A DNA stretch of 64,000 nucleotides from Dehalococcoidia bacterium (GTDB taxonomy: Bacteria; Chloroflexota; Dehalococcoidia; Plut-88900), in the NCBI GenBank assembly GCA_965207225.1, contig CBDBLV010000002.1:192001-256000 (forward strand), written 5' to 3'. Positions 1 through 64,000 of the stretch are shown piece by piece; position 1 is the first letter of the stretch, and the number at the start of each line of letters is the position of its first letter. The notes beneath the pieces are model-generated. The model saw nothing but the letters and a program-made list of their open reading frames with translations. It was not told the DNA's origin and searched no databases. A program made the translations under genes and the position numbers.

Positions 1-438
1 CCGCCGCTGTGGGCCGGAGGGGTCTCGGAGAGGATGTTGAAGAGAGCGGCTAGGTACTCGGATGGCTTTTACCCGGTGCGCATCAACCCGGCGGAGTTTG
101 CGGAGTCCTGGGAGAAGATTGAGCGGTACGGGGAAGAGCTTGGAAGGGACGTATCAGGGATGTCCCGGGCGATCCACTTGTTCTTTCGTATGGGGCGGAC
201 ACAGGAGGAGGCTCGGGCGGCGGGAGAGGCGGAGGTGAACAGGCGTCGGGGATTCGAGGTCTCGCTCGTAGCGGACGGCAGATATGCGTTCGGCACACCG
301 GACGATTGTGCAAAGGCGGTGGAGGGTTTCCTGGATGTGGGAGTAGATCACGTAGTGTTCAACGCACTCACACCCTCGGGACAGGTGCGGGGCCAGATAG
401 CACAGCTGGTAGAGGGTGTGATCTCCCGGTTCCGGTAG
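1..438 (+). CDS. LLM-class (luciferase-like) flavin/F420-dependent oxidoreductase, 5'-truncated by window edge
   Basis: Frame 1 is open from base 1 (PPLWAGGVSERMLKRAARYSDGF), a typical LLM C-terminal half; also 'GTPDDC...GVDHVV'. Confidence 0.8.
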   Translation, partial: PPLWAGGVSERMLKRAARYSDGFYPVRINPAEFAESWEKIERYGEELGRDVSGMSRAIHLFFRMGRTQEEARAAGEAEVNRRRGFEVSLVADGRYAFGTPDDCAKAVEGFLDVGVDHVVFNALTPSGQVRGQIAQLVEGVISRFR

Positions 439-445
439 GGATAGG

Positions 446-718
446 CTAGTCGGTGGAGATGGCGTCCCAGAGGACCCAGCCTTCCTTGGAGTCGCCGTAG
501 CGAACGTGGGCGCGCTGGGACAAGGAGCCGTAGACGTCCTTTTGCTCTTCGAAGACCGTGACCTCGGTAGGAGCGGTGATTTCATCGAGGACCTGAGACC
601 CCTCGATAGCGCTCATCGGCTCGCTCCAGACCCGGACCACGCCATTCCACTTCTTCAGGATAGCCTTGGTGACGTTGGCGGTGTAGGCTTCCACTTCTTC
701 AACCTTATTCATCGACAT
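446..718 (-). CDS. Hypothetical protein (~90 aa), possible SH3-like beta-barrel
   Basis: Overlaps the dnaJ stop; ends in 'AHVRYGDSKEGWVLW'; alternative start at 712. Confidence 0.6.
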   Translation of the reverse strand: MSMNKVEEVEAYTANVTKAILKKWNGVVRVWSEPMSAIEGSQVLDEITAPTEVTVFEEQKDVYGSLSQRAHVRYGDSKEGWVLWDAISTD

Positions 719-1814
719 TTTCGGTTACTCTCCTTCTAAGCTGACGGTAATCCTGCAGCAAACGTCTTTCTTGTTCGTTGAGGTCGGTGGGGACGGTGAT
801 CTTTGCCACGACGTATTCGTCGCCGACGCCACCTCCCCGGAGATGGGGAAGCCCCTGGCCCGAGAGCCGGAAAGTAGCCCCGTGCTGGGTGGCCTCGGGC
901 AATGTGACGGACACGGCACCGTCAAGGGTAGGGACCTCGACATCTCCCCCGAGGGCTGCGGTGGCCATGTCAATTTCGTGTCTAACAACAAGGTCCTGGC
1001 CCCGACGCTCGAAGCGGGGATCTGGGATGACGTTCAGGACTACGAAGAGGTCGCCGGGGAGATCGGGGCCGGCCTCCCCTTCGCCGGAGATTTGGAGGGC
1101 ATGGCCGTCCTCGACACCCGGCGGCACATCTACATCAATTTCTACGGTTTCAGTTGTCCTGCCGCGTCCCTCACAGGTCCCGCAGGGTTCTACGATGACT
1201 CGACCGCTGCCCCGACAGGAAGCACAGGTGAGGATCTGCCGGACTACTCCGAACCCCGACCGCTCCTCTCGGACAGAACGCCCGGAACCTAGACAGGTCT
1301 CGCACTCACTTTCTCCACCAGCCTCGGCGCCGGAGCCGAGACAGCCGGCACAGGTTGAAGCGCGGTCCAGGGTGATGGTCTTGCTTAAGCCTTTGGCCAC
1401 GTCCTGAAGGGTTATCTCCAGGTCATATCGGATGTCGGCGCCTTTGTGGGTGCGGGGTCGGCTACGGGTGCGGCTGCCGAAGATACCGCCGAAGGGGTCG
1501 CCTCCGAAGCCAAAGATATCTCCCAAGCCAAACTCGCTGAAAATGCTGGAAAAATCGACTCCCCGGAAGATGTCTTCCTGGGTGTATCCTTCCAGGCCGG
1601 CGTGGCCGTACCGGTCGTAGAGGTCGCGCTTCTTGGAGTCGTTGAGGACGGCGTAGGCCTCGTTGACTTCCTTCATGGAAGTTGCGGCCGCGTCGTCACC
1701 CGGGTTCCTATCCGGGTGGTATTTCATGGCGAGGGAGCGGTAGGCCTTCTTGACAGCCTTGGAGTCGGCGCTGCGGTCGACCCCCAGGACCTCATAGTAG
1801 TCCCGCTTGGCCAC
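705..1814 (-). CDS. dnaJ: Molecular chaperone DnaJ (class A, paralog 1)
   Basis: J-domain with HPD, G/F-rich region, four CxxCxGxG repeats, DnaJ C-terminal domain. Confidence 0.93.
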   Translation of the reverse strand: MAKRDYYEVLGVDRSADSKAVKKAYRSLAMKYHPDRNPGDDAAATSMKEVNEAYAVLNDSKKRDLYDRYGHAGLEGYTQEDIFRGVDFSSIFSEFGLGDIFGFGGDPFGGIFGSRTRSRPRTHKGADIRYDLEITLQDVAKGLSKTITLDRASTCAGCLGSGAEAGGESECETCLGSGRSVREERSGFGVVRQILTCASCRGSGRVIVEPCGTCEGRGRTTETVEIDVDVPPGVEDGHALQISGEGEAGPDLPGDLFVVLNVIPDPRFERRGQDLVVRHEIDMATAALGGDVEVPTLDGAVSVTLPEATQHGATFRLSGQGLPHLRGGGVGDEYVVAKITVPTDLNEQERRLLQDYRQLRRRVTENVDE

Positions 1815-1817
1815 GAG

Positions 1818-1976
1818 TTACCCTCCGACGTATTTCCAGCCTACCTGGTCCCAGGAGTAGGAGGTGTTGTTGCAGCCGTTGCAGACGACGGTAGTGTTTT
1901 CTCCGTCTACGTCCCGGCGGACGCTGACCAGCTTCCTGCATTTCCTGCAATATACTTTTTTTGCGGTCAAATTCAT
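1818..1976 (-). CDS. Small zinc-ribbon protein (52 aa), absent from ORF track
   Basis: Manual translation MNLTAKKVYCRKCRKLVSVRRDVDGENTTVVCNGCNNTSYSWDQVGWKYVGG*: two CxxC pairs; stops 3 nt before the dnaJ start. Confidence 0.7.
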   Translation of the reverse strand: MNLTAKKVYCRKCRKLVSVRRDVDGENTTVVCNGCNNTSYSWDQVGWKYVGG

Positions 1977-2055
1977 GCTATGCGCCTTAGCTAATGGATA
2001 TGGATGTTAGCTGATAGTCGTTAAGGTAAATGGTGTTAAATGCACCAAAAACTGG

Positions 2056-2262
2056 CTACCTCTTTGTGGGCGGGTGCTGCCGGAAGGCGGGCTTGGACGG
2101 AGTCCTGATGTAATAGTCCACCTTTGATGCCGCGGCGGACATTAACTTTTGGCCCTCGGCGCTGCAGGTGGGGCAAGGGGCGGGGTCGGCGGACTTGCTT
2201 ATGGGTCTCATAAGCTCGAATTCCTCGCTGCAAACAGCGCAGTAATATTCGTAAATTGCCAT
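2056..2262 (-). CDS. FmdB-family zinc-ribbon regulatory protein
   Basis: MAIYEYYCAVC...F...CPTC pattern; AGGAGG RBS. Confidence 0.85.
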   Translation of the reverse strand: MAIYEYYCAVCSEEFELMRPISKSADPAPCPTCSAEGQKLMSAAASKVDYYIRTPSKPAFRQHPPTKR

Positions 2263-2292
2263 GAGTGGCCTCCTGGGGAGGGTGATCCTGGG

Positions 2293-2535
2293 CTATTCCT
2301 CGTCCTCCTCGGGCCTCCAGCCCGTTTTTTCGAAGACTTCCTGTAACTCCCGGATCCGGCCCAACACTATGTCCTGGACCTTGGCCTCGATGTCAGGTGT
2401 AATGATCAGGAGGGCTATCTGGTTCTTGCGGTGCCAGACCTGCAAGTTTCCGAAGGTCTCCTGGACCCAATAGCCTTTTTTGATCTGTTCTTCGGTGAGG
2501 TAATCGGTCGGGGCGATTTCATCGATGTCGGCCAC
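2293..2535 (-). CDS. Hypothetical protein (80 aa)
   Basis: GTG start with GGAGG RBS, protein-like composition, co-oriented with the dnaJ cluster. Confidence 0.65.
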   Translation of the reverse strand: MADIDEIAPTDYLTEEQIKKGYWVQETFGNLQVWHRKNQIALLIITPDIEAKVQDIVLGRIRELQEVFEKTGWRPEEDEE

Positions 2536-2658
2536 TATTGCACCTCCAGAAAGGGGCCCGGGCCCCGATGCCTGAGTGGTTTTGGCGAGGATAGTATACG
2601 GACTCGGGGGCGCATGTAAAGAATATCCATGGCTGGCGCACTCTCGTCTCGCAGGCCC

Positions 2659-3966
2659 TCACTCCACGTGGGCGTGGTAGGCGTTGCCTATATGGCCTAT
2701 GTCCTTGAGTTCACTGTATTCCGACTCGGTGTAGCCCAGGAGTTGCTTGTAGACGTATTCATTGTGCTCGCCGAGTCGGGGCGGGGGAAGGCGGATGGCA
2801 TTGGGGGTCTCTGAAAGTCGGCCGATTATGGACGGGTATTCGTGCTTGCCGGTGCCGGGCATATCCACCCACTGGAAGAAATTGCGCCCCCGCAGCTGTT
2901 GGTCCCGGGAGACCTCGGCGTGGTTGGACACCTGGCCCGAAGGCACGCCCGCCTCCTGCAGCTTGCACATCACCTCTCCCTTATTGAGGGTCCGGGTCCA
3001 AGCCGAGATCAGGGTGTCGAGTTCATCTTGATGTTCGTACCGGCTGAGATAGCTGGCGAACTTTCTGTCGGCTGTCCAGTCGGGGCTGCCCATGACCCTG
3101 CAGAGGGCATCCCACTGCTCTTCTTTCTCGACGGCGATGACCACCCATTCATCCTCTCCGGCGCAGGGATAACAGCCGTGGGGGACCATGGTGCGGTGCC
3201 GGTTGCCGAGGGTGCGCTGGACCCGTCCGTTGGCCAGCCGGTCCATGTTCACGTCGCTGATGTAGGAGGTGAAGTTCTCGACCTGGGCCAGCTCTATCAT
3301 CTGGCCCCTGCCAGTGCGCTGTCTGTGCCTGAGGGCCATTAGCACCGCCAGGGCGCAGTTTATACCCCCCGCCGCGTCGCTGTAGAAGATGTCGGTCTGA
3401 AATTCGAGGCCGAGATCGGGATACCCGCGCAGGCTGGCGTGACCCGAGACGCCGTCAATGTGGCTGCCGAGGGTCCGATATGTCCTGTAGGGCCCCTGAA
3501 GGCCGAATCCCGGCATCCGGACCATGATAAAGCCGGGGTTGATCTTTCGGGCCCTTTCGTAGGAGATGCCTAGTTTGTCGGCGGTGGTGGGGACGTTGTT
3601 CTCTATCAATATGTCGGCAACATGGAATAGCCTCTGGAACACCTCCTGTCCCCCGGGAGCACCCAGGTTCACGGTCATGCTCTTCTTGTTGCGGGCGTGA
3701 ACGTTGAAGGAAGGCGTCCTGTTCCAGGGCATGTCGGTGGGGTCCCAGTCGGGGTAGGCGTTGTGCCAATCCGTATCCGCGGTTATTTCAGCCTTTGACA
3801 CCCGGGCCCTCTGGCCCCGGGCCATGGGTTGGAAATGGTCTATGGGTTCCAGCCGGATTACTTCTGCGCCCCAGTCGGCGAGCATCTGGGTGGCGTAGGG
3901 TCCCGCCCAAACGAGGGTGATGTCCAGGACACGAATGCCTTCCAGTGGCAGCTTTGTCGTACCCAC
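2659..3966 (-). CDS. Class III CoA-transferase (CaiB/BaiF family)
   Basis: LEGIRVLD...WAGP...GAEVIRLE, ARNKKS, PRLGEHN. Confidence 0.92.
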   Translation of the reverse strand: MGTTKLPLEGIRVLDITLVWAGPYATQMLADWGAEVIRLEPIDHFQPMARGQRARVSKAEITADTDWHNAYPDWDPTDMPWNRTPSFNVHARNKKSMTVNLGAPGGQEVFQRLFHVADILIENNVPTTADKLGISYERARKINPGFIMVRMPGFGLQGPYRTYRTLGSHIDGVSGHASLRGYPDLGLEFQTDIFYSDAAGGINCALAVLMALRHRQRTGRGQMIELAQVENFTSYISDVNMDRLANGRVQRTLGNRHRTMVPHGCYPCAGEDEWVVIAVEKEEQWDALCRVMGSPDWTADRKFASYLSRYEHQDELDTLISAWTRTLNKGEVMCKLQEAGVPSGQVSNHAEVSRDQQLRGRNFFQWVDMPGTGKHEYPSIIGRLSETPNAIRLPPPRLGEHNEYVYKQLLGYTESEYSELKDIGHIGNAYHAHVE

Positions 3967-3970
3967 CGGC

Positions 3971-5194
3971 TTAGATCACTCTCAGCTGTTTAAGTGTCGC
4001 AAGCTCTTCACGGGAGAAACCGAGAATCCGACCGTATATTTCAGCGTTGTGCTGGCCGAGGGTCGGGGCGGGGCGGCGCATGGCCCACGGGCCACCGTAC
4101 ATCTGGAAGGACTTGCCGGGCATCCGTACTTTGTCGCCGGGTGACCTTTCGACGGTAGGCCAGTAGGCTCGAGCGCGGAAGTTGGGGTCGGCGGTGAGAA
4201 GGGCGGAGTTGTAGACCGGCCCCGAGAGTATGCGAGAGCCCTGGGCCGCAGCGAATGCCTCCGTCACAGGGCGTTCCAGGAGCCACGGTTCGAGCAGCGC
4301 ATCAAAATATTCGTGGCTTTCGGGCATGGATCGCGCCTCCATGGTGGAAAAGAGGGGCTCTTCCATCAGCTCCGACATACCCAGCATGTTCAGGCCCTTG
4401 GGAATCATGGTGGCATCGGGGAACATGTTCAGGTAGCCATCCTTGCATTTATGGATCGATCCACCACCACCTTCAAAGTTCTCGCGTCCGGTGATAAAGC
4501 CGGTGTACTGGTAGGCCAACAGCATGACGGAAGTGCGGTCAATACTACCGGCCTGCAGTTCCTGGATCGACTCGTCAACGTGCTCCCCAACGCCCCTTGC
4601 GGCCGTGCCCCGGAGGGCGATCATGGAATGCAGGGCGCTCATTATCCCGGCATGGAACTGGATGACGTTAGGCCCCAGTTTGACCGGCTCCCGGGAAGCC
4701 AGCCCGGTAGTATTCATCAGCCCCGACATTGCGTAGTAGACCGCTTCCGAGGCCTGGTATTCACTGTACGGACCGTTCTGGCCAAAGTTGGTTACTGAAG
4801 TGAGCACGATCCTGGGGTTGCGCTCCTTCATGGTCTCGTAGCCAAGGCCGAGGGAGGGGAGGGTTGACGGGGAGAAGGTCTCGACGACGAGGTCGGCCCA
4901 CTCTATCAACTCAAGAAGGAGTTTCTTGCCGGTGATGGTCCCGAAGTCGAGGGTGATGCCGCGCTTGTTGTTGTTGAGGTAGCGGAAATAACCGCTGGAT
5001 TCTACGCCGGGGAGATCGTTGATGAAGGGGTTCGAGGATCGGGTGGGATCACCGGCAAGGGGTTCGACCAGGACTACATCTGCACCGAAGTCTGCGAGAA
5101 GTTTGGTGCAGACGTGTCCGGGGATGCGCCGGCTGATGTCCAGGACCCGGAGGTCGCTAAGGGCCTGATCGTGCAATGCGTTGACCTCGCCCAA
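3971..5194 (-). CDS. Class III CoA-transferase (CaiB/BaiF family), probable partner subunit
   Basis: LSDLRVLD...LADFGADV, NNNKRG, APTLGQHN. Confidence 0.9.
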   Translation of the reverse strand: MGEVNALHDQALSDLRVLDISRRIPGHVCTKLLADFGADVVLVEPLAGDPTRSSNPFINDLPGVESSGYFRYLNNNKRGITLDFGTITGKKLLLELIEWADLVVETFSPSTLPSLGLGYETMKERNPRIVLTSVTNFGQNGPYSEYQASEAVYYAMSGLMNTTGLASREPVKLGPNVIQFHAGIMSALHSMIALRGTAARGVGEHVDESIQELQAGSIDRTSVMLLAYQYTGFITGRENFEGGGGSIHKCKDGYLNMFPDATMIPKGLNMLGMSELMEEPLFSTMEARSMPESHEYFDALLEPWLLERPVTEAFAAAQGSRILSGPVYNSALLTADPNFRARAYWPTVERSPGDKVRMPGKSFQMYGGPWAMRRPAPTLGQHNAEIYGRILGFSREELATLKQLRVI

Positions 5195-5251
5195 ACCAGG
5201 TGATAGTAGGCTACGATTCTATCACTGCCGTGAAGGAGGAAAGGATTAGGA

Positions 5252-5767
5252 CTACTGGTCGGGGCCGACTTCGTCGGGGATGAATTCTTCCTGGACCTCG
5301 ACGGTGAGCCAGTTTTCGAAGCAAACGCCGCTGGAAAGGCTGGTCACGCCGATGGTCGCTCGTCCCCCGAGCCCTCGCTCTTCACCCAAAACCTCGACGA
5401 ACAGATCGGTGGCGCCGCTGGAGACCCTGTTCACATCCGTGAATTCTGGGGTGCAGACCACGAAGTTCAGAGACCTGATTATGCCGACTATCTTGTCCAG
5501 GTCGCCGATGGCGTACTTGATTCCGGCGAAGCAGTGAATGGCGGTAAGTCGGGCGGCCTGGTATCCCTCTTCAATGGTAACGTCCTTGCCGAGAGTGCCT
5601 ATACCGGTAGGGCCACCGTCCTTCCACGGGACGTGACCGCTGAGGTAGAGAACGTTGCCCACGCGGTGGTGAGACTTCATGGTGCCGAAGGTCGCGCCGG
5701 GATATCCCTCCTTGGAGTAGTCGGGGAGGATAATGCCCATCTCTGCCAGTTTTGCTTCAACTCTCAT
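5252..5767 (-). CDS. RidA/YjgF family protein
   Basis: LYLSGHVP, G.LG.DVT.EEGY.AAR, GATDLFVEVLG, RATIGV. Confidence 0.85.
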   Translation of the reverse strand: MRVEAKLAEMGIILPDYSKEGYPGATFGTMKSHHRVGNVLYLSGHVPWKDGGPTGIGTLGKDVTIEEGYQAARLTAIHCFAGIKYAIGDLDKIVGIIRSLNFVVCTPEFTDVNRVSSGATDLFVEVLGEERGLGGRATIGVTSLSSGVCFENWLTVEVQEEFIPDEVGPDQ

Positions 5768-5791
5768 TTCTGAGACCTCCGTAGGGATGGG

Positions 5792-6958
5792 TCAGTCGAA
5801 TACCCTGATGATGTCGTAGGAGGTGGTGCGTTGGGCCGGGACCCGGCCCATGTCCTTAATCAGCTTCTGGAACTCCTCGGGGGACATGTATTGGCCGTAG
5901 GGAGCGCCCGCAGACCGGGAGATCTTTTCGTTCATGAGTGTGCCACCGAAGTCGTTGGCGCCGGCGTTAAGGCAGACCTGGGCGAACTTCTGGCCCAGTT
6001 TGACCCACGAGACCTGGATGTTCTTGATCCAGTTGTTGAGCATGATGCGGGAAATGGCGTGCATCCTGAGGTCTTCCATGCCGGTGGGCCCGGGCCTCAC
6101 TCCTCCCTGCTGGTACAGGGGCGAGTCCCAGTGGACGAATCCCAGGGGCACAAACTCGGTAAAGCCGCCCGTTTCCTTCTGGATGTCCCGGATAAGGGCG
6201 ATGTGGTTGGCCCAGTGGACCGGGGCGTCGATGTGGCCGTACATGATGGTGGAGGTGGAGGGCAGCCCGACGTCGTGGGCGGTCTTGATAACCTCTGTCC
6301 ATTTCTCGGCGCTGAGCTTGTTCTTGGTGAGGCGCTGCCGAATCTCGGTGTCCAGTATCTCGGCGGCGGTGCCGGGTATCGAGCCCAGCCCGACCTCCTT
6401 CACCATGAGGAGGAAGTCCCGGATGCTGAGGCCCGTCTTCTTGCTACCGTATTGCACCTCGAAGGGGGAGAAGGCGTGGATGTGGATGCCCGGGACCCGA
6501 TCCTTGATGGCAATGACCATGTCCCGGTACTCGTAGCCGGTCATCTTGGGGTGGAGGCCACCCTGCATACAGACCTCGGTGGCGCCGGCTTCCCATGCTT
6601 CCTCGGCGCGGTCAGCGACCTGCTCTATGGTGAGGGTCTCGGCTTCCTCATCGCCGAAGTGCTTGGCGAAGGCACAGAACTTGCAGCCCGTATAACAGAT
6701 GTTGGTGAAGTTGATGTTCCGCACGGTCACGAAGGTAACCATGTCGCCGACGGTGCGCTTTCGGAGCTCGTTGGCGGTGGCGCAGAGGGCATGGAGTTCA
6801 AGGTCGGTGGCGGAGAAGAGGGTTATGGCCTCATCCACCTCGATATCGTAACCGTTGAGGGCCTTGTCGAGAATTCGGGCGGTCTCCGGTTCGATCACCG
6901 ACATAAGCCTGTCGATACCGGTGTCAAGGGCGCCGGGCAAAGCGGCATCAATTACCAT
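5792..6958 (-). CDS. cofH: FO synthase subunit CofH (radical SAM; F420 biosynthesis)
   Basis: NINFTNICYTGCKFCAF, GTAAEILD, NIQVSWVKLG, GANDFGGTLMNE; adjacent to cofG. Confidence 0.92.
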   Translation of the reverse strand: MVIDAALPGALDTGIDRLMSVIEPETARILDKALNGYDIEVDEAITLFSATDLELHALCATANELRKRTVGDMVTFVTVRNINFTNICYTGCKFCAFAKHFGDEEAETLTIEQVADRAEEAWEAGATEVCMQGGLHPKMTGYEYRDMVIAIKDRVPGIHIHAFSPFEVQYGSKKTGLSIRDFLLMVKEVGLGSIPGTAAEILDTEIRQRLTKNKLSAEKWTEVIKTAHDVGLPSTSTIMYGHIDAPVHWANHIALIRDIQKETGGFTEFVPLGFVHWDSPLYQQGGVRPGPTGMEDLRMHAISRIMLNNWIKNIQVSWVKLGQKFAQVCLNAGANDFGGTLMNEKISRSAGAPYGQYMSPEEFQKLIKDMGRVPAQRTTSYDIIRVFD

Positions 6959-8151
6959 CGGGTCTCCTCATCCTTAACGTAGCCGTCCCCGTCTATGAAG
7001 TCCAGGACAGCATTCTCCATAGCGGGGTTTAAATAGCCGGACTTTTCCACGATGTATTCGGGGTAGATGGCGAGCCTTTCTCGCAGGTCGTAGCCGAGGG
7101 CCTGGGTGCGGTCCTTCAGTTCGGTGATCATGGGCCAGGCCTTCTCCGGGTTGATGAAGTCCCTGGTGACTGGGGAAACACCGCCCCAGTCGTTGATGCC
7201 AGAGGCCAGGTAGAACTGGTAGGCATCGGCGGTGAGGTTGGGAGGAGCCTGGATGTTCATTTCGGTTCCGAGGACGAGACGGGCCACAGCTATTGTGACG
7301 GCCATGTCCACGGCGGAGGGTTCGCTGTAGGCCCTCATTCGGGTGTCGGGCTTGGCGCGGAAGTTCTGGATGATGACTTCCTGGATGTGGCCGTAGTCTT
7401 CCTGGAGGTGCTTGATGGCGAAGAGGGTGTCGACGCGCTCATCAAGGGTCTCACCTATGCCGATGAGCATGCCCGTAGTGAAGGGGACTCGCAGTTCGCC
7501 GGCATAGCGCATGGTCTCAAGGCGGATGCGAGGGTCCTTGCCGATGCTGCCGAAGTGGGCCTGGCCTCTTTCCAGGAGTCGGGGGCTGGCATTTTCGAGC
7601 ATGAGGCCCATGCTGACGGTGACCTCTCGGAGGCGGGCGACCTCCTCGGGTTCGAGGACGCCGGAGTTGGAGTGGGGCAGGAGGCCGGTTTCTTCGAAGA
7701 CCAGACGGCACATGTCCACGAGGTAGTCGGTCATGGAGGGATACCCGAGCTCCTGGAGGTGGGTGCGGGCCAGCCTGTGTACGTCTTCGGGCTTTTCACC
7801 GAGGCTGAAGAGAGCCTCCTTGCAACCGGCGCGGCGACCGGCCTTCGCCACGGCGAGGACTTCGTCGGGGGTCATGGTCTTGGCGTCGGGGTGCTTGGGG
7901 CCCTTGACGAAGGTGCAGTATCCGCAGCGGTCCCGACAGAGGTTGGTAAGGGGGATGAAGACCTTTCGGGAGTAGGCGACACGACGCCCCTTGGTCCTTT
8001 CGGTGAGCCTGGCGGAGCAGGCCAGGAGAGCGGGGATATCGGGGCCCTGGACCCGGATGAGGCTGCAGGCGTCCTCCCTGGATACGGGCCTGCCATCCAG
8101 GGCGTCTTCGAGGAGACGCTGGACAGGGGTATCGGTGGAAAGGTAGACCAA
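6952..8151 (-). CDS. cofG: FO synthase subunit CofG (radical SAM)
   Basis: YSRKVFIPLTNLCRDRCGYCTF, EVIIQNFRAKP, IQAPPNL, GINDWGGVSP. Confidence 0.93.
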   Translation of the reverse strand: MVYLSTDTPVQRLLEDALDGRPVSREDACSLIRVQGPDIPALLACSARLTERTKGRRVAYSRKVFIPLTNLCRDRCGYCTFVKGPKHPDAKTMTPDEVLAVAKAGRRAGCKEALFSLGEKPEDVHRLARTHLQELGYPSMTDYLVDMCRLVFEETGLLPHSNSGVLEPEEVARLREVTVSMGLMLENASPRLLERGQAHFGSIGKDPRIRLETMRYAGELRVPFTTGMLIGIGETLDERVDTLFAIKHLQEDYGHIQEVIIQNFRAKPDTRMRAYSEPSAVDMAVTIAVARLVLGTEMNIQAPPNLTADAYQFYLASGINDWGGVSPVTRDFINPEKAWPMITELKDRTQALGYDLRERLAIYPEYIVEKSGYLNPAMENAVLDFIDGDGYVKDEETRW

Positions 8152-8248
8152 GGGTGTCTCCGGGAGCGGCGGTTACCGTAGAGTCGTCAAGGTCGGGTGC
8201 GGGGTCACAAATCGGGGGTCAAACAGGCGTCGCATCGGGATGGGCGTG

Positions 8249-8277
8249 AGTCTATCCGCGCACCTGGGGAATGTCAA
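8249..8277 (-). promoter_or_regulatory. Putative sigma70 promoter for cofGH
   Basis: TTGACA-17 nt-TAGACT on minus strand. Confidence 0.55.
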
Positions 8278-8343
8278 ATGACCGGGGGCCGGGCTATTCG
8301 GTTGTGGGGGTGGGGTTTTGATTGTTCTTTCGGGTTTTGGGTC

Positions 8344-8673
8344 GGCGATGGAAGGTCCGGGACTCAGGCGCAGGGGGGCGGGTATGCCTGCCCTGCGGAT
8401 ATTCGGCGGGTCTATGGTTAGGTGAACGGGTCAGGCAGTCCACCATAGAGGTTGAACCACCGAAAGAGCGGGCAAAGCCCGCCAGAGTCGTCGTGGTAGA
8501 CGCCAGAGGAATCCGACTTATCGACGGGATTCCCAACAAGGCCTGTTGCGGCCTTCAGACGTGCCGACAAGGTCAATGCCGGTGGCGTAGATGCGGTTCT
8601 TGCGGTATCCGCACAGACGGCATGCTCTTTCAAAGAGAGTGCACCGTAAGAGTATTGTGGACCTTCCATCGCC
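8344..8673 (-). ncRNA. Putative structured ncRNA, copy 1 of a three-member family
   Basis: Perfect 15-bp inverted repeat GGCGATGGAAGGTCC (8344-8358 / 8659-8673) enclosing multiple hairpins; homologous to 17291-17599 and 62631-63041. Confidence 0.6.
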
Positions 8674-8901
8674 TGGATGGATGGGGAAGGGGCACGGGAC
8701 CCGTGGTGAGGAGACAACACTCTTAGCTTGAGCCTCGGGCCTGCGCGAGGGCCGTTGGGATGGGCCAGGGCGTTGAGTCCCCCGACCCCCGACTGCTCGG
8801 GGGCAGGCTTTCTCGGGGGCGATGCCTTGGGTCGGGTCTCGGGGCTTCCCTGGGTTTTTGGTTCCTCCTTGTGTTACTGAATTTCTGTTCGAACGCAGGA
8901 T

Positions 8902-8930
8902 ATGATAGTACGGTCGGACAGATGTGTCAA
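8902..8930 (-). promoter_or_regulatory. Sigma70 promoter upstream of element copy 1
   Basis: TTGACA-17 nt-TATCAT; nearly identical at 17114-17142. Confidence 0.7.
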
Positions 8931-8973
8931 GGGCAAATGTGCGGCTTTTTGGGGAGAATATCCCCCCGGTCCT

Positions 8974-9125
8974 CCCCAAGGGAACCCTCACCCCCTTGGT
9001 CCCTCTCTCCCCCGTATCGGAGTACGGGGCAGGCTCAGGGCCTATAAGGGAGAGGGGGAGAGGAGAACAGAGGCCCGCGTGGGTGCGACGCACCCACGCG
9101 GGCCTCTAGTTCAGTACTGGGGGAG
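8974..9125. repeat. ~150-bp palindromic cassette; inverted copy at 62159-62310, partial copy at 63461-63540
   Basis: Shared CCCAGTACTGAACTAGAGG...GTGGGTGC/GCACCCAC...CCCTCTCCCTT...GGGGGTGAGGGTTCCC. Confidence 0.85.
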
Positions 9126-9169
9126 GGATGGTTCGGTTTTGAAGGAGCGATCCAAGTCTTAGCGTGTAT

Positions 9170-9620
9170 GGCGGACAGGGTACCCACGAGGGGCACCCCT
9201 ACAGGGAGGGATAAATATGAGTCCCACCCGCCCGCCCTGTTTTATTTGAATTATCAGAAATGCTGCCAAGCAGCATTTCTGATAATTCGTTACCAGGGGG
9301 GATGTCAGGAAGAAGTGAGAGTGGCAAGGATTGGGGTAGGGTTAAGGAGGGGCGCTTGAGATTCCTCGCGGAGCCTCGGGATGACAAGAGGGGAAGGTGG
9401 TTGTTGGTGATGGAAGGGCGAGACGGGTTGACAAGGTGTGGGGCACCCCCCGCTGCCCCGGGATCACCCTCACCCCAGCCCTCTCCCGTCGAGGGAGAGG
9501 GGGTAAGGACACCCCACCCAACCCCGCAGGATGGATTCCGGCTCGGGGGCCGGAATGACGGGAGGAAGGGGGTCGGAATGATGGGAAAGGAAGGTTGGGA
9601 TGGTAGGAGGGTTGGGTGTG
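9170..9620. repeat. Mosaic of REP-like short palindromes
   Basis: GTAG-GGGTGCCC/GGGTACCC (minus), 19-bp perfect hairpin 9248-9288, TGTCATCCCGAGG...GAG(G/A)ATCTC unit shared with 63062 and 63242, CCCTCTCCC...GGGAGAGGG. Confidence 0.7.
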
Positions 9621-9665
9621 ATATCATCGAAGTGACCCCAGAGACGCCCTTTTTTCGGAGGAAGC

Positions 9666-10025
9666 ATGAACGTAATTGACCCTGAAAACATCGCCAAGCA
9701 GATAAGCACCATGCCCATATTCACTGGGGGAGAAGTGAAGGTGCAGCCACTGGTGAGCACGGAGCACACCGACACCCTGAACATGCTGCACGTTCACTTC
9801 GCGGCCGGGGCCCGGACGAAGTTCCACACCCATACCAACGACCAGGTCCTGCTGGCCACCGAGGGAGAGGGGATAGTCGCGACACGGGAGCGGGAGCAGG
9901 TGATGACGCCGGGGATGGTGATCCACGTGCCGCCCGGAGAGGTGCACTGGCACGGGGCGACGAAGCACTCGGCGTTTTCCCACATTTCCATCAACCCTGC
10001 GATGGAAACCGAGATAGTTGAATAG
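9666..10025 (+). CDS. Cupin-domain protein
   Basis: ARTKFHTH...Q.L...GEG, PGEVHWHGA. Confidence 0.88.
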   Translation: MNVIDPENIAKQISTMPIFTGGEVKVQPLVSTEHTDTLNMLHVHFAAGARTKFHTHTNDQVLLATEGEGIVATREREQVMTPGMVIHVPPGEVHWHGATKHSAFSHISINPAMETEIVE

Positions 10026-10046
10026 GCGGCGCAAGTGAAAGCAAAC

Positions 10047-10466
10047 ATGAATTGTCCCAGGTGCGACGTGGGCCTGGATATCGAGCAGCACAAGGGCATA
10101 GAGATCGACAGGTGCCCTCGATGCGAGGGCCTGTGGCTGGACCACGTGGAGCTAGACCAGCTGGAGGACACTGCGTTCGACAAGGACGAGCTGAAGGGGA
10201 TGATGGAGTACAACCCCCGGACGAGCGAAATCGACTGCCCGAGGTGCGGGGCCCGGATGACGACCTTCAACTACCGGGCCTACAACCTGCCGATTGACAC
10301 CTGCAAGGAAGAGCACGGGTACTGGCTGGACAAGGGCGAGGACAAGCGGGTCATAGAGATAATGAAGCAGCGGATCAAGGACCTGGACCGGAAATCCAAG
10401 GCAGAAGCGCAGTGGTACGGATTTCTGTCGAAGCTGGGCAGGAAGAAGGGCGGGCTTTTCGGATAG
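10047..10466 (+). CDS. Tandem zf-TFIIB zinc-finger protein
   Basis: Two repeats: CPRC...IDRCPRCEGLWLD and CPRC...IDTC...HGYWLD. Confidence 0.85.
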   Translation: MNCPRCDVGLDIEQHKGIEIDRCPRCEGLWLDHVELDQLEDTAFDKDELKGMMEYNPRTSEIDCPRCGARMTTFNYRAYNLPIDTCKEEHGYWLDKGEDKRVIEIMKQRIKDLDRKSKAEAQWYGFLSKLGRKKGGLFG

Positions 10467-10628
10467 GGCCCGTGTCCATTGGCTTAGGGCGGGCTTGGTA
10501 TAATGGTTGAGTCGGGGGGAGTTCCACAGACAATGCGAGGTCCCAGGGGACCCGCGAATTTCACGTAACGGGTATCGGGAGGCCCTTTTAGTCCTGGCAG
10601 AGGCCTCAGCCTGGAGGGAGATGAGACC

Positions 10629-10937
10629 ATGCTTGTACGGGTGCTTATAGAGAGACACATCAAAGAGGGCCACGAGTCCGAGGCGGCGGACAAGATCCTG
10701 GAGATGAGAAAGCAGGCCACGACTTTTCCGGGCTATGTGTCGGGGGAGACGCTGGCCGACACGGCAGACCACCAGACGGTGATTATCGTCAGCACGTGGC
10801 ACTCCAGGGAAGACTGGCAGAAGTGGGACGCCAGCCCGGAGCACCGGGCATCCGCCAAATCGCTGGAGCCGCTTCTTGAGGGGCCGGCGACCGTGAGGAC
10901 GTTCGTGAACCCGTGGGATGCGCTGCTGGACAGCTAG
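10629..10937 (+). CDS. Antibiotic biosynthesis monooxygenase (ABM) family protein
   Basis: PGYVSGETL, STWHSREDW.KW.ASPEH. Confidence 0.8.
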   Translation: MLVRVLIERHIKEGHESEAADKILEMRKQATTFPGYVSGETLADTADHQTVIIVSTWHSREDWQKWDASPEHRASAKSLEPLLEGPATVRTFVNPWDALLDS

Positions 10938-10963
10938 CAAGCCGGACTTAGCGGTCTAGTCCT

Positions 10964-11971
10964 CTAGCTGAATAGGAAGCCTTCTTTGAGGGGGTCCCGG
11001 GGGTCGATGAGGAACTGGTGGGAACCGGTTATGTATGCCGAACCTGTAACCTCCGGTATCACCGCCGGATAGCCGTCCACCCTTCCCTCCTCCACAATCC
11101 TGCTCTTGAATACCGTGCCCAGTATGCTTTCGTTGACGAACTCCTCGCCGATGCCTATGCGGCCCTGAGCGTGAAGGAGGGCGAGTCGGGCGGAGGTGCA
11201 GGTACCGCAGGGCGACCTGTCGAAGGAGCTCTGGGCGAAGACCATCATGTTGCGGGCATGGATGCCGGGTGAAGGGTTGTCGACGTACATGATGACACCA
11301 TGCAGGGGGCTAATCCCGGCCTCGGTGGGGTGGCTGATTTCGAGCTGGTCCAGGGCGGCGTCCCGGAAAGCGATGCCGCGCTCCACAAGCCGGTTAACGT
11401 TGCCCGGCACAAGCTCCAACCCCAGCCGCTCCACGGGGAGGACCGCATAGAAATTACCGCCGTAGACGATGTCGGCAAGGACCTTGCCGCCTTGGAAATC
11501 GACTTGGACATCCTGCATATAGACAAAGGATGGCACGTTTCGCAACGTTATTTCCTTGACGTTGCCATCGTGGTCCACGGCGGCTCGGGCGTGGACCGTG
11601 CCACTCACAGTGTCGAGCCGCACCTCGGTATAGGGATGGACGGGGGTGATCCAGCCGGTCTCGATGAGGGTGGTAACGATGCCGATTGTGCCGTGACCGC
11701 ACATTCCCTGAAAGTCGAGGGAGTCCATAAACAGAACGCCGATATCGCTGTCTTCGTTAACCGGGGCCGTGATGACTGCGAGGATGATCTCCGCATTGCC
11801 GCGAGGCTCGAGAGTTAGGGCTTTCCAAACGGAGCCCAGATTTTTGGAAAAGAACTCACGCTTGTCGGCCATGGTCGGGCCCGGGATGTGGGGAATGCCG
11901 CCGGTGATCATGCGGGTGCGTTCGCCCGCAGTGTGGGAATCGATGGTGGAAATTACTCTCTGAGTCTTCAC
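10964..11971 (-). CDS. Proline racemase/hydroxyproline epimerase family (paralog B)
   Basis: DSHTAGE, MCGHG, DRSPCGTCTSAR. Confidence 0.9.
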   Translation of the reverse strand: MKTQRVISTIDSHTAGERTRMITGGIPHIPGPTMADKREFFSKNLGSVWKALTLEPRGNAEIILAVITAPVNEDSDIGVLFMDSLDFQGMCGHGTIGIVTTLIETGWITPVHPYTEVRLDTVSGTVHARAAVDHDGNVKEITLRNVPSFVYMQDVQVDFQGGKVLADIVYGGNFYAVLPVERLGLELVPGNVNRLVERGIAFRDAALDQLEISHPTEAGISPLHGVIMYVDNPSPGIHARNMMVFAQSSFDRSPCGTCTSARLALLHAQGRIGIGEEFVNESILGTVFKSRIVEEGRVDGYPAVIPEVTGSAYITGSHQFLIDPRDPLKEGFLFS

Positions 11972-11991
11972 TGCCCCTCAACCAGTTCCTT

Positions 11992-12999
11992 CTAACCCAG
12001 CAGGAAACCCTCTTTGAGCGGGTCCCGGGGGTCGATGAAGAACTGGTGGGAGCCGGTCAGGTACGCCGAGCCCGTGACCTCCGGCACGATTGCCGGATAG
12101 CCGTCCACCCGACTCTCCTCTACTATCCGGCTTCGGAAGACCGTGCCGAGAATGCTTTCGTGGATGAACTCTTCGCCCACGCCGATTCTGCCCTGGGCGT
12201 GAAGAAGGGCCAGCCGGGCGGAGGTGCCGGTGCCGCAGGGCGACCTGTCGAAGGAATGCTGGGCAAAGGTCATGATGTTGCGGGCATGAATGCCGGGGGA
12301 GGGGTTGTCGACGTACATCTCGACACCGTGCAGGGGGTTGATTCCGGGCTCGGTGGGATGACTGATTTCAAGCTGGTCCCGAGCGGCGTCCCGGAAAGCG
12401 ATGCCGCGCTCCACGAGCCTGCCGACATTGCCGGGGGCCAGCTCCAGGCCCAGACGCTCCACGGGCAGAATCGCAAAGAAGTTTCCGCCGTATACGATGT
12501 CCGTCAGGACTTTCCCTCCGTCGAAGTCGACCTGGGCGTCCTGCATGTAGACGAAGGATGGGACGTTACGCAGTGTCACTTCCTTGACGTTGCCCTCGTG
12601 GTCCACGGCGGCCCGGGCGTACACCGAGCCGGTCAGGGTGTCGAGCCGCACCTCGGTATAGGGATGGACGGGGGTGATCTGGCCGGTCTCGATGAGCGTT
12701 GTGACGATGCCGATTGTGCCGTGGCCGCACATGCCTTCGAAGCCGAGGGAGTCCATGAACATAACGCCGATATCGCTGCCTTCGTTCACGGGATCGGTAA
12801 TCACTGCGACGATGATCTCGGCATCTCCGCGGGGCTCTAGGGTGAGGACCTTGCGGACGAAATCCAGGTTTTGGGAGAAGAACTCCCGCTTGTCGGCCAT
12901 GGTCGGGCCCGGGATGTTGGGGATGCCGCCGGTGACCATGCGCGTGCGTTCGCCCGCGGTGTGGGAATCTATGGTTGAGATAATCCTCTGAGCCTTCAT
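11992..12999 (-). CDS. Proline racemase/hydroxyproline epimerase family (paralog A)
   Basis: DSHTAGE, MCGHG, DRSPCGTGTSAR; start set at ATG 12999 by alignment to paralog B. Confidence 0.9.
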   Translation of the reverse strand: MKAQRIISTIDSHTAGERTRMVTGGIPNIPGPTMADKREFFSQNLDFVRKVLTLEPRGDAEIIVAVITDPVNEGSDIGVMFMDSLGFEGMCGHGTIGIVTTLIETGQITPVHPYTEVRLDTLTGSVYARAAVDHEGNVKEVTLRNVPSFVYMQDAQVDFDGGKVLTDIVYGGNFFAILPVERLGLELAPGNVGRLVERGIAFRDAARDQLEISHPTEPGINPLHGVEMYVDNPSPGIHARNIMTFAQHSFDRSPCGTGTSARLALLHAQGRIGVGEEFIHESILGTVFRSRIVEESRVDGYPAIVPEVTGSAYLTGSHQFFIDPRDPLKEGFLLG

Positions 13000-13100
13000 G
13001 ACCCTGCCCCCGATGCCAAGTGTGGGGCCATTGTACAACAGGCGCGGGTGATAATATGAGGTCGGGTTTCGGCCCCAGACCAGGAGCAAGGAGAGTCGTC

Positions 13101-13439
13101 ATGCCGTTCTATGACCCGAAGGCGCTGAAGGGCAAGGAGATTGCGCCGGGGGCGCATATACAGCCGTTGTGGGGAGACAAGGTGATGATGGTGTACATCA
13201 CGCTGGAGCCCGGGGCGGAGGTGCCCCTCCATACCCATCCCCACGAGCAGGCCGGCATGTGCCTGGAGGGAGAGTTCGAGCTGACGATAGACGGTGAAGC
13301 GCGGATGGTGAAGGAAGGGGACGCCTACCTTGTGCCGTCGGGGGTGGAGCACCGGGCGGTGGCGATTTCGGGTCGGGCGTTGGCGCTGGACATCTTTGCG
13401 CCGCCTCGGGAGGACTTCATAGCGCTGTTGGAGGATTGA
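13101..13439 (+). CDS. Cupin-domain protein
   Basis: PLHTHPHEQ...GVEH...DIFAPPREDF; AGGAG RBS before ATG 13101. Confidence 0.88.
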   Translation: MPFYDPKALKGKEIAPGAHIQPLWGDKVMMVYITLEPGAEVPLHTHPHEQAGMCLEGEFELTIDGEARMVKEGDAYLVPSGVEHRAVAISGRALALDIFAPPREDFIALLED

Positions 13440-13669
13440 ATAAAACGCGTCGATGCATTCCAAAACCCCTTGGAAAGGGAGTCGGGTTGTAGTATAGTCA
13501 CGGGAACTAAGCTGTTCAGTCATCCGCTCGGGCCTCTAATTTTTCTATTGGAAAGGGGGTGGGCAGGGTAGGCAAACCGTTAGTTCATCTTGGCGGATTC
13601 CGAGGACCAACACCCGGCGGTCGCCAATAACTCTTTCCCTCGGAAATAACAGAAACTACGGAGGATGCT

Positions 13670-14173
13670 ATGGCTTGGGAATACTACCTGGGTTCCCTGC
13701 GGTGGTTACACATAATCGCAGGGATTACCTGGATCGGGCTCCTTTACTACTTCAACTTTGTCCAGACCCCTTCGTTCCCCAAATTTGAAGGCAGCTCAAG
13801 GCGAGACGCTTTCATAAACCTGGTGCCGACGGCCCTGTTCTGGTTCCGGTGGGCTGCCCTCGTCACCATGTTTGCCGGAGTCGCGTGGATACTGTCCCGC
13901 GGCGTACAGCTTGGCTGGGACGGCTACGTGGGGTCGAATGCGTTCAACTCGATAACGATAGGCGCGGGCCTCGGGACGATCATGTTCCTGAACGTCTGGC
14001 TGATAATCTGGCCGAACCAGAAGAAGATTATCCAGGCCAACAAGGACGGAGAGGCCCCGGACCCCGCGTGGGTCAGCGCGGCGGGACAGGCCTCCCGGGT
14101 CAACACGCTTCTGTCCATCCCGATGCTCTTCTTCATGATCGCCGCCAGGCACCTGGGGGTCCTCTGGAGCTAG
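13670..14173 (+). CDS. Urate hydroxylase PuuD-like membrane protein (N-terminal domain only)
   Basis: RWLHIIAGITWIGLLYYFNFVQ, WFRWAA, GTIMFLNVWLIIWPNQKK, SRVNTLLSIPMLFFM. Confidence 0.82.
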   Translation: MAWEYYLGSLRWLHIIAGITWIGLLYYFNFVQTPSFPKFEGSSRRDAFINLVPTALFWFRWAALVTMFAGVAWILSRGVQLGWDGYVGSNAFNSITIGAGLGTIMFLNVWLIIWPNQKKIIQANKDGEAPDPAWVSAAGQASRVNTLLSIPMLFFMIAARHLGVLWS

Positions 14174-14214
14174 AGCTAACGCAGGCAATACCTGTTTAAC
14201 GAAGGAGACGACAC

Positions 14215-14520
14215 ATGGAAGCGTTGCTAAAACCGATCTTTGCCGTATACGACCTGATTGCCAAGCCGCTGGCCGCGGTGCTCGAGCAAGTGCTCAAGGC
14301 GATCATGTCGATATTCGATGCGATTACACCGATACTCAGCCTGCCCTTCAAGATTCTAGAGATGATAATGCAGGTGTTTGAAGCTCCCTATGCAGCCATT
14401 TTCTCGCCGATATACAGGCCCTTCGGCGGGATACTGAGCGACCACAGGCTGGTCATCCTGACAGGGCTGCTGATGCTGGGGGTATTCATCCTGGTCATCA
14501 GGCTCACGCACGGGCTGTAA
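14215..14520 (+). CDS. Hypothetical amphipathic-helix membrane protein
   Basis: AAGGAG RBS; hydrophobic periodic N-terminus and a C-terminal TM helix. Confidence 0.7.
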   Translation: MEALLKPIFAVYDLIAKPLAAVLEQVLKAIMSIFDAITPILSLPFKILEMIMQVFEAPYAAIFSPIYRPFGGILSDHRLVILTGLLMLGVFILVIRLTHGL

Positions 14521-14543
14521 ACAGCACGGATACCGCTTGTGGA

Positions 14544-14578
14544 AAAAGGGGCCTCCCGCAAGTCGGGAGGCCCCTTTG
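14544..14578. terminator. Intrinsic terminator-like hairpin
   Basis: AAAAGGGGCCTCCCG-caagt-CGGGAGGCCCCTTT. Confidence 0.75.
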
Positions 14579-14654
14579 CCATGCCCCGCCCCTAGACCCG
14601 TTTTTTAGCCCTGATGTATACTTTCGACAAATATCCCCCCACAGGAATTCGCCC

Positions 14655-15797
14655 ATGAAAGTTGTCTGTCTCCAAGAGAATTTAAGCGCCGCGCTGTCTG
14701 AAGTCGGGAGGGCGGTGGCGTCACGAACACCCCTTCCAATCACGAGCAATGTCCTGATATCTACGGACAACGGGCGTCTGCGGCTGTCGGCGACCAACCT
14801 GGAGCTGACGATAACCAACTGGATCGGGGCTAGGGTGGAGGAGGACGGGGTGGTAACGGTGCCGGCGCGGCTGTTGACGGAGTTCGTCGGGTCTCTGCCG
14901 TCGGAGGAGGTGACGCTGAACAGTGAGTCGGGGGGGAAGAGCCTGAACGTGACCTGCGCCCGGTTCGAGGCCAACATCTCGGGCACCGACCCCGAGGAGT
15001 TCCCCCCAACGCCGACCGTCGAGGACGGCCTGGAGGTGGATATTGCCCCGGACATGCTGAAGCAGGCGATAGACGGGGTGGCCTTCGCAGCAGCGACGGA
15101 AGACTCGAGGCCCGTGCTCACGGGGGTGCAGATCGAGCTCAAAGAGGGGACATTGGTGCTGGCGGCGGCGGACGGGTTCCGGCTGGCGGTGCACGAGACG
15201 AAGGTCGGGGAGGAGCTGCCGGATGGCGGCGCAATAATCGTCCCCGCGAAGTCGCTGCAGGAGGCGAGCCGGCTGTCGTCGGGGAAAGACCAGCCGGTCA
15301 AGATCAAGGTCAACGAAGGCAAGACCCAGGTGCTGTTCCAGTTCGAGAATGCGGCTGTGGTCTCCCAGCTCATACAGGGCACGTTCCCCAACTACAGCCA
15401 GCTGGTGCCGAAGGAGCACGCATCGAAGACTACGGTGGACGTGGGAGAGTTCGCGAGGGCTACGCGGGCGGCCTCGATATTTGCCCGGGACGGCAGCGGG
15501 ATCGTGCGGCTGCAGACTTCCGAAAGTGGAGAGGACAACGTGGGAGGGCTGTCGATTTCGGCCCGCTCAGAAGAGGTCGGGGACAACCAGGGTGAGATTT
15601 CCGCCACGGTGGAGGGAGACGCGGCGAAGATTGCCTTCAACAGCAAGTACCTGACGGAGGTGCTGGGCGTTCTGGGACACGGGATGGTGGCACTGGAAAC
15701 GTCCAGCCCGTCGAGCCCCGGGGTGCTGAGACCCGTATCTCCCAGCGAGGGCGTGACCTATGTTCACGTCGTCATGCCCATGTTCGTCCAGTGGTAG
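14655..15797 (+). CDS. dnaN: DNA polymerase III beta clamp
   Basis: SATNLE, SRPVLTGV, AADGFRLA, GTFPNY, IAFNSKYL, VVMPM. Confidence 0.96.
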   Translation: MKVVCLQENLSAALSEVGRAVASRTPLPITSNVLISTDNGRLRLSATNLELTITNWIGARVEEDGVVTVPARLLTEFVGSLPSEEVTLNSESGGKSLNVTCARFEANISGTDPEEFPPTPTVEDGLEVDIAPDMLKQAIDGVAFAAATEDSRPVLTGVQIELKEGTLVLAAADGFRLAVHETKVGEELPDGGAIIVPAKSLQEASRLSSGKDQPVKIKVNEGKTQVLFQFENAAVVSQLIQGTFPNYSQLVPKEHASKTTVDVGEFARATRAASIFARDGSGIVRLQTSESGEDNVGGLSISARSEEVGDNQGEISATVEGDAAKIAFNSKYLTEVLGVLGHGMVALETSSPSSPGVLRPVSPSEGVTYVHVVMPMFVQW

Positions 15798-15866
15798 CCT
15801 GACCAGTCGCCGCCGCGTTTCCCGCTTCGGCCGGGGTCTTTTTCCTATTCAGCAGGGAGGTGCAAC

Positions 15867-16973
15867 ATGACCAGTGATCCAGCAGCTACAAGGGACCAGC
15901 GAATCGCGTCGCTGAAGATCATCGACGAATACTATTGGATGCTATTGCGGCATCTCACGATACATACGCGGGCGAGACTGGGGGAGCCGGGGATGAAGGC
16001 CCTGGGTGAAGGGTTCCGGCTGGCCGGTCGGTACAGGGGTCAGTCGATGGCGGAGGACCCGGCGACATTGGCGTCGGGGAACGACGCATTGTCTCTGCTC
16101 AGGGCGTGGGACGTGGCGGACCTGGCCTTTGCGCACCCGGACTCGGTGGTGGAGGTGGAGGGCGGGCCTGCTGCGGCGACGGTCATGCTGCCGAGCGTGC
16201 CGGGGAGCGAGTACTTTGCGAAGCGAGGCGGGGCGGAGATCCTGGCATTGTACTGGAGCAATACGCTGCAGGGGATTGCCGAGGGATTTGACGAGGAGAT
16301 GTCCGTGTCGCATACGGAGATACCGGCGGACGGGTCCGGGCCTATGGCGATAACGTTTTCGTATGCGGGAGATACCGCGGGGGCCTCTGGGGAGATGCCC
16401 AGGGACAGGCTGGCAGACGTTGCGTCATCGATCCTGTTTTCGCGCAGGACCTTTGGGGTGTTCGGGGCGTTGGGCATGTACGTGGCCCGGGCGATGGAGG
16501 ATAATTTTGACGCTACTGCTGAGAAGCTGATGCGTGAGGCGTTGTACGATTTCGGGTATGAGCGGGGGGAGGGGATGAAGGCAGAGGCGGTTTCGAGCGA
16601 AATGCCGCTCGACTTCGAGACGTGGACGGACATTATCAGCCGGCGTGACCCGAACTCCACTTGCTTCGTGTTCAAGGGGTCCAGTCACGTGTCTCCTGGG
16701 GTAATGCACACGACGTGCACCTACTGCCCCTGCGCGGAGGTCTGGGCCGAAGAGGGGCACCAGGGCCTGGCCTTTGGATACATCTACGACACGGAAGTGC
16801 ACCGGGGGCTGGTGGAGGCCTTTGACCCCAACGGCGTGGTGGGGTGGTCCAAGGTGAAGACCCGGGGCGACAAGGTGTGCGACTTCCGGTTCATATTGCC
16901 GTCGCTGGTCACGAAGTCGGACCCGGAGTGGGCGCAGCAACAGGGGAGGATTCGGACGCCTGTCGAAGGGTAG
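15867..16973 (+). CDS. L-2-amino-thiazoline-4-carboxylate hydrolase-like (V4R/H-NOX-like) protein, two tandem domains
   Basis: C-terminal 'ALYDFGYERG...YCPCAEVW...GDKVCDFRF'; N-terminal half repeats the layout. Confidence 0.6.
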   Translation: MTSDPAATRDQRIASLKIIDEYYWMLLRHLTIHTRARLGEPGMKALGEGFRLAGRYRGQSMAEDPATLASGNDALSLLRAWDVADLAFAHPDSVVEVEGGPAAATVMLPSVPGSEYFAKRGGAEILALYWSNTLQGIAEGFDEEMSVSHTEIPADGSGPMAITFSYAGDTAGASGEMPRDRLADVASSILFSRRTFGVFGALGMYVARAMEDNFDATAEKLMREALYDFGYERGEGMKAEAVSSEMPLDFETWTDIISRRDPNSTCFVFKGSSHVSPGVMHTTCTYCPCAEVWAEEGHQGLAFGYIYDTEVHRGLVEAFDPNGVVGWSKVKTRGDKVCDFRFILPSLVTKSDPEWAQQQGRIRTPVEG

Positions 16974-17113
16974 GCCGGTCTCGCGGGTTGGGCATAGGTG
17001 GCTATGCGGGCCATCGTTTCCCCCTCACCCTGGCTCTCTCCCGGTCTATGCACCTCCCAGGGAAAGGGTTAAGGGGAGAGCTCACTCTCCCCTCATAAGC
17101 CGCACATTTGCTC

Positions 17114-17142
17114 TTGACACACCTGTCCGACAGTACTATCAT
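17114..17142 (+). promoter_or_regulatory. Sigma70 promoter upstream of element copy 2
   Basis: TTGACA-17 nt-TATCAT. Confidence 0.7.
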
Positions 17143-17290
17143 ATCCTGCGGTCGAACAAATATCTGATAATAAAAGGAGGAACCAAAACCCCGGGGAGGC
17201 CCGAGCACGACCCAGAGGATGTAACCCCCGAGACGTCGGGGACGCCATCTCCTCACCCCACGGGTCCCGTGCTCCTTCCCCATCCATCCA

Positions 17291-17599
17291 GGCGATGGAA
17301 GGTCCACAACATTAAACGGCACGCTCCTCACTTAGGAGCCCTGCCGAAAAACCTCGGGCCTTATGGCCCTTGGAAAAATCTCCCCCGTCGTTCCCCTCGG
17401 AGATTCCCATTAACCCAGCGACGGCAGCGAGAAAACACCTCCCCACCCCTCCGAGTGGGTCAGGAAAACTGAGAAACTGGTGGTAGAGACGCCCTCAGGC
17501 GAGGTCTCCTCGCTTGTCTGCCATGTGACACAGGAACACGGGGCTGAACCAGGCTGGCCTCCCGCCCCCTGAAAACCGAGTCCCGGACCTTCCATCGCC
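17291..17599 (+). ncRNA. Putative structured ncRNA, copy 2
   Basis: Identical 15-bp closing stem GGCGATGGAAGGTCC (17291-17305) / GGACCTTCCATCGCC (17585-17599); flanks homologous to copy 1. Confidence 0.6.
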
Positions 17600-17789
17600 G
17601 ACCCCCTCCAAAACAGACAGAACGAAAATGAAAACCCCACAACTGAATAGGAACCCGGCGCATCACCAACCAGCCCAACCAGCGCAGCATATAGCGTTCC
17701 ACCCGGCTAAGGAGTACCATTACGCAGGCCCCAATTCTGCCAACCCCATGACAGGACCCAGACCCGTGAGCAGCCGGTAGGAGACACCC

Positions 17790-18956
17790 ATGGAGTACAA
17801 GATCATATCTGCGGACACCCACCTGGACACCGCTTGGCTTCCCGGCGACCTCTTCACCGATAACGCCCCCGCTCACCTCAGGGACAAGATGCCCTACGTG
17901 ACCGAGGGCAAGCACGGCGGCAAGGTCTGGGAGATCGGGGGTGAGTACATGTGCGGCGCGGGCGTCGGGGGCAACCTCACGCAGGACTTTGCCGCCTACG
18001 TCCCCGGCCAGTCCCATCACCTTGACCGCATGGCTGAGGTCGGCTTCTTCGAAGGCCAGGAGGACGGCATCTACCACCCCTCCGACCCCGAGCTCCGCAT
18101 CAAGGACCAGGACATAGACGGCGTGGACGCCGAGGTGGTCTACGGCATCCTTGGAATTGGCGGAGGCGGTTTTTCCGGGCCTGGTTTCAGGGACTTTGAG
18201 GTCACCACCGCCATCTACGACGTTTACAATAAATGGGTTTCCGACCTGTTTCGACCATACTCCAACCGGATAGCGGGCCTCGGGTGCCTCAGCAGCCACG
18301 ACCCCGATGTGGCCGCCCGGCAGCTCAGGGACTGCGCCGGCCTGGGCCTCCGCGGCGCCGAGATCAACGCCGGCAAGATGCCCGACCCCGCCTACCACAA
18401 GGCATGGGAGCCCCTGTGGCAGGCCGCGTCCGACACCCAGATGCCCATTTCCTTCCACACCCTGGGCTATCCCCACCGCACCCCCGCCCCCGAGGACCAG
18501 GACGAATATGGAAGGCTGGACATGGGTCTTCGCTTCATCATGTTTCAGCTATCCGGCATCGAGTTCCTGGTGAGCATGGTCCTCTCCGGCGCCTGCGTAC
18601 GCCACCCCGATTTCCAGTTCGTGCTCGGCGAGTGTGGCATCGGCTGGATCCCTTACGTAATTGAGAGGACTGACCTCAAGTACGATGACCGGCTGTTCCA
18701 TCTCGGCTTCGATATGAAGCCCAGCGATTACTGGCGCAGACAGGGATACTCGACCTTCCAGCAGGAGTACGTCTCCACCGATGAGGTCGAGCGGATCGGC
18801 GTTGACAACATCATGTGGGGCTCCGACTACCCTCACCCCGACGGCGTCTTCCCCGATTCCGCCAGGGCCATAGACGAGGGTCTTGGGCACCTGGATGCAG
18901 CCATTCGGCAGAAGCTGATTTGCGACAACGCCGCCAGGGTGTACAAGTTCAACTAG
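17790..18956 (+). CDS. Amidohydrolase_2 family metal-dependent hydrolase/decarboxylase
   Basis: ISADTH, PISFH, GECGIGW, MWGSDYPH. Confidence 0.9.
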   Translation: MEYKIISADTHLDTAWLPGDLFTDNAPAHLRDKMPYVTEGKHGGKVWEIGGEYMCGAGVGGNLTQDFAAYVPGQSHHLDRMAEVGFFEGQEDGIYHPSDPELRIKDQDIDGVDAEVVYGILGIGGGGFSGPGFRDFEVTTAIYDVYNKWVSDLFRPYSNRIAGLGCLSSHDPDVAARQLRDCAGLGLRGAEINAGKMPDPAYHKAWEPLWQAASDTQMPISFHTLGYPHRTPAPEDQDEYGRLDMGLRFIMFQLSGIEFLVSMVLSGACVRHPDFQFVLGECGIGWIPYVIERTDLKYDDRLFHLGFDMKPSDYWRRQGYSTFQQEYVSTDEVERIGVDNIMWGSDYPHPDGVFPDSARAIDEGLGHLDAAIRQKLICDNAARVYKFN

Positions 18957-19011
18957 CCGAAATGCAAGGTCGATGCCCCTGCAACGCGCTGGCAGACACT
19001 AGGAGAGGAAT

Positions 19012-20166
19012 ATGAAATACAGCCTGATTTCCGCCGACACCCACATGGACCTCGTCTACATGCCCCCAGAGGTCTTCGTTGAGAATGCCCCATCGCACCT
19101 CAGGCACATGATGCCTCACGTAGAGGACACCGACGACGGGCCCTTCTGGATGCAGCAAGGAGACAGGGTAGTGCCTTCAGGGTTTGGTGGCCTGAACAGC
19201 GGAGAGTACAAGGAGGGCGAGGAACTGCACCTGGACCGCATGGCTGAAGTCGGCTTCTTCGACAGCATTGGGGAGGGTATTTTCCACCCCAGCAACCCCG
19301 ACCTCCGGGTCAAAGACCTCGATATTGACGGCGTCGACGCCGAGATGATGTATGGAATCCTGGAGATTGGCGCGGGCGGGCGCCTCGGCCCCGACGTTGA
19401 AGACGCAGGCGTCCTTGAAGCCACCTATGAGGTCTACAACCAGTGGGTCGCCGAATTCGTCGGCAAGAACCCCACCCGCATGAACGCCCTCGCCTGTCTC
19501 ACCCACCGGGACCCCCAGACCGCCGCCGACCAGCTCCGCAAAGCCGCCGAGCTGGGCCTCCGTGGCGCGGAGATACTCGTCCCCCCGATGATTAAGCCCG
19601 TCTACCACAAGGACTGGGATGTCTTGTGGCAGGCCGCCGCCGAGTGTCGGGTCCCCATCTCCTTCCACACCCTCGGCGGCCAGTTCTCCAGGCCCAAACC
19701 CGGTGAGGAGCAGGAGTACAAATACGTAGTCAGGGGGCTGGGCGAAGCTCTGTTTCAGATCGCCGGCTCCGAGTTCCTGATCAGCGTAATCCTATCCGGC
19801 GCATGCGAGAGGTTCCCGGACTTCAACTGGGTCCTCGGCGAATGTGGCATCGGTTGGATACCCTACATCGTCGAAAGGACCGACATAGAATACGACGACC
19901 GGCTGTTCCAGCTAGGGCTGGAGATGAAGCCCAGCGACTACTGGCGCCGCCAGGGCCATTCCACCTTCCAGGACGAATACGTCTCCATGGACGAGGTGGA
20001 GAGAATTGGCGTGGACTCCATCATGTGGGGCTCCGACTACCCCCACCCCGACGGCGTCTTCCCCGACTCCCGGGCCGTCATCAAGAAAAACCTCGGGCAC
20101 CTGCCGGATGAAATAGTCAGCCAGATCACCTGCGACAACGCCGCCAAGCTCTACCGCTTCAATTGA
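19012..20166 (+). CDS. Amidohydrolase_2 family protein (tandem paralog)
   Basis: ISADTH, PISFH, GECGIGW, MWGSDYPH. Confidence 0.9.
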   Translation: MKYSLISADTHMDLVYMPPEVFVENAPSHLRHMMPHVEDTDDGPFWMQQGDRVVPSGFGGLNSGEYKEGEELHLDRMAEVGFFDSIGEGIFHPSNPDLRVKDLDIDGVDAEMMYGILEIGAGGRLGPDVEDAGVLEATYEVYNQWVAEFVGKNPTRMNALACLTHRDPQTAADQLRKAAELGLRGAEILVPPMIKPVYHKDWDVLWQAAAECRVPISFHTLGGQFSRPKPGEEQEYKYVVRGLGEALFQIAGSEFLISVILSGACERFPDFNWVLGECGIGWIPYIVERTDIEYDDRLFQLGLEMKPSDYWRRQGHSTFQDEYVSMDEVERIGVDSIMWGSDYPHPDGVFPDSRAVIKKNLGHLPDEIVSQITCDNAAKLYRFN

Positions 20167-20235
20167 TTGCTCGCCTAGCGTAGGGGTAAGAGCGCTCGGC
20201 TACCGGGGCGAGAAAGTTGGCTGGTTCACAGCCGC

Positions 20236-21402
20236 CTAGCCTGCCCTGTGTATGGTCTGGGGCAGCCCGCTAAGAACCTCGCAACCATTCTCGGTTACCA
20301 GGACCGTCTCGCTCACCCCGACTCCATACTCACCCTTCTCAAACAGGATAACTGGCATGTGGAATGTCATGCCCGGAGCCAGGATGTCCGTGGAGTCGGG
20401 TTCCAGGCTCAGGTTCCCCCGGTCGGACCACATAATCCCGTTCTGGTAGCCCGTGCGGTGCCTGAACACCTCTGAGCTGCCCGCCTTTTCAATAACCCCG
20501 CGGCAGGCGGCGTCCACGTCTCCGGTTGTCACGCCCGGCCGGATTGCCTCGATAGTCGCTCGCAGCGCCTCCTCGGCCAGGGCGTGCAGCGACTCCGCCC
20601 CCGGATGGCTCCCGAGCACCGCGGAGCGGCAGATGCTTCCCGCGTATCCCTTCTCCCAGCCTCCCGTCTCGGTGAATACTGGCTGGTTGGCTTCAAGGGC
20701 GTAGGAGGTCGGGAGGCCGTGGGGGAGGGCAGTGCGCGGTCCAAAAAGTAATGTAAACGGCCGCATCCAACTTGCGCCGGCATCCATCACCGCCGAAATC
20801 ATTGCATCGGAAACTTCAGCTTCGGTGATGCCCTCCCTCAAGGAAGCATTCATTGTATTGATGGCTACCCGTGTGAAGCCCATGGCCTTGCGCATCGTCT
20901 CGATTTCTACATCGCTCTTTACCGCCGCCACCTTGGACACGACCTGTGTCGCATCTACCACCGTCAGATTAGGCAGTTCCGCCTCGAGCCTCGCCACGTC
21001 CCAGGGGGCCAGGTTCCAGCAGCCCAGCTCCATCCCGAGCCTCCCCCCATCCACCCCAAACCTCCGAAGGACGTCGGCCACCGCCTTTGCCTGGTCGCCC
21101 TGCTGGGTGTAGGGCACAACCTCGGTTACGCAGCTCTCGGTCAATACGGCGTCCTCGTCATACCTCCTGACCACATACGTTGGCGGCTGGCCCGGGGCCA
21201 GGATTAGCGGGAACGGGGCGAAGTAGCCCCCGGACCCGTCGTAACCGGAAAGGTATTCAAGGTGGCTGTAAGCAGTCACTGCAATCGCATCCAGCCCGTG
21301 CGACTCCAGCGACGCCACTACGGCATCCTGACGCCTCTGGTATTCCTCCTTGGAAAAGGGAGGCGCCGTCATGGGAATCGAACCGCTGCTCACTGATGCC
21401 AT
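20236..21402 (-). CDS. M24-fold hydrolase, ectoine hydrolase (DoeA/EutD)/creatinase-like
   Basis: Creatinase N-domain 'EEYQRR...YLSGY'; pita-bread domain with HRTGY, MTFHMP, VSETVLVT. Confidence 0.8.
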   Translation of the reverse strand: MASVSSGSIPMTAPPFSKEEYQRRQDAVVASLESHGLDAIAVTAYSHLEYLSGYDGSGGYFAPFPLILAPGQPPTYVVRRYDEDAVLTESCVTEVVPYTQQGDQAKAVADVLRRFGVDGGRLGMELGCWNLAPWDVARLEAELPNLTVVDATQVVSKVAAVKSDVEIETMRKAMGFTRVAINTMNASLREGITEAEVSDAMISAVMDAGASWMRPFTLLFGPRTALPHGLPTSYALEANQPVFTETGGWEKGYAGSICRSAVLGSHPGAESLHALAEEALRATIEAIRPGVTTGDVDAACRGVIEKAGSSEVFRHRTGYQNGIMWSDRGNLSLEPDSTDILAPGMTFHMPVILFEKGEYGVGVSETVLVTENGCEVLSGLPQTIHRAG

Positions 21403-21536
21403 TGTGTTCCTCCTGAATTTAATTGCCTTCCCCTCACCTCGCGGCGACCCATCTTAGGTTTTGGGCAGACAGACAGTCAATGGCAGACAGGCGAAAGCTG
21501 CGCCGCCAGTCATAGGCAGAATGGACAGGAAATGAG

Positions 21537-21611
21537 TGGTACCCCCGGCGGGACTCGAACCCACGCTTCCAGCTCCGGAGGCTGGCGCTCTATCCTCTGA
21601 GCTACGGGGGC
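21537..21611 (-). tRNA. tRNA-Arg(CCG)
   Basis: GCCCCCGTAGCTCAG...CCAGC-CTCCGGA-GCTGG...GGTTCGAGTCC...GGGGGTACCA. Confidence 0.95.
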
Positions 21612-21697
21612 GCGCCTAAAGCATAGCCGTGCTTAATGGGGGCTGCAAGGGCGCTGCTTTGGTTGGGAGTTACGGATTCCTGAAAAGGCGCACCGAC

Positions 21698-23104
21698 TCA
21701 CTGCTCCTTCGGCGCTTCTTTCGCATCCTGTTCGGGCGAATCCGCCAACGCGTGAGGCATTATGCTCTCCTGGAATGCCGACCTCATCCCCACCTTGTCC
21801 CTGGAAAACAGAGGCTGGAGCACCAGCGGGGCCATCAGCGTGGTCACGATAGTCATAAACACCGTCACCCCGAACAGCTCTCCACCTATTACACCCTTGC
21901 TCAACCCGATGCCAGCGATGATCAACGCAACCTCGCCCCTCGGGAGCATGCCGAACCCGATCCTCGCAGAACCGAGGGTGTTGAACCCCAATCCCATGGC
22001 CGGAATCCCGGACCCGAACACCTTGGAGACTATCGCCAAGCCCGACAACACCAGCCCGAACACGATAACACCGCCGAACAGGCTCATGTCGACCTGCATC
22101 CCCTGCACCACGAAGAATATGGGCACCAGGGCGTCGTGCAAGACTACGAAGGGAGGGTCGCGCCTGTGTTCATCTTCTTCCGTGCCCGGCGGGTGATGGG
22201 CCAGCACCTGTGCCAGTTTCGTGCCCGAAAGGGCCAGCCCTGCGGCGTAAGCACCAATGATGAAAGCCAGTCCGAAGCTCTCTGCCAGCCCCGAAGACAG
22301 GAGCGCAATACCAAACGAAATCGCAATCGCAGCCCCGGTGACTTTCAGAGACAGTATGAACTTCGATATGTACTTGGAAATCAGCAGTCCTCCCCCGAAC
22401 CACACCACCAGGAACCCCGCCGCCTTCCCCCCGACTATCAGTATGTCAGTGACCGACACCGCACCCGTGTCGGCGACACCCACGGCCAGGGTCAGGATGA
22501 GGATGCCCAGGATGTCATCGATCACGGCCGCCGCCATGATTGTGACGCCCTCGGGCGTTGCCAGCTTCTTGCGTTCGCTCAGGACTCGGGCCGTTATCCC
22601 CACTGAGGTGGCCGTCATGGCTGCTCCCATGAACAGCGCCTCCGCACTGCCTATGCTATCCGCATATCCGAATGCGATGGTCGCAAATACGCCAAGAATG
22701 AACGGCACTACCACGCCGCCTAGCGCTATTACCGACCCCGGTTTCGCATATCTCATGAACTGCCCGAGATTGGTCTCCAGCCCCACGAAGAACAGCAGCA
22801 CTATCACTGCTATCTCCGAAATGGAGAAGAGCTCGGAACTGATCGCCTCGGTGGGCACCTCCGGCTTTGCGAACAGGAGCCCCAGGTCCGACCCCGGTAT
22901 GATTGTGCTCAGGTTGATCAGGTTGCCCAGGGCGTAGGGCCCTATGGCGACGCCTACCATCAGCTCTCCAATCACCGCCGGAAGCTTCAGGTATCGCGTG
23001 AAGATCTCGCCACCCAGCTTGGCCAGTATCAGGATCACACACAACTGGATGACCAGGTGTGTTACAGCTTCCAGGACGCTGGACTCACCAGCGGCAAAGA
23101 GCAA
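21698..23104 (-). CDS. Cation:proton antiporter (CPA2 family)
   Basis: LFFVGLE, TATSVGIT, AAVIDD, GMLPRGEV; many TM helices. Confidence 0.92.
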   Translation of the reverse strand: MLFAAGESSVLEAVTHLVIQLCVILILAKLGGEIFTRYLKLPAVIGELMVGVAIGPYALGNLINLSTIIPGSDLGLLFAKPEVPTEAISSELFSISEIAVIVLLFFVGLETNLGQFMRYAKPGSVIALGGVVVPFILGVFATIAFGYADSIGSAEALFMGAAMTATSVGITARVLSERKKLATPEGVTIMAAAVIDDILGILILTLAVGVADTGAVSVTDILIVGGKAAGFLVVWFGGGLLISKYISKFILSLKVTGAAIAISFGIALLSSGLAESFGLAFIIGAYAAGLALSGTKLAQVLAHHPPGTEEDEHRRDPPFVVLHDALVPIFFVVQGMQVDMSLFGGVIVFGLVLSGLAIVSKVFGSGIPAMGLGFNTLGSARIGFGMLPRGEVALIIAGIGLSKGVIGGELFGVTVFMTIVTTLMAPLVLQPLFSRDKVGMRSAFQESIMPHALADSPEQDAKEAPKEQ

Positions 23105-23275
23105 GGAAGTCCTCCGATGCCTGGCTGCTCACGCTAATCGCGTCCACTTGTAGCAATAGTCAAAAGAATATGGAAGGGGAAGGGTGCAGGTGTTGAAATA
23201 GAGAATGCTCTCAACAGGGTCTCTCGGGGGGAGTATACCATGCAGTTCACCACACAGAGCAGGAGGTCTCGTTGC

Positions 23276-23304
23276 TTGACACCCCTATGTGTGATACTTA
23301 TTAT
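23276..23304 (+). promoter_or_regulatory. Putative sigma70 promoter for glmU
   Basis: TTGACA-17 nt-TATTAT. Confidence 0.6.
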
Positions 23305-23444
23305 CTAAATAGAGATTGAGATGATTGAGCTTGACGACCCTCCCAGTAGTAGGTCGAAGGCCCCAATAAACAAATACTTGGACTAGCTGTCCCTTCCTTC
23401 CTCGCGGAGCGCGGAAAAGAAGGGACTTCTTATTTGGACAAAAT

Positions 23445-24797
23445 ATGACAAGTTGGGCTGGGGTAATACTGGCGGCGGGTAAGGGGACTCGGATGAAGAG
23501 CCGAATCCCCAAGCCCCTTCACCGTGTTGCGGGCAGAGAGATGCTCTCATGGGTGAAGGATGCGGTCTCGCAAACTCCGGCGACCGTAACTGCTGCGGTA
23601 GTCGGCCCCGACTTCCCGACCCAACACGCCTGCTTTTCCAACGGCACAATTCGGGTTTTACAGGGAGAGAGGCTGGGCACGGGCCACGCGCTCCTTCAAA
23701 CGCAGCCCTTCATTGCTGAGCACACCGACCACGTGCTGGTAGTCAACGCTGACATGCCCCTCCTCACCCCCGACACCCTAAACCTGATGATTGACCGGCA
23801 CCTTGGCGCCGAAGCTGCCCTCACTGTCCTCACCTGCAGGGTACCGGAACCCGGCGAGATGGGAAGGGTCATTCGCAGCCCGGACGGGGAACTCACCGGC
23901 ATAATCGAGTGGCGGGAGGCCGACAAAGAGACCCGAGCCTCCGACGAAGTCTGCTGTGGCGCCTACTGCTTCCGCTCCGAGTGGCTATGGCCTGCCCTCC
24001 GGGACCTTGCCCCTGCTCCTAACGGGGAGTTCTACATCACGTCGCTGTTAGACCGGGCCCGTCGAAGCGGACTCGGCGTCGAATCGGTATCCCCCGCCGA
24101 CCCCGACGAAGCCCTGGGAGTCAATGACCGCTCAGACCTGGCACGGGTGACCGCCGTCGCCTTCGAAAGGACCCGGCAGCGGGCCTTGGCCCAGGGTGTG
24201 ACCCTTGTTGATCCCCGAAGCACCTTCATAGACGCATCCGTGAATATTGGCATGGACACGGTCTTGCAGCCCGGGGTAATCCTCCAGGGCGACACCTCGA
24301 TTGGCAACTTATGCGAGATAGGCCCCAACGCCGTCATCAGGGACTCGTCCATAGGTGAAGGATGTAGGATCCAGGGGTCTGTGATCGAAGAATCCTCAAT
24401 CGATAGTCACGTCGAGATCGGCCCCTATTGTCATCTCCGCCCAGGGGCCCACCTATCCGAGAATGTACACATCGGCAATTACGTGGAAGTTAAGAAGGCG
24501 GCCATCGGCCCGGGGACCAGGGTCGGCCATTTCAGTTATCTGGGAGATGCTGAGATCGGGGCCAATGTGAACATTGGGGCAGGGACGGTTACCTGCAACT
24601 ATGACGGCGTGGCCAAGAACCGCACGATAATCGGCGATGGCGCCTTTATCGGGTCCGACTCCATGCTGGTTGCCCCCGTGAAGATCGGCGCCCGGGCCGT
24701 GACGGGCGCGGGGTCGGTTGTGACCAGAGACCTGCCCGATGATTCACTGTCCTTTGGCGTCCCCGCCCGTGAGAGAACACAAGACCAGGATAGCTAG
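23445..24797 (+). CDS. glmU: Bifunctional UDP-GlcNAc pyrophosphorylase/GlcN-1-P acetyltransferase
   Basis: LAAGKGTRMKS, LGTGHA, hexapeptide repeats, TCNYDG. Confidence 0.96.
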   Translation: MTSWAGVILAAGKGTRMKSRIPKPLHRVAGREMLSWVKDAVSQTPATVTAAVVGPDFPTQHACFSNGTIRVLQGERLGTGHALLQTQPFIAEHTDHVLVVNADMPLLTPDTLNLMIDRHLGAEAALTVLTCRVPEPGEMGRVIRSPDGELTGIIEWREADKETRASDEVCCGAYCFRSEWLWPALRDLAPAPNGEFYITSLLDRARRSGLGVESVSPADPDEALGVNDRSDLARVTAVAFERTRQRALAQGVTLVDPRSTFIDASVNIGMDTVLQPGVILQGDTSIGNLCEIGPNAVIRDSSIGEGCRIQGSVIEESSIDSHVEIGPYCHLRPGAHLSENVHIGNYVEVKKAAIGPGTRVGHFSYLGDAEIGANVNIGAGTVTCNYDGVAKNRTIIGDGAFIGSDSMLVAPVKIGARAVTGAGSVVTRDLPDDSLSFGVPARERTQDQDS

Positions 24798-24810
24798 GAA
24801 ACGTAGAGGT

Positions 24811-25737
24811 ATGATCGAGGAAGTAGGTCGAGAGCCTGTGCAAGACCAACGTCAGAACGGCAATGGACGCCCCAGATCCGCCAACGGTTCCAAGGGTGGA
24901 TTCCTTGGCCGGGTCGCATCCCTCTTTGGGTTTATTCGCAAGCCGGCCGAGGATGCTGCCCCGACCTTCGTCGACGAAGAAGGTCAGGTCCAAAGCCTGG
25001 AAGAAGACGAGACCCAAATGGTCCGGTCCATCCTGGACCTAGACAAGACCCTTGCACGGGAGATAATGGTCCCCCGTATAGACATCGTTGCCCTTGATAC
25101 CAAGTCATCCCTCTCCGAGTTGGTACGCACCGTCATAGAGGCGGGTGTAAGCCGGATCCCCATATACGAAAACACCATCGACAACGTGGTTGGTGTGGTA
25201 TACGCCAAAGACGTCCTCCGCTATTGGGGCCAGCCCGACAACGGCCCCAGCCTCGACCAGATTGCCCGTGCACCACATTTCATTCCCGAAACCAAGCGAG
25301 TGGATGAGCTCCTGCAGGAGTTCCGGAGGAAGCGGGTCCACATGGCCATCGTCGTGGATGAATACGGTGGGGTGGCGGGACTGGTCAGCCTCGAAGATCT
25401 GATGGAGGAAATAGTCGGGGAGATTGAGGACGAATTCGATATCGGGACCCCGCAAATCGAGACCGTAGGCCCCAACGAGATTATAATGGACGCCGCAGTC
25501 AGCATCGATGACCTGAACGAAGCCCTTTCTCTCAATATCCAGGGCGAAGACTTCGATACGGTTGGCGGGTTCATATTTGACCGCTTGGGCAAAATCCCCG
25601 TTCCCGGTGATGAAATTCGGGAGGACGGCTTCCTGGTCTCGGTGCTCACCACCACGGGAAGACGAATACGTAAGGTAAAGATCTCCAGGATTTCTGCCCC
25701 CGTGGAAGACGGAGATGCCGAGTCCCAGGATTCCTGA
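24811..25737 (+). CDS. CBS-pair/CorC-HlyC family protein
   Basis: REIMVPR, SRIPIY, VVDEYGG, EEIVGEIEDEFD. Confidence 0.88.
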   Translation: MIEEVGREPVQDQRQNGNGRPRSANGSKGGFLGRVASLFGFIRKPAEDAAPTFVDEEGQVQSLEEDETQMVRSILDLDKTLAREIMVPRIDIVALDTKSSLSELVRTVIEAGVSRIPIYENTIDNVVGVVYAKDVLRYWGQPDNGPSLDQIARAPHFIPETKRVDELLQEFRRKRVHMAIVVDEYGGVAGLVSLEDLMEEIVGEIEDEFDIGTPQIETVGPNEIIMDAAVSIDDLNEALSLNIQGEDFDTVGGFIFDRLGKIPVPGDEIREDGFLVSVLTTTGRRIRKVKISRISAPVEDGDAESQDS

Positions 25738-25803
25738 AGTCGGTGCAGCAATAGACCAGCCCCGACCGTCAAAAGGAGACGGTCCCATTGAGGAGGAAAG
25801 ACC

Positions 25804-26934
25804 GTGGGAGACTACAGGATTATTTCATCTGACAATCATATAGTTGAACCCCCGGACCTGTGGACCGAGAGGCTGCCTGCTGAATATAAGGAACGCGGCC
25901 CTACGGTTAAGCACACTCCCGATGGACCCTTCTGGCACATCGATGGGCAGCCCCATTTCAACATCTTTGCTATGGGTGCACAGCCCGGCGACAGGTTGGA
26001 AGGAGACGGCAGGCTGGACCAGGTCGTGGACTGGGAAGAAGTCCGCCCAGGCGCCTACATTGGGGAAGAGGCGGTAAAGGACATGGACATAGACGGCCTG
26101 GACGTCGGCCTGGTGTACCCGAGTCTCACGATCTTCCTCTACCCCTTCGTGGAAGACACTAGCCTCCTGAATGCCATTGATAGTACATACAATGACTTCG
26201 CCGCTGAATTTTGTCAGGCCAACCCCAGACGCCTGAAGGGTGTCGCAGTCGTCAACATCGACAACATTGAAGAAGGTGTCGAGGAAATCAAGAGGTGCGT
26301 GAAGAAGGGATTTGTAGGGGTAACAATCCCTGAATACATGGCAGCCAAGAGCTACCGCTCCCGAGACTACGACCCACTCTGGGCTTGTGCCCAGGACCTG
26401 GATATCCCGCTCACGTTCCACATCTCCACGGCCAGGGTACAGGCGGGTCGGGGGTGGGACCGAGACCTGCTTGACCCCTTCGACTTCGCCAACTTCCTCC
26501 TACACAACGCCGACTTCTGGGTGCGGGTATCCCTTACCGAGGTTATCCTTAGCGGCGTCTTCGAACGCTTCCCGAAGCTGAAGATTGGTGTTGCGGAGCA
26601 TGAACTCAGCTGGATCCCCTACTGGCTGGAGCGTATGGACTTCAGCTACAACGACAGGGCCGCCGGCCAGGACGGATACCGCATACCGGGTGACCTGGCC
26701 CCCAGCGATCTCTTCCATTCCAACTGCTTCGCCGACTTCCAGGAGGACGCCCTGGGCATCCAGAACAGGGACATAATAGGCGTGGACAACATCCTCTGGG
26801 GCTCCGATTACCCCCACTCCGAGGGCACTTGGCCCAAGTCCCGAGAGTTCATCGAGACAACCCTCGCCGACTGCACCGATGAAGAAAGGGCCAAACTGGT
26901 CGGTGGCAATACGGCCAGGATCTACAACATCTAA
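25804..26934 (+). CDS. Amidohydrolase_2 family protein
   Basis: ISSDNH, PLTFH, LWGSDYPH. Confidence 0.9.
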   Translation: MGDYRIISSDNHIVEPPDLWTERLPAEYKERGPTVKHTPDGPFWHIDGQPHFNIFAMGAQPGDRLEGDGRLDQVVDWEEVRPGAYIGEEAVKDMDIDGLDVGLVYPSLTIFLYPFVEDTSLLNAIDSTYNDFAAEFCQANPRRLKGVAVVNIDNIEEGVEEIKRCVKKGFVGVTIPEYMAAKSYRSRDYDPLWACAQDLDIPLTFHISTARVQAGRGWDRDLLDPFDFANFLLHNADFWVRVSLTEVILSGVFERFPKLKIGVAEHELSWIPYWLERMDFSYNDRAAGQDGYRIPGDLAPSDLFHSNCFADFQEDALGIQNRDIIGVDNILWGSDYPHSEGTWPKSREFIETTLADCTDEERAKLVGGNTARIYNI

Positions 26935-26973
26935 AGGCTCTACGGCTTCGCAGAAGGGGGAGTTCAGGGGCGG

Positions 26974-28623
26974 ATGACAAATCACAGGAGCAACGGATCG
27001 AGTGAGTGGGACGCCATCGTAGTCGGGGGCGGTCACAACGGTCTCGTTTGCGCTGCGTATCTCGGCAAGGCCGGCCTCCGGGTCCTCGTCCTCGAGTCTC
27101 GTGAAGTCTTCGGGGGCCCCAGCGGCAGCTTTGAATTCATGCCCGGCTACACTGCCAGCTTCTCCAACTCACCGGGCTCCCTCGAGACCAGGGTAGTGGA
27201 GGAGCTCGACCTTGCAGACGCCGGACTCCGCTTCCTTCGCTCCGACCCCACGGTAATCCAGTTCTTCCCCGAACATCCCTTCGTCGTGTGGCGGGACATG
27301 AACAGGGTATGTGCCCAGCTCGACGCCCTCTGCCCCGGCGAGGGTAACCGATACCGCGGGTTCGTCGCCAAGCTGGAGGACTTCGCCACCAAGCTGAGGA
27401 CCTCGATTTTCAGGCCGGCGCCCGGCCTCGCCTACATGGCCGCTGGCCTTACATCAGACGAAGACAAAGATACGTTCGATCAAGTATTCCACGGCAGCCT
27501 GAGCGAGATTCTCTACAGGCACCTCAGGACCAACGAGGCCCGCACCCTGCTCGGCCTTCTCGCTTCCAACTCCGGCATGGTCCCCCAGTCGGCGCCCGGC
27601 ACCGCTACCGGCCTCATCCTCCGCCCCCTGGCCCTCGCATCCGCAGCTTCCCTACCCAGCGACGATTTTCGACGCATGCCCCTCCGCGGCTCCACGGGGC
27701 ACCCCATCGGCGGTATGGGCGCGATTATTGATGCGATAACGGCCCGCTGCCGAGGCTTCGGAGGGAGCCTTAAACTCGACACCCGGGTTGCACGAATACT
27801 TCACTCCGGAGGTCGGGCCCGCGGCGTAGAATGCGAGAACGGCGCGGTCTACACCGCACCCATAGTAGTATCCGCCATCAACCCCAAGACTCTATTCGGC
27901 AAGCTGCTGGACGACGATGCCGTTGGCTCGCAGATGAGGGATGAAGTCAGCCGAATCCCGATGCGCGGCGCAGCCTTCAAGATGGCCCTCGCATTAGACG
28001 GGGTACCTTCCTATGCGGGTCTCCCTGATGATCTCTCCCAAGAACAGGCTTCAACCTGCCAGATACGTGTTGCCGCATCGATGGAGCACATCGAGGAGTC
28101 CACTGTCGGCGCCATAGCCGGGTACCCTTCTGAAACTCCGATAATTTGGGGCCTCATCCCCTCCGTCGTTTCCCCAGACTTGACCCCTACCGGCAAGCAC
28201 ATAATGAGCTGGAATATCTGGCACGCCCCCTACGATCTGGCTGAAGGTACATGGGACGAGGAAAAAGACAAGTTCGCCAAGCGGTGCATAGAGACCGTGA
28301 CCCGCTACATGCCAGACCTACCGGACCACATCATCGACTATCGAGCCTTCAGCCCCTTGGACTGCGAAGCCGAATTGGGCATCATAGGCTCCAACATCAC
28401 CCACGGCGAAATGCTTCCCCACAACCTCTTCGGCCCCAGACCCCACCGCCTTGCCAACGACTACCGCACTCCCCTCAAGGGCCTCTATCTTACGGGTGGA
28501 GGCGTATGGCCGGGTGGTTTTGTCACCGGCGTCCCGGGCCGCAACACCAGCCAGGCGGTGCTGGCCGACCTCCGATGGGAACAGGATCGCTCAGCACCTC
28601 TCGCCGAAGCAGTGACCGGCTAG
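26974..28623 (+). CDS. Phytoene-desaturase-like FAD-dependent oxidoreductase
   Basis: VGGGHNGL, GGMGAI, YRTPLKGLYL.G...PGG.VTG.PG.N. Confidence 0.88.
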   Translation: MTNHRSNGSSEWDAIVVGGGHNGLVCAAYLGKAGLRVLVLESREVFGGPSGSFEFMPGYTASFSNSPGSLETRVVEELDLADAGLRFLRSDPTVIQFFPEHPFVVWRDMNRVCAQLDALCPGEGNRYRGFVAKLEDFATKLRTSIFRPAPGLAYMAAGLTSDEDKDTFDQVFHGSLSEILYRHLRTNEARTLLGLLASNSGMVPQSAPGTATGLILRPLALASAASLPSDDFRRMPLRGSTGHPIGGMGAIIDAITARCRGFGGSLKLDTRVARILHSGGRARGVECENGAVYTAPIVVSAINPKTLFGKLLDDDAVGSQMRDEVSRIPMRGAAFKMALALDGVPSYAGLPDDLSQEQASTCQIRVAASMEHIEESTVGAIAGYPSETPIIWGLIPSVVSPDLTPTGKHIMSWNIWHAPYDLAEGTWDEEKDKFAKRCIETVTRYMPDLPDHIIDYRAFSPLDCEAELGIIGSNITHGEMLPHNLFGPRPHRLANDYRTPLKGLYLTGGGVWPGGFVTGVPGRNTSQAVLADLRWEQDRSAPLAEAVTG

Positions 28624-28721
28624 CGGTCACCGCCTTCTAGCCCCGACGCCCTATAGCCTCCATCCCCGACCGTCTTTACAATACCGACCATTACGGTAAA
28701 CTTTCCCTTCGTTCCCATTCT

Positions 28722-28812
<91 letters not shown>

Positions 28813-28899
28813 CCCGATAAACGACCCTAAGCCCCTCGGCCCCAGACCCCCGTACCTGAATCAGTTCGCAATGTCAGCCACTAATGTCTTGAAAGGGAT

Positions 28900-30051
28900 A
28901 TGGTGCCGCCCATGCCCATAACTAGCTTGATTTCCGCAGATTCCCACGTAGTTGAGCCCCCTGACCTTTGGCAACTCCGCATCGATGACAAATTCAAAGA
29001 CGCCGCTCCGAGGCTCGTCGAGTACGACGGCGTACATCGTTGGGTTGTAGGTGGAGACGTGAACCTGGGCTCCCTGGGCGCTCCTTCCCAGGCGGGCCGC
29101 CGGTATTCCGGGCTTGAAGGCCTCGGACTCGGCGCCCGTATGGAAGAAGTCCCCGAGGCTTCATACGACCCTGCAGCGAGACTGGAAGCTATGGCTGTCG
29201 ACGGCGTCGAGGCTGAAGTGGTCTACTCTACCATCGGCACCAGAATCTATACGTCAACAGTCGGTGGGGAGTTGATGTCCGCGTGCTTCCGAGCGATGAA
29301 CGATTGGTCAGCGGAGTTCGTAGAGGCCTATCCCCAAAAGCTAGCCGGGACAGCCTTGATCAACATCGAAGACGTGGATGATGCTGTAACCGAGCTTGAG
29401 AGGTCCGCCCGACTCGGCCTGCGCGCAGCAGCCATACCCACCTACCCCGGCGACGAGGCGCCTTACCGAATGCCGTCATATGACAAGTTTTGGGATGCCG
29501 CTCAGCGCCTGGGCATCCCTCTTGGAATGCACGCCGGCTCCGAGCGCCCGGGGCCCGGTAGGTTCAGCATCGGCGATTTTGTGATGCCGGAGCAGAAGTC
29601 CGGCGACGCCTCTTTCAGGTCCACCTATCACTATTGGGCGATGCGCTCTGTCGCAGACATGGTATTCGCAGGAGTCTTCGAGCGATACCCGGACCTCCGG
29701 CTTGCCGTTGTGGAGCACGATGTCGGCTGGGCGCCCCACTTCATTCGCCGCATGGATATGACTTACGCAGAGCACCGCTATGTCACCGAAATCCACTTCG
29801 ATAACGACGCCCTCCCCAGCGACTTCATCCGCCGCAACGTCTACTTCACCTTCATGGAAGACCCGATATTTGTGCCGCTGCTTTCCTTTGTGGGCGCTGA
29901 TAGGGTAATGTGGGGGTCGGACTACCCCCATCGGGAATCGACTTGGCCCAGGTCTCGCCAAGTGCTGGACCAGGTGCTCCAATACCTTTCGGATGAAGAG
30001 CGAAGACGGATAACTCACACCAATGCCGCAGAACTCTATGGATTGGGATAA
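28900..30051 (+). CDS. Amidohydrolase_2 family protein
   Basis: ISADSH, PLGMH, MWGSDYPH. Confidence 0.9.
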   Translation: MVPPMPITSLISADSHVVEPPDLWQLRIDDKFKDAAPRLVEYDGVHRWVVGGDVNLGSLGAPSQAGRRYSGLEGLGLGARMEEVPEASYDPAARLEAMAVDGVEAEVVYSTIGTRIYTSTVGGELMSACFRAMNDWSAEFVEAYPQKLAGTALINIEDVDDAVTELERSARLGLRAAAIPTYPGDEAPYRMPSYDKFWDAAQRLGIPLGMHAGSERPGPGRFSIGDFVMPEQKSGDASFRSTYHYWAMRSVADMVFAGVFERYPDLRLAVVEHDVGWAPHFIRRMDMTYAEHRYVTEIHFDNDALPSDFIRRNVYFTFMEDPIFVPLLSFVGADRVMWGSDYPHRESTWPRSRQVLDQVLQYLSDEERRRITHTNAAELYGLG

Positions 30052-30071
30052 CCTGACAGGAGAAGACTGAA

Positions 30072-30593
30072 ATGCTTGAAGTGGAGAACATCAAAAAGAG
30101 CTTTGACAACAAGTTCACCCGGCAGTTTGGCTTTCCCAAGAAGAGGCCGGCCACCAAGGTCAAGCCCTATATGTCGGACAAGGAAATGGAGTTCGTGCGG
30201 GAATCTCCCTTCCTGGTTATGGCCACTAGCGGCGCTGACGGCACCTGCGATGCCTCTCCCAAGGGCGGCAAGCCTGGCTTCGTCAAAGTCCTCGACGAGA
30301 CCCGCCTCCTCATCCCGGACGTCGCCGGCAACCGGCTGTTCCAGTCTTACCTCAACATGACCGACAACCCCCACATCGGCCTCATCTTCTTTATCCCGGG
30401 AATTACAGATACCGTACGCGTCAACGGGAAGTCCGAATTCGTAACAAAAGAGGAGCTCAAGAGCCTGGAAATCGAGCTGGAGGTCCACAACCCTGACGAC
30501 AACTCCAAGGTCCAGCAGGGCATCCTGGTCACCGTGGAGGAAGCCTACGGCCACTGCCCCCGGGCCCTGAACTTCTCCAAACTCTGGGGTTGA
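30072..30593 (+). CDS. Pyridoxamine 5'-phosphate oxidase-like split-barrel flavin-binding protein
   Basis: CDASPKGG.PGFV, IPD..GNRL, GLIFFIPG, HCPRAL..SKLW. Confidence 0.85.
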   Translation: MLEVENIKKSFDNKFTRQFGFPKKRPATKVKPYMSDKEMEFVRESPFLVMATSGADGTCDASPKGGKPGFVKVLDETRLLIPDVAGNRLFQSYLNMTDNPHIGLIFFIPGITDTVRVNGKSEFVTKEELKSLEIELEVHNPDDNSKVQQGILVTVEEAYGHCPRALNFSKLWG

Positions 30594-30646
30594 CCCGGCC
30601 CCTCCTCCCTTCCGTCCCCACATCGCTAAAGCACTCGAGGACTCAA

Positions 30647-30904
30647 ATGTCGTTTGCCGAAATTCTGGGTACCGCCGGCGTCAGCATGATTCTTGTTGGG
30701 TTCACCCTCAACCTGTTTGGCATTATGCAACGGCGCTCTTACAAATACGTGCTGCTTAACCTTGTGGGAGGTGCGCTTGCCTGCACGGCCTCCATCCTCA
30801 TCGAGTTCTTCCCCTTCGTGATCCTGGAAGGGACTTGGACTGTTGTGGCCGTGGTCGGCTTGGCAAACCTGCTGCGGTCCCGAAACGTCAGAGAGCAGGC
30901 GTAG
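30647..30904 (+). CDS. Small membrane protein (CBU_0592-like)
   Basis: Three TM helices, 'YVLLNLVGG...PFVILEGTW'. Confidence 0.7.
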   Translation: MSFAEILGTAGVSMILVGFTLNLFGIMQRRSYKYVLLNLVGGALACTASILIEFFPFVILEGTWTVVAVVGLANLLRSRNVREQA

Positions 30905-30990
30905 ACCTTGCCCCGACTCACTCCCGTGTTTCTACGTCGTATCCCTCAGGCAACGAATAAGGACCTCCGCGTGAATCGGGGCCCGAGCCA

Positions 30991-32235
30991 GTGACTTACT
31001 CCTACGCCCCCACCCCCACCTATCCCCGCTACCGATGGGTTGTTCTGACGTCCTGGATGCTGCCCCATCTCTGGAGCTTCGTCTTCCTCTCCAGCCTGGG
31101 ACTCATGCTGCCCAGCATCAGGGAGGAACTTGGACTTACCGGTATTCAAGAAGGCCTGTTGGGAGGGGCATCCCAGCTGGCCAACATCCTCCTTGCAGTC
31201 CCCTTCGGCTGGTTCCTCAGCCGCTTCAACCCCAAGCACATCACCACTATCAGCCTGTTCTGCGCAGCCACCCTCATCTTCTTCCAGGCCTGGGCGCCCT
31301 TCTACATCCTGCTGCTCCTGGGCAGGTTCCTCTACGGCGTCACCGCCGTCGCCCGAGAACCAGCCTGGGTCATGCTCATCCGCCGCTGGGTTCCGCCTCG
31401 GGAGATCGTAATTGCCAACACCATGGGTAACTTCATGTGGGGGTTCGTGGCCCTGGGCATTATGGCCGTGCCCCTGCTAATCAGGATACTCGACGATAGC
31501 TGGCGCAACGCATCCTACGTTATTGGACTGAGCCTACTCGTCCTGAACCTTGGGTGGCTATTCCTGGGCCGGGACGGCAAGAACCTGGAAACCGCCGTAC
31601 AGGCCCCGACCGAACGCATAAACCCCTTCGCAATCGTCAGGCGCCACAAGGAGCTTTGGCTTCTTGCCTTCGGCATGTTCGGCCACGGGATCAATTTCAC
31701 GGGCTTCTCTACCTTCTGGCCCAGCTTCCGCTTGGACCATTTTGGGATGTCGGAACTCGAGTCCTCGGTGGTCATGGGTATCGGAGGCCTCTTCACTTCC
31801 TTCACCGGGCTCAGCGTCGGATTGTACGTGAGCCGCAAGGGGGGCAAGCGGACGGTGCTCATGTTGTCCGGGATCATCCTCGCTGCCTCAGAGATGGGAC
31901 TGCTCTGGGTAGGGCCCTTGTGGATCCTGGTCCTGCTATTTGTGGTGCAGAGCCTCGGCTGGACCTTCTTCCCCGCCGCCACCACCATCCCCTACGAACT
32001 CCCGGGCATCAAGCCCCGGGAAACCGTAGTAGCCATCTCCGCCCTCTTCATGTCCCTCTGGGGTGGCGCCTTCTTTGGCCCGATCATCTCCGGCGTTATC
32101 CAGGACCTCACCTCTGACGTCCGCCTGGCCATCACTATCACCAGCGTGGCCCCACTGTTCATGACCGCCGCCGCCCTTTTGCTATCCAAAAAGTGGAACC
32201 TGCCTCCCTCCGCCGATCGCCCCTCCCCCGACTAG
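30991..32235 (+). CDS. MFS transporter
   Basis: About 12 TM helices; 'LPSIREELGL', 'GRFLYG'. Confidence 0.88.
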   Translation: MTYSYAPTPTYPRYRWVVLTSWMLPHLWSFVFLSSLGLMLPSIREELGLTGIQEGLLGGASQLANILLAVPFGWFLSRFNPKHITTISLFCAATLIFFQAWAPFYILLLLGRFLYGVTAVAREPAWVMLIRRWVPPREIVIANTMGNFMWGFVALGIMAVPLLIRILDDSWRNASYVIGLSLLVLNLGWLFLGRDGKNLETAVQAPTERINPFAIVRRHKELWLLAFGMFGHGINFTGFSTFWPSFRLDHFGMSELESSVVMGIGGLFTSFTGLSVGLYVSRKGGKRTVLMLSGIILAASEMGLLWVGPLWILVLLFVVQSLGWTFFPAATTIPYELPGIKPRETVVAISALFMSLWGGAFFGPIISGVIQDLTSDVRLAITITSVAPLFMTAAALLLSKKWNLPPSADRPSPD

Positions 32236-32243
32236 CCCACCTC

Positions 32244-33230
32244 TCACCCCACCTTTGCCATCACATCTTTGGCGAAGGACTCAACCTGCTCCATCATCTC
32301 CGGTATCGAGTCACCTGCTATGTGCAGCGCATTCACGTGGTCGATGCCATTGTTCCTTACTCTGCTGATCTTCTCCCCCACCTCATCCACGGTCCCAATC
32401 CAGTTCTGCTCAACGATGGAGTCCAGAGAAAAGCCTTTAGCCAGACGGAACTGTCCTTGTAGGCTGTTACGGTAGTGCTCCACGGCTTCCTCGTGGGTCG
32501 CTCCTAGGCTTAGCTCGCCCTCCGCGATAACGTGGACCTCATCCAGGCTCCTGCCTTGCTCCTCCAGCAAAGGCTCAAGCTCGTCAATCGCGCTTCGCCC
32601 TGCCGCTCCCGCGGTAAAAAGCCCGTTCCCCCACTTCGCAATCCGTTGCAGTGCATCCGGGTTCCGACCTGGTGCGTAAATGGGCAGAGGGTTCTGCACA
32701 GGCTTTGGATATACCTCTACGTCCCTGAACTCCACGTACTTTCCGGAATAGCTGACCGTCCGCTGCGAATGGTCAAACAGGTGGTGAAGGGCCTCCATTT
32801 TCTCATCCAGCATGCGGCCCCGGTGTGCCTTCCGCATCCTGGGCTGGATCATTTCGTATTCCGCCCGGTTCCCTAGCCCAATCCCGAAGGCAACCCTGCC
32901 ATTGCTGAAATGGTCCAGAGTCGTGATCTGACGGGCCAGAATTACCGGGTCCCGATAGGGAATCAGTATTACCCCCGTGCCCAGCTTTATCTTCTCTGTA
33001 ACCGCGGCCAGGTACGACAGAGACACGATGAGCTCATACCAGTTGGGTGGATCGGGGTCTTGAATAGGCGAGACGCCCGGGGCGAGGGTCATGAAATCGG
33101 TTCCCCACACAGTGTGATATCCCAGCTTCTCGGCGTCCTGCACGATTTTGACGATCTCCTGCGGCCCTGCAAATGGAACTGGAACGAACACAGCCTCTCG
33201 GCTGGTCGGGATTTCCATGTCGTACTTCAT
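32244..33230 (-). CDS. LLM-class flavin/F420-dependent oxidoreductase
   Basis: AEKLGYHTVW, IKLGTGV, LDHFSNGR, PKPVQ; start at ATG 33230 after GGAGG. Confidence 0.9.
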   Translation of the reverse strand: MKYDMEIPTSREAVFVPVPFAGPQEIVKIVQDAEKLGYHTVWGTDFMTLAPGVSPIQDPDPPNWYELIVSLSYLAAVTEKIKLGTGVILIPYRDPVILARQITTLDHFSNGRVAFGIGLGNRAEYEMIQPRMRKAHRGRMLDEKMEALHHLFDHSQRTVSYSGKYVEFRDVEVYPKPVQNPLPIYAPGRNPDALQRIAKWGNGLFTAGAAGRSAIDELEPLLEEQGRSLDEVHVIAEGELSLGATHEEAVEHYRNSLQGQFRLAKGFSLDSIVEQNWIGTVDEVGEKISRVRNNGIDHVNALHIAGDSIPEMMEQVESFAKDVMAKVG

Positions 33231-33370
33231 AAAGACATTCCTCCGGGATATGGTGCTTAAGTGCCTCGAACGGGGGGATGGCCCGATTCTATTGACGGCA
33301 TTAGAGCCCGTCAATCGTACTATAATGCGTCCATTACACCGATATATTCTCATCTCCGGAGGTAGACCAA

Positions 33371-34468
33371 ATGGCACAAATGAAAGTGATTTCCGGCGAC
33401 TCCCATGTCCAGGAACCAAGAGAGATGTACACTGGACGTTTACCCGAGGAATACTTGGCCAGGCTCCCTCACTTCATAGAAGAGGACGGTGCCAAATACC
33501 GCGTAGTCGAGGGCCGAAAGCCTCGACGCTTGGACATCGCCGAGGCACGGGAGACCGAGGAAGACCAGATGCGGGAGTTCCGGGATGATAAGTCCGGCGG
33601 CCGAGACATCGAACACCGCCTCGCAGACCTTGAACTGGATGGCATCTACGGAGAGGTCGTCTACCCCAACGAGACCCTCGGCGTCCACCAGTCCCCCGAC
33701 CCCGCCTACCAGTTTGCCATCGCTCAGGCCTACAACGACTGGGCCATCGACCTCTTCCGAGACCACCTCCACCGTATCGCACCTGTCGGGGTCATTCCCA
33801 TCACGGACATCGCCGCCGCAGTTAAGGAGGTGGAGAGGGTCGGTAAGATGGGCTACAAGGCAGTGAAGATTCCCATTGCGGTCAGGGGTCGACCCTACAA
33901 CCAGCCCGAGTACGAACCCCTCTGGCAGGCCATCGACGATGCGGGTCTCGTCCTCAACCTCCATGCCTTTACCGACGCAAATGACAATTACCCCGAAGAC
34001 TGGGGCCAGGAGGAGGGTTTCGGCGGGGCGCTCAACTTCATGGTAATGAGCATGGCCGCGGGTCAGGAGCCCGCTTCAATGCTCATCAGCTCCGGCATGC
34101 TGGAGCGGCATCCGAACATCAACCTCGGCGTCATAGAATGCGGCGCCGGGTGGCTTGCTTGGCTTCTCTATGTTCTGGATGAGCAGGCAGAGAAAAAGCA
34201 CATGTGGATTTCTCCCAAGCTCGCCATGAAGCCCAGCGAGTACTTCCGGCGACAGGGTCATGTCACCTTCGGCGACGACCCCGTGGCCCTGCTCACCATC
34301 CCTGTCCTAGGCGATGATTGCTTGGTCTGGGGCAGCGACTACCCCCACGATGAAGGCACCTTCCCCAACTCCCAGGAAGTCATAGAAAGAACCTTCCAGA
34401 CCGTCAGCGAGGAATCCAAGCGCAAGATTGTCTACGACAACGCCGCCCGCATCTACGGGATTGGTTAG
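33371..34468 (+). CDS. Amidohydrolase_2 family protein
   Basis: ISGDSH, LNLH, ECGAGW, VWGSDYPH. Confidence 0.9.
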   Translation: MAQMKVISGDSHVQEPREMYTGRLPEEYLARLPHFIEEDGAKYRVVEGRKPRRLDIAEARETEEDQMREFRDDKSGGRDIEHRLADLELDGIYGEVVYPNETLGVHQSPDPAYQFAIAQAYNDWAIDLFRDHLHRIAPVGVIPITDIAAAVKEVERVGKMGYKAVKIPIAVRGRPYNQPEYEPLWQAIDDAGLVLNLHAFTDANDNYPEDWGQEEGFGGALNFMVMSMAAGQEPASMLISSGMLERHPNINLGVIECGAGWLAWLLYVLDEQAEKKHMWISPKLAMKPSEYFRRQGHVTFGDDPVALLTIPVLGDDCLVWGSDYPHDEGTFPNSQEVIERTFQTVSEESKRKIVYDNAARIYGIG

Positions 34469-34557
34469 CGTGGACAGCAGCGTTTAGCGAGCGCCCGGCT
34501 TCATGTTGCCAGCAACTATAATGTAGGTAGAATCCGCAAAATGGCAGGGAGAGGAAA

Positions 34558-34908
34558 ATGAGCTTCGTGGTGCTGACTTTTCAGTTCGAGCCGGAGGACG
34601 ATGGCTGGTTTGGCAAGTGCGTGGAGTTGGGTACGGCGACCTCGGCTAAATCAATGGCGCAGTTGGAGGAGGAGCTGAGAGACCTGGTGGGCCTCCATTT
34701 GATTACCCTGCAAGAGACCGGACGGCTGGCGCAGGTGCTTGAAGGCTGGGGAGTAAAGTTGTATGCAGACATGCCTACGGAAACGTCTACAAACTTGCCG
34801 GTAAGCCCGTGGGGCAATGGCCGGGCACTGTGCCTTTTCCAGCCACAGATGTTCAGTCTGCCGGCAATGCCGAATTCATCTCCTGTCGTAGCTTCTCTTC
34901 ATGGTTGA
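34558..34908 (+). CDS. HicB-like antitoxin
   Basis: 'EDDGWFGKCVELGTATSAKS..QLEEELRDLV' partial RNase H-like HicB pattern; overlaps the downstream HicA-like gene. Confidence 0.65.
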   Translation: MSFVVLTFQFEPEDDGWFGKCVELGTATSAKSMAQLEEELRDLVGLHLITLQETGRLAQVLEGWGVKLYADMPTETSTNLPVSPWGNGRALCLFQPQMFSLPAMPNSSPVVASLHG

Positions 34909-35158
34909 CCTTCCTGCACTGTCATCTAGAGAACTAATGAATCTTTTGCGATATGTCGGGTGGGAAGAAGGACGAAATACCAGGCACGGCGTTGCGTTCA
35001 AGAAGCGGATTGAAGGCGAGATAAGATCAACGATTATCCCCTACAATCGTAAGTCTCTGGGGATGAAGACTCTTCAGCAGATACTGGGGAAACAGCAGAC
35101 CGGGATAGGCAGGCAGGGATTATTTGATCTTTTGGAAAGGCGTAGGCGGGGCTGCTAG
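34901..35158 (+). CDS. HicA-like mRNA interferase toxin
   Basis: 'LPALSSRELMNLL...GW...H...TIIP...L..KTLQQIL'. Confidence 0.7.
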   Translation: MVDLPALSSRELMNLLRYVGWEEGRNTRHGVAFKKRIEGEIRSTIIPYNRKSLGMKTLQQILGKQQTGIGRQGLFDLLERRRRGC

Positions 35159-35230
35159 GGTAAAGAAGAGTAAGATCGACCAATCATGCTGATTTGCTAG
35201 TACCACTGCAAACAGTACGCCAAAATCAGA

Positions 35231-35650
35231 TCAATTCAGCAAGCGAGGCCCTTCAGGTTCCACCAGCACTGCCCCTCTCATACGCGAAAGTTTGCGGTCT
35301 AAGGTGTACAAAGGTCCCGTTCCCGCCCGCACCGCCGCTGACAGAATCATCAGGTCCGCGAACTCGGCCCCTCCCTCTCCGTACCGATACGCTGCCGCAG
35401 CCACTTCCTCCGAACGCTCAACCACGATGCTTTCCGACGCCGTCAGTTCCACCAGCGTCTCCGAAATTTGAGCGCGGGAGAATCGGTAGACCCGTTTCAG
35501 CACCCACGCTATCTCCACTATGGACTCCCGGCATATGAAACCCGGGTTCTCGGAGGTCAACCCCTCTACCAGCCCTCGCGCCGCCTCCGCCTGCTCCAGG
35601 TTGTCCCGCACGAGGTAGCGTACAATCACGTTTGTGTCGAGTGCGACCAT
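35231..35650 (-). CDS. vapC: VapC-type PIN-domain toxin
   Basis: ALDTNVIVRYL, E..WVL, FAD..I, LYTLD. Confidence 0.9.
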   Translation of the reverse strand: MVALDTNVIVRYLVRDNLEQAEAARGLVEGLTSENPGFICRESIVEIAWVLKRVYRFSRAQISETLVELTASESIVVERSEEVAAAAYRYGEGGAEFADLMILSAAVRAGTGPLYTLDRKLSRMRGAVLVEPEGPRLLN

Positions 35651-35880
35651 CTTTCGGCGGCCTCCTCGGCTATGGCCCTGTCCATGGTCTCAAGTGTCGC
35701 GGGCGGGCCGTCGTATTGTAGTCTGCCGTATAGTTGGCCGATGGGCCTTACGGGCATAATCAGTACCCCATGGTCCAGGATGACGTAGCGCACTTTGTCT
35801 CCTGCCTTCACCGCCAGAGACTCTCTGATGGCCTTCGGCAATGTCGTTTGCCCTTTCACGGTTATGCTGGATTCGAACAT
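35626..35880 (-). CDS. AbrB/MazE-type antitoxin
   Basis: MFESSITVKGQTTLPKAIRESL..KAGDKV. Confidence 0.88.
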   Translation of the reverse strand: MFESSITVKGQTTLPKAIRESLAVKAGDKVRYVILDHGVLIMPVRPIGQLYGRLQYDGPPATLETMDRAIAEEAAERWSHSTQT

Positions 35881-36035
35881 GGCAATCTCTCTCAGGTGAT
35901 GATCCTTCTTCCGCCTTGTATTGTACACGAAAGTAATGCTAAGCATCAAATAGTAAGGTTGTGCGTCCGCGGTTGACATTTACATTATCATGTCCCTGTT
36001 CAGCAATTGGATCTCATAGCACCATCAACACTGCC

Positions 36036-36377
36036 ATGCCGATATACGAATACGGATGCAAACAGTGCGCGGGCCTGACCAGCTACTTCACCCGCAAATA
36101 CGAAATTCCGGACAGCGTGGACTGCGATAACTGCGGGAGCGGCGATACTTGGAAGCTCGTTTCCCTCAGCAACTACCGGTTCCCGACCAAGCACAAGTAC
36201 AGCGAGGACTTCGTTGAGAAGTCCATGCCCTTTCTCAAGAGCCGCAAGGAACTAAAGGGCGTCTTCGAAAAAGAAACCGGTGAGTCCGACGAGGCCAAGG
36301 CCATGAAGATGAGCGACCAGATCGGCTCCCAGATCGACCGAGTCATCCACAAACAGCTATCGGATATGAATAGATAG
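36036..36377 (+). CDS. FmdB-family zinc-ribbon protein with C-terminal extension
   Basis: MPIYEYGCKQC...CDNCGS. Confidence 0.8.
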   Translation: MPIYEYGCKQCAGLTSYFTRKYEIPDSVDCDNCGSGDTWKLVSLSNYRFPTKHKYSEDFVEKSMPFLKSRKELKGVFEKETGESDEAKAMKMSDQIGSQIDRVIHKQLSDMNR

Positions 36378-36452
36378 CTGGACTACCATCCGCACCCTCG
36401 CCAAATAGCTGATGTATTGCGTCAGCGATTCTTCTAGGTGTGCAATCGAGGC

Positions 36453-37655
36453 CTAAACAACTCCCCACCCCGCCAGCTCCCCGACCTTCGCCTCGTCGTA
36501 GCCCAGGATCTCCTTCAGCACCTCAGCGGTGTGCTGTCCCAACAGCGGCGCTGCCGTAACCGTTGTCGGGGAGTCCGACATCTGGATCGGTGACCCCAAC
36601 GTCCTGAATTTCCCCAGCTTGGGATGGTCGATGTCCACAATCATCCCCCGCTCCATCAAGTGCGGGTCCGAGTGGATGTCCTGCGGATTCAGGCACGCCC
36701 CAACTATCGCTCCGGCACTGCCCAGGATGTTCATAACTTCATGCTTGGTATGCTTCGTTGTCCAGTTTTCGATCATCTCCGTTATTTCGTCGTTGTATTC
36801 CCATCGTTTCCTGGAGTCTGAGTACCGCTCATCCCCTATCAGGTCCTCTCTACCTATGGTCTTCAGGATAATCTCCCAGGCCCCGACCGGTCCCTCATCC
36901 GCGTATATGAAGGCGTAGTCGTCTGGACCACCCGGGGCGCACTTGTACACCCAGGACGGCGCCTTGCCCCGGTGATATGAGCCCCGGATATGGATGTCGG
37001 GGTCTTCGTAGTAGCGCATCATCCCAACCCTGGCGAAGTTCACCATGGCGTCCTGCATCGATACCTCGATGCTCTGCCCTCGCCCCGTCCGCTCCCTCTG
37101 GTATAGCGCCGCGGTGATTCCCAGTGCCGCGTGGTACCCCGTCCCGATATCCCCGAATGACACGCTGATTGGGAGCGGAGGCCCGTCCGGATAGCCGTTG
37201 GTGACATAGCACCCTCCCGTGGCCTGGGCCACCATATCGAAGGCCTTGAAGTGGCTGTAAGGACCGTAGGTCCCGAAACCCTTCAGCCTCATCAATATGA
37301 CTCTCGGGTTCACCGCCGAGAGCACCTCGTATCCCAGACCCAACCTTTCCAAGGTACCGGGCCCCATGTTCTCCGCCACCACGTCGGCCTGTTTCAGAAG
37401 GTCGAAGAATATTGCCTTGCCCGTATCCGACTTCAGGTTAAGCGTGATGCTTCGTTTGTTGCAGTTGAGGATGATGAAATAGTAGCTGTCTACATCATTC
37501 TTCTTGGGAGTGCTCTGGCGGCCGGGATCGCCGCGCCCGGGAGCCTCCACCTTTATAACGTCCGCCCCTAGCCATGCCAGGGCCTGGGTACAGGTAGTGC
37601 CCGCTTCATATTGCGTGAGGTCCAGGATCCGAACGTCTTTGAGTGCCTGGTCCAT
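36453..37655 (-). CDS. Class III CoA-transferase (formyl-CoA transferase-like)
   Basis: LDLTQYEAGTTCTQALAWLGADVIKVE, NCNKRS, GDIGTG. Confidence 0.9.
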   Translation of the reverse strand: MDQALKDVRILDLTQYEAGTTCTQALAWLGADVIKVEAPGRGDPGRQSTPKKNDVDSYYFIILNCNKRSITLNLKSDTGKAIFFDLLKQADVVAENMGPGTLERLGLGYEVLSAVNPRVILMRLKGFGTYGPYSHFKAFDMVAQATGGCYVTNGYPDGPPLPISVSFGDIGTGYHAALGITAALYQRERTGRGQSIEVSMQDAMVNFARVGMMRYYEDPDIHIRGSYHRGKAPSWVYKCAPGGPDDYAFIYADEGPVGAWEIILKTIGREDLIGDERYSDSRKRWEYNDEITEMIENWTTKHTKHEVMNILGSAGAIVGACLNPQDIHSDPHLMERGMIVDIDHPKLGKFRTLGSPIQMSDSPTTVTAAPLLGQHTAEVLKEILGYDEAKVGELAGWGVV

Positions 37656-37772
37656 GGATCGCCTCCCAGTTGCGCTTTTGCCTCTTTGTCTCTTTGAGCG
37701 GTATGTTATGGGCCTCGTCAGCGAGCGTCAATCGGGAACGGTTATTATTGGAGGCGTGGATGGTGTATACCC

Positions 37773-38261
37773 GTGACAACCTCTCCCGACCTGCCCCGCT
37801 GGCCGCCCCGACGCCAAAGGCGCCGTACAGACATGCTTTGGCTCAAAAAGCTGGAAGCCGACTGCATTACACCCTACCGACACATCTTCCCCGACTCACC
37901 GCCCACCCCCCTCACCGACGCCGTAGCCCAGTTCAACTCAGGCCTCTACTGGGATTGCCACGAGACCCTGGAAAACCTCTGGCGCGCCACGCCTTATCCC
38001 CTACGCCACTTCTACCAGGCCGTCATTAAGATTGCCGTTGGCTTTCACCACGCCGATAGACACAACGCCAAAGGCGCCCGTAACAAACTCTCCGAGGGCC
38101 TGCGCCTCCTTAAACCCTTCACCCCTACATTCTTCGGCCTGGACACCGACTCCCTCGCGCTGGAAGTCCAGGACTGGCTCAACGCACTCGGACAAAATAG
38201 CCGCGTCGATTGGGTTTATATTGACAAGAAGATTAAGCCTGCCTTTCACTCCACCTCCTGA
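37773..38261 (+). CDS. DUF309 domain protein
   Basis: FNSGLYWDCHETLENLW...YQAVIKIAVG.HH. Confidence 0.85.
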   Translation: MTTSPDLPRWPPRRQRRRTDMLWLKKLEADCITPYRHIFPDSPPTPLTDAVAQFNSGLYWDCHETLENLWRATPYPLRHFYQAVIKIAVGFHHADRHNAKGARNKLSEGLRLLKPFTPTFFGLDTDSLALEVQDWLNALGQNSRVDWVYIDKKIKPAFHSTS

Positions 38262-38273
38262 CAGCGGGATATG

Positions 38274-38305
38274 AAAAGGGCCCGACGCCACGCGTCGGGC
38301 CCTTT
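38274..38305. terminator. Bidirectional intrinsic terminator
   Basis: AAAAGGGCCCGACGC-cac-GCGTCGGGCCCTTT between convergent genes. Confidence 0.8.
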
Positions 38306-38323
38306 GTCAAGTCTTGGCTTGGG

Positions 38324-39133
38324 CTACAGCACCTGCCACAGCCTCCGCCCTTCCTTCCTTAGCAACCGCCCGAAGCTCGGCATCGTGTAGTGCCCCATCC
38401 CAATCACCGATCCGTCCTTCTCCACCCGCTCCAGCACCCTTTCTCTGGTCTCTTTCGCTAACGCATGGTCGTTATCGTAGATAATTTCCCAGTGCGTCTC
38501 GTTCGCCTGGGAGGCCACGTTGATGACGTCCCCCAGGATGTAGCCCCGCTGTCCGTCGGACAGGATGCTCAGGCTCATGTGGCCCGGTGTGTGCCCGGGC
38601 GTCGACACCATCTTCACCTCGCTGGTCAGCGTGGTATCCCCTTCCACCAGCTCCAGCGCCCCCAGCGATTCCAGCGGGTTAACCTGAGATTTCATGTAGG
38701 AGTTGGTCTCCAGGTCCTCGTTGAAGAACTCGTAGTCGACCCTCGGGATAAAGTATTTGGCATTCGGGAAGGTGAGCCGCGATGAGCCGTTCTCCTCCGT
38801 TATGTTCCAGCCCACGTGGTCGATGTGTAGGTGTGTGAATGCAACTATATCGATTTCATCGACCGGCACACCCTTTTCACTCAGCTCATCCATGAGTTTG
38901 CCGGGGTACTCCTTCCCCCACCCCGTGTCCACCAGGATAGTCTTGCCCTGGGACCGGATGACGAAGCTCCCGAAGTTGATGTCCAGTTTTCCATCTTCTC
39001 CGACGAGTCCCGGGTAGGCGTCCCATTCCGGTCCCGCAACGTCGGGGAAAAGGACGCTGGCCGGGGCCCGGTCCGCACCATCCGTTACTGAAAGTACTTC
39101 CGCATTGCCTACGCTGATCTTGTAGTCCGGCAT
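38324..39133 (-). CDS. MBL-fold metallo-hydrolase
   Basis: THLHIDHVGW, PGHTPGH, GD, C-terminal H. Confidence 0.9.
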   Translation of the reverse strand: MPDYKISVGNAEVLSVTDGADRAPASVLFPDVAGPEWDAYPGLVGEDGKLDINFGSFVIRSQGKTILVDTGWGKEYPGKLMDELSEKGVPVDEIDIVAFTHLHIDHVGWNITEENGSSRLTFPNAKYFIPRVDYEFFNEDLETNSYMKSQVNPLESLGALELVEGDTTLTSEVKMVSTPGHTPGHMSLSILSDGQRGYILGDVINVASQANETHWEIIYDNDHALAKETRERVLERVEKDGSVIGMGHYTMPSFGRLLRKEGRRLWQVL

Positions 39134-39236
39134 TTGTGCCTCCTGGGGGAAGTATGGGTTGATGATACCACTTTGCAGTGAGCAGGCGTGGGTATAATGT
39201 CCCCCGTTACCCGAGATTCCACCCAGGGAGCACCCC

Positions 39237-41300
39237 TTGCGTTATCGCCTCGGAATTGACGTCGGCGGCACCTTCACCGACTACGCCCTTCACGACCTTC
39301 AAACCGGCCGCTTGACCGTCGGTAAGAACCCTACTCGTCCCTCAGACATCTCCGGTGGCGTTTTCGAAGGGTTAGAGTCAGTGCTGCAAGACCGCCGGCT
39401 CTCCGAAATGCGGCAGGTAATCCATGCCACAACCGTCGCCTCCAACCTCATGGTGGAACGCAAAGGTGCGGTCACGGGCCTACTCACTACCCGAGGCTTT
39501 CGAGATGTCCTTCTCATCCAGCGCCAACTGCGGGTTAACATCTACGACCTGTTCCTGGACAAGATACAGCCCCTCCTGCTGCGCCGCTTCATCCGCGAAG
39601 TCGACGAGCGCATGACCCACTCCGGCGAAGTCTACAAGGCCCTCGATGAAGACAGCGTCGTCGAGGCCGTGAATATCCTTTTAGATTTGGGCGTCGAGAC
39701 CTTCGCCGTCTCCCTCCTCCACTCTTACGCCAACCCTAGCCATGAGCAACGCATCCGTGACATCGTCCTCGACATGGTTCCCACTGCCCTCGTGACCCTT
39801 TCCAGCGATATCTCCCCCCAGTGGCGAGAATACGAACGCACCAGTACGGCGGTCGCAAATGCTTACCTGATGCCCGCCGTGAGGGGCTACCTGGACAGAT
39901 TTCAGCATTCTCTCAACAGTGACGGATACGAAAAGCCCTTGCAGGTGATGCAGGCCAATGGTGGCACGGCGACAGTTGATGTGATAAACCGGGCCCCCGT
40001 ACGCCTTATCGAATCGGGGCCCGCGGCGGGGGCTTTGATGGCCGCAAGCATGGCCCGAGCCCTCTGCCTGGACCGCGTCATCTCCTTCGATATGGGTGGC
40101 ACTACCGCCAAAGTCTGCCTTATCGAAGAAGGCTCTCCTTCTACCACCTCGCAGATCGAAATCGACAGGATGAAAATGCAGTCCGGCAGTGGCCTGCCCA
40201 TCAGTGTCCCGGGTATTGACCTCGTGGAGATTGGCGCCGGGGGCGGCAGTATCGCCCGGGTCGAATTGGGCGCCATTGCCGTCGGCCCCGACAGTGCAGG
40301 CGCCAGCCCCGGGCCCATCTGCTATGGCGCAGGCGGCGAAGACCCCACCGTCACCGATGCCGACCTCGTCCTCGGCTACCTCAACCCCGACTTCTTCCTC
40401 GGTGGACGCATGACCCTGGACAAGCAGTCTTCCGAAGGGGGCATCTCCGAAAAGCTGGCCGGTCCTCTCGGCTTGACTCTTGAGGAAGCTTCATGGGGCA
40501 TTCACACTGTCGTCAATGCCAACATGCGGCGGGCCCTCAGGCTGGCAACCGTCGAGCGCGGCAAGGACCCCCGACGCTACACACTTGTCGGATTCGGGGG
40601 TGCGGGGCCCGTCCATGCCTGCCGACTCGCCCGGGAGCTTGGCATTGCCCGCGTCCTGCTGCCTTCAGGCGCGGGCGTCGGATCCGCCGCCGGCCTCCTC
40701 GCCGCCGACACGGTATTCGATCTCGCCCGCACCTACGACACCTCCCTCGAAGAATCCATGCTTCCTCCCGTTAACGCTTTGTTCGAAGAACTTCGCTCTG
40801 GCTGCCGAAGCCTCATGCGGGAAAACGGAATTACGGAGGATGTTGAATACATCCCCTCAGCCGATATGCACTACGAGGGCCAGGGCTTCGACATCGAAGT
40901 CCCCCTCCCCCAACTCCCGCTCAGCGAATTCGTCATACCTGAACTAAAAGACGCCTTTCACCGAAAGTACGCCGATACCTTCGGTTACGCCCAGCCCGAC
41001 CAACCCATAAGGGCCACCGGGTGGAAACTGAGGGCCTCCCACTCCCGGGGCGAATTTCAGTGGCCCGCGATAGAGCCTCACAACTCCACGCCCACACCCT
41101 CCTCCCATCGCCCGGCCTACTTCCCGGAGACCGGCGGCTTCACCGACACCCCTGTCTATTCGAGGCCCACCCTCGGAGTGGGCGCCTCTATCAAGGGTCC
41201 TGCAATAGTCGAAGAAGCCGAGTCAACCGTTGTCCTGCTGCCCAAATCTTGCGCCACTGTGGACAAGTACGGCAACATCTTGGTCGAGTTCCAACAGTAG
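39237..41300 (+). CDS. Hydantoinase A/5-oxoprolinase family (ATP-dependent subunit)
   Basis: GIDVGGTFTD, ESGPAAG, FDMGGTT, GAGGGS. Confidence 0.92.
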   Translation: MRYRLGIDVGGTFTDYALHDLQTGRLTVGKNPTRPSDISGGVFEGLESVLQDRRLSEMRQVIHATTVASNLMVERKGAVTGLLTTRGFRDVLLIQRQLRVNIYDLFLDKIQPLLLRRFIREVDERMTHSGEVYKALDEDSVVEAVNILLDLGVETFAVSLLHSYANPSHEQRIRDIVLDMVPTALVTLSSDISPQWREYERTSTAVANAYLMPAVRGYLDRFQHSLNSDGYEKPLQVMQANGGTATVDVINRAPVRLIESGPAAGALMAASMARALCLDRVISFDMGGTTAKVCLIEEGSPSTTSQIEIDRMKMQSGSGLPISVPGIDLVEIGAGGGSIARVELGAIAVGPDSAGASPGPICYGAGGEDPTVTDADLVLGYLNPDFFLGGRMTLDKQSSEGGISEKLAGPLGLTLEEASWGIHTVVNANMRRALRLATVERGKDPRRYTLVGFGGAGPVHACRLARELGIARVLLPSGAGVGSAAGLLAADTVFDLARTYDTSLEESMLPPVNALFEELRSGCRSLMRENGITEDVEYIPSADMHYEGQGFDIEVPLPQLPLSEFVIPELKDAFHRKYADTFGYAQPDQPIRATGWKLRASHSRGEFQWPAIEPHNSTPTPSSHRPAYFPETGGFTDTPVYSRPTLGVGASIKGPAIVEEAESTVVLLPKSCATVDKYGNILVEFQQ

Positions 41301-41310
41301 AAAAGACGCC

Positions 41311-43044
41311 ATGAGAGATATCGATCCCGTAACTTTCAGCGTGGTCTGGAACGGCCTCATTTCCATCGCCGAGGAGATGGGCACGGCCCTGCGCCGCTCT
41401 GCCTATTCTCTTGGCGTCCGCGAGGGGCGGGACTTTTCCACCGCACTCTTCGATGCCCGGGGCAGGCTCGTGGCCCAGGGGAACTTCAGCCCCGGTCACC
41501 TTGGCTCCATGCCCTTCGTAGTCAAGAACATCCTGCGTGAGTACCCGTTAGATGAGCTTGAGGAGGGCGATTCCATCCTCCTGAATGATCCTTATCTCGG
41601 CTCGGGCCACCTCCCCGACTTCTTCCAGGTAAGCCCTATCTTCTTCAAAGGCAGCCTGCTCGGTTTTTCCGCCAACTGTGCTCACATGGTCGACGTCGGA
41701 GGCGCGGGCCCCGGGTCCCAGGCCGTCGACAGCCTGGACCTCTTCCAGGAAGGCCTGAGATTCCTGCCGACCCGCATCTACCACGCTGGTCGACCCAACC
41801 GTGAAGTGCTCCGCATGCTCGAATCCAACGTCCGCGTCCCGGACAAGGTGATGGGCGATGTCCGGGCCCAGAGAAACGCTAACCGCATCGGCGAGATGGG
41901 TGTCATTAGCCTCGCCGACACCTACGGCCCCGACACCCTTGCCGTCTGCATGGACCTAATCCTCGACCGCTCGGAGGAGTCCATGCGCAGCGCCGTCAGC
42001 GAGCTACCCGAAGGCGTATACGAAGCCGAGGACTATTTCGACGACTACGGCCCCCACACTGAGTCCCTAAAGGTTAGAGTTGCCGTGACTATCAAGGACG
42101 GCGGTTTCATCATCGACTTCTCCGGCAGCAGCCCCCAGACCCGCTCCGGCCTCAACTCCACCTTCAACTACACCCGTGCCTACTCTTATTTCACGCTGAA
42201 AGCGTTGACCGTCCAAGACCGGGTTCCGCAAAACGAAGGCTGTATCCGCCCCATCGAAGTCATCGCCCCCGAGGGCAGCCTCTTCAACCCCCGACCTCCC
42301 GCCGCCGTCGGACCCCGGGCCATTATGCAGCAGCGGATGGTGGACACCATTCTCCTTGCCATGTCCGCGGCTGCCCCCGACCGAGTCATCGCCAACAGTT
42401 CTCACTGGGCCAACCCCAACTACGGCGGAATCGATCCCAGGACTGGCAAGCCCTTTGTCTACTACGAGATGCTTATTGGGGGTGTCGGTGCCCGACCTAC
42501 CAAGGACGGCGCCGACGGCCTGTGCTCGGCGTTCAACCTCGAAAATATCCCCGTCGAGGTGGTCGAGGCTACGTACCCTGTCCTCGTAGACCGCCTCCAG
42601 TTTGTCACCGACAGTGCGGGCCCGGGCCAATTCCGTGGCGGCGCCGCCATGCGCAAGGACATCCGCCTCCTCTCCGACGAGGTCGTATTTTCCAACCTGA
42701 CCGACAGACAGATAACACAACCCCAGGGCCTGCTCGGCGGCCAGGGAGGCCCTGTTGGGAGCACGAGCCGTAACCCCGACTCCGTGGGCACGGAGCCCCT
42801 CCATTCCAAGGGATCCTACCGGCTTAGCAAGAGCGATGTGGTCAGCACAACCCTCTCGGGCTCCGGCGGCTACGGTTCCCCGGAGACCCGGGACCCGCAA
42901 GCCGTTCTTCGTGACGTCCTGGACGACTACGTCTCCATAGACGCCGCGAGGAACGTGTACAGAGTCGCCATCAACCCCGACACCATGTCCATAGACTCAT
43001 CGGAGACCAGCCTCCTCAGGAAGAACAAGGAACAGCATGACTAG
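41311..43044 (+). CDS. Hydantoinase B/5-oxoprolinase family
   Basis: EEMG..L.R.A.S, NDPY.G.GHLPD, H.VDVGG, GGYG.P..RDP. Confidence 0.92.
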   Translation: MRDIDPVTFSVVWNGLISIAEEMGTALRRSAYSLGVREGRDFSTALFDARGRLVAQGNFSPGHLGSMPFVVKNILREYPLDELEEGDSILLNDPYLGSGHLPDFFQVSPIFFKGSLLGFSANCAHMVDVGGAGPGSQAVDSLDLFQEGLRFLPTRIYHAGRPNREVLRMLESNVRVPDKVMGDVRAQRNANRIGEMGVISLADTYGPDTLAVCMDLILDRSEESMRSAVSELPEGVYEAEDYFDDYGPHTESLKVRVAVTIKDGGFIIDFSGSSPQTRSGLNSTFNYTRAYSYFTLKALTVQDRVPQNEGCIRPIEVIAPEGSLFNPRPPAAVGPRAIMQQRMVDTILLAMSAAAPDRVIANSSHWANPNYGGIDPRTGKPFVYYEMLIGGVGARPTKDGADGLCSAFNLENIPVEVVEATYPVLVDRLQFVTDSAGPGQFRGGAAMRKDIRLLSDEVVFSNLTDRQITQPQGLLGGQGGPVGSTSRNPDSVGTEPLHSKGSYRLSKSDVVSTTLSGSGGYGSPETRDPQAVLRDVLDDYVSIDAARNVYRVAINPDTMSIDSSETSLLRKNKEQHD

Positions 43045-43966
43045 CAACCGAGAAACCAGGTTCGGGGTAGCCATCCCTCAAAAGTTTCCCGATGGAGTCG
43101 TAGACACCCAATACATCGCCGACCTCCTCACCACCGTGGAGTCCCTCGGCTACGACAGCGCATGGGTTGGCGAGGGTGTGTTCGGCAAGGTGCCCAACCT
43201 GGAACCAATACCCTTGCTCTCCTATGCCGCCGCCCTTACCTCCAGGATCAAGCTGGGAGTCTCCGCCCTCACCTTCCCCTTCTGGAACCCCATATTTCTC
43301 GCCAAGGCCGTGGCCAGCCTGGACCAGCTTTCCAGTGGCAGGTTCATTCTAGGGCTGACCGTCGGGGTGCATCGAGACCAGTATCCCGCCTTCGGACTCA
43401 GGCCCGAGCACCGTCTCGCCCGCTTCGTCGAAGGCCTGGCGCTTATGAAACAGCTCTGGACATCCGACAGTGTGACCTTCAAGGGAAAGTTCTGGGAGAT
43501 GGAGAATGTGTCCATCAGCCCCAGGCCCGCGCAGAAGCCCCACCCTCCGGTCTGGTTCGGGTCCCGGGCTTTGCCTGCCCTCCGCCGCTCCGTCGAATCG
43601 GGCGACGGTTGGATGGGCTCCGGCGCAACCTCCACCGCCGAGTTCCGGGAGCACATGGGCATCCTCCGCGGCTTCATGGCAGAGGAGGGCAAAACTCAGG
43701 ATGAGTTCCCGTTATCCAAACGCGTGTACGTGGCCCTTGACCCGGACAAAGCCAGGGCCCTCGCTCGACTGGAAGACATGCTCGGCTTCATCTACGGGGA
43801 CCCGAGCCTCGCTCCCAAAGTTTCCGTTTATGGTGACCGCGAGGATGTCGCCGATGGATTACGAGAGGTGATGGAAGAGGGCGTAGACCTTATCCTCCTG
43901 GCCCCTGCCACCGACCCCAAGGGCCAGGCGGAGCTATTCGCCGACCAGGTGTTGCCCAGGCTCTAG
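43037..43966 (+). CDS. LLM-class flavin/F420-dependent oxidoreductase
   Basis: GYDSAWVGE, ASLDQLSSGR, PRPAQKPHPPVW. Confidence 0.9.
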   Translation: MTSNRETRFGVAIPQKFPDGVVDTQYIADLLTTVESLGYDSAWVGEGVFGKVPNLEPIPLLSYAAALTSRIKLGVSALTFPFWNPIFLAKAVASLDQLSSGRFILGLTVGVHRDQYPAFGLRPEHRLARFVEGLALMKQLWTSDSVTFKGKFWEMENVSISPRPAQKPHPPVWFGSRALPALRRSVESGDGWMGSGATSTAEFREHMGILRGFMAEEGKTQDEFPLSKRVYVALDPDKARALARLEDMLGFIYGDPSLAPKVSVYGDREDVADGLREVMEEGVDLILLAPATDPKGQAELFADQVLPRL

Positions 43967-44628
43967 CCTGAGTTTTCAAGCAGCGCCACTTCCGTCTGCT
44001 CTGGCATGCTGGATGCCGTCAAATGCAGACGGCGCTGGCCCTCGGGAGCAGGCACTCCCATCTCCTTCAGGAACCTTGTCAGCGCCTCGGATTCCGGTTC
44101 CTCGGGTCCCGGGTAGTCCATGGGCACAACCACCTTGGGCTCCACCAGCCGGGCCGTTTCTACGGACGCCTTCACACTCTCCACCGATCCTATGGGCACC
44201 ACCATCACCCCAACGTCGCCCAGCCGCTCCACCTGCCCCGACTCCAACGGCTTCTGCAAATCTCCCAGGTGGCACACCACTATCCCGTCCATCTCGATGG
44301 CGTATACCGTGTTCCGGCCTATCGAGACCGCCCCGTTCTCAGCCTCGCTGGTATGGTAGGCAGTACCCACCCCCGTGATCAGGACCTCCGCTATCTCGTA
44401 CTCACCCGGCCCTCGGATCGCCCTCCACCCTTGCTCCTCCTGTACACCCCCTTGCTCCTCCGCCCCGAAAAGGGACAACGGCCCCGTGGGAGGCCCGCTC
44501 CAGGTCACTGCCTTCACGTAAGGTGCGCGCGTCACCTTGCCGTGTACTTGTTCATAAGGATCGGTGATCACCCCCAGCTCCCGGGACCTTATCGAAAAAC
44601 ACCTTCTGCCAAACCAGGTTATGTCCAA
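43963..44628 (-). CDS. MBL-fold protein (Lactamase_B_3-like), metal motif degenerate
   Basis: MDITWFG..CF, TDPY, GPGEYEI, CHLGDL, PKVVVPM. Confidence 0.75.
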   Translation of the reverse strand: MDITWFGRRCFSIRSRELGVITDPYEQVHGKVTRAPYVKAVTWSGPPTGPLSLFGAEEQGGVQEEQGWRAIRGPGEYEIAEVLITGVGTAYHTSEAENGAVSIGRNTVYAIEMDGIVVCHLGDLQKPLESGQVERLGDVGVMVVPIGSVESVKASVETARLVEPKVVVPMDYPGPEEPESEALTRFLKEMGVPAPEGQRRLHLTASSMPEQTEVALLENSG

Positions 44629-44694
44629 CTCTTTGCTCTCTTTCTAGCTGAAGTATAGGAAAGGGTATAGGCACGTGCAATACTGCATCCCAAC

Positions 44695-44758
44695 TTGACA
44701 CCGACAACCCGTGTTGATAAATTCGATGTATCTGGCACTCTCGATTTCGGGGTGCCAA
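44695..44758 (+). promoter_or_regulatory. hrcA promoter and CIRCE operator
   Basis: TTGACA(44695)-17-TAAATT; CTGGCACTC-N9-GGGTGCCAA (44732-44758), close to the CIRCE consensus TTAGCACTC-N9-GAGTGCTAA. Confidence 0.85.
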
Positions 44759-44804
44759 ACCTTTATGTAGGCGGTCGGCGCCACTCCTCTTCAAGGAGGC
44801 CTTT

Positions 44805-45824
44805 TTGTTAACTGCAAGAAGAGAATCCGTGCTAAACGCCATTGTCGAAGGGCATATCGATACGGTTACGCCCGTCGGCTCGCAGCTTATTGCAAAGAGG
44901 TGGGGAATGCGGCTGAGCCCCGCCACCGTTCGGTCGGAGATGGCCGCCCTGGAGCAGGACGGCTACATCACCAGGCCCCACACCTCTGCCGGAGGCCTCC
45001 CCACCGACCTCGGCTACAGGGCCTACGTGCGCCAGTTCCTTGCCAACCCGACCCTCGACACTGGCCAGCGGGGAGTCGTCCGTCGGCGTCTTCTTGATGT
45101 CGCCATGGACCAGGAGGGTTGGGCCCGCTCCGCCGCCGAAGCCCTCTCCCGCCTCACCGGCAGCCTTGCTGTAACCACCGCCCCCAAGGCGTCTCAAGTG
45201 CGCCTCAAGCGCATAGAGCTGGTCCCTGTCCAGGACCTGATGGTTATGACCCTCGTAGTTCTCTGGGGAACCAAGGTCCTGCGGCAGATGCTTTCGTTGG
45301 ATGAGTCCGTATCCGAGAATGAGCTGATCCGCTCCAGCAATAAGCTCAACCACCTTTTCGAGGGCGTGGTCCCGTCTGAGTTGGCCGACTCCGCCGCAGA
45401 GCTTACCCCTCTTGAAGAAGATGTGGTCCAGCTGGTCAAGGAACTCATGGAGGAAGAGGCGCAGCAGGACCTTGAGGACCCCCTTTTCGAAGGCTTGCAG
45501 CAGGTCTTTGAACAGCCCGAACTAGCCGAAGCCGAGATCCTCAGAGACATGATGGAGATCCTCGAAGAAAAAGGCAGGCTGAAGAAAATCATGCAGCAGG
45601 TCCACTCTGGGCCCGGGCTCCGGGTCGCCATCGGTGGCGAAGTCCGCGTCGCCAGGATGCGCCACTTCAGCATCATCGTCTCCGAATATGGCGTCTCCGA
45701 CCGCGTCAAAGGCGTGGTCGGCGTGTTCGGCCCCAAGCGCATGGCCTACAGGCGAAACATCCCCGCCGTCAACTATCTTGCTCACCTAATGAGCGACGCC
45801 GTGCAGCAAGGCTTCCCCGACTAG
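44805..45824 (+). CDS. hrcA: Heat-inducible transcription repressor HrcA
   Basis: PVGS, SPATVRSEMA.LE..GYI..PHTSAG, GPKRM.Y. Confidence 0.95.
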   Translation: MLTARRESVLNAIVEGHIDTVTPVGSQLIAKRWGMRLSPATVRSEMAALEQDGYITRPHTSAGGLPTDLGYRAYVRQFLANPTLDTGQRGVVRRRLLDVAMDQEGWARSAAEALSRLTGSLAVTTAPKASQVRLKRIELVPVQDLMVMTLVVLWGTKVLRQMLSLDESVSENELIRSSNKLNHLFEGVVPSELADSAAELTPLEEDVVQLVKELMEEEAQQDLEDPLFEGLQQVFEQPELAEAEILRDMMEILEEKGRLKKIMQQVHSGPGLRVAIGGEVRVARMRHFSIIVSEYGVSDRVKGVVGVFGPKRMAYRRNIPAVNYLAHLMSDAVQQGFPD

Positions 45825-45836
45825 TAAGGCTGAGAA

Positions 45837-46424
45837 ATGAGTGATTCCAACACCAGTCCCGAGGATTCTGAAAAGCCCCAGCCGGAGGGAGATCAGCAGG
45901 GGGACACGGAGGGCCGGGATTTACCGGAGGACCTGGCCTCGGCCCTCGAACAGGAAAAAGAGCGCGCCGACAAAAACCTCGCCAACTGGCAAAGGGCCCA
46001 GGCGGACCTGGCAAACTACAAGAAGCGCGTGGAGGTGGAAAAGCAGGAATTGGCCAAATTCGCCAATGCTGCCCTTGTTGGGTCGCTCGTCTCCCTCGTC
46101 GACGATTTTGAACGGGCCCGGGCCACCATCCCCGACAGCATCCTCGGCATGACCTGGGTGGAAGGCCTGTTCCTCATCGAGCGTAAACTCCTCTCTACCC
46201 TGGAGGTCTCGGGCCTCTCGGTAATCAAGGCCCTGGACGAGGACTTCGACCCTAACCTCCACGAAGCCGTGATGCACGGCGAAGGTCCCGAGGGAAAGGT
46301 TGTCGAGGAGTTCCAGAAGGGATACAAGCTCCACGAACGAGTTATCCGCCCGGCCATGGTCAAGGTCGGGCAGGGCACTACCACCGAAAACCCCGACATA
46401 TCAAATGAACAAGGAGATTCCTGA
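45837..46424 (+). CDS. grpE: Nucleotide exchange factor GrpE
   Basis: QRAQADLANYKKR, FDPNLHEAV, GY.L..RVIRPAMV. Confidence 0.95.
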   Translation: MSDSNTSPEDSEKPQPEGDQQGDTEGRDLPEDLASALEQEKERADKNLANWQRAQADLANYKKRVEVEKQELAKFANAALVGSLVSLVDDFERARATIPDSILGMTWVEGLFLIERKLLSTLEVSGLSVIKALDEDFDPNLHEAVMHGEGPEGKVVEEFQKGYKLHERVIRPAMVKVGQGTTTENPDISNEQGDS

Positions 46425-46476
46425 CTTAGCACCAAAGCCTCGGACCCCCGACAGGGATTCTAAGTAAACAAGTATC

Positions 46477-47598
46477 ATGACCACCAAGACCGACTATTAC
46501 GAACTGCTGTCGGTGCCGAGGAGCGCCTCCCAGGAAGAGATCAAGAAGGCCTTCCGCCGCCAGGCCCTCAAGTACCACCCCGACAGGAACAAGGATCCTG
46601 GCGCCGAGGCCAAGTTCAAGCAGATCAACGAGGCCTACGAGGTCCTGAGCGACCCGGACAAACGCGCCGCCTACGACAGGTTCGGACACGCCGGGACTTC
46701 CGGCGGCCCCTACGGCCGGGGCTTTGAAGGCATGGGTGGCTTCGGTGGTTTCGGCGACATCTTCGAAGCCTTCTTCGGGTCCAATGCCAGCGCCAAGACC
46801 GGGCCCCAGCGCGGGGCCGATTTACACACTGGTGCTACCATCTCCTTTGAAGATTCGGTCTTTGGCACCGAACGCAACGTTGAAGTCCAGAGGACAGAGG
46901 TATGCAAGGATTGTCGCGGCTCCCGCGCCGAGCCCGGCACCGATGTATCCACCTGCTCCACCTGCAACGGCAACGGCAGCGTGCGTCGGGTGCAGCAGAA
47001 CCTGTTTGGACAGTTCGTCAACGTCACCCCGTGCGCTCAGTGCCGCGGCGAGGGCCGTGTTGTCTCTACTCCATGTAGTCATTGTCGGGGCTCCGGCAGG
47101 ATACGGGCCAACCGCACAATCGCCGTCCAAATACCTGCCGGAGTCGAGGAAGGCACCCAGGTCAGACTCACCGGCGAGGGCGATGCCGGCGGCCGTGGCG
47201 GCTCATCAGGCAACCTCTATGTCACCGTCAAAGTGAAGAGACACGAGTACTTCAGCCGGGACGCCGACGACGTCCTCTTGGACTACTATGTCAACTTCGC
47301 CCAGGCCGCCCTCGGTGACGAGGTGGAGGTGCCGACCATCGACGGCCCCGTTATGCTCAAAGTCCCGTCGGGAATCCAGACAGGGACCGCGCTCAGGCTC
47401 AGGGGCAGGGGCGCCTACAGGCTGCGGGGTGGCGGTCGCGGGGACCAGATTGTCTACGTCAACGTACTAACCCCAGACTCCCTCAACAAGGAAGAACTGG
47501 AGCATTTCCGTCAGCTCGCCCTCACCCTGGATCAGCCGGGCGTATCCGGCCGCAACGGTAAGGGCATATTCGAGAAGATCAAGGAAGTGTTCCGATAG
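46477..47598 (+). CDS. dnaJ: Molecular chaperone DnaJ (paralog 2)
   Basis: HPD J-domain, G/F region, four Zn-finger repeats. Confidence 0.95.
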
Positions 47599-47692
47599 TC
47601 TGGTTATCGAGTTGGACTTTGCCACTTGGGCCCGACCCGGCAGTGCTGGATCGGGTTTTTTCTCAGCCATTGACCCGGACTAGGGCGGTTGG

Positions 47693-48574
47693 ATGGAACT
47701 GGTAGAACTCTCAGTGGAGGTGGACTCTGAGTCCACGGAACCCGTCTGCGAGGCTTTCCGTCGCTACGGCTGCGAGAGAATCGTAGTGGAGAAATTGGAC
47801 CCCTCCGGCCCCCACCCCAGACTCCTCGTCAAAGCCTACTCCCACAACGACGAATCTCGGGAAACGCTGATTGCCAACATGGAAGTAGTCGTCCGGCTTC
47901 TGGGCCTAGTCCGAGAGGTGGGTGGCCTTCAAACTCGGGTGCTTCAGGAGGAAGACTGGGCTCTGGCCTGGCGCAGGCAATACACCATCCAGCACCTGGG
48001 GAAAAGGCTGATTGTTTGCCCCACCTGGCTTTCTTACAAACCTGAACAACACGAGGTTGTTGTTCGCCTCGACCCCGGCATGGCCTTCGGTACGGGCGTC
48101 CACCCGACCACCCGTATGTGCCTTCAGGTCCTTGATGGGCTGATCAAGCCTGGAATGCACATCGCGGACGTTGGTTGCGGCTCGGGCATCCTGTCCATCG
48201 CCGCAGTCAAGCTTGGCGCTTCCAAGGCCCTGGCCCTGGATGTGGACACCCTGGCTGTTAAGGTTGCCCGTGAGAATGTCGAAGCTAACGGTGTATCACA
48301 GTTAGTGGAAGTTGCAGAAGGCACCCTCCGGCATGACCCCTCCCACCCCGCCCCCGACTACGACCTCATCGTCGCCAATATCACCCTCAACCCCATCCTT
48401 GAGCTGGCCCCCCACATCGTGAATTCCCTGGGTTCAGGCGGTTTGGCAATCCTTAGTGGCCTCCTTCAAGAACAGGGCCCGACCGTCGATTCCGCCTTCG
48501 AGGCCTTGGGAGCCTGCCTGGAGTCCCGGACCACGATAGACGACTGGCTGACCCTGGTCTTTAGAAAGCCCTAG
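47693..48574 (+). CDS. prmA: Ribosomal protein L11 methyltransferase
   Basis: LDPGMAFGTG.HPTT, DVGCGSGIL, VANI. Confidence 0.93.
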   Translation: MELVELSVEVDSESTEPVCEAFRRYGCERIVVEKLDPSGPHPRLLVKAYSHNDESRETLIANMEVVVRLLGLVREVGGLQTRVLQEEDWALAWRRQYTIQHLGKRLIVCPTWLSYKPEQHEVVVRLDPGMAFGTGVHPTTRMCLQVLDGLIKPGMHIADVGCGSGILSIAAVKLGASKALALDVDTLAVKVARENVEANGVSQLVEVAEGTLRHDPSHPAPDYDLIVANITLNPILELAPHIVNSLGSGGLAILSGLLQEQGPTVDSAFEALGACLESRTTIDDWLTLVFRKP

Positions 48575-48578
48575 CCAC

Positions 48579-49184
48579 CTACTCCTCTGGATCAAACTCC
48601 AGCTTGTTCTCAGTGCCTTCTAGCAAGCGTTTGAAGTTCTCTCGGTGTGCATAGAAGATGATCGCCGTCGGGATTAAGGCTTGAAGCAGATACGCCTTCG
48701 GCCTCTTTCCAATCAGCACCGCAAAGAAAAGGCACAGCGCTCCTACTGCCGTCCCCGACAATGACCCCAGCGATGATATCCGGAACTTAGCCATCACCGA
48801 ACCACCGGTCAACGCGGCGACAATTCCCGGCCCGGGCGCCAATGCCAGCAGCGCACCGAGGTTTGTGACTACCCCCTTCCCCCCCTTGAAACCCCGCAAA
48901 ACTGGCCAAATGTGTCCCGCCACAACAGCAATGCCCACAAGCGCGTGCACCAGACTCGAATCACTGACCTTCCTGGCTATCAATACCGGAAGCAGGCCCT
49001 TGAAAGTATCGATGAGCAGCACGGCCGTAGAAGCCGAGGGCCCCGCCACCCGGTACACATTCGCCGCACCTATATTTCCGCTCCCCCGCCTCTGGATATC
49101 GACCCCTTTCGCCTGCTTCACCACTATCTTGCCCGTCGGTATCCCGCCCATCAGGTAGCCGAACAGAATCAGTAGTATTGTCAT
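48579..49184 (-). CDS. plsY: Glycerol-3-phosphate acyltransferase PlsY
   Basis: GSGNIGAANV.R, GH.WP....FKGGKGV, H.EN..RL..G.E; ATG overlaps the der stop. Confidence 0.92.
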   Translation of the reverse strand: MTILLILFGYLMGGIPTGKIVVKQAKGVDIQRRGSGNIGAANVYRVAGPSASTAVLLIDTFKGLLPVLIARKVSDSSLVHALVGIAVVAGHIWPVLRGFKGGKGVVTNLGALLALAPGPGIVAALTGGSVMAKFRISSLGSLSGTAVGALCLFFAVLIGKRPKAYLLQALIPTAIIFYAHRENFKRLLEGTENKLEFDPEE

Positions 49185-50493
49185 TCGCCCCGGCTTCTCC
49201 TTTGGAACCTGAGTTGTATCGGGGTACCCTCGAACCCGAACTCGTCCCGCAGCCGGTTCTCCAGAAAACGTTGATAGGAGAAATGCACTAGCGCCGGGTC
49301 GTTCACAAAAAATGTGAATGTCGGGGGGTGGGTCCCGGTCTGGGTAACGTAGAACAGTTTGAGCCGCCTCCCCCGCGCCCGTGGCAGAGGACTGTCCGTC
49401 ACCGCGCGAGTCAACATCCTGTTCAACGCTGATGTTGCAACAGTCTTCCCTCTCTCGTTGAAAATCATTAGAGCCGCAGGCATCAGTTCCGACACTCCCT
49501 GACCGTACATCGCAGAAGTGTACAGCACCGGCACGTACTCTCCAGCCCGGATCCTGTCCTGGATGTACGGCTGGGCAGTCTCCATTCCCAGCTCCAGTTC
49601 CGGGGCCAGGTCCCATTTGTTCACCACCACCGCCATCCCTTGTACGCATCCTTTGCGTACCCCCAGATGTGCATGTCCTGCGCCGTCATGAGCTCCGACG
49701 CGTCTACAACCAGCAGCACCACGTCGGCCCTGTAGATCGCCTCCATCGTCCGCAGCACGCTGTACTTCTCCACCCCCCGCCCTATCTTCCCCCGACGCCT
49801 CACCCCTGCCGTATCTATCAGCAGTATTCGCTCTCCCTCGTATTCCAGTACGGTGTCAATGGCATCTCGAGTCGTCCCCGGGACATCACTGACTATGACC
49901 CTCTCCTCACCGAACAGTGTGTTCAGCAGCATCGATTTTCCCACATTCGGCCGACCCACGATTGCCACCTTCATTACTCCGGTCTGTGGCTCGACCTCCG
50001 GCTCCTCCACGTTGGCGTCCATCCAGGCGGTGAGCCGGTCCAGACCCTTGGCATGGTATGCGCTGATTGGGGTAGGGTCTCCCATCCCCAGCCTGTAGAA
50101 GTCACCAAGGTCCGCCGCCCGACGGTTGTTGTCAATCTTGTTGACCACCAGAGACACCGGCTTTTCCGATACCCGGAGCAGGTCCGCCAGCTCCTCGTCT
50201 CCTGCCGTCAGGCCATCCTTCCCGTCAACCATGAACAGGATCGCCGACGCCTCCGCCAGTGCCACCTTGACCTGCTCCGTCACGCCGACGTGGATCTCAT
50301 CTTCCTGCCCCAGGTCCAAACCTCCGGTATCGACCAGCAGAACGCTCTTGTCACCCACCGTCACCTGCGCCGATACCCTATCCCGCGTCGTTCCCGGCAT
50401 GTCTGACACTATCGCCATCCGCCGCCCGACAAACTTGTTGAACAGCGTCGACTTCCCCACATTCGGCCGGCCTACTATGGCTACGATAGACAT
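49181..50493 (-). pseudogene. der: Ribosome biogenesis GTPase Der (EngA), split by a single-base frameshift near 49637
   Basis: Two GRPNVGKS G-domains; second NKWD and KH-like domain lie in another frame; span of 1313 nt is one base short of an intact ORF. Confidence 0.9.
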
Positions 50494-50522
50494 TTGACCA
50501 AGCGTCGGTGAAGACCGTGTCC

Positions 50523-51437
50523 CTAAGCCCGACCCAGGAGCCGCTCCAGCACCGCTTTCTGAGCATGCAGCCGGTTCTCCGCCTGGTCGAACACCACCGA
50601 TTGCGGGTGCTCCATCGCCTCGTCTGTCACTTCTTCCCCCCGGTGGGCAGGCAGCGGGTGCATGAAGATGGCGCTGCTATCCGCACGCGATATCAATTCC
50701 GCATCGACCTGGTACCCCGCAAAGTCCCGAAGCCTGCGCTCCGACTCCGCTTCCTGTCCCATGCTCGTCCAAACGTCCGTATACACCACGTCCGCCTCCG
50801 ACACCGCCTCGGCCGGCTGAGTCTGCACCCTGAAACTGGCCCCGCTCTCGCCGCTCAGCCTTTCTATCTTCCCAACCATCTCGGGGGGGAGAAGGTAGGA
50901 CTCGGGAGTCGCCATCACGAAGTTCGCCCCGACCAGCATCGCCCCCAGCGAAAGGCTCGCCGCCATGTTGTTGCCGTCTCCCACGTATGCGATCTTCAAT
51001 CCTTTCAATGCGCCTTTGTGCTCGTACATCGTCAGCAGGTCCGCCAGCACCTGGCACGGGTGCTCTCCGTCCGATAGCCCGTTTATGACCGGACATGTCG
51101 CGTACTTCGCGAGGTCCACAACAGTCTGGTGCCGATGAGTCCGCGCCACTATCCCGTCTGCATATCGACTAAGCACCCGCGCCACGTCCGAAACCGGCTC
51201 CCGGGTCCCCAACCCTATCTCCTGCGGCGAAAGGTAGACGCACTGCCCGCCCAACTGCCTCATCCCGATGTCAAAGCTAGCACGGGTCCGCAGCGATGGT
51301 AACTCGAAGACCAGGGCCAGCGCCTTCCCCTCCAGTGCCCGAGAACCATCCCCCTTCTTCATCGTCACCGCCCTCTCTATGAGGGCCATGATCTCAGCCC
51401 CCGAGAGGTCGGCCATGGAGAGCAGGTCTTTATCCAT
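50523..51437 (-). CDS. argF: Ornithine carbamoyltransferase
   Basis: SLRTR, HPCQ, YTDVWTSMG, MHPLP, QAENRLH. Confidence 0.93.
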   Translation of the reverse strand: MDKDLLSMADLSGAEIMALIERAVTMKKGDGSRALEGKALALVFELPSLRTRASFDIGMRQLGGQCVYLSPQEIGLGTREPVSDVARVLSRYADGIVARTHRHQTVVDLAKYATCPVINGLSDGEHPCQVLADLLTMYEHKGALKGLKIAYVGDGNNMAASLSLGAMLVGANFVMATPESYLLPPEMVGKIERLSGESGASFRVQTQPAEAVSEADVVYTDVWTSMGQEAESERRLRDFAGYQVDAELISRADSSAIFMHPLPAHRGEEVTDEAMEHPQSVVFDQAENRLHAQKAVLERLLGRA

Positions 51438-51511
51438 GATGCTCCTTGAGGAGATGTCAGAATAGTAGGTCTTGGAGATGAGGGAATTGTGACGGCAGGC
51501 CTCTGTGCCCG

Positions 51512-51991
51512 TTACGCGTCTGCGTGGACGTGTGCCCGGTCGGCAGAGAATAGATGGGGTGCGAAGTTGGCGGGTCCTCCCAGCCGGGTCTGGCAGGCCT
51601 TGCAGACCACGTAGACCTCTATCCGGTGCCCGACTACGCTCCCTCTACCCGACATTTCCCATTGCGAAAGCCACTGCTCGATTTCCGATTCGTGGAACTC
51701 GGAGACCAGGCCGCAGGACACGCATACCAGGTGGTGGTGGTGCCCGCTCATGGTTAGCATGTAGCGAGGCGAGCCGTCAGGAAGGCTGATCTTGCACAGC
51801 AGTCCCTGTTCCACCAGCAGCTTGATCGTCCGGTATACCGTAGCCCTCCCGACACCCTCTAACTCCGCGTGCAACTCTTCCGCCGTGAAGTTGGTCTCCT
51901 TGCCGGCTATGCTTTCTATTACCTGGCGCCTCGGGTGCGTTATCCGGTAGCGTCGGCCGCCTATGGCATCAAGTAGCGTTTTGGAGTCCAT
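51512..51991 (-). CDS. Fur-family transcriptional regulator
   Basis: ATVYRT, HHHHLVCVSCG, CKAC. Confidence 0.9.
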   Translation of the reverse strand: MDSKTLLDAIGGRRYRITHPRRQVIESIAGKETNFTAEELHAELEGVGRATVYRTIKLLVEQGLLCKISLPDGSPRYMLTMSGHHHHLVCVSCGLVSEFHESEIEQWLSQWEMSGRGSVVGHRIEVYVVCKACQTRLGGPANFAPHLFSADRAHVHADA

Positions 51992-52035
51992 AGCAATGTG
52001 TGGGACCTCTGTCCCATGTCTCCGTCTTTCCTAAC

Positions 52036-52341
52036 CTACCATTTTTCGTCTTCAGGATAAACGCTGTTGCACACCGCGACTTCGTAGGGCTTTGCAAACC
52101 AGTTTTCGGTAGCCTTTTCCCATCGCTGGAAGTGGGGCGTCTTGATGTGTTCATCCTCGGCGTTGGAGTCCAAATACACCTCGTAGAGATAAAACCGGGT
52201 CGGGTTGTCCGTGTCCACCAGCACTTCCCACCTCGTGCATCCCGGCTCGGTGACGGAGCCCTTGGCGTTGAGTATAGTCTCGGCGATGAATTTCTCCCGG
52301 TACTCGGGCTTGACGTCTATGGTAACCACATCGACTCGCAT
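52036..52341 (-). CDS. ABM-family (LsrG/quinol monooxygenase-like) protein
   Basis: EPGC.RW, FYLYEVY, H.KTPHF; GGAGG RBS. Confidence 0.85.
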   Translation of the reverse strand: MRVDVVTIDVKPEYREKFIAETILNAKGSVTEPGCTRWEVLVDTDNPTRFYLYEVYLDSNAEDEHIKTPHFQRWEKATENWFAKPYEVAVCNSVYPEDEKW

Positions 52342-52424
52342 GGCTCCTCCGGAAGGTGTATGTATCTCTATTGTACACCGTAATTGATACAAAGGGGCTT
52401 GCCCTCTCCCCTGAAACATCTTTA

Positions 52425-52453
52425 TTGACGGGCAATTTCGGCCTGAGTATCAT
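52425..52453 (+). promoter_or_regulatory. Putative sigma70 promoter
   Basis: TTGACG-17 nt-TATCAT. Confidence 0.55.
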
Positions 52454-52495
52454 GTTTCCATCGCTCCGCCCCCTGACCTGCGACGAGGTGTCATC

Positions 52496-53479
52496 ATGCC
52501 AGACGTTCACCCCATGCCCGACAAATCAACCGCTTTCTCCCTCTATGAAGGCATGGTCACCATCCGCGAATTCGAAGAACGCGCCCGCCGCGAGGGAGAC
52601 GCCGGAAAACCCGTGGGCGGTATCCACTCCTCCGTCGGCCAGGAAGCCGTTGCCGTCGGCATCTGCCGCTATCTTCGTGACGACGACTACGTTCTAGGCA
52701 ATCACAGGAGCCATCACCATTGCCTCGCCAAGGGTGTCGACATGAAGGAGATGATGGCCGAGCTCATGGGCAAGGCCACCGGCACCAATAAGGGCAAGGG
52801 CGGTACAATGCACATCGCCGACAAGAACGTCGGTATGCTAGGCGCCAACGGAGTAATCGGCTCCAACGTCCCCGTAGCCGCCGGAGCGGCCCTTAGTGCC
52901 AAGATCCGAGGCACCGACCAGGTAGCCGTCGTTTTCTTCGGCGACGGCGGCGCCAACCAGGGCGCCCTCCACGAGACCCTCAACCTCGCCGCCATCTGGA
53001 ATCTCGGCGTCATTTTCGTCTGCGAAAACAACCGCTATGCAGAGTCCACCCCCGTGGAATACTCCCTCGCCGGTGGCTCCATCGCCAACCGGGCCTCGGC
53101 TTACGGGATAGTCGGGGAGACCGTTGACGGCCAGGACGTTCTCGATGTCTCGACGGCAATGGAAAGGGCGGTCCATAGGGCCCGGGCAGGTGAAGGCCCC
53201 TCCATCATTGAGGCCAAGACCTACCGTTACTACGGCCACCACGGCGCCGACGACCCCCTGCGCTACCGCACGAGAGAAGAGGAAGAGTTTTACCGCAATC
53301 GGGACTGCATAGCCAATTTCAAGACTCGAATTATCGAAGAAGAACTGGGTACCGGCGAAGAGCTCCAGGAAATCGATGCCTCGATATTGGGGGCACTGGA
53401 CGAGGCTGTGAAGTTCGCCGACGAAAGCCCCTGGCCCGACCCCGATGAGCTCGTCGCCGACGTTTATGTCAATTACTAG
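52496..53479 (+). CDS. TPP-dependent 2-oxoacid/acetoin dehydrogenase E1 alpha
   Basis: GQEA, FFGDGGANQG...ENN, TYRYYGH. Confidence 0.92.
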   Translation: MPDVHPMPDKSTAFSLYEGMVTIREFEERARREGDAGKPVGGIHSSVGQEAVAVGICRYLRDDDYVLGNHRSHHHCLAKGVDMKEMMAELMGKATGTNKGKGGTMHIADKNVGMLGANGVIGSNVPVAAGAALSAKIRGTDQVAVVFFGDGGANQGALHETLNLAAIWNLGVIFVCENNRYAESTPVEYSLAGGSIANRASAYGIVGETVDGQDVLDVSTAMERAVHRARAGEGPSIIEAKTYRYYGHHGADDPLRYRTREEEEFYRNRDCIANFKTRIIEEELGTGEELQEIDASILGALDEAVKFADESPWPDPDELVADVYVNY

Positions 53480-53517
53480 AATCCGTCACCAGCCATCTAT
53501 GCAACCTGGGTAACGCC

Positions 53518-54588
53518 ATGACAACCACCGAATCCAAGGCAACCGAACGCAGCCGCATCAGCTTCGTCCGGTCCATCAACGAAGCCATCACCCAGGAGAT
53601 GGAGCGCGACCCCACCGTCATCGTCATGGGCGAAGACGTGGCCGGCGCTCCCGGTAAGAAGGACCAGGGCTTCGAGGATGCCTGGGGCGGTGTATTCAAG
53701 CTCACTAAAGGCCTCATAGGCAAGTTCGGCCCCCAGCGTGTCCTCGATACCCCCATCTCCGAAGCCGGGTTCATCGGCGCCGGCGTAGGCGCCGCCGCCA
53801 CCGGCCTCCGACCCATCGTTGAGCTCATGTTCGTCGGTTTTTACGGAGTCTGCGCTGACCAGATAACCAACAACGCCGCAAAAATGCACTACATGTTTGG
53901 CGGCAAAGTGACCCTTCCCTTGACCATCATCACTAACACCGGCACCGGCGCGGGCGCTGCCGCCCAGCACTCCGAGACCCTCTACTCCATCTTCACCCAC
54001 TTCCCCGGTCTCAAGTGTGTCGTCCCTTCCGACGCCTACACCGCCAAGGGCCTCATGACCGCCGCTATCCGTGACGACGACCCCGTAATCATCTTTCTCC
54101 ACAAGCTCCTTCTCGGAAGGACCCGCGCCGGCCTCCGGCCCTCCGAGGAATACGCTGTACCTGAAGAGCCCTACATCGTGCCTATAGGTAAGGCCAACGT
54201 GGCCCGGGAGGGTGAGGACCTCACCATGATCGGTATCGGCTACACCACCGGCCTCTGCCTCCAGGCCGCCGACACCCTTCAGCAGCAGGGCGTCAACGCC
54301 GAGGTCATAGACCTGCTGTCCCTCTCCCCCATGGACGAGGAGACAATCCTTGAGTCCGTCAAGAAGACCCGTAGAGCCGTTATTGTCGACGAGGACTACC
54401 CGCGTTGTAGCGTCGCATCTGACATATCAGCCCTCATCGCCGAGCAGGCCTTCGACTACCTGGACGCCCCACCCAAAAGGGTGACCCCACCCCACTCCCC
54501 CGTCCCCTACAGCATCATGCTGGAGCGCCTATTCGCCCCCACCAAAGAGAAAGTCATCGAGGCCGCATCCGAGGTCCTGGAGGCTTGA
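53518..54588 (+). CDS. 2-oxoacid/acetoin dehydrogenase E1 beta
   Basis: GEDV, DTPISE, AAQHS, FDYLDAP. Confidence 0.92.
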   Translation: MTTTESKATERSRISFVRSINEAITQEMERDPTVIVMGEDVAGAPGKKDQGFEDAWGGVFKLTKGLIGKFGPQRVLDTPISEAGFIGAGVGAAATGLRPIVELMFVGFYGVCADQITNNAAKMHYMFGGKVTLPLTIITNTGTGAGAAAQHSETLYSIFTHFPGLKCVVPSDAYTAKGLMTAAIRDDDPVIIFLHKLLLGRTRAGLRPSEEYAVPEEPYIVPIGKANVAREGEDLTMIGIGYTTGLCLQAADTLQQQGVNAEVIDLLSLSPMDEETILESVKKTRRAVIVDEDYPRCSVASDISALIAEQAFDYLDAPPKRVTPPHSPVPYSIMLERLFAPTKEKVIEAASEVLEA

Positions 54589-54630
54589 TGTCCGCAAAGC
54601 GCTCGGGGCGATAGTGGAACAGGACTCATA

Positions 54631-55833
54631 ATGGCAACTGCCATACGAATGCCGCAGCTTGGCATGATTATGACCGAAGGCACCCTCGCCAAGTGGCACA
54701 AGGAGCCTGGCGCCCCGGTCAAGCAAGGCGATCCCCTCGCCGAGATCACTACCGAAAAGATCTCCTACGAGCTCGAAGCCCCGGAGTCCGGCATCTTCCA
54801 CCCGGCCGTCAGCGAGGGAGATATCGTCCCCATTGAAGAGCTGATAGCCCATATCCTCCAGGAGGGTGAAGCGGTCCCCGAGACACCTGCTCCCAAACCC
54901 GTTGTCCCGTCCCAGCCCTCTCCCGTCGCCTCTGGCCCTGGGAGGACCCCCGCCCAACCCCGCGCCGATGTCCGTGCCGCCCCCAGCGCCCGTAAACTTG
55001 CCGCCCAGCTTGGAATCGATATCTCCCATGTTATCCCCGCCCGACCCGGCGGCCGCATCGTCGAGGCTGATGTCAAAGCCTATGCTGAAGCTCAGGTAAC
55101 GACACCGGCGCCGACAGCGGCAATGGCCGAGGCCCGCGGCCTTCCCCCCGGCCTCCCCGAACCATCTAAGATAGAATCCCTCTCCGGCATCAGGAAGGCC
55201 ATAGCCAACAACATGCGCCGCAGCGTGTCCAACGCCGCCCAACTCTCCTTCCACATTGAAGTTGACATGACACAGGCCACTGCCCTTAGAAAAGAGCACT
55301 CCAGGGGTGGGGACATCAGCCTCTCTGCCGCAGACATCGTCATGAAGGCCTGCGCCGATGCCCTCCTAAAGAACCCCCGGCTTAACACAATCCTCTCCGA
55401 CGGAAAGGTCCACTACTTTGACCAGGTCAACATGGGCCTCGCCGTCGCCCTCAACGATGGCCTCCTGGTACCTGTAATCAGAAACGCCCAATCCAAGTCA
55501 ATCACCGAGCTTGCCGCCGAAAGAAAAGACCTCTCGGAACGTGCCAGGAGCAGCAAGCTGAAGGCTGACGAGCTTACCGGCGGGACCTTCAGCCTCACCG
55601 TCCTCGGCACCGTCGATGGTTTCACCCCACTCCTTTATCCGGGTCAGAGCGCCATCCTGGGTGTGGGACGAATTGCAAAGAAACCCGTCGTTGTTGGAGA
55701 CGAAATTGCTGTGCGAGAGATGGCTACCCTCAGCCTGACCGTGGACCACCAGGTCGTGGACGGAGCCCCCGCCTCGGCCTTCCTCCGCCGGGTGAAACAA
55801 CTCCTCGAACATCCCGAGCAGCTTTTCGACTAG
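54631..55833 (+). CDS. Dihydrolipoamide acyltransferase E2
   Basis: Lipoyl domain ITTEK, E3-binding ARKLA, catalytic DHQVVDG. Confidence 0.92.
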   Translation: MATAIRMPQLGMIMTEGTLAKWHKEPGAPVKQGDPLAEITTEKISYELEAPESGIFHPAVSEGDIVPIEELIAHILQEGEAVPETPAPKPVVPSQPSPVASGPGRTPAQPRADVRAAPSARKLAAQLGIDISHVIPARPGGRIVEADVKAYAEAQVTTPAPTAAMAEARGLPPGLPEPSKIESLSGIRKAIANNMRRSVSNAAQLSFHIEVDMTQATALRKEHSRGGDISLSAADIVMKACADALLKNPRLNTILSDGKVHYFDQVNMGLAVALNDGLLVPVIRNAQSKSITELAAERKDLSERARSSKLKADELTGGTFSLTVLGTVDGFTPLLYPGQSAILGVGRIAKKPVVVGDEIAVREMATLSLTVDHQVVDGAPASAFLRRVKQLLEHPEQLFD

Positions 55834-55854
55834 ACCTTTACGTTGACGCCAACG

Positions 55855-55888
55855 GAAAAGGGGCGACACCTTGGTGTCGCCCCTTTTG
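55855..55888. terminator. Bidirectional intrinsic terminator
   Basis: AAAAGGGGCGACACC-tt-GGTGTCGCCCCTTTT. Confidence 0.8.
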
Positions 55889-55909
55889 CTTCTCTATCTG
55901 GCGGGTAAT

Positions 55910-56716
55910 CTAGCCCCGGGGCCTCACCCAGGACTCGGACCACGCCAGGCACGCCGTCGTCGAAGGCGTACCGTCCCGCTGTGCCGGCTGCGCATCTCCA
56001 GACGCATATTCGCCGTTTATCACAACCTGCGCCCGACGCGCCGGCGTCATGATGCTGTATACCCCATGTGTCCTGCCGCCTGTACCGGGAGGCGCATGGA
56101 TCGCAAATGGCGTAATGGTATCATACCACGTCAGTGCTATGTCCTGGTCTTCGGATAGCACTCTCTCGGTAGAGAAGGACCGCACGTCTCCTTCCCTCTC
56201 GAATTCCGCCTCGATTATCCGAAGAGAGGTATCCGAAAACGGCGGATTGATCATCGATTCAATCTCTTCTTGCAGCCACCGTGCCAGCGCAACGTTGTCG
56301 GAATACGCAACAACCTCGTTGTTGGTAAGATCGGAACGCATGAAGAGCGCGTGCCCCGGGCCCGCCGGTGAGAAAAGCACACGCCAATGGCTCGCCACGG
56401 TCGTGAATTCCGCCCCCTCGGACGGCGCCAGTCGGATAAACGAATTCTCTCCCGTGACCCGTACCTCGTTCGGGTCCACCACCGATGCCGACCTCCCCCT
56501 CTGCGACTTGTCCAGTAGCTTTTCCTCTCCCTTAGTTGTCAGGTACTTCACGGGAGAAGGGATCAGGCGTCGGCCCTTCCGCTTGAAACTACCGACTATC
56601 CGGTTCTCTCCCAATAGCTTGGAAATTCTCGCTACACTGTATCCGGTCGCCTCTGCTGCCTCTTTGACGGTCATCGCACCCTTGGGCGGCACGAATCTGG
56701 ATCTCCTTCTAGCCAT
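55910..56716 (-). CDS. Excisionase-like HTH fused to an uncharacterised ~190-aa beta-rich domain
   Basis: MTVKEAAEATGYSVARISKLL..NRI.G; C-terminal 'TGENSFIRL...SHWRVLFSPAGPGH...AWSESW'. Confidence 0.7.
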   Translation of the reverse strand: MARRRSRFVPPKGAMTVKEAAEATGYSVARISKLLGENRIVGSFKRKGRRLIPSPVKYLTTKGEEKLLDKSQRGRSASVVDPNEVRVTGENSFIRLAPSEGAEFTTVASHWRVLFSPAGPGHALFMRSDLTNNEVVAYSDNVALARWLQEEIESMINPPFSDTSLRIIEAEFEREGDVRSFSTERVLSEDQDIALTWYDTITPFAIHAPPGTGGRTHGVYSIMTPARRAQVVINGEYASGDAQPAQRDGTPSTTACLAWSESWVRPRG

Positions 56717-56953
56717 TTGCAGTCCTTTCTTTAGTCACGGCAGCCGCATTGGCCTGCCTTCTCAATTGAAGAGCACATCTATGACTACAATATACTATTC
56801 TAACAGGTTGCTGCGGTAGATAGAAACTTGCACGTTGTTGAGTCTGGATGTAACCGATTTTTTGCCTTCTTAAGTGAAACTCAGGGCTAAAACCGTGTAC
56901 AATGGAGATACATGAGAAGGGCGGCGGGTAGTAAATAAATCCGGAGGAGCCAA

Positions 56954-57538
56954 ATGACTATCACCACCTACGACGTAGACCAGTTTGTCCACGACATGAA
57001 GGAACTTCAGGCCAAGGGCTTGGACGACGCCCGCATACTGGACCAGGGTTCATCCTATCTCGAAAAACTGATCAGCAACCCCGACTGTATCCCCCCCGAG
57101 TTCCGAGTCCCCTCCCTCAAGGGCAGCAGCCGCCTCCACGGCTCGTATCTCCTTCACCGCTCCGATGATCTCCTCGTCTCCGCCGAGGTCTGGGGCCCCG
57201 GTGACCACGTAGACCCCCATGATCACCTCGTCTGGGGAATGATCGGCGTCCTGGACAACACCCTCAACGAGGTCCGCTTCCAATGGCACGAGGATGAGAA
57301 TCGACCCGGCTTCGGCCGCCTGGAGAAATCTCGAGACGCCGTATCCAAGCCCGGCGAGGTTAGCCTTCTCGTCCCCGGCATCGACGAAATCCACCAGATT
57401 GACAACCACGACTCCCGTCCCACCGTCGAAATTCACGTCTACGGCTTGGACCTCGGGACCATCCAGCGCAACAGGTACGACGCCGCAGCCGGCACGAAGG
57501 TCAACTTCCGGATCAAGTCCAAGTACGACAACGAGTAG
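56954..57538 (+). CDS. Cysteine/thiol dioxygenase family cupin
   Basis: WGPG...PHDH..WG, EIHQIDN, EIHVYG. Confidence 0.85.
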   Translation: MTITTYDVDQFVHDMKELQAKGLDDARILDQGSSYLEKLISNPDCIPPEFRVPSLKGSSRLHGSYLLHRSDDLLVSAEVWGPGDHVDPHDHLVWGMIGVLDNTLNEVRFQWHEDENRPGFGRLEKSRDAVSKPGEVSLLVPGIDEIHQIDNHDSRPTVEIHVYGLDLGTIQRNRYDAAAGTKVNFRIKSKYDNE

Positions 57539-57573
57539 CAGACTCCCGTTTTCGACCTCCCTGCAATTTCACC

Positions 57574-59157
57574 ATGCCAGCGAACACGTCGCCCGACCAG
57601 CTTGCCGCGCTTTTGGAGGGAGACTCCCCCTTCGCCCTGCTGGACGTCCGTGAACTGGGTGAATACAACCAGGCCCACATACCCGGCGCCTGCCCCCTCC
57701 CCCGACGCCTTATCGAATACCGCCTCCCGAGGCTCGTGCCCAATCTATCAACGAACGTCATAGTTTGTGACGACGATGGGAGACGCGCCGCACTGGCAGT
57801 TGGGACTCTGCAGAAAATGGGATATACCAACGCCTCCGTCCTTGAGGGAGGCATCAACCGTTGGACGTCTCAGGGATACGGTTCCGAGTGGGGAGTCAAC
57901 GTCCCCAGCAAGGACTACGGAGAGCGCGTCCAGGTGGAGCGCAACATCCCCGAAATTACCGCTGAAGAATTGGAAGACTGGATCTCCCGTAAAGACAAGT
58001 TCGTCCTGGTAGACTCCCGCACCCCCGAGGAACACAACAGCTTCTGCATCCCCGGAAGCCGCAGCATGCCCGGCGGCGAGCTCGCCCTCCGTGTCTGGGA
58101 CCTCATGGACTCCGAGGACACCCCTGTGGTCGTTCACTGTGCGGGCCGGACTCGAAGCATCGTCGGCACAAGCATCCTCCACCGCATGGGTATCAAGAAC
58201 GTCTTCGGCCTCCGCAACGGAACCATGGGTTGGCAGCTTGCCGGCTTTGACCTCGAGCATGGCTCCACCCGACTAACCCTGGACACCCCATCCGAGGCCG
58301 CCATCCAAAAGGCCGAGGCCCACGGCCGCAAGGTCGCTACCGAAGACGGTGTCCAATACCTCCCTCTGGAAGACTTGGCATCTTTCATCGCTGAACACAG
58401 CCAGGAAAACGTCTACCTTATCGACGTGCGCTCCATCGAGGAGTTCGAGTCCGGTCACGTCCCGGGCTTCTTGTGGTATCCCGGGGGCCAGGCCGCCCAG
58501 GAGAGCGACAACGCAGTAGGCGTAAAGGCCGGCCACATAGTCTTCTGCTGCGACGGCGTGGCCCGAGCCTCGGTCACCGCCTCCCTCTTCCGCCAGATCG
58601 GATACCCCAACGTCTACGTACTTGATGGTGGCACGACCACCTGGACCCGAGCCGGCTTCTCACTCCAAGCCGGCCTCGCCTCCCCCGACCCCGCCCTCCT
58701 CGATCAAGCCCGCTCTCGGGTCCCCTCACTTCCCGCCCCCGATGCCAGGAAACTGATGGAAGATCAGGACTGCGCCACGCTGTTCGTCGGCACCAGCGCC
58801 GAGTTTGCCCAGGCACACACCCCCGGCGCCCGATGGGCCCCCCGCGGCTCCCTCGAACTCACTATCGGAGAGATCGCCCCCTCCCTCACCACCCCCGTCC
58901 TCCTCGTCACCCCCGAAGGTCGAGAATCTCTCCTGGCCGGCCTGACCCTGCTGGATTCCGGCTATTCCAACGTCCATTCTCTGCAGGGCGGTACCCGGGC
59001 CTGGGCGGACGAGGGCCTTCCTCTGGAAACTGGACTCGCAGGCGTCATGAGTCCCCCTAACGACCTCGTCTCCACCGGCTCGGGCCGCAACTTCGCCGAC
59101 GCCATCAACTACCTGCGGTGGGAAATAGAGCTCGGGCACAAGTACGAAAAGGCCTAG
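57574..59157 (+). CDS. Four-domain rhodanese sulfurtransferase
   Basis: Repeated DVR/HIPG motifs, HCAGRTRS, NVPSKDYGE. Confidence 0.9.
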   Translation: MPANTSPDQLAALLEGDSPFALLDVRELGEYNQAHIPGACPLPRRLIEYRLPRLVPNLSTNVIVCDDDGRRAALAVGTLQKMGYTNASVLEGGINRWTSQGYGSEWGVNVPSKDYGERVQVERNIPEITAEELEDWISRKDKFVLVDSRTPEEHNSFCIPGSRSMPGGELALRVWDLMDSEDTPVVVHCAGRTRSIVGTSILHRMGIKNVFGLRNGTMGWQLAGFDLEHGSTRLTLDTPSEAAIQKAEAHGRKVATEDGVQYLPLEDLASFIAEHSQENVYLIDVRSIEEFESGHVPGFLWYPGGQAAQESDNAVGVKAGHIVFCCDGVARASVTASLFRQIGYPNVYVLDGGTTTWTRAGFSLQAGLASPDPALLDQARSRVPSLPAPDARKLMEDQDCATLFVGTSAEFAQAHTPGARWAPRGSLELTIGEIAPSLTTPVLLVTPEGRESLLAGLTLLDSGYSNVHSLQGGTRAWADEGLPLETGLAGVMSPPNDLVSTGSGRNFADAINYLRWEIELGHKYEKA

Positions 59158-60266
59158 CTGAAGCTCAGGTGGTGGATCGTCGCCGCCTCCATCGCCTCCC
59201 AGTCCACATCCAGCCCTAGGCCCGATTTCTCCGGCCCGTAGACGTATCCATCCGGTTGCGTCCTCACCACGTCCAGCATCCCGTACTCATACGGTTCGAG
59301 AGGCATGCTCTGCTCGTAATAGGTGCAATTCTCGGTGGTCAACATTACGTGTAGGTTAGCCGTTGAATTCAGACTATAACCCCAGGACATTACCTCGCAG
59401 TTCATTCCGGCTTCCAGTGTAATGTCGACAGCTTTTCTAAGCGGAGTAACCCCCCCGAGAACCAGGGCATCCGTCCTGGCTGACCTCCAGCACCCCGCCT
59501 TCACTGCACCCTCGAAGGTCGCCAGGTCCATTATCCAATTCCCGGACGGCAGGACCGGCATCTCTACCTCCCGCGCCAGCATCCTGTACCCTTCCAGGTC
59601 GTAGTCCGGCAGAGGCGCCTCGAACCACGTGAAGTCCAGGCTTTCCAGCTCTTTTGCCACCCGCATCGCCGATTCCCGGTCGTAGTTGTTTTCCGCATCC
59701 AGCATGAACTCCACGTCCTTGCCTGGATGTTCTTGCCGGACTGCCCGTGCCAACGCTGCGTCGTCCTCCGGGATGCACCAGGTGTGGAACTTTACCGCCG
59801 TGAATCCCTGCCCCAGCAGCTCATCCACAAATGCCAGGTATGCGGCTATGTCGTCGAGCATCGGCGTACTCGCGTAAGAACGAATGCGGTCCCGCTTCGC
59901 TCCAATAAGCTTATACAACGGCGCGCCCGACACCTTCCCCGCCAGGTCCCACAACGCAATGTCTACCGCAGCCAGTGCCTGTGGCGGAATCGGGAACACC
60001 CTCGGCCAGAGTTCCTTCCGGATGCCTTCCCGGTCCAGGGGGTCCTTCCCGACCAGTATCGGCCCGAGATGCCGCAGCGTCTCCGCGGTGTACCGGTCGT
60101 AATCGAAGGAGGTCGCATTCCAGACCCCACCCATTCCCTCCACCCCATCGTCCGTATAGATTCTCACAAGCGTATTGGTGGAAAACTGGTCTGGCAAATC
60201 ATACGACCATGCAAACCTCTCCACCCGCGGCGCAACCGCCCTCACCTCAATCCTCTCAATCTTCAT
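59154..60266 (-). CDS. Mandelate racemase/muconate lactonizing enzyme family enolase
   Basis: VDIALWDLAGK, K.H, MLDAE, WFEAP, GLGLDVDW. Confidence 0.9.
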   Translation of the reverse strand: MKIERIEVRAVAPRVERFAWSYDLPDQFSTNTLVRIYTDDGVEGMGGVWNATSFDYDRYTAETLRHLGPILVGKDPLDREGIRKELWPRVFPIPPQALAAVDIALWDLAGKVSGAPLYKLIGAKRDRIRSYASTPMLDDIAAYLAFVDELLGQGFTAVKFHTWCIPEDDAALARAVRQEHPGKDVEFMLDAENNYDRESAMRVAKELESLDFTWFEAPLPDYDLEGYRMLAREVEMPVLPSGNWIMDLATFEGAVKAGCWRSARTDALVLGGVTPLRKAVDITLEAGMNCEVMSWGYSLNSTANLHVMLTTENCTYYEQSMPLEPYEYGMLDVVRTQPDGYVYGPEKSGLGLDVDWEAMEAATIHHLSFS

Positions 60267-60404
60267 TTCACCACCTTCATTACTATTCTGGCAGTCTAGT
60301 TTGGCGACAAACAGTGTAAATGTCCTCCATAACTTGCGCCATTAATCGTTGCACTTTAACCTTCAATTCCATCAGCGGCATTCACCCACCGGAGGCCCGA
60401 CACC

Positions 60405-61598
60405 ATGACAGCCAACCCCGCCTACCCCATGTTCTCCCCACAGGAGATGGACCGACGCCTCGCCCGCGCCCGGGACCTCATGGGCCTGCATGACCTCGAC
60501 GCCCTCCTCATCACCGGCGAGCACAACTTCCACTACTTCGTAGGCGCCGCCCCCAGCATCGGCCCCAACGAGTCCCTCGCCCGGCCCTCCGCCTTCATCC
60601 TGCCCGCCGTCGGCGAGCCCATCATCGTCTCTCAGGGTCGCGATAACATTCAGGAAGGCACCTACATATCCGAAATCCGCGACTATTTCGACGTTCTCCG
60701 GTTCCCTTACGACCTCGTGACTGAAGCCCTACGCGACAGAGGGCTCAGTGCAGGCCGCATCGGTGCAGAATTGGGACAGGAACAGAGGATGGGCCTGCCC
60801 GTTGGCGATTATCTCGCCATCACTAACTCCCTCCCCGAGGCCCGCTTCGTCGATGCCGCCGACGTCATCATTAAGACCCGCATGGTTAAGTCCGACGAGG
60901 AAGTGGAATACATGCGGGAAGCCGCCCGAATTACCGCCCGCGCCCGAAACCGTCTCTACTCCGACTACCTCACCCCCGGTGTCACCGAGCGCCAGCTCGC
61001 CCGCCAGTTCCAGAAGCTCGTCCTCGACGAAGGCGCTGACGGTACTTCCTTCGTCCACTTCCAGTTCGACATCCAGTCCCAGCTCCCCGGCGCCAAGCAC
61101 GCTTTCCACTACGACCGACCCCTCAGGAAAGGCCTCATCCTCGGTATCGACACCGGCGCCCGGGTCGGAATGTACACCGTCGACTATCCCCGCATGGTAT
61201 CCCTCGGCCCTCCTACCGATAGACAGAAGCGTCTCTACGAAAACCTCCTGGAGGTCAACCGGCGCATGACCGTAGCCCTCAAGCCCGGAGTCACCGCCGC
61301 CGAAATCCACGCCGCCGCCGTCCAGGCCATGAAGGACCTCGGCGTGGAGACCGACAACCCCGAAAGGCTCTCGGGCGGCAGCCGCATGGGCCACGGCCAG
61401 GGCATCCAGTTCACTGAGCCCCCCAGCGTTACCCCTACAGACCACACCATCCTGGAAGTCGGCGCCGTAATCAGCACCGAGCCCGGCATCGCCGACGGGG
61501 AATTGCACCTCCTCTGGGAAGACACCCACGTCATCACCCCCACCGGCTCAGACCTGATCACCACAGAATCCGAAACCCTCCGCCAAGTCCCCTTCTAA
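60405..61598 (+). CDS. M24 Xaa-Pro peptidase family
   Basis: Metal ligands D..D, GHG, EPG, ED are present. Confidence 0.88.
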   Translation: MTANPAYPMFSPQEMDRRLARARDLMGLHDLDALLITGEHNFHYFVGAAPSIGPNESLARPSAFILPAVGEPIIVSQGRDNIQEGTYISEIRDYFDVLRFPYDLVTEALRDRGLSAGRIGAELGQEQRMGLPVGDYLAITNSLPEARFVDAADVIIKTRMVKSDEEVEYMREAARITARARNRLYSDYLTPGVTERQLARQFQKLVLDEGADGTSFVHFQFDIQSQLPGAKHAFHYDRPLRKGLILGIDTGARVGMYTVDYPRMVSLGPPTDRQKRLYENLLEVNRRMTVALKPGVTAAEIHAAAVQAMKDLGVETDNPERLSGGSRMGHGQGIQFTEPPSVTPTDHTILEVGAVISTEPGIADGELHLLWEDTHVITPTGSDLITTESETLRQVPF

Positions 61599-61635
61599 CC
61601 TCCCATTTCCCTGTCCCCTCCATCCCACCCCCTCT

Positions 61636-62120
61636 CTGTCATCCCGCTTCCGACCGGGAGTTCACCCTATCCTTTTTCGTCATTCCCGACTCCGATCGGG
61701 AATCCATCCCGCGGGGCGAGGGTTCCGTTCGCCCTGAGCAAAGTCGAAGGGTCGACCGAACGGAATGGGGTGGTGCCCGGTTCCCGTAGGGGCGACCGGC
61801 GGGTCGCCCTCCCCGGTCCGGGGCCGCTCGTGCTGAGACCCTCGAAGTATGAGCGAGAGGCGGCCCACGCCTTGCCAACCCGTCTCATCCCTCCATCACC
61901 AACCACCCTTTCTCACCTTCCCATTCCGATGCCCCGCGAGGAATCTGGGGCTGGCAGGAGGCTGGCCCTCTCCCCCGAGCAGTGGGGCCGCTCACCCTGA
62001 GCGACGAGTCGAAGGGTCGAGCGGGGAGGGGTGGCCCAAGCCTCTCCAAACCATCACCTCAGTCTGCCGTCAACCCACACCCCTCACTGTCATTCCGATG
62101 CCCCGCGATGAATCTAGGAC
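61636..62120. repeat. Mosaic of REP/dRS3-like palindromes
   Basis: GTCATTCCCGACTCCGATCGGGAATCC (again at 63613), CCCTGAGC...GTCGAAGGG x2, GTAGGGGCGACCGGCGGGTCGCCC, GGGCCGCTC...GGCCCA (again at 63652), CATTCCGATGCCCCGCGA.GAATCT x2. Confidence 0.8.
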
Positions 62121-62158
62121 TTGCCCGCTCACGCCCTTTATCTCCTTCTCCCTTTCTC

Positions 62159-62310
62159 TCCCCAGTACTGAACTAGAGGGCTACGTGGGTGCGCAGCACC
62201 CACGTAGCCCTCTGTTCTTCTTCCCCCTCTCCCTTAAAGGCCCTAAGAGCCTGCCCCGAGTCCCTCGAGGGGGAGAGGGGGATCAAGGGGGTGAGGGTTC
62301 CCCCGTGGGG
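62159..62310. repeat. Palindromic cassette, inverted homolog of 8974-9125
   Basis: Direct sequence comparison. Confidence 0.85.
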
Positions 62311-62345
62311 CCGAGGGGCATTCCATCCCCAAGAAGATCGGACAT

Positions 62346-62374
62346 TTGCCCTACCTGAACCCCCGTGCTATACT
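62346..62374 (+). promoter_or_regulatory. Sigma70 promoter upstream of element copy 3
   Basis: TTGCCC-17 nt-TATACT with extended -10 TG; overlaps the ACATTTGC motif that precedes the -35 in copies 1 and 2. Confidence 0.6.
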
Positions 62375-62630
62375 ACGCCCCAGGCCGCCGACCTCACTCC
62401 TCGGCGACCATCACAATGCAGGATCAAAGGAGTCCCATGAGCCGCACCGGCCTACATAGGCCCCGTCTCAGCCGAGCAGCATCCCGCCGCCCGGCCCCCG
62501 GCACGCGCCTCCTCCCAGGCTCCTTTCTCTTTCCACACCCCGTCCTGCACCCCAACACTCACTACAAGCGCTGCCCAAAGGCCCAACGTCTCGGCCTTCG
62601 CAGCGATCAATCACCGCCCCGCCCCATGCA

Positions 62631-63041
62631 AGGAAGGTCCCCGGACAAATCACGGCACGTCCTATTCAAGGGCCGTTGCCAGGTGCGCGCCCCACTCATA
62701 GGGCGCAACGGTTTCGCCCCGTCAGGCGACGCTAAGGAGCACGGTGTAATGTTGCTCCATCGGGCCATCGCGCCCTTCTTGGATTCCACCGTCGTCACCA
62801 TCGGCAAGTTCCGGTCTACGAACGGCGGTCACGGGTCCATGCTCTCACCCCTTGGGGTGCTAGAGCGCTTCCGGTGGTCGAGGCTGCCCCAGAGCGAGAG
62901 TTTCTCGCGTCTCGTCCACATCCCCTCGGAAGTGTGGGGCTGTCGCAGGGTCGACGCTGGTGTGGACCGTCCCCAGGGGCAGACACCCCGCATCGGTACA
63001 GGCGTCGCCGACATCCTGCGCAAACCGTCCGGGACCTTCCT
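62631..63041 (+). ncRNA. Putative structured ncRNA, copy 3 (divergent)
   Basis: AGGAAGGTCCC(C)GGAC (62631-62646) pairs with GTCCGGGACCTTCCT (63027-63041); first hairpin begins ACGGCACG as in copy 2. Confidence 0.5.
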
Positions 63042-63047
63042 CCCCCT

Positions 63048-63407
63048 CCCCCGACTTGCCATGTCATCCCGAGGCCCCGCGAGGGATCTCAAGGGCCCGT
63101 CTCAAGACGTGGCATTCACCACCGTTCACCCCCATCCAACTTCAGGGAGTGTAAGGGGTGCAGCTTCCCGTACCCTGGAGGAATGGGCTGGCATGAGGCT
63201 GATGCCCTCCCCTCCCACCAGTACCAACCCCCGATTTGCTATGTCATCCCGAGGCCCCGCGAGGGATCTCAAGCGCCCGCCTCAAGACATGGCATTCACC
63301 GCCGTTCACCCCCATCCAACTTCAGGGAATGTAAGGGGTACAGCCTCCCGTACCCTGAAGGAATGGGCTGGGATGAGGCTGATGTCCTCACCTCCTACCA
63401 GAACCAA
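63048..63407 (+). repeat. Tandem duplication, two units of 180 bp
   Basis: ATGTCATCCCGAGGCCCCGCGAGGGATCTCAAG at 63061 and 63241; period exactly 180. Confidence 0.92.
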
Positions 63408-63918
63408 ACTAGGGGCAAGCGCCTGTGCCAGGGCACAGGCGCTTGCCCCTGTTTTTCCTTCCCTCTCTCCCTTAAAGGCCCTGAGAGCCTGCCCCGAGTC
63501 CCTCGAGGGGGAGAGCAGGATAAAGAGGGTTAGGGTTCCCCTCTCGTTCCTTAAACAATCAAAGGCGTGCCTGAAACCGGAAAACAATCAAAAGCCCGCC
63601 CCCTCCCCTTCGTCATTCCCGACCCCGATCGGGAACCCACCCCCGGGGGCTGGGCCGCTCGTGCTGAGGCTCTCGAAGTACGAGCGGAGGGGTGGCCCAC
63701 ACCCGACCGTCACGTCTCGCTGGTCATCCTCGCCCACCCCATGCCGTCGTCTCCCCCACAGCGCCACGCGAAATCCCCCAAAACCCCTTTAGGCGTCGTT
63801 CAATCAAACCAGCCACGAATTCAATCAACGTTCAATCAAAACCCCACCCCCCGTCGAGGGAGAGGGTCGGAGCATCCCCCCAAGAAGCCGCCGGGTGAAG
63901 GTTCCCATTTGACCCCGT

Positions 63919-63947
63919 TTGACATCCTCACCAAACACGGCTAAGAT
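63919..63947 (+). promoter_or_regulatory. Putative sigma70 promoter for a gene beyond the window
   Basis: TTGACA-17 nt-TAAGAT. Confidence 0.55.
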
Positions 63948-64000
63948 TTTGCACCGATGATTATAAAAATCCATCTCGACCACTGCTCCTGTACCTGTCG

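Follow-up and report, generated by a model that had tools for sequence, protein, structure and literature searches.

Three loci in a 64,000-nucleotide stretch of a Dehalococcoidia genome (here called the window) share one layout, in which a promoter and a leader precede a hairpin-rich interior enclosed by two complementary arms. Do these loci represent a new family of large noncoding RNAs, as a first-pass annotation made from the letters alone had proposed, or something else? All three are present where that annotation had placed them (Table 1), and its description of their parts is confirmed in part. All three have sigma70-like promoters whose hexamers are 17 nt apart and an AAGGAG in the leader, the latter lying 197, 117, and 202 nt before the 5' arm in copies 1, 2, and 3, respectively. 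The 15-nt arm GGCGATGGAAGGTCC shared by copies 1 and 2 and its reverse complement together have four matches in the window, against 0.25 expected, and none of 100 shuffled sequences reached four. In copy 3, the arms are represented by GGAAGGTCC at 62632-62640 and GGACCTTCC at 63032-63040. The promoter blocks of copies 1 and 2 are 84% identical over 113 nt, and the promoter, arm regions, and trailer of these two copies align while their interiors do not, just as had been described. The first hairpin and the two positions at which copy 1 has U-G/G-U pairs also read as reported. The loci had been called free of open reading frames, which is incorrect for copy 3, as this copy lies in an open frame of 477 codons from stop to stop.

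Table 1. Features of the three copies and their surroundings (positions within the window)
Feature	Position	Strand	Details
Copy 1 promoter, sigma70-like TTGACA-17-TATCAT	8902..8930	-	11/12 consensus matches; 0.2 sites expected in shuffles
Copy 1 AAGGAGG in leader, no start codon behind it	8864..8870	-	Read from sequence
Copy 1 leader, mosaic of short modules including palindromic hairpins	8674..8901	-
Copy 1 5' arm GGCGATGGAAGGTCC, SDDGRF codons of terL	8659..8673	-
Copy 1 core, 330 nt, type A2, noncoding decayed terL fragment, 15-bp closing stem	8344..8673	-
Copy 1 3' arm GGACCTTCCATCGCC, G(T/P)SIV codons of terL	8344..8358	-
Copy 1 trailer, C/A-rich, ends GAATAG	8294..8343	-	C+A 0.76, G 0.14
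Own promoter of radical-SAM gene, TTGACA-17-TAGACT, outside the repeat	8249..8277	-	10/12
Radical-SAM gene, 399 aa, downstream of copy 1, same strand	6952..8151	-	PF04055, E 8e-17
Palindromic hairpin module flanking copy 1, another mosaic repeat of the genome	8972..9088	.	Common to 62160-62302
Copy 2 promoter TTGACA-17-TATCAT	17114..17142	+	11/12
Copy 2 core, 309 nt, type A1	17291..17599	+	Arms 17291-17305 and 17585-17599
Copy 2 trailer, C/A-rich, ends GAATAG	17600..17650	+
Amidohydrolase gene, downstream of copy 2, same strand	17790..18956	+	PF04909, E 1.5e-27
Copy 3 promoter-like site TTGCCC-17-TATACT, TG before -10 hexamer	62346..62374	+	9/12
Copy 3 open frame, ATG behind AAGGAG, through core and 180-nt tandem repeats	62437..63792	+
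Copy 3 core, 409 nt, class B, stem GGAAGGTCCCCGGAC / GTCCGGGACCTTCC	62632..63040	+	Terminal duplex 14 bp, ΔG -27.3

The 4.0-Mb host genome contains at least 53 such elements belonging to at least 12 core types (51 were included in the census and at least two more were found later), with 14 copies of type A1. BLASTN detected the family in nine of nine genomes of the genus, that is, in G000 and all eight others, and in none of 32 genomes outside the genus. Rfam 15 at gathering score returned only two tRNAs from the 64-kb window, and a search of positions 8100-9100 at E values up to 10 gave nothing credible, the best matches being spurious microRNA-like models on the hairpin that flanks copy 1. 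Copies 1 and 2 had no BLASTN match among 50,697 phage records, and no such repeat family was found described in titles and abstracts of the literature. The proposal of a multicopy, promoter-equipped family with no Rfam match is upheld. The family is real: it is a new, genus-specific, mosaic repeat family of about 50 copies, with a putative role as RNA.

The unit consists of a near-consensus sigma70 promoter, a leader of approximately 100 to 300 nt with a ribosome-binding-site-like AAGGAGG, a core of 200 to 650 nt, and a C/A-rich trailer, and the repeated stretch begins at the promoter, some 330 nt ahead of the 5' arm, and reaches some 60 to 80 nt beyond the 3' arm. A strict promoter pattern fits 28 of the 51 elements, and 45 of them have AAGGAG in the 450 nt that precede the 5' arm. 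At four ordinary genes the word AAGGAGGAACC stands before an ATG and serves as a true ribosome-binding site. The units join short palindromic modules in differing orders, their sequences are homogenized among copies, and the length and module content of the leader differ among copies and species.

Homology searches show the cores to be decayed, no longer coding fragments of the terminase large-subunit gene, terL, which belongs to a conserved phage-like DNA-packaging module; they cover approximately residues 239 to 420. In a tblastn search of terL against the 51 elements, 12 matched at E ≤ 0.005; these belong to class B, A3, A2, and a 428-nt type and are colinear over residues 239-413. The match of copy 3 is strong (tblastn E 1e-24), and residues 36-205 of its frame are 41% identical to terL residues 194-367 (E 4e-26). 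Copy 1 matches at E 4e-6 over 113 residues read through stops (8338-8601), and its sister at C4:443321 matches at E 5e-7 over 146 residues; in a single frame of copy 1 only RIYATGIDLVGTSE is matched (E 0.009), the longer match requiring that stops be read through. BLAST gave no direct match between terL and copy 2, a type A1 element. A terL-derived DNA profile matched 27 of 41 further arm-trimmed interiors, including 14 of 14 of type A1; the interior of copy 2 without its arms matched at E 6.9e-6 (at about 17354-17516), and the best of 205 shuffled sequences reached only E 3.8. Thirteen C-like elements gave no terL signal with this profile and may carry a different cargo. The interior had been imagined as a variable cargo; in at least 37 of the 51 elements it consists instead of diverged, mosaic versions of one sequence. 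The relatives of terL within the genome form a graded series, from two intact genes (78% identical to each other) through two intermediate fragments (62-64% identical to terL), class B (37-41%), and types A2 and A3 (33-35%) to type A1, which is invisible to BLAST. Both arms are former terL codons (SDDGRF and GTSIV), the cores correspond to the first part of the nuclease domain, where the GIDLAGE motif lies, and the "GGTGGT helix" that had been listed as a shared structural feature is a remnant of the FWW/FRW codons.

As a single-copy gene, terL itself is conserved in 33 of 41 genomes of the class, and in an outgroup it adjoins terS and portal genes. Its recognition by profile is weak: intact terL matches the PHROG terminase large-subunit profiles at E 1.8e-4 and nothing in Pfam, and searches of nine stop-to-stop frames of the three copies with Pfam and PHROGs found nothing, missing the terL origin. 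The cores are not intact TerL genes, since only residues 239-420 are present and class A has stops and frameshifts; compared with TerL genes or pseudogenes, the elements contain a fragment only, frameshifted and stop-filled in class A, have their own promoter, and are amplified about 50-fold. Stops occur in all frames, and 1-nt insertions and deletions are frequent among 49 A1 copies. The lengths of type A3 (399, 402, and 405 nt) prompted an assessment of its coding potential, and it too has stops in all frames. Class B keeps an open frame, but this lacks the ATPase half and is only 37-41% identical to terL. Derivation of the leader from terS was considered and dropped, as its matches to a terS-like ORF1 are not significant (E 0.79 and 6.8). 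The C/A-richness of the trailer may be inherited, because the terL coding strand 3' of the arm is itself rich in C (0.43) and poor in G (0.18).

A terminal duplex of 14 to 23 bp is predicted in 53 of 53 elements, with ΔG between -27 and -46 kcal/mol, whereas controls have a median of -11.6 and only 5 of 265 reach -20 (rows for terL_C5 and the two intermediate fragments were left out of this computation). For copy 1, the terminal duplex is 19 bp (ΔG -34.2) and the minimum free energy of the core is -143.3. In line with what had been noted for the first copies, the closing stem is thus far better conserved than the interior. In the intact terL of the genus, the arms already pair over about 20 bp (ΔG -28.8) and the first hairpin is present too; outgroup terL genes are without the long-range stem. 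Relative to the gene, both arms have dropped one base of a TT/AA pair, and a bulged A has gained a partner. The inner stem differs among types yet remains complementary, as read by eye. The closing stem has been retained, perfected, or extended in every copy while coding decayed, and the elements appear to be selected for pairing rather than for protein.

The fold of copy 2 has a z score of -6.8 on the sense strand and -3.3 on the antisense strand. The first-pass annotation had argued from strand-specific wobble pairs in copy 1, and across the family that argument is weak: in the alignment of 49 A1 sequences, 268 G-U cells stand against 105 A-C cells, but they occur in only 37 against 29 column pairs, in a count biased by a structure derived from the sense strand. 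This weak asymmetry leaves room for pairing at the level of DNA. Covariation within A1 is modest. Ten pairs show double changes, compared with 5.1 ± 1.4 in shuffled alignments (0 of 500 reach 10), and in 36 of 500 shuffles the covariation score is as high as that observed. The first-pass annotation had taken structure conserved despite divergent sequence as evidence for a functional RNA, and this is not sustained; the resemblance mostly reflects common descent of all three cores from one terL segment, and the intact gene is also the source of the stem and first hairpin.

The elements are oriented with respect to their neighbors. At 40 of 50 loci, the best-scoring downstream ORF lies on the strand of the element, and 3 of the 10 exceptions are artifacts of the 2.6-kb search window (gyrB, leuS, and a 965-aa ORF). 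The downstream genes are unrelated, with RecA, deformylase, MoaA, catalase-peroxidase, radical SAM, and amidohydrolase proteins identified by Pfam and others named by eye. No sense-strand terminator was found between copies 1 or 2 and their genes. Occupancy is variable, as the same site may be occupied or empty in sister species. At the radical-SAM gene, which has orthologues in 12 of 12 genomes of the family, G000 has an A2 core, G008 an A3 core, and G005 and G007 a C-like core, and five other species have none; the gene's own promoter is kept in the element-free species G001 and G004. At recA, the core is A3 in G000, A1 in G008, and A2-like in G007, whereas six species lack the element. The RecA proteins of G000 and G008 are 99% identical, and the swap there is confined between the arms. 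For such replacement of a core between arms at one site, gene conversion between copies is the best explanation. A role specific to any one locus is made less likely by this rapid gain, loss, and swapping, and a riboswitch or dedicated cis-regulatory leader was rejected because the downstream genes are unrelated and sister species lack the element at the corresponding gene or have a different core type there.

No target-site duplication was visible at junctions compared with empty sites, and TnpB (PF07282) and IS200-type TnpA (Y1) had no matches in the genome. An inverton was rejected: in 49 of 49 A1 copies from seven genomes, the core has the same orientation relative to leader and flanks, and among contigs of four public short-read runs over positions 7000-19000, which drop rare variants, there was no strand-switch joint at the arms and no joint indicating excision or inversion. 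In these contigs, depth rises across the repeats and assemblies break at the arms; in run X1, for example, one contig stops at 8359 and the next covers 8374-8682. These breaks show the arms to be points at which versions of the repeat branch, and nothing beyond that.

Several known classes of repeats and RNAs share individual features with the family. Correia elements (CREE) of Neisseria are approximately 100 to 155 bp long, their inverted repeats form the termini of the element, and promoters arise at their ends. CREE are described as multicopy, intergenic, and bounded by inverted repeats; they can supply promoters and are cotranscribed with their neighbors; their stem is bound or cut by RNase III, and their presence or absence alters expression of the adjacent gene (PMC2649163). 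The present unit differs in its size (about 0.6 to 1.1 kb), in an inverted repeat that is internal, with the promoter 150 to 300 nt upstream of it, and in a core that descends from a protein-coding gene. Two hallmarks of a MITE or Correia-type element are lacking, as the inverted repeats are not at the ends of the unit and no target-site duplication is seen at the junctions. The family is like the BIME/REP sequences of Escherichia coli and its relatives in being modular and mosaic, with palindromic modules reordered and copies homogenized. BIMEs are short and promoterless and are found mainly at the 3' ends of genes, whereas the units described here lie at 5' ends and have a promoter and a structured core of 200 to 650 nt. 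Like the OLE, ROOL, GOLLD, raiA, and HEARO/omega RNAs, the cores are several hundred nucleotides long with many hairpins, and HEARO is also multicopy, but none of these was matched by Rfam, and they show rich covariation; to our knowledge none descends from a coding gene. A search of this genome for TnpB/IscB-type genes had no matches (PF07282).

The reading that we favor, at a probability of roughly 45%, is that the family is a mosaic repeat, spread by recombination and bearing a promoter, that is read into a leader RNA closed by a stem and is neither a retron nor a riboswitch. The promoter of the element would fire toward the downstream host gene, and the untranslated RNA would fold as a compact multihairpin domain closed by a stem of 15 to 23 bp. 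The unit would thus be a portable promoter with a structured 5' leader, by analogy resembling Correia elements, and the closing stem would likely be a site for a double-strand-specific RNase or an insulator. A leader of this kind would have no dedicated function in trans. Against this reading, both genes examined in detail have a promoter of their own below the element, so that their expression does not require it.

The conserved features, the closing stem and first hairpin, already exist in the intact gene, and a role connected with the terminase machinery, at the RNA or the DNA level, would account for this better than a generic leader. One form of this idea, which we regard as improbable though worth stating, is that a piece of terL, from a vertically inherited and possibly gene-transfer-agent-like packaging module, was turned into about 50 promoter-driven elements that preserve nothing of the gene but its internal long-range fold. 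Through that fold they would act on the packaging machine, as decoy RNAs that set terminase activity or as dispersed entry sites that determine which parts of the chromosome are packaged and exchanged. A related and similarly doubtful proposal is an exapted trans-acting RNA, in which stand-alone genes, transcribed from about 50 promoters, mimic a regulatory fold of the terL mRNA and titrate or guide a factor of a terS-terL-portal packaging system, possibly one like a gene transfer agent. The features that outlasted coding, a closing stem of about 20 bp and the first hairpin, predate the elements, a strong promoter is kept in every copy, the core types are interchangeable at a locus, as expected if only the pool matters, and terL is a single-copy, class-conserved gene that adjoins terS and portal; the unstructured trailer, rich in C and poor in G, might also provide an entry site for Rho. 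Against this, the fragment is in sense orientation, which excludes antisense action, the interior differs strongly among types, the outgroup terL lacks the stem, so that no ancient regulatory fold is evident, and the bias to the strand of the downstream gene is not required by such a model. If RNA were irrelevant, the inverted repeat might be a pac-like terminase entry site or a recombination site whose copies spread by preferential packaging or recombination. Derivation from a packaging gene that itself holds the repeat, exchange bounded by the arms, occupancy that differs between close species, the weak strand asymmetry of wobble pairs, and contigs that break at the arms would all suit such an element. 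Known pac sites are in terS and not in terL, however, a cruciform cannot extrude from arms 300 to 600 bp apart, such a model assigns no function to the near-consensus promoter or the strand bias, and none of the 49 A1 cores is inverted, so that we judge a purely DNA-level element less likely than an exapted RNA.

Equally unlikely is plain pseudogene debris, in which duplicates of a terS-terL operon decay and what looks like structure is left over by accident, with no selection on it. The graded series that runs from intact genes to A1, the inherited C-rich composition, and the modest covariation within types are what debris would leave, but neutral decay would destroy a 15-bp repeat and all 53 elements keep 14 to 23 bp, the stem is more perfect than in the gene, with compensating changes between types, the promoter is retained, and about 50 dispersed copies upstream of genes would be unexplained. 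The idea that had accompanied the original description, of an msr-msd RNA like that of retrons, or of a variable RNA cargo whose excision or circularization is directed by the stem, is now very remote. It drew on the long stem that lies downstream of a promoter and in which the two ends of the core pair, and a terminal duplex akin to retron a1/a2 repeats is indeed present in 53 of 53 elements, a feature that alone does not define retrons. No reverse transcriptase gene adjoins any of the 51 elements. Six PF00078 matches in the genome correspond to four reverse transcriptase ORFs elsewhere (C2:158 kb, two at C5:1.55 Mb, and C5:1.67 Mb), which by eye resemble group II intron proteins with maturase and HNH-like tails. 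There is no Rfam match of ribozyme or retron type, and the cargo is one decayed gene fragment and not arbitrary sequence.

For the discovery of RNA families, these results carry a caution: helices that correspond among copies too diverged to align well may be the legacy of a gene, and they are by themselves no proof of selection on RNA. If a link to the packaging machine were true, the element would at once govern gene transfer in these sponge-associated bacteria and be spread by it. Behind the terS-terL-portal module that is conserved across the class there may be a system like a gene transfer agent that has so far gone undescribed. On the portable-promoter reading that we prefer, the family would be a clear bacterial case of a coding sequence that lost its protein and survived as structure, with the graded series preserved within one genome. 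A genus could, on the same reading, fill about 1% of its genome with strong promoters that face outward and are reshuffled among loci more quickly than species diverge, and such shuffling would be a ready source of expression variation in uncultured symbionts.

All three loci in the window were found where the first-pass annotation had placed them, with arm pairs bracketing copies 1 and 2. The 15-nt arm of these two copies and its reverse complement give four matches in the window against 0.25 expected, a count reached in 0 of 100 shuffles, and the shorter pair of copy 3 lengthens to GGAAGGTCCCCGGAC/GTCCGGGACCTTCC. A promoter with a 17-nt spacer had been claimed, and a promoter-like site with that spacing is present at every copy, with 11, 11 and 9 of 12 consensus matches in copies 1, 2 and 3 and AAGGAG lying 197, 117 and 202 nt upstream of the 5′ arm, respectively. 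Copies 1 and 2 have in common a promoter block (113 nt, 84%), a 5′-arm block (52 nt, 98%) and a 3′-arm block (44 nt, 84%); their interiors, described as barely alignable, gave no alignment with each other, and no Rfam family was matched. The description of the loci as ORF-free fails for copy 3, which is embedded in an open frame of 477 codons whose ATG comes after AAGGAG. Directly behind copy 3, within this frame, are two tandem 180-nt units (92% identical), followed by a 19-bp perfect hairpin and a T run. The elements are bordered by palindromic hairpin modules, which turn up repeatedly both in the window and genome-wide. Several amidohydrolase paralogues also lie in the window; two form a tandem pair (spacing 1210 nt), and the first has a Pfam assignment.

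Coordinates of the elements and of associated features in the window, the host genome (G000, contigs C1-C5) and compared genomes
Feature	Location	Strand	Remark
Copy 1, arm-bracketed core	window 8344-8673	-	GGCGATGGAAGGTCC and reverse complement
Copy 2, arm-bracketed core	window 17291-17599	+	GGCGATGGAAGGTCC and reverse complement
Copy 3, core	window 62632-63040	+	shorter pair GGAAGGTCC/GGACCTTCC
Promoter of radical-SAM gene	window 8249-8277		TTGACA-17-TAGACT
Tandem 180-nt units	window 63048-63407
19-bp hairpin and T run	window 63410-63451
Palindromic hairpin modules	window 8972-9088, 62160-62303, 63453-63541
Amidohydrolase genes	window 18018-20160, 26077-26865, 33623-34456
507-codon frame	C1:233552-235072
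Intermediate terL fragments	C4:456432-456962; C5:1617180-1617722
Packaging module	C5:239497-242756; L108 (G011) 6054-9948; L107 (G025)		G000 example outside window
Severed leader	C1:66973-68000
TTCAATCAA-like array at recA	L085-L088; C5:104.5 kb
Reverse-transcriptase matches	C2:158087-158773; C5:1548409-1549095; C5:1553608-1554405; C5:1671488-1672288

Pfam and PHROG scans of the element frames gave no terminase signal. BLAST of all cores against the host genome led to a 507-codon frame that weakly matches PHROG terminase large-subunit (terL) families (E 1.8e-4), and in an outgroup the gene order around its orthologue is terS-like (small subunit), small ORF, terL, HTH, portal, the portal gene matching PHROG 64 (E 6e-32). 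When the terL protein was compared with 51 elements by tblastn, colinear matches were obtained across residues 239-413: class B, which includes copy 3, at E 1e-24 to 1e-15 (BLASTP of the copy 3 frame, 4e-26), core type A3 at 2e-11, a 428-nt type at 2e-8, and type A2 at 4e-6 in copy 1 (113 residues, through stops) and 5e-7 in its sister copy (146 residues). Type A1, which includes copy 2, gave no direct match. For this type a DNA profile was built from gene segments, from the B, A2 and A3 cores and from two intermediate fragments, and was searched against interiors stripped of their 16-nt arms: all 14 A1 interiors matched (E 7e-9 to 1e-3; copy 2, 6.9e-6), as did all five E interiors, all seven of D and D-long and that of the 428-nt type, and none of 13 C-like elements; one wrongly oriented element was unable to match, and no shuffled control out of 205 did better than E 3.8. 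All three loci are thus homologous to each other, each a decayed piece of the same terL segment. The cores do not code: stops occur in all frames and 1-nt indels are common (49 aligned A1 copies). The helix opening at GGTGGT that had been reported for all three copies is what remains of the terL FWW/FRW codons. The two intermediate terL fragments are 62-64% identical and span residues 239-419, and each continues in frame with a leader ORF of the class B type; they may be founders of the repeat family, or versions still coding.

Of 41 genomes of the class, 33 contain terL-like matches. Genomes from other genera usually have a single full-length gene, 39-57% identical; inside the genus there are 8-32 matches per genome, 1-5 of them full length. 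The host genome has two full-length copies, one adjoining a portal gene that is 70% identical to another genus's, the other in a promoter-terS-like-small ORF-terL unit that has inserted itself between rpmH and a prenyltransferase gene. The two units are homologous from promoter to stop codon, and the full-length unit thus duplicates as the fragments do; the palindromic hairpin modules, which flank both units too, could act as landing homology. The terS-like, terL, HTH and portal module is conserved across the class, and between genera its portal shows 70% protein identity, near the housekeeping level (RecA, 76-77%). Rather than a prophage, it looks like a packaging module passed on by vertical inheritance and possibly gene-transfer-agent-like.

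In the host genome (4.03 Mb, five contigs, completeness 92%), the exact 9-nt arm pair occurs at 21 loci and looser arm patterns at 51. Three more places add one copy with a short core, another class B copy (the fifth) and a leader that an insertion sequence has severed and that does not count as a full element. This leader ends after ~110 nt, and the opposite strand carries a gene that by eye resembles an IS21-type helper ATPase. All-against-all BLAST divided the cores into at least 12 types, among them A1 (14 copies), C-like (13, in several subtypes), E (5-6), B (5), A3 (4), D (4), D-long (3), A2 (2) and the 428-nt type (1). The types are mosaic, with 3′ halves common to A3 and E and a last hairpin common to A1, A2, D and the 428-nt type. 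At 45 of the 51 loci there is an AAGGAG no more than 450 nt upstream, a strict promoter pattern is matched at 28, and the trailers are mostly C/A-rich (G, 5-20%). BLASTN with the A1 core gave 12-24 matches per genome in all eight other genomes of the genus, and none in three genomes of other genera of the family or in 29 from other families of the class. The family is absent from Rfam, and the literature searches directed at it gave no account of such a repeat.

At 40 of 50 evaluable loci, the downstream ORF that scores best for codon usage has the same strand as the element, and three of the ten exceptions are long genes exceeding the 2.6-kb search window (gyrB, leuS and a 965-aa ORF). These genes are unrelated, including by Pfam RecA, peptide deformylase, MoaA, catalase-peroxidase, a radical-SAM enzyme and an amidohydrolase, and by eye NusA, GyrB, LeuRS and others. 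Between copy 1 or copy 2 and its downstream gene there is no terminator-like site on the sense strand.

For the radical-SAM gene downstream of copy 1, an orthologue is present in every one of 12 family genomes. Upstream of it the host has an A2 core, its congener G008 an A3 core, and G005 and G007 a C-like core with another inner stem, and five species (G001, G002, G003, G004 and G006) are without an element. The gene's own promoter is kept in all species of the genus, and in G001 it directly follows the upstream gene, so that G001 has an empty site there. At recA, the host has A3, G008 A1 and G007 an A2-like core, and G005 and five further species have no element. Between the host and G008, RecA is 99% identical and the flanks ~97%, and the exchanged segment is limited to the stretch between the arms. 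The cores thus behave as cassettes, swapped among copies at a rate that outpaces the divergence of these species; gene conversion via the conserved blocks adjoining the arms would be the simplest mechanism. Independent of the element, TTCAATCAA-like 9- to 11-nt repeats form an array ~30-200 nt upstream of recA in the host, G008 and G005, which may be a protein-binding array.

The arms themselves are former terL codons, SDDGRF (GACGATGGAAGGTTCC) in the 5′ arm and GTSIV (GGAACCTCCATCGTC) in the 3′ arm. In the intact gene these regions already pair (~20 bp with two bulges, dG -28.8 kcal/mol), and by eye the first hairpin is foreshadowed there as well. Arm sequences are identical in both host paralogues, which are 78% identical elsewhere; most of seven full-length copies examined from the genus carry the repeat, and two outgroup genes lack it, with other residues at the arm positions. 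The long closing stem of the first-pass annotation proved general: in all 53 elements the two ends form a duplex, 14-23 bp long (median 19; dG -27 to -46 kcal/mol). In controls, where the 5′ end was matched to 26-mers from the interior, the medians are 11 bp and -11.6 kcal/mol, and 5 of 265 reach -20. The repeat has thus been perfected or lengthened in the elements. Relative to the gene, one base of the TT/AA pair was lost from both arms and the bulged A gained a partner. By eye, the inner stem is type-specific but complementary (AGGTCC/GGACCT in class A, AGACGCCCTGG/CCAGGTGCGTCT in C-like). Pseudogene debris free of selection is an improbable account: neutral decay cannot explain the kept stem, because protein identity is down to 33-41% or undetectable, and pairing of the arms appears to be under maintenance.

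A pac-like or recombination site working at the DNA level is similarly improbable. Action as RNA is favored because of the promoter, the strand bias and the 300-600 nt between the arms, which is too distant for a cruciform, though direct support is slender. The fold of copy 2 has a z of -6.8 on the sense strand versus -3.3 on the antisense strand. In A1, 94.4% of cells pair versus ~41% with the partner slid, the structure being taken from one of these sequences; double changes affect 10 pairs, where shuffles give 5.1 ± 1.4 and 10 is reached in 0 of 500, and the covariation score was reached by 36 of 500. For the strand-specific G-U pairing proposed earlier, G-U outnumbers A-C in cells (268 versus 105) but barely so in column pairs (37 versus 29), in a count biased to the folded strand. 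A search of sequencing runs placed the stretch in no RNA run, and contigs from four DNA runs showed breaks at the arms and nothing further. As to what such an RNA would do, a decoy acting in trans on the packaging machine seems rather unlikely, and the retron-like or circularising RNA suggested initially has very little probability. The host genome contains four reverse-transcriptase ORFs (572-614 aa; two with identical match scores) with, by eye, maturase-like and HNH-like tails, which are probably group II introns.

Our leading interpretation, at a probability of about 0.45, is that the family is a promoter-bearing mosaic repeat derived from terL and spread by recombination. It is not a member of the Correia family, although a similar way of working is proposed: its untranslated transcript would form a stem-closed leader ahead of host genes.

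Follow-up and report, generated by a model that had tools for sequence, protein, structure and literature searches.

How do two non-coding units in one stretch of DNA come to share their ends and differ in their middles? The question is raised by two copies of an element that lie in the window, as we call the whole stretch of 64,000 nucleotides that was analysed: copy 2 at 17095-17665 on the plus strand and copy 1 at 8295-8945 on the minus strand. Three flanking segments are common to both. An earlier note on this DNA had described these segments as closely alike and the interiors as far more diverged, and both descriptions hold. The promoter-leader segments are 86% identical (100/116 aligned columns), the hairpin with the 5' arm 98% (59/60 aligned columns) and the 3' arm with the tail 90% (60/67 aligned columns; 67% when gaps are counted), and the interiors (268 and 289 nt), aligned directly, score 15 against 10.8 +/- 10.6 in 200 shuffles, which is chance level. 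Uniform identity was not seen, and the note was right that this is not a neutrally decaying duplication, the flanks being alike and the interiors exchanged between the arms.

Copy 2 begins with a sigma-70-type promoter of the type that we call PA (TTGACA-17-TATCAT; 17114..17142, +), and the promoter of each window copy matches the consensus at 11 of 12 positions. The promoter spacer of copy 2 holds a LexA-box-like site (17125..17136, +) with one mismatch to GWAC-N4-GTWC. The leader (17149..17258, +), whose length varies among copies, carries a Shine-Dalgarno-like AAGGAGG at 17174-17180 with no start codon behind it; a motif of this kind stands behind the element promoter, and it is followed by a start codon in no copy of the family. 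A short palindrome (17259..17271, +), conserved in the alignment and the family comparison, precedes the stem. The stem is a perfect 15-bp inverted repeat, its arms lying at 17291..17305 and 17585..17599 (+), that closes the interior in the predicted folds of both copies, which are strong (z -5.3 for copy 2 and z -3.6 for copy 1). The enclosed interior (17306..17584, +) is rich in hairpins and non-coding, with stops in all three frames, and the 3' arm is followed by an A/C-rich unstructured tail (17600..17649, +; family composition A 46%, C 39%, G 11%, T 5%). Downstream is a co-oriented gene (17790..18956, +, by our own gene calling) whose product we take to be amidohydrolase-like.

Copy 1 has the same parts on the minus strand: a PA promoter (8902..8930), recognised by the consensus and by an operon-promoter profile, a leader ~80 nt longer than that of copy 2, the 5' stem arm (8659..8673), recognised by fold and sequence, the interior (8359..8658), and the 3' stem arm (8344-8358) with the A/C-rich tail, which together span 8295..8358. 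The promoter of the next host gene (8249..8277, -), a gene that is presumably cofG-like, begins 17 nt past the tail and is also present in the genomes G001 and G002, which have no element there. A palindromic repeat that we take to be REP/BoxC-like (17017..17082, +; recognised by its sequence and by genome-wide matches) stands before copy 2, and such arrays precede most copies. Long mosaics of such palindromes also occupy 8960-9600 and 61650-63550 of the window; they fill intergenic regions genome-wide, although no RAYT gene was found in the host genome. The window further holds several paralogous genes at 17790-20166 and 25804-30051, which we assume to be amidohydrolase-like, and a tandem gene pair at 10964-13089, presumably proline-racemase-like.

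The two copies belong to a large family. The host genome (G000; 4.03 Mb, 92% complete) contains 47 motif clusters, 42 of which count as complete elements; these measure 200-555 nt from stem to stem and fall into 12 interior classes. Copy 1 belongs to class 6, with 2 copies, and copy 2 to class 1, whose 14 copies are 91-97% identical to it, a multiplicity that does not suit the note's idea of a variable cargo. Three main promoter types are mixed across the interior classes. All 8 of the genomes searched in this genus contain the element, and 0 of 32 others do. An exact 26-nt element pattern occurs in the GTDB collection at 33 places on six chromosomes, all of them Dehalococcoidia bacterium, a 22-nt pattern had no match among viral contigs, and the covariance models of Rfam 15 gave no match at the gathering threshold in the window, copy 2 or 9 other copies. 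An rRNA leader or processing stem was considered and rejected, as a genome-wide search found no scaffold beside the one 16S gene or the one 23S gene. One element (C1:66973-69715) is split by an insertion of ~2.6 kb, which we take to be of the IS21 type, with the promoter parted from the stem; the gene behind it is presumably uvrA.

The source of the interiors can be read from the third family member in the window (62353..63040, +). The fourth promoter type, PD, led to sister elements that retain an ATG and an open frame, and this one has a PD promoter, a Shine-Dalgarno sequence, an ATG and a frame resembling TerL codons 196-364 (E 8e-59). The frame continues from the terL fragment through REP-like arrays (62353-63792), including a 180-nt tandem duplication (63048-63407). 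It has 905 longer homologues, of which many among those listed are ~460 aa long. Nine full-length homologues were tested: four score above the Pfam Terminase_6C cut-off and all nine match PHROG large-terminase families. Four terL-fragment frames gave no match in Pfam or PHROG, so that only the full-length homologues are recognised. The predicted structure of a TerL homologue has a mean pLDDT of 57, with the nuclease half mostly at 70-90 and the ATPase half at low confidence; the best Foldseek matches of the model are large-terminase nucleases (E 5.4e-7), and a sequence-only PDB search found nothing. The nuclease fold and the portal and capsid neighbourhood together identify the parent gene as a large terminase.

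A DNA profile built from 17 terL genes of the genus matches 28 of the 42 elements at E<=0.042, every match falling inside codons 226-374, with a best E of 0.25 in the reversed genome that served as control; copy 1 is found at E 1.6e-8 (codons 229-367) and copy 2 at E 7.9e-4. Compared with terL on their own, the interiors reach z 11 and 8.8 (copy 2) and z 6.5 and 5.8 (copy 1). Together with the arms, the window interiors score 101 and 139 against terL (shuffles 12 +/- 10 and 19 +/- 13) and 15 against each other. Both terL alignments are colinear and the deletions differ between the copies: class 1 is a relic of the nuclease domain with two large deletions, and class 6 retained other parts of the gene. 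Because both interiors are colinear with terL though mutually unalignable, they have one common ancestor, and the difference between them is, judging from these alignments, one of separate divergence and deletion from a single ancestral coding stretch. The stem arms correspond to terL codons ~229-233 and ~362-366, and by eye the inverted repeat can be seen in those terL genes of the genus that were listed and not in three terL genes of other genera. The arms and 28 of the 42 interiors almost certainly derive from terL. Fourteen interiors with a second stem type (AAGACGC) gave no terL profile match, the best E of a second-round profile being 0.26, and unrelated cargo in these is possible. A search of the host genome with nine of them turned up no insertion-sequence ends. 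A profile of the operon promoter matches 15 of the 42 elements at E<=0.1, with 0 matches in the reversed control; copy 1 is found at 2.4e-4 and copy 2 is not among the matches listed. The copy-2 promoter (17114..17142) is, as far as its sequence tells, related to that of the terS-X-terL operon. A descent of the leader from terL codons 180-232, apparent by eye, is not supported by the profile, which gave 0 matches.

The earlier note had drawn a functional suggestion from the constant flanks, a guide- or template-like RNA. Spelled out, a constant scaffold would present a variable guide or template, as foreign cargo, to a nuclease, recombinase or reverse transcriptase, as in retrons, DGRs, bridge RNAs and omega RNAs. 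The exchangeable interiors within constant flanks, the 14 interiors without terL similarity and the four reverse transcriptase genes of the host genome are what such a system would display. The window interiors, however, are terL relics in multi-copy classes, both colinear with the same host terL segment. No targets were found in phages, plasmids (searched with copy 2), viral contigs or the rest of the host genome, the best being a 26-nt match at E 0.08, and tblastx of the interiors returned only low-complexity noise among the matches listed. Two of the reverse transcriptase genes were read; they look like, and we take them to be, group II intron proteins, and they were not found beside elements. 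No partner enzyme gene adjoins the elements, whose neighbours are unrelated host genes. We consider a guide or template role very improbable, and for the two window copies largely refuted. The two reverse transcriptase genes that were read carry a C-terminal HNH-like part.

A second suggestion of the note, that interiors are exchanged and that orthologous loci of relatives would reveal it, proved well founded. The comparison was made with a close relative (G008), whose flanking DNA is 88-98% identical to that of the host genome and in which 36 elements were examined; four sister-type matches lay outside this set, and no element passing the filter was found there at 9 of 35 loci (two of them full terL cassettes) and at 1 of 20 further loci. 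All 36 elements lie at sites that are occupied in the host genome, 31 of them recognised through the downstream gene, 3 through the upstream gene and 2 matched to sister-type elements, and at 16 of the 31 orthologous sites the interior belongs to a different class. Promoter type differs at the same site between species in the same way. At the copy-1 site, G000, G008, G005 and G007 have four different interiors; the tails behind these are alike, and all four species have the same host promoter there. The orthologue of copy 2 in G008 is of the same class with another leader and 5' sub-module, identity being 52-74% there versus 86-100% from 17366 on. From these comparisons it is very likely that the elements are exchanged in place, and the route we infer is gene conversion via the conserved flanks, which would account for uniform flanks around a shuffled middle.

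The same sites can also be read as those of a MITE-like non-autonomous transposon that is still hopping, targeted beside host promoters and moved in trans, possibly by the RNase H-fold nuclease of TerL, so that different interiors at one site would be independent insertions. The copy number is high, as such a transposon would have it, and a host -35 box stands at a fixed distance of 41-43 nt past the tail in 7 of 11 scorable cases. The sites of extra full terS-X-terL cassettes, of which G005 and G007 have four full cassettes each, differ among species. Two G005 sites have no counterpart in the host genome and the copy-1 site has none in G001 and G002, where the element is absent and the region is rearranged; in these cases the junction lies a few bases before the -35 box. 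Yet both G005 sites are at synteny breaks, as is every empty site seen, and clean empty sites number 0 among the 36 G008 copies. The inverted repeat is internal and not terminal, no target duplication was found at the element sites compared, and a search of the 92% complete host genome for a RAYT transposase (Y1, PF01797) gave 0 matches, the control being found in 6 of 14 genomes. When 45-nt tails were compared, the orthologue ranked first of 42 at 5 of 16 swapped sites (0.4 expected) and at 9 of 15 unswapped ones, and such retention of a site-specific tail through a swap speaks against fresh insertion; at 9 of the 16 swapped sites the orthologue fell outside the top three, as re-insertion at a preferred site might leave it. 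We hold hopping to be rather unlikely as the source of the pattern and prefer exchange in place.

What the elements descend from is a packaging operon. The host genome has two full terS-like/X/terL cassettes. One precedes a portal gene, 12 kb from the major head gene, in a head module (C5:227100-243400) that is split by host genes into a part with terS-like, X, terL and portal genes and a part with scaffold-like, capsid and structural genes. The other (C1:232700-235100) lies near a gene that we take to be rpmH, and in other species it faces either the same gene or a neighbouring one. In the class, terL was found in 109 of 151 genomes, and outside the genus 88 of 102 have a single match. Each genome of the genus contains 1-4 full terL genes; its terL matches number 11-34, and the fragments mostly cover residues ~193-375. 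A capsid gene is present in 4 of 5 genomes tested. Since terL is class-wide, mostly single and accompanied by a capsid gene, the pattern is that of a host-inherited gene-transfer-agent-like module, and from its genes we infer a putative head and packaging module of this kind. No description of such a class-wide module in Dehalococcoidia was found in the literature searched.

The operon has dispersed relatives other than the elements. Eleven genes have an element-type promoter end, and their core matches the first TerS-like gene of the operon (E 8e-7 to 8e-4; next match 0.63). They lie at C4:181034 (-), C5:672978 (+), C5:1272907 (+), C5:941751 (-), C5:1137858 (-) and six more places of the host genome, and their ~350-470 codons comprise the TerS-like core and disordered repeats. 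The label TerS-like is based on the position before terL; in the ESM Atlas the protein has only Chloroflexota clusters, with a small-terminase family at 0.80, which is a lead only. Of the five TerS-like genes that were read, four terminate in one common stretch, RIARGRPPP, as does the fifth when a later start is taken; the stretch seems to us reminiscent of ribosome-arrest motifs. With such proteins encoded in the genome, the elements could act as DNA, as dispersed pac-like packaging starts for a gene-transfer-agent-like particle that are recognised by the TerS-like proteins and stand beside housekeeping genes, with RNA folding secondary. Descent from a packaging operon whose promoter end was kept, the 11 TerS-like genes with the same promoter end and a strong orientation bias of the elements all accord with this. 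At pac sites it is TerS that determines where packaging begins (PMC7947584), and packaging of host DNA is directed by pseudo-pac sites (PMC10996546); RcGTA is described as lacking discrete packaging starts (PMC7947584, PMC10996546). The elements, however, have retained coding sequence of terL, and none is matched by the terS portion of the operon profile; the covariation, with its G-U pairs, indicates an RNA made from the promoter's strand, and the module that would use the sites is known here from its genes. Packaging starts are accordingly quite improbable.

Conservation of pairing was examined in two classes. In class 3 (17 sequences), 10 of 120 pairs are changed on both sides, a number reached in 0-1 of 500 shuffles and inflated somewhat by relatedness. 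In class 1 (29 sequences), 99.4% of cells are paired, base changes preserve pairing via G-U, and variation is lower in paired columns (0.028) than in unpaired columns (0.104); compensatory double changes are absent from this class and the shuffle control was not beaten (202 of 500), the structure being derived from the same sequences. The interiors of ten copies, folded on their own, give z -0.9 to -6.6 (copy 2, -2.4). The terL segments of the genus themselves fold at z -1.6 to -3.9, and part of the folding of the element is therefore inherited. In one RNA run, three short contigs lie on copy 2 at ~88-95% identity, which allows no assignment to copy, strand or level and may come from DNA contamination; at a share of 0.06 the run is of no use for ranking expression, and the parts that it leaves uncovered are uninformative. 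The element is likely to be transcribed into a folded RNA.

An RNA of this kind might work in trans, as a decoy or sponge for TerS, TerL or a host factor, its position merely marking where strong promoters are tolerated. Its own strong promoter, the closed fold, the structural conservation and the dozen classes kept across species would suit a trans-acting family. Beyond the stem, however, the interiors have no common fold or motif, 90% of the copies face the next gene, and no intrinsic terminator was found after the tail on the element's strand. We regard action in trans as improbable.

Several features direct attention to the gene that follows. Of 41 copies, 37 point toward the next gene where 59% would be expected (p 1.3e-5; own gene-calling script); the test on tandem gaps used 16/19, and a recount gives 17/20. 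The genes next to elements include, as we name them, rpoB, gyrB, recA, uvrA, leuS, glnS, rpsO and nusA. Many downstream genes own a promoter and hence do not need the element. Of 40 element promoters, which are not independent of one another, 26 have the LexA-like box with one mismatch and 0 have a perfect box; among 478 other promoter-like sites the box is found in 15. It is also found in 12 of 21 terL-operon promoters and absent in 9 of them. The consensus was taken in part from the motif upstream of the host's own lexA. Transcription of the elements is possibly raised after DNA damage, to judge from these sites. At the other end, the A/C-rich tail, which is predicted to be unfolded, resembles a Rho loading site. 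Rho loads on C-rich unfolded RNA, and RNase III cuts long stems; genes that we take, by their motifs, to be rho and rnc are present in the host genome. A role in cis, in which the element adds a promoter, maybe a damage-responsive one, with a structured leader that tunes read-through into the next gene, is on these grounds the likeliest of the functions considered, though somewhat short of probable.

Overall we lean toward terL-derived cassettes of promoter and RNA that sit in fixed slots and are reshuffled by recombination. Most Dehalococcoidia would have one phage-type head and packaging module (terS-like, X, terL, portal, capsid), passed on as host genes are. Pieces of the packaging operon would have multiplied in this genus, and one line of copies would have lost translation while retaining terL codons ~229-367 and a promoter of the operon type. 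The retained piece of terL would then have become a folded RNA with a 15-bp closing stem, followed by the A/C-rich tail. Interiors, promoters and sometimes whole units would be swapped by homologous recombination, the leader with the 5' arm and the 3' arm with the tail serving as crossover tracts, and this swapping would homogenise the flanks and shuffle the middle. The copies would be transcribed, possibly more after DNA damage, and the tail, resembling a Rho loading site, and the stem, resembling an RNase III substrate, may set read-through and RNA stability before a housekeeping gene.

The element shares properties with several known systems. Putative mobile promoters and other promoter-bearing repeats (Correia, ERIC, REPIN) are recognised by an identity of 80% or more across 50 nt or more in front of unrelated genes (PMC3575422); here the values are 86% over 116 nt for the promoter segment and 90% over 67 nt for the arm with the tail. 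As with mobile promoters, similar promoter-bearing non-coding sequence stands before unrelated genes of one genome, but the element promoter is farther upstream than their window of -150 to -50 (PMC3575422). The element also differs from them in its length of 0.5-0.8 kb, its origin from a phage-type coding gene, its large folded domain in a dozen classes, and in that its site is fixed and its parts are exchanged. MITEs and REPINs, too, are non-coding and numerous, arise by deletion from a larger unit that bears a gene, and have an inverted repeat. The elements resemble them in these respects and in the REP-like palindromes nearby, but the 15-bp repeat is internal, ~175 nt from the 5' end and ~50 nt from the 3' end, and consists of terL codons, and the parent is a terminase operon and not a transposase. 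The only full-length relatives of the elements found were terS-X-terL cassettes, Y1 being the one IS family surveyed.

Constant flanks that are homogenised around a swapped middle are known from gene-conversion cassettes (pilE/pilS, vlsE) and from the concerted evolution of rRNA operons. Unlike pilE/pilS and vlsE, the family has no silent store with a single expression site; ~50 promoter-bearing non-coding slots exchange mutually. The parent of the elements resembles gene transfer agents in being a host-inherited terminase-portal-capsid module, whereas the elements are amplified terminase fragments serving as dispersed RNA cassettes, of which the literature searched showed no example. The large RNAs OLE, GOLLD, ROOL and HEARO are several hundred nt long and multi-hairpin, have their own promoter and in some cases are multicopy. 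The element RNA is like them in length, hairpins and promoter, and unlike them is restricted to one genus, has a traceable origin in a coding gene and matches no Rfam model. No description of such an element family was found in the mostly open-access literature searched. What appears to be new is the combination of promoter-bearing repeats that originate from a coding gene with the in-place exchange of RNA modules, the function of the element being a prediction from sequence.

The family offers a traceable path from a phage gene to a large folded RNA family, one genome containing the gene in intact form, fragments of it with an open frame, and non-coding classes more or less remote from it. 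Between two close species, about one site in two received another RNA module and is still occupied, many of the sites lying before core genes; recombination may therefore rewire or diversify regulation. The family also leads to a gene-transfer-agent-like module that spans Dehalococcoidia as a class and has been little described. A bolder reading, which we think unlikely but set down, is that the genus turned a phage packaging operon into a genome-wide set of ~70 promoter slots of the DNA-damage type, comprising ~50 structured RNAs that can be exchanged, 7 frames with terL fragments, 11 proteins resembling small terminases, and full cassettes to spare; as functional modules, the RNAs would be redistributed among housekeeping genes, and/or the slots would direct the gene-transfer-agent-like machinery to the packaging of those genes. 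If true, nature would here provide an example of coding sequence giving rise to large RNAs and of cassette exchange rewiring regulation. As a separate observation without bearing on origin, a 74-nt piece of the class-7 interior stands alone in intergenic DNA of the host genome (C3:216515-216588), beside what we take to be the relic of a cation-efflux gene.
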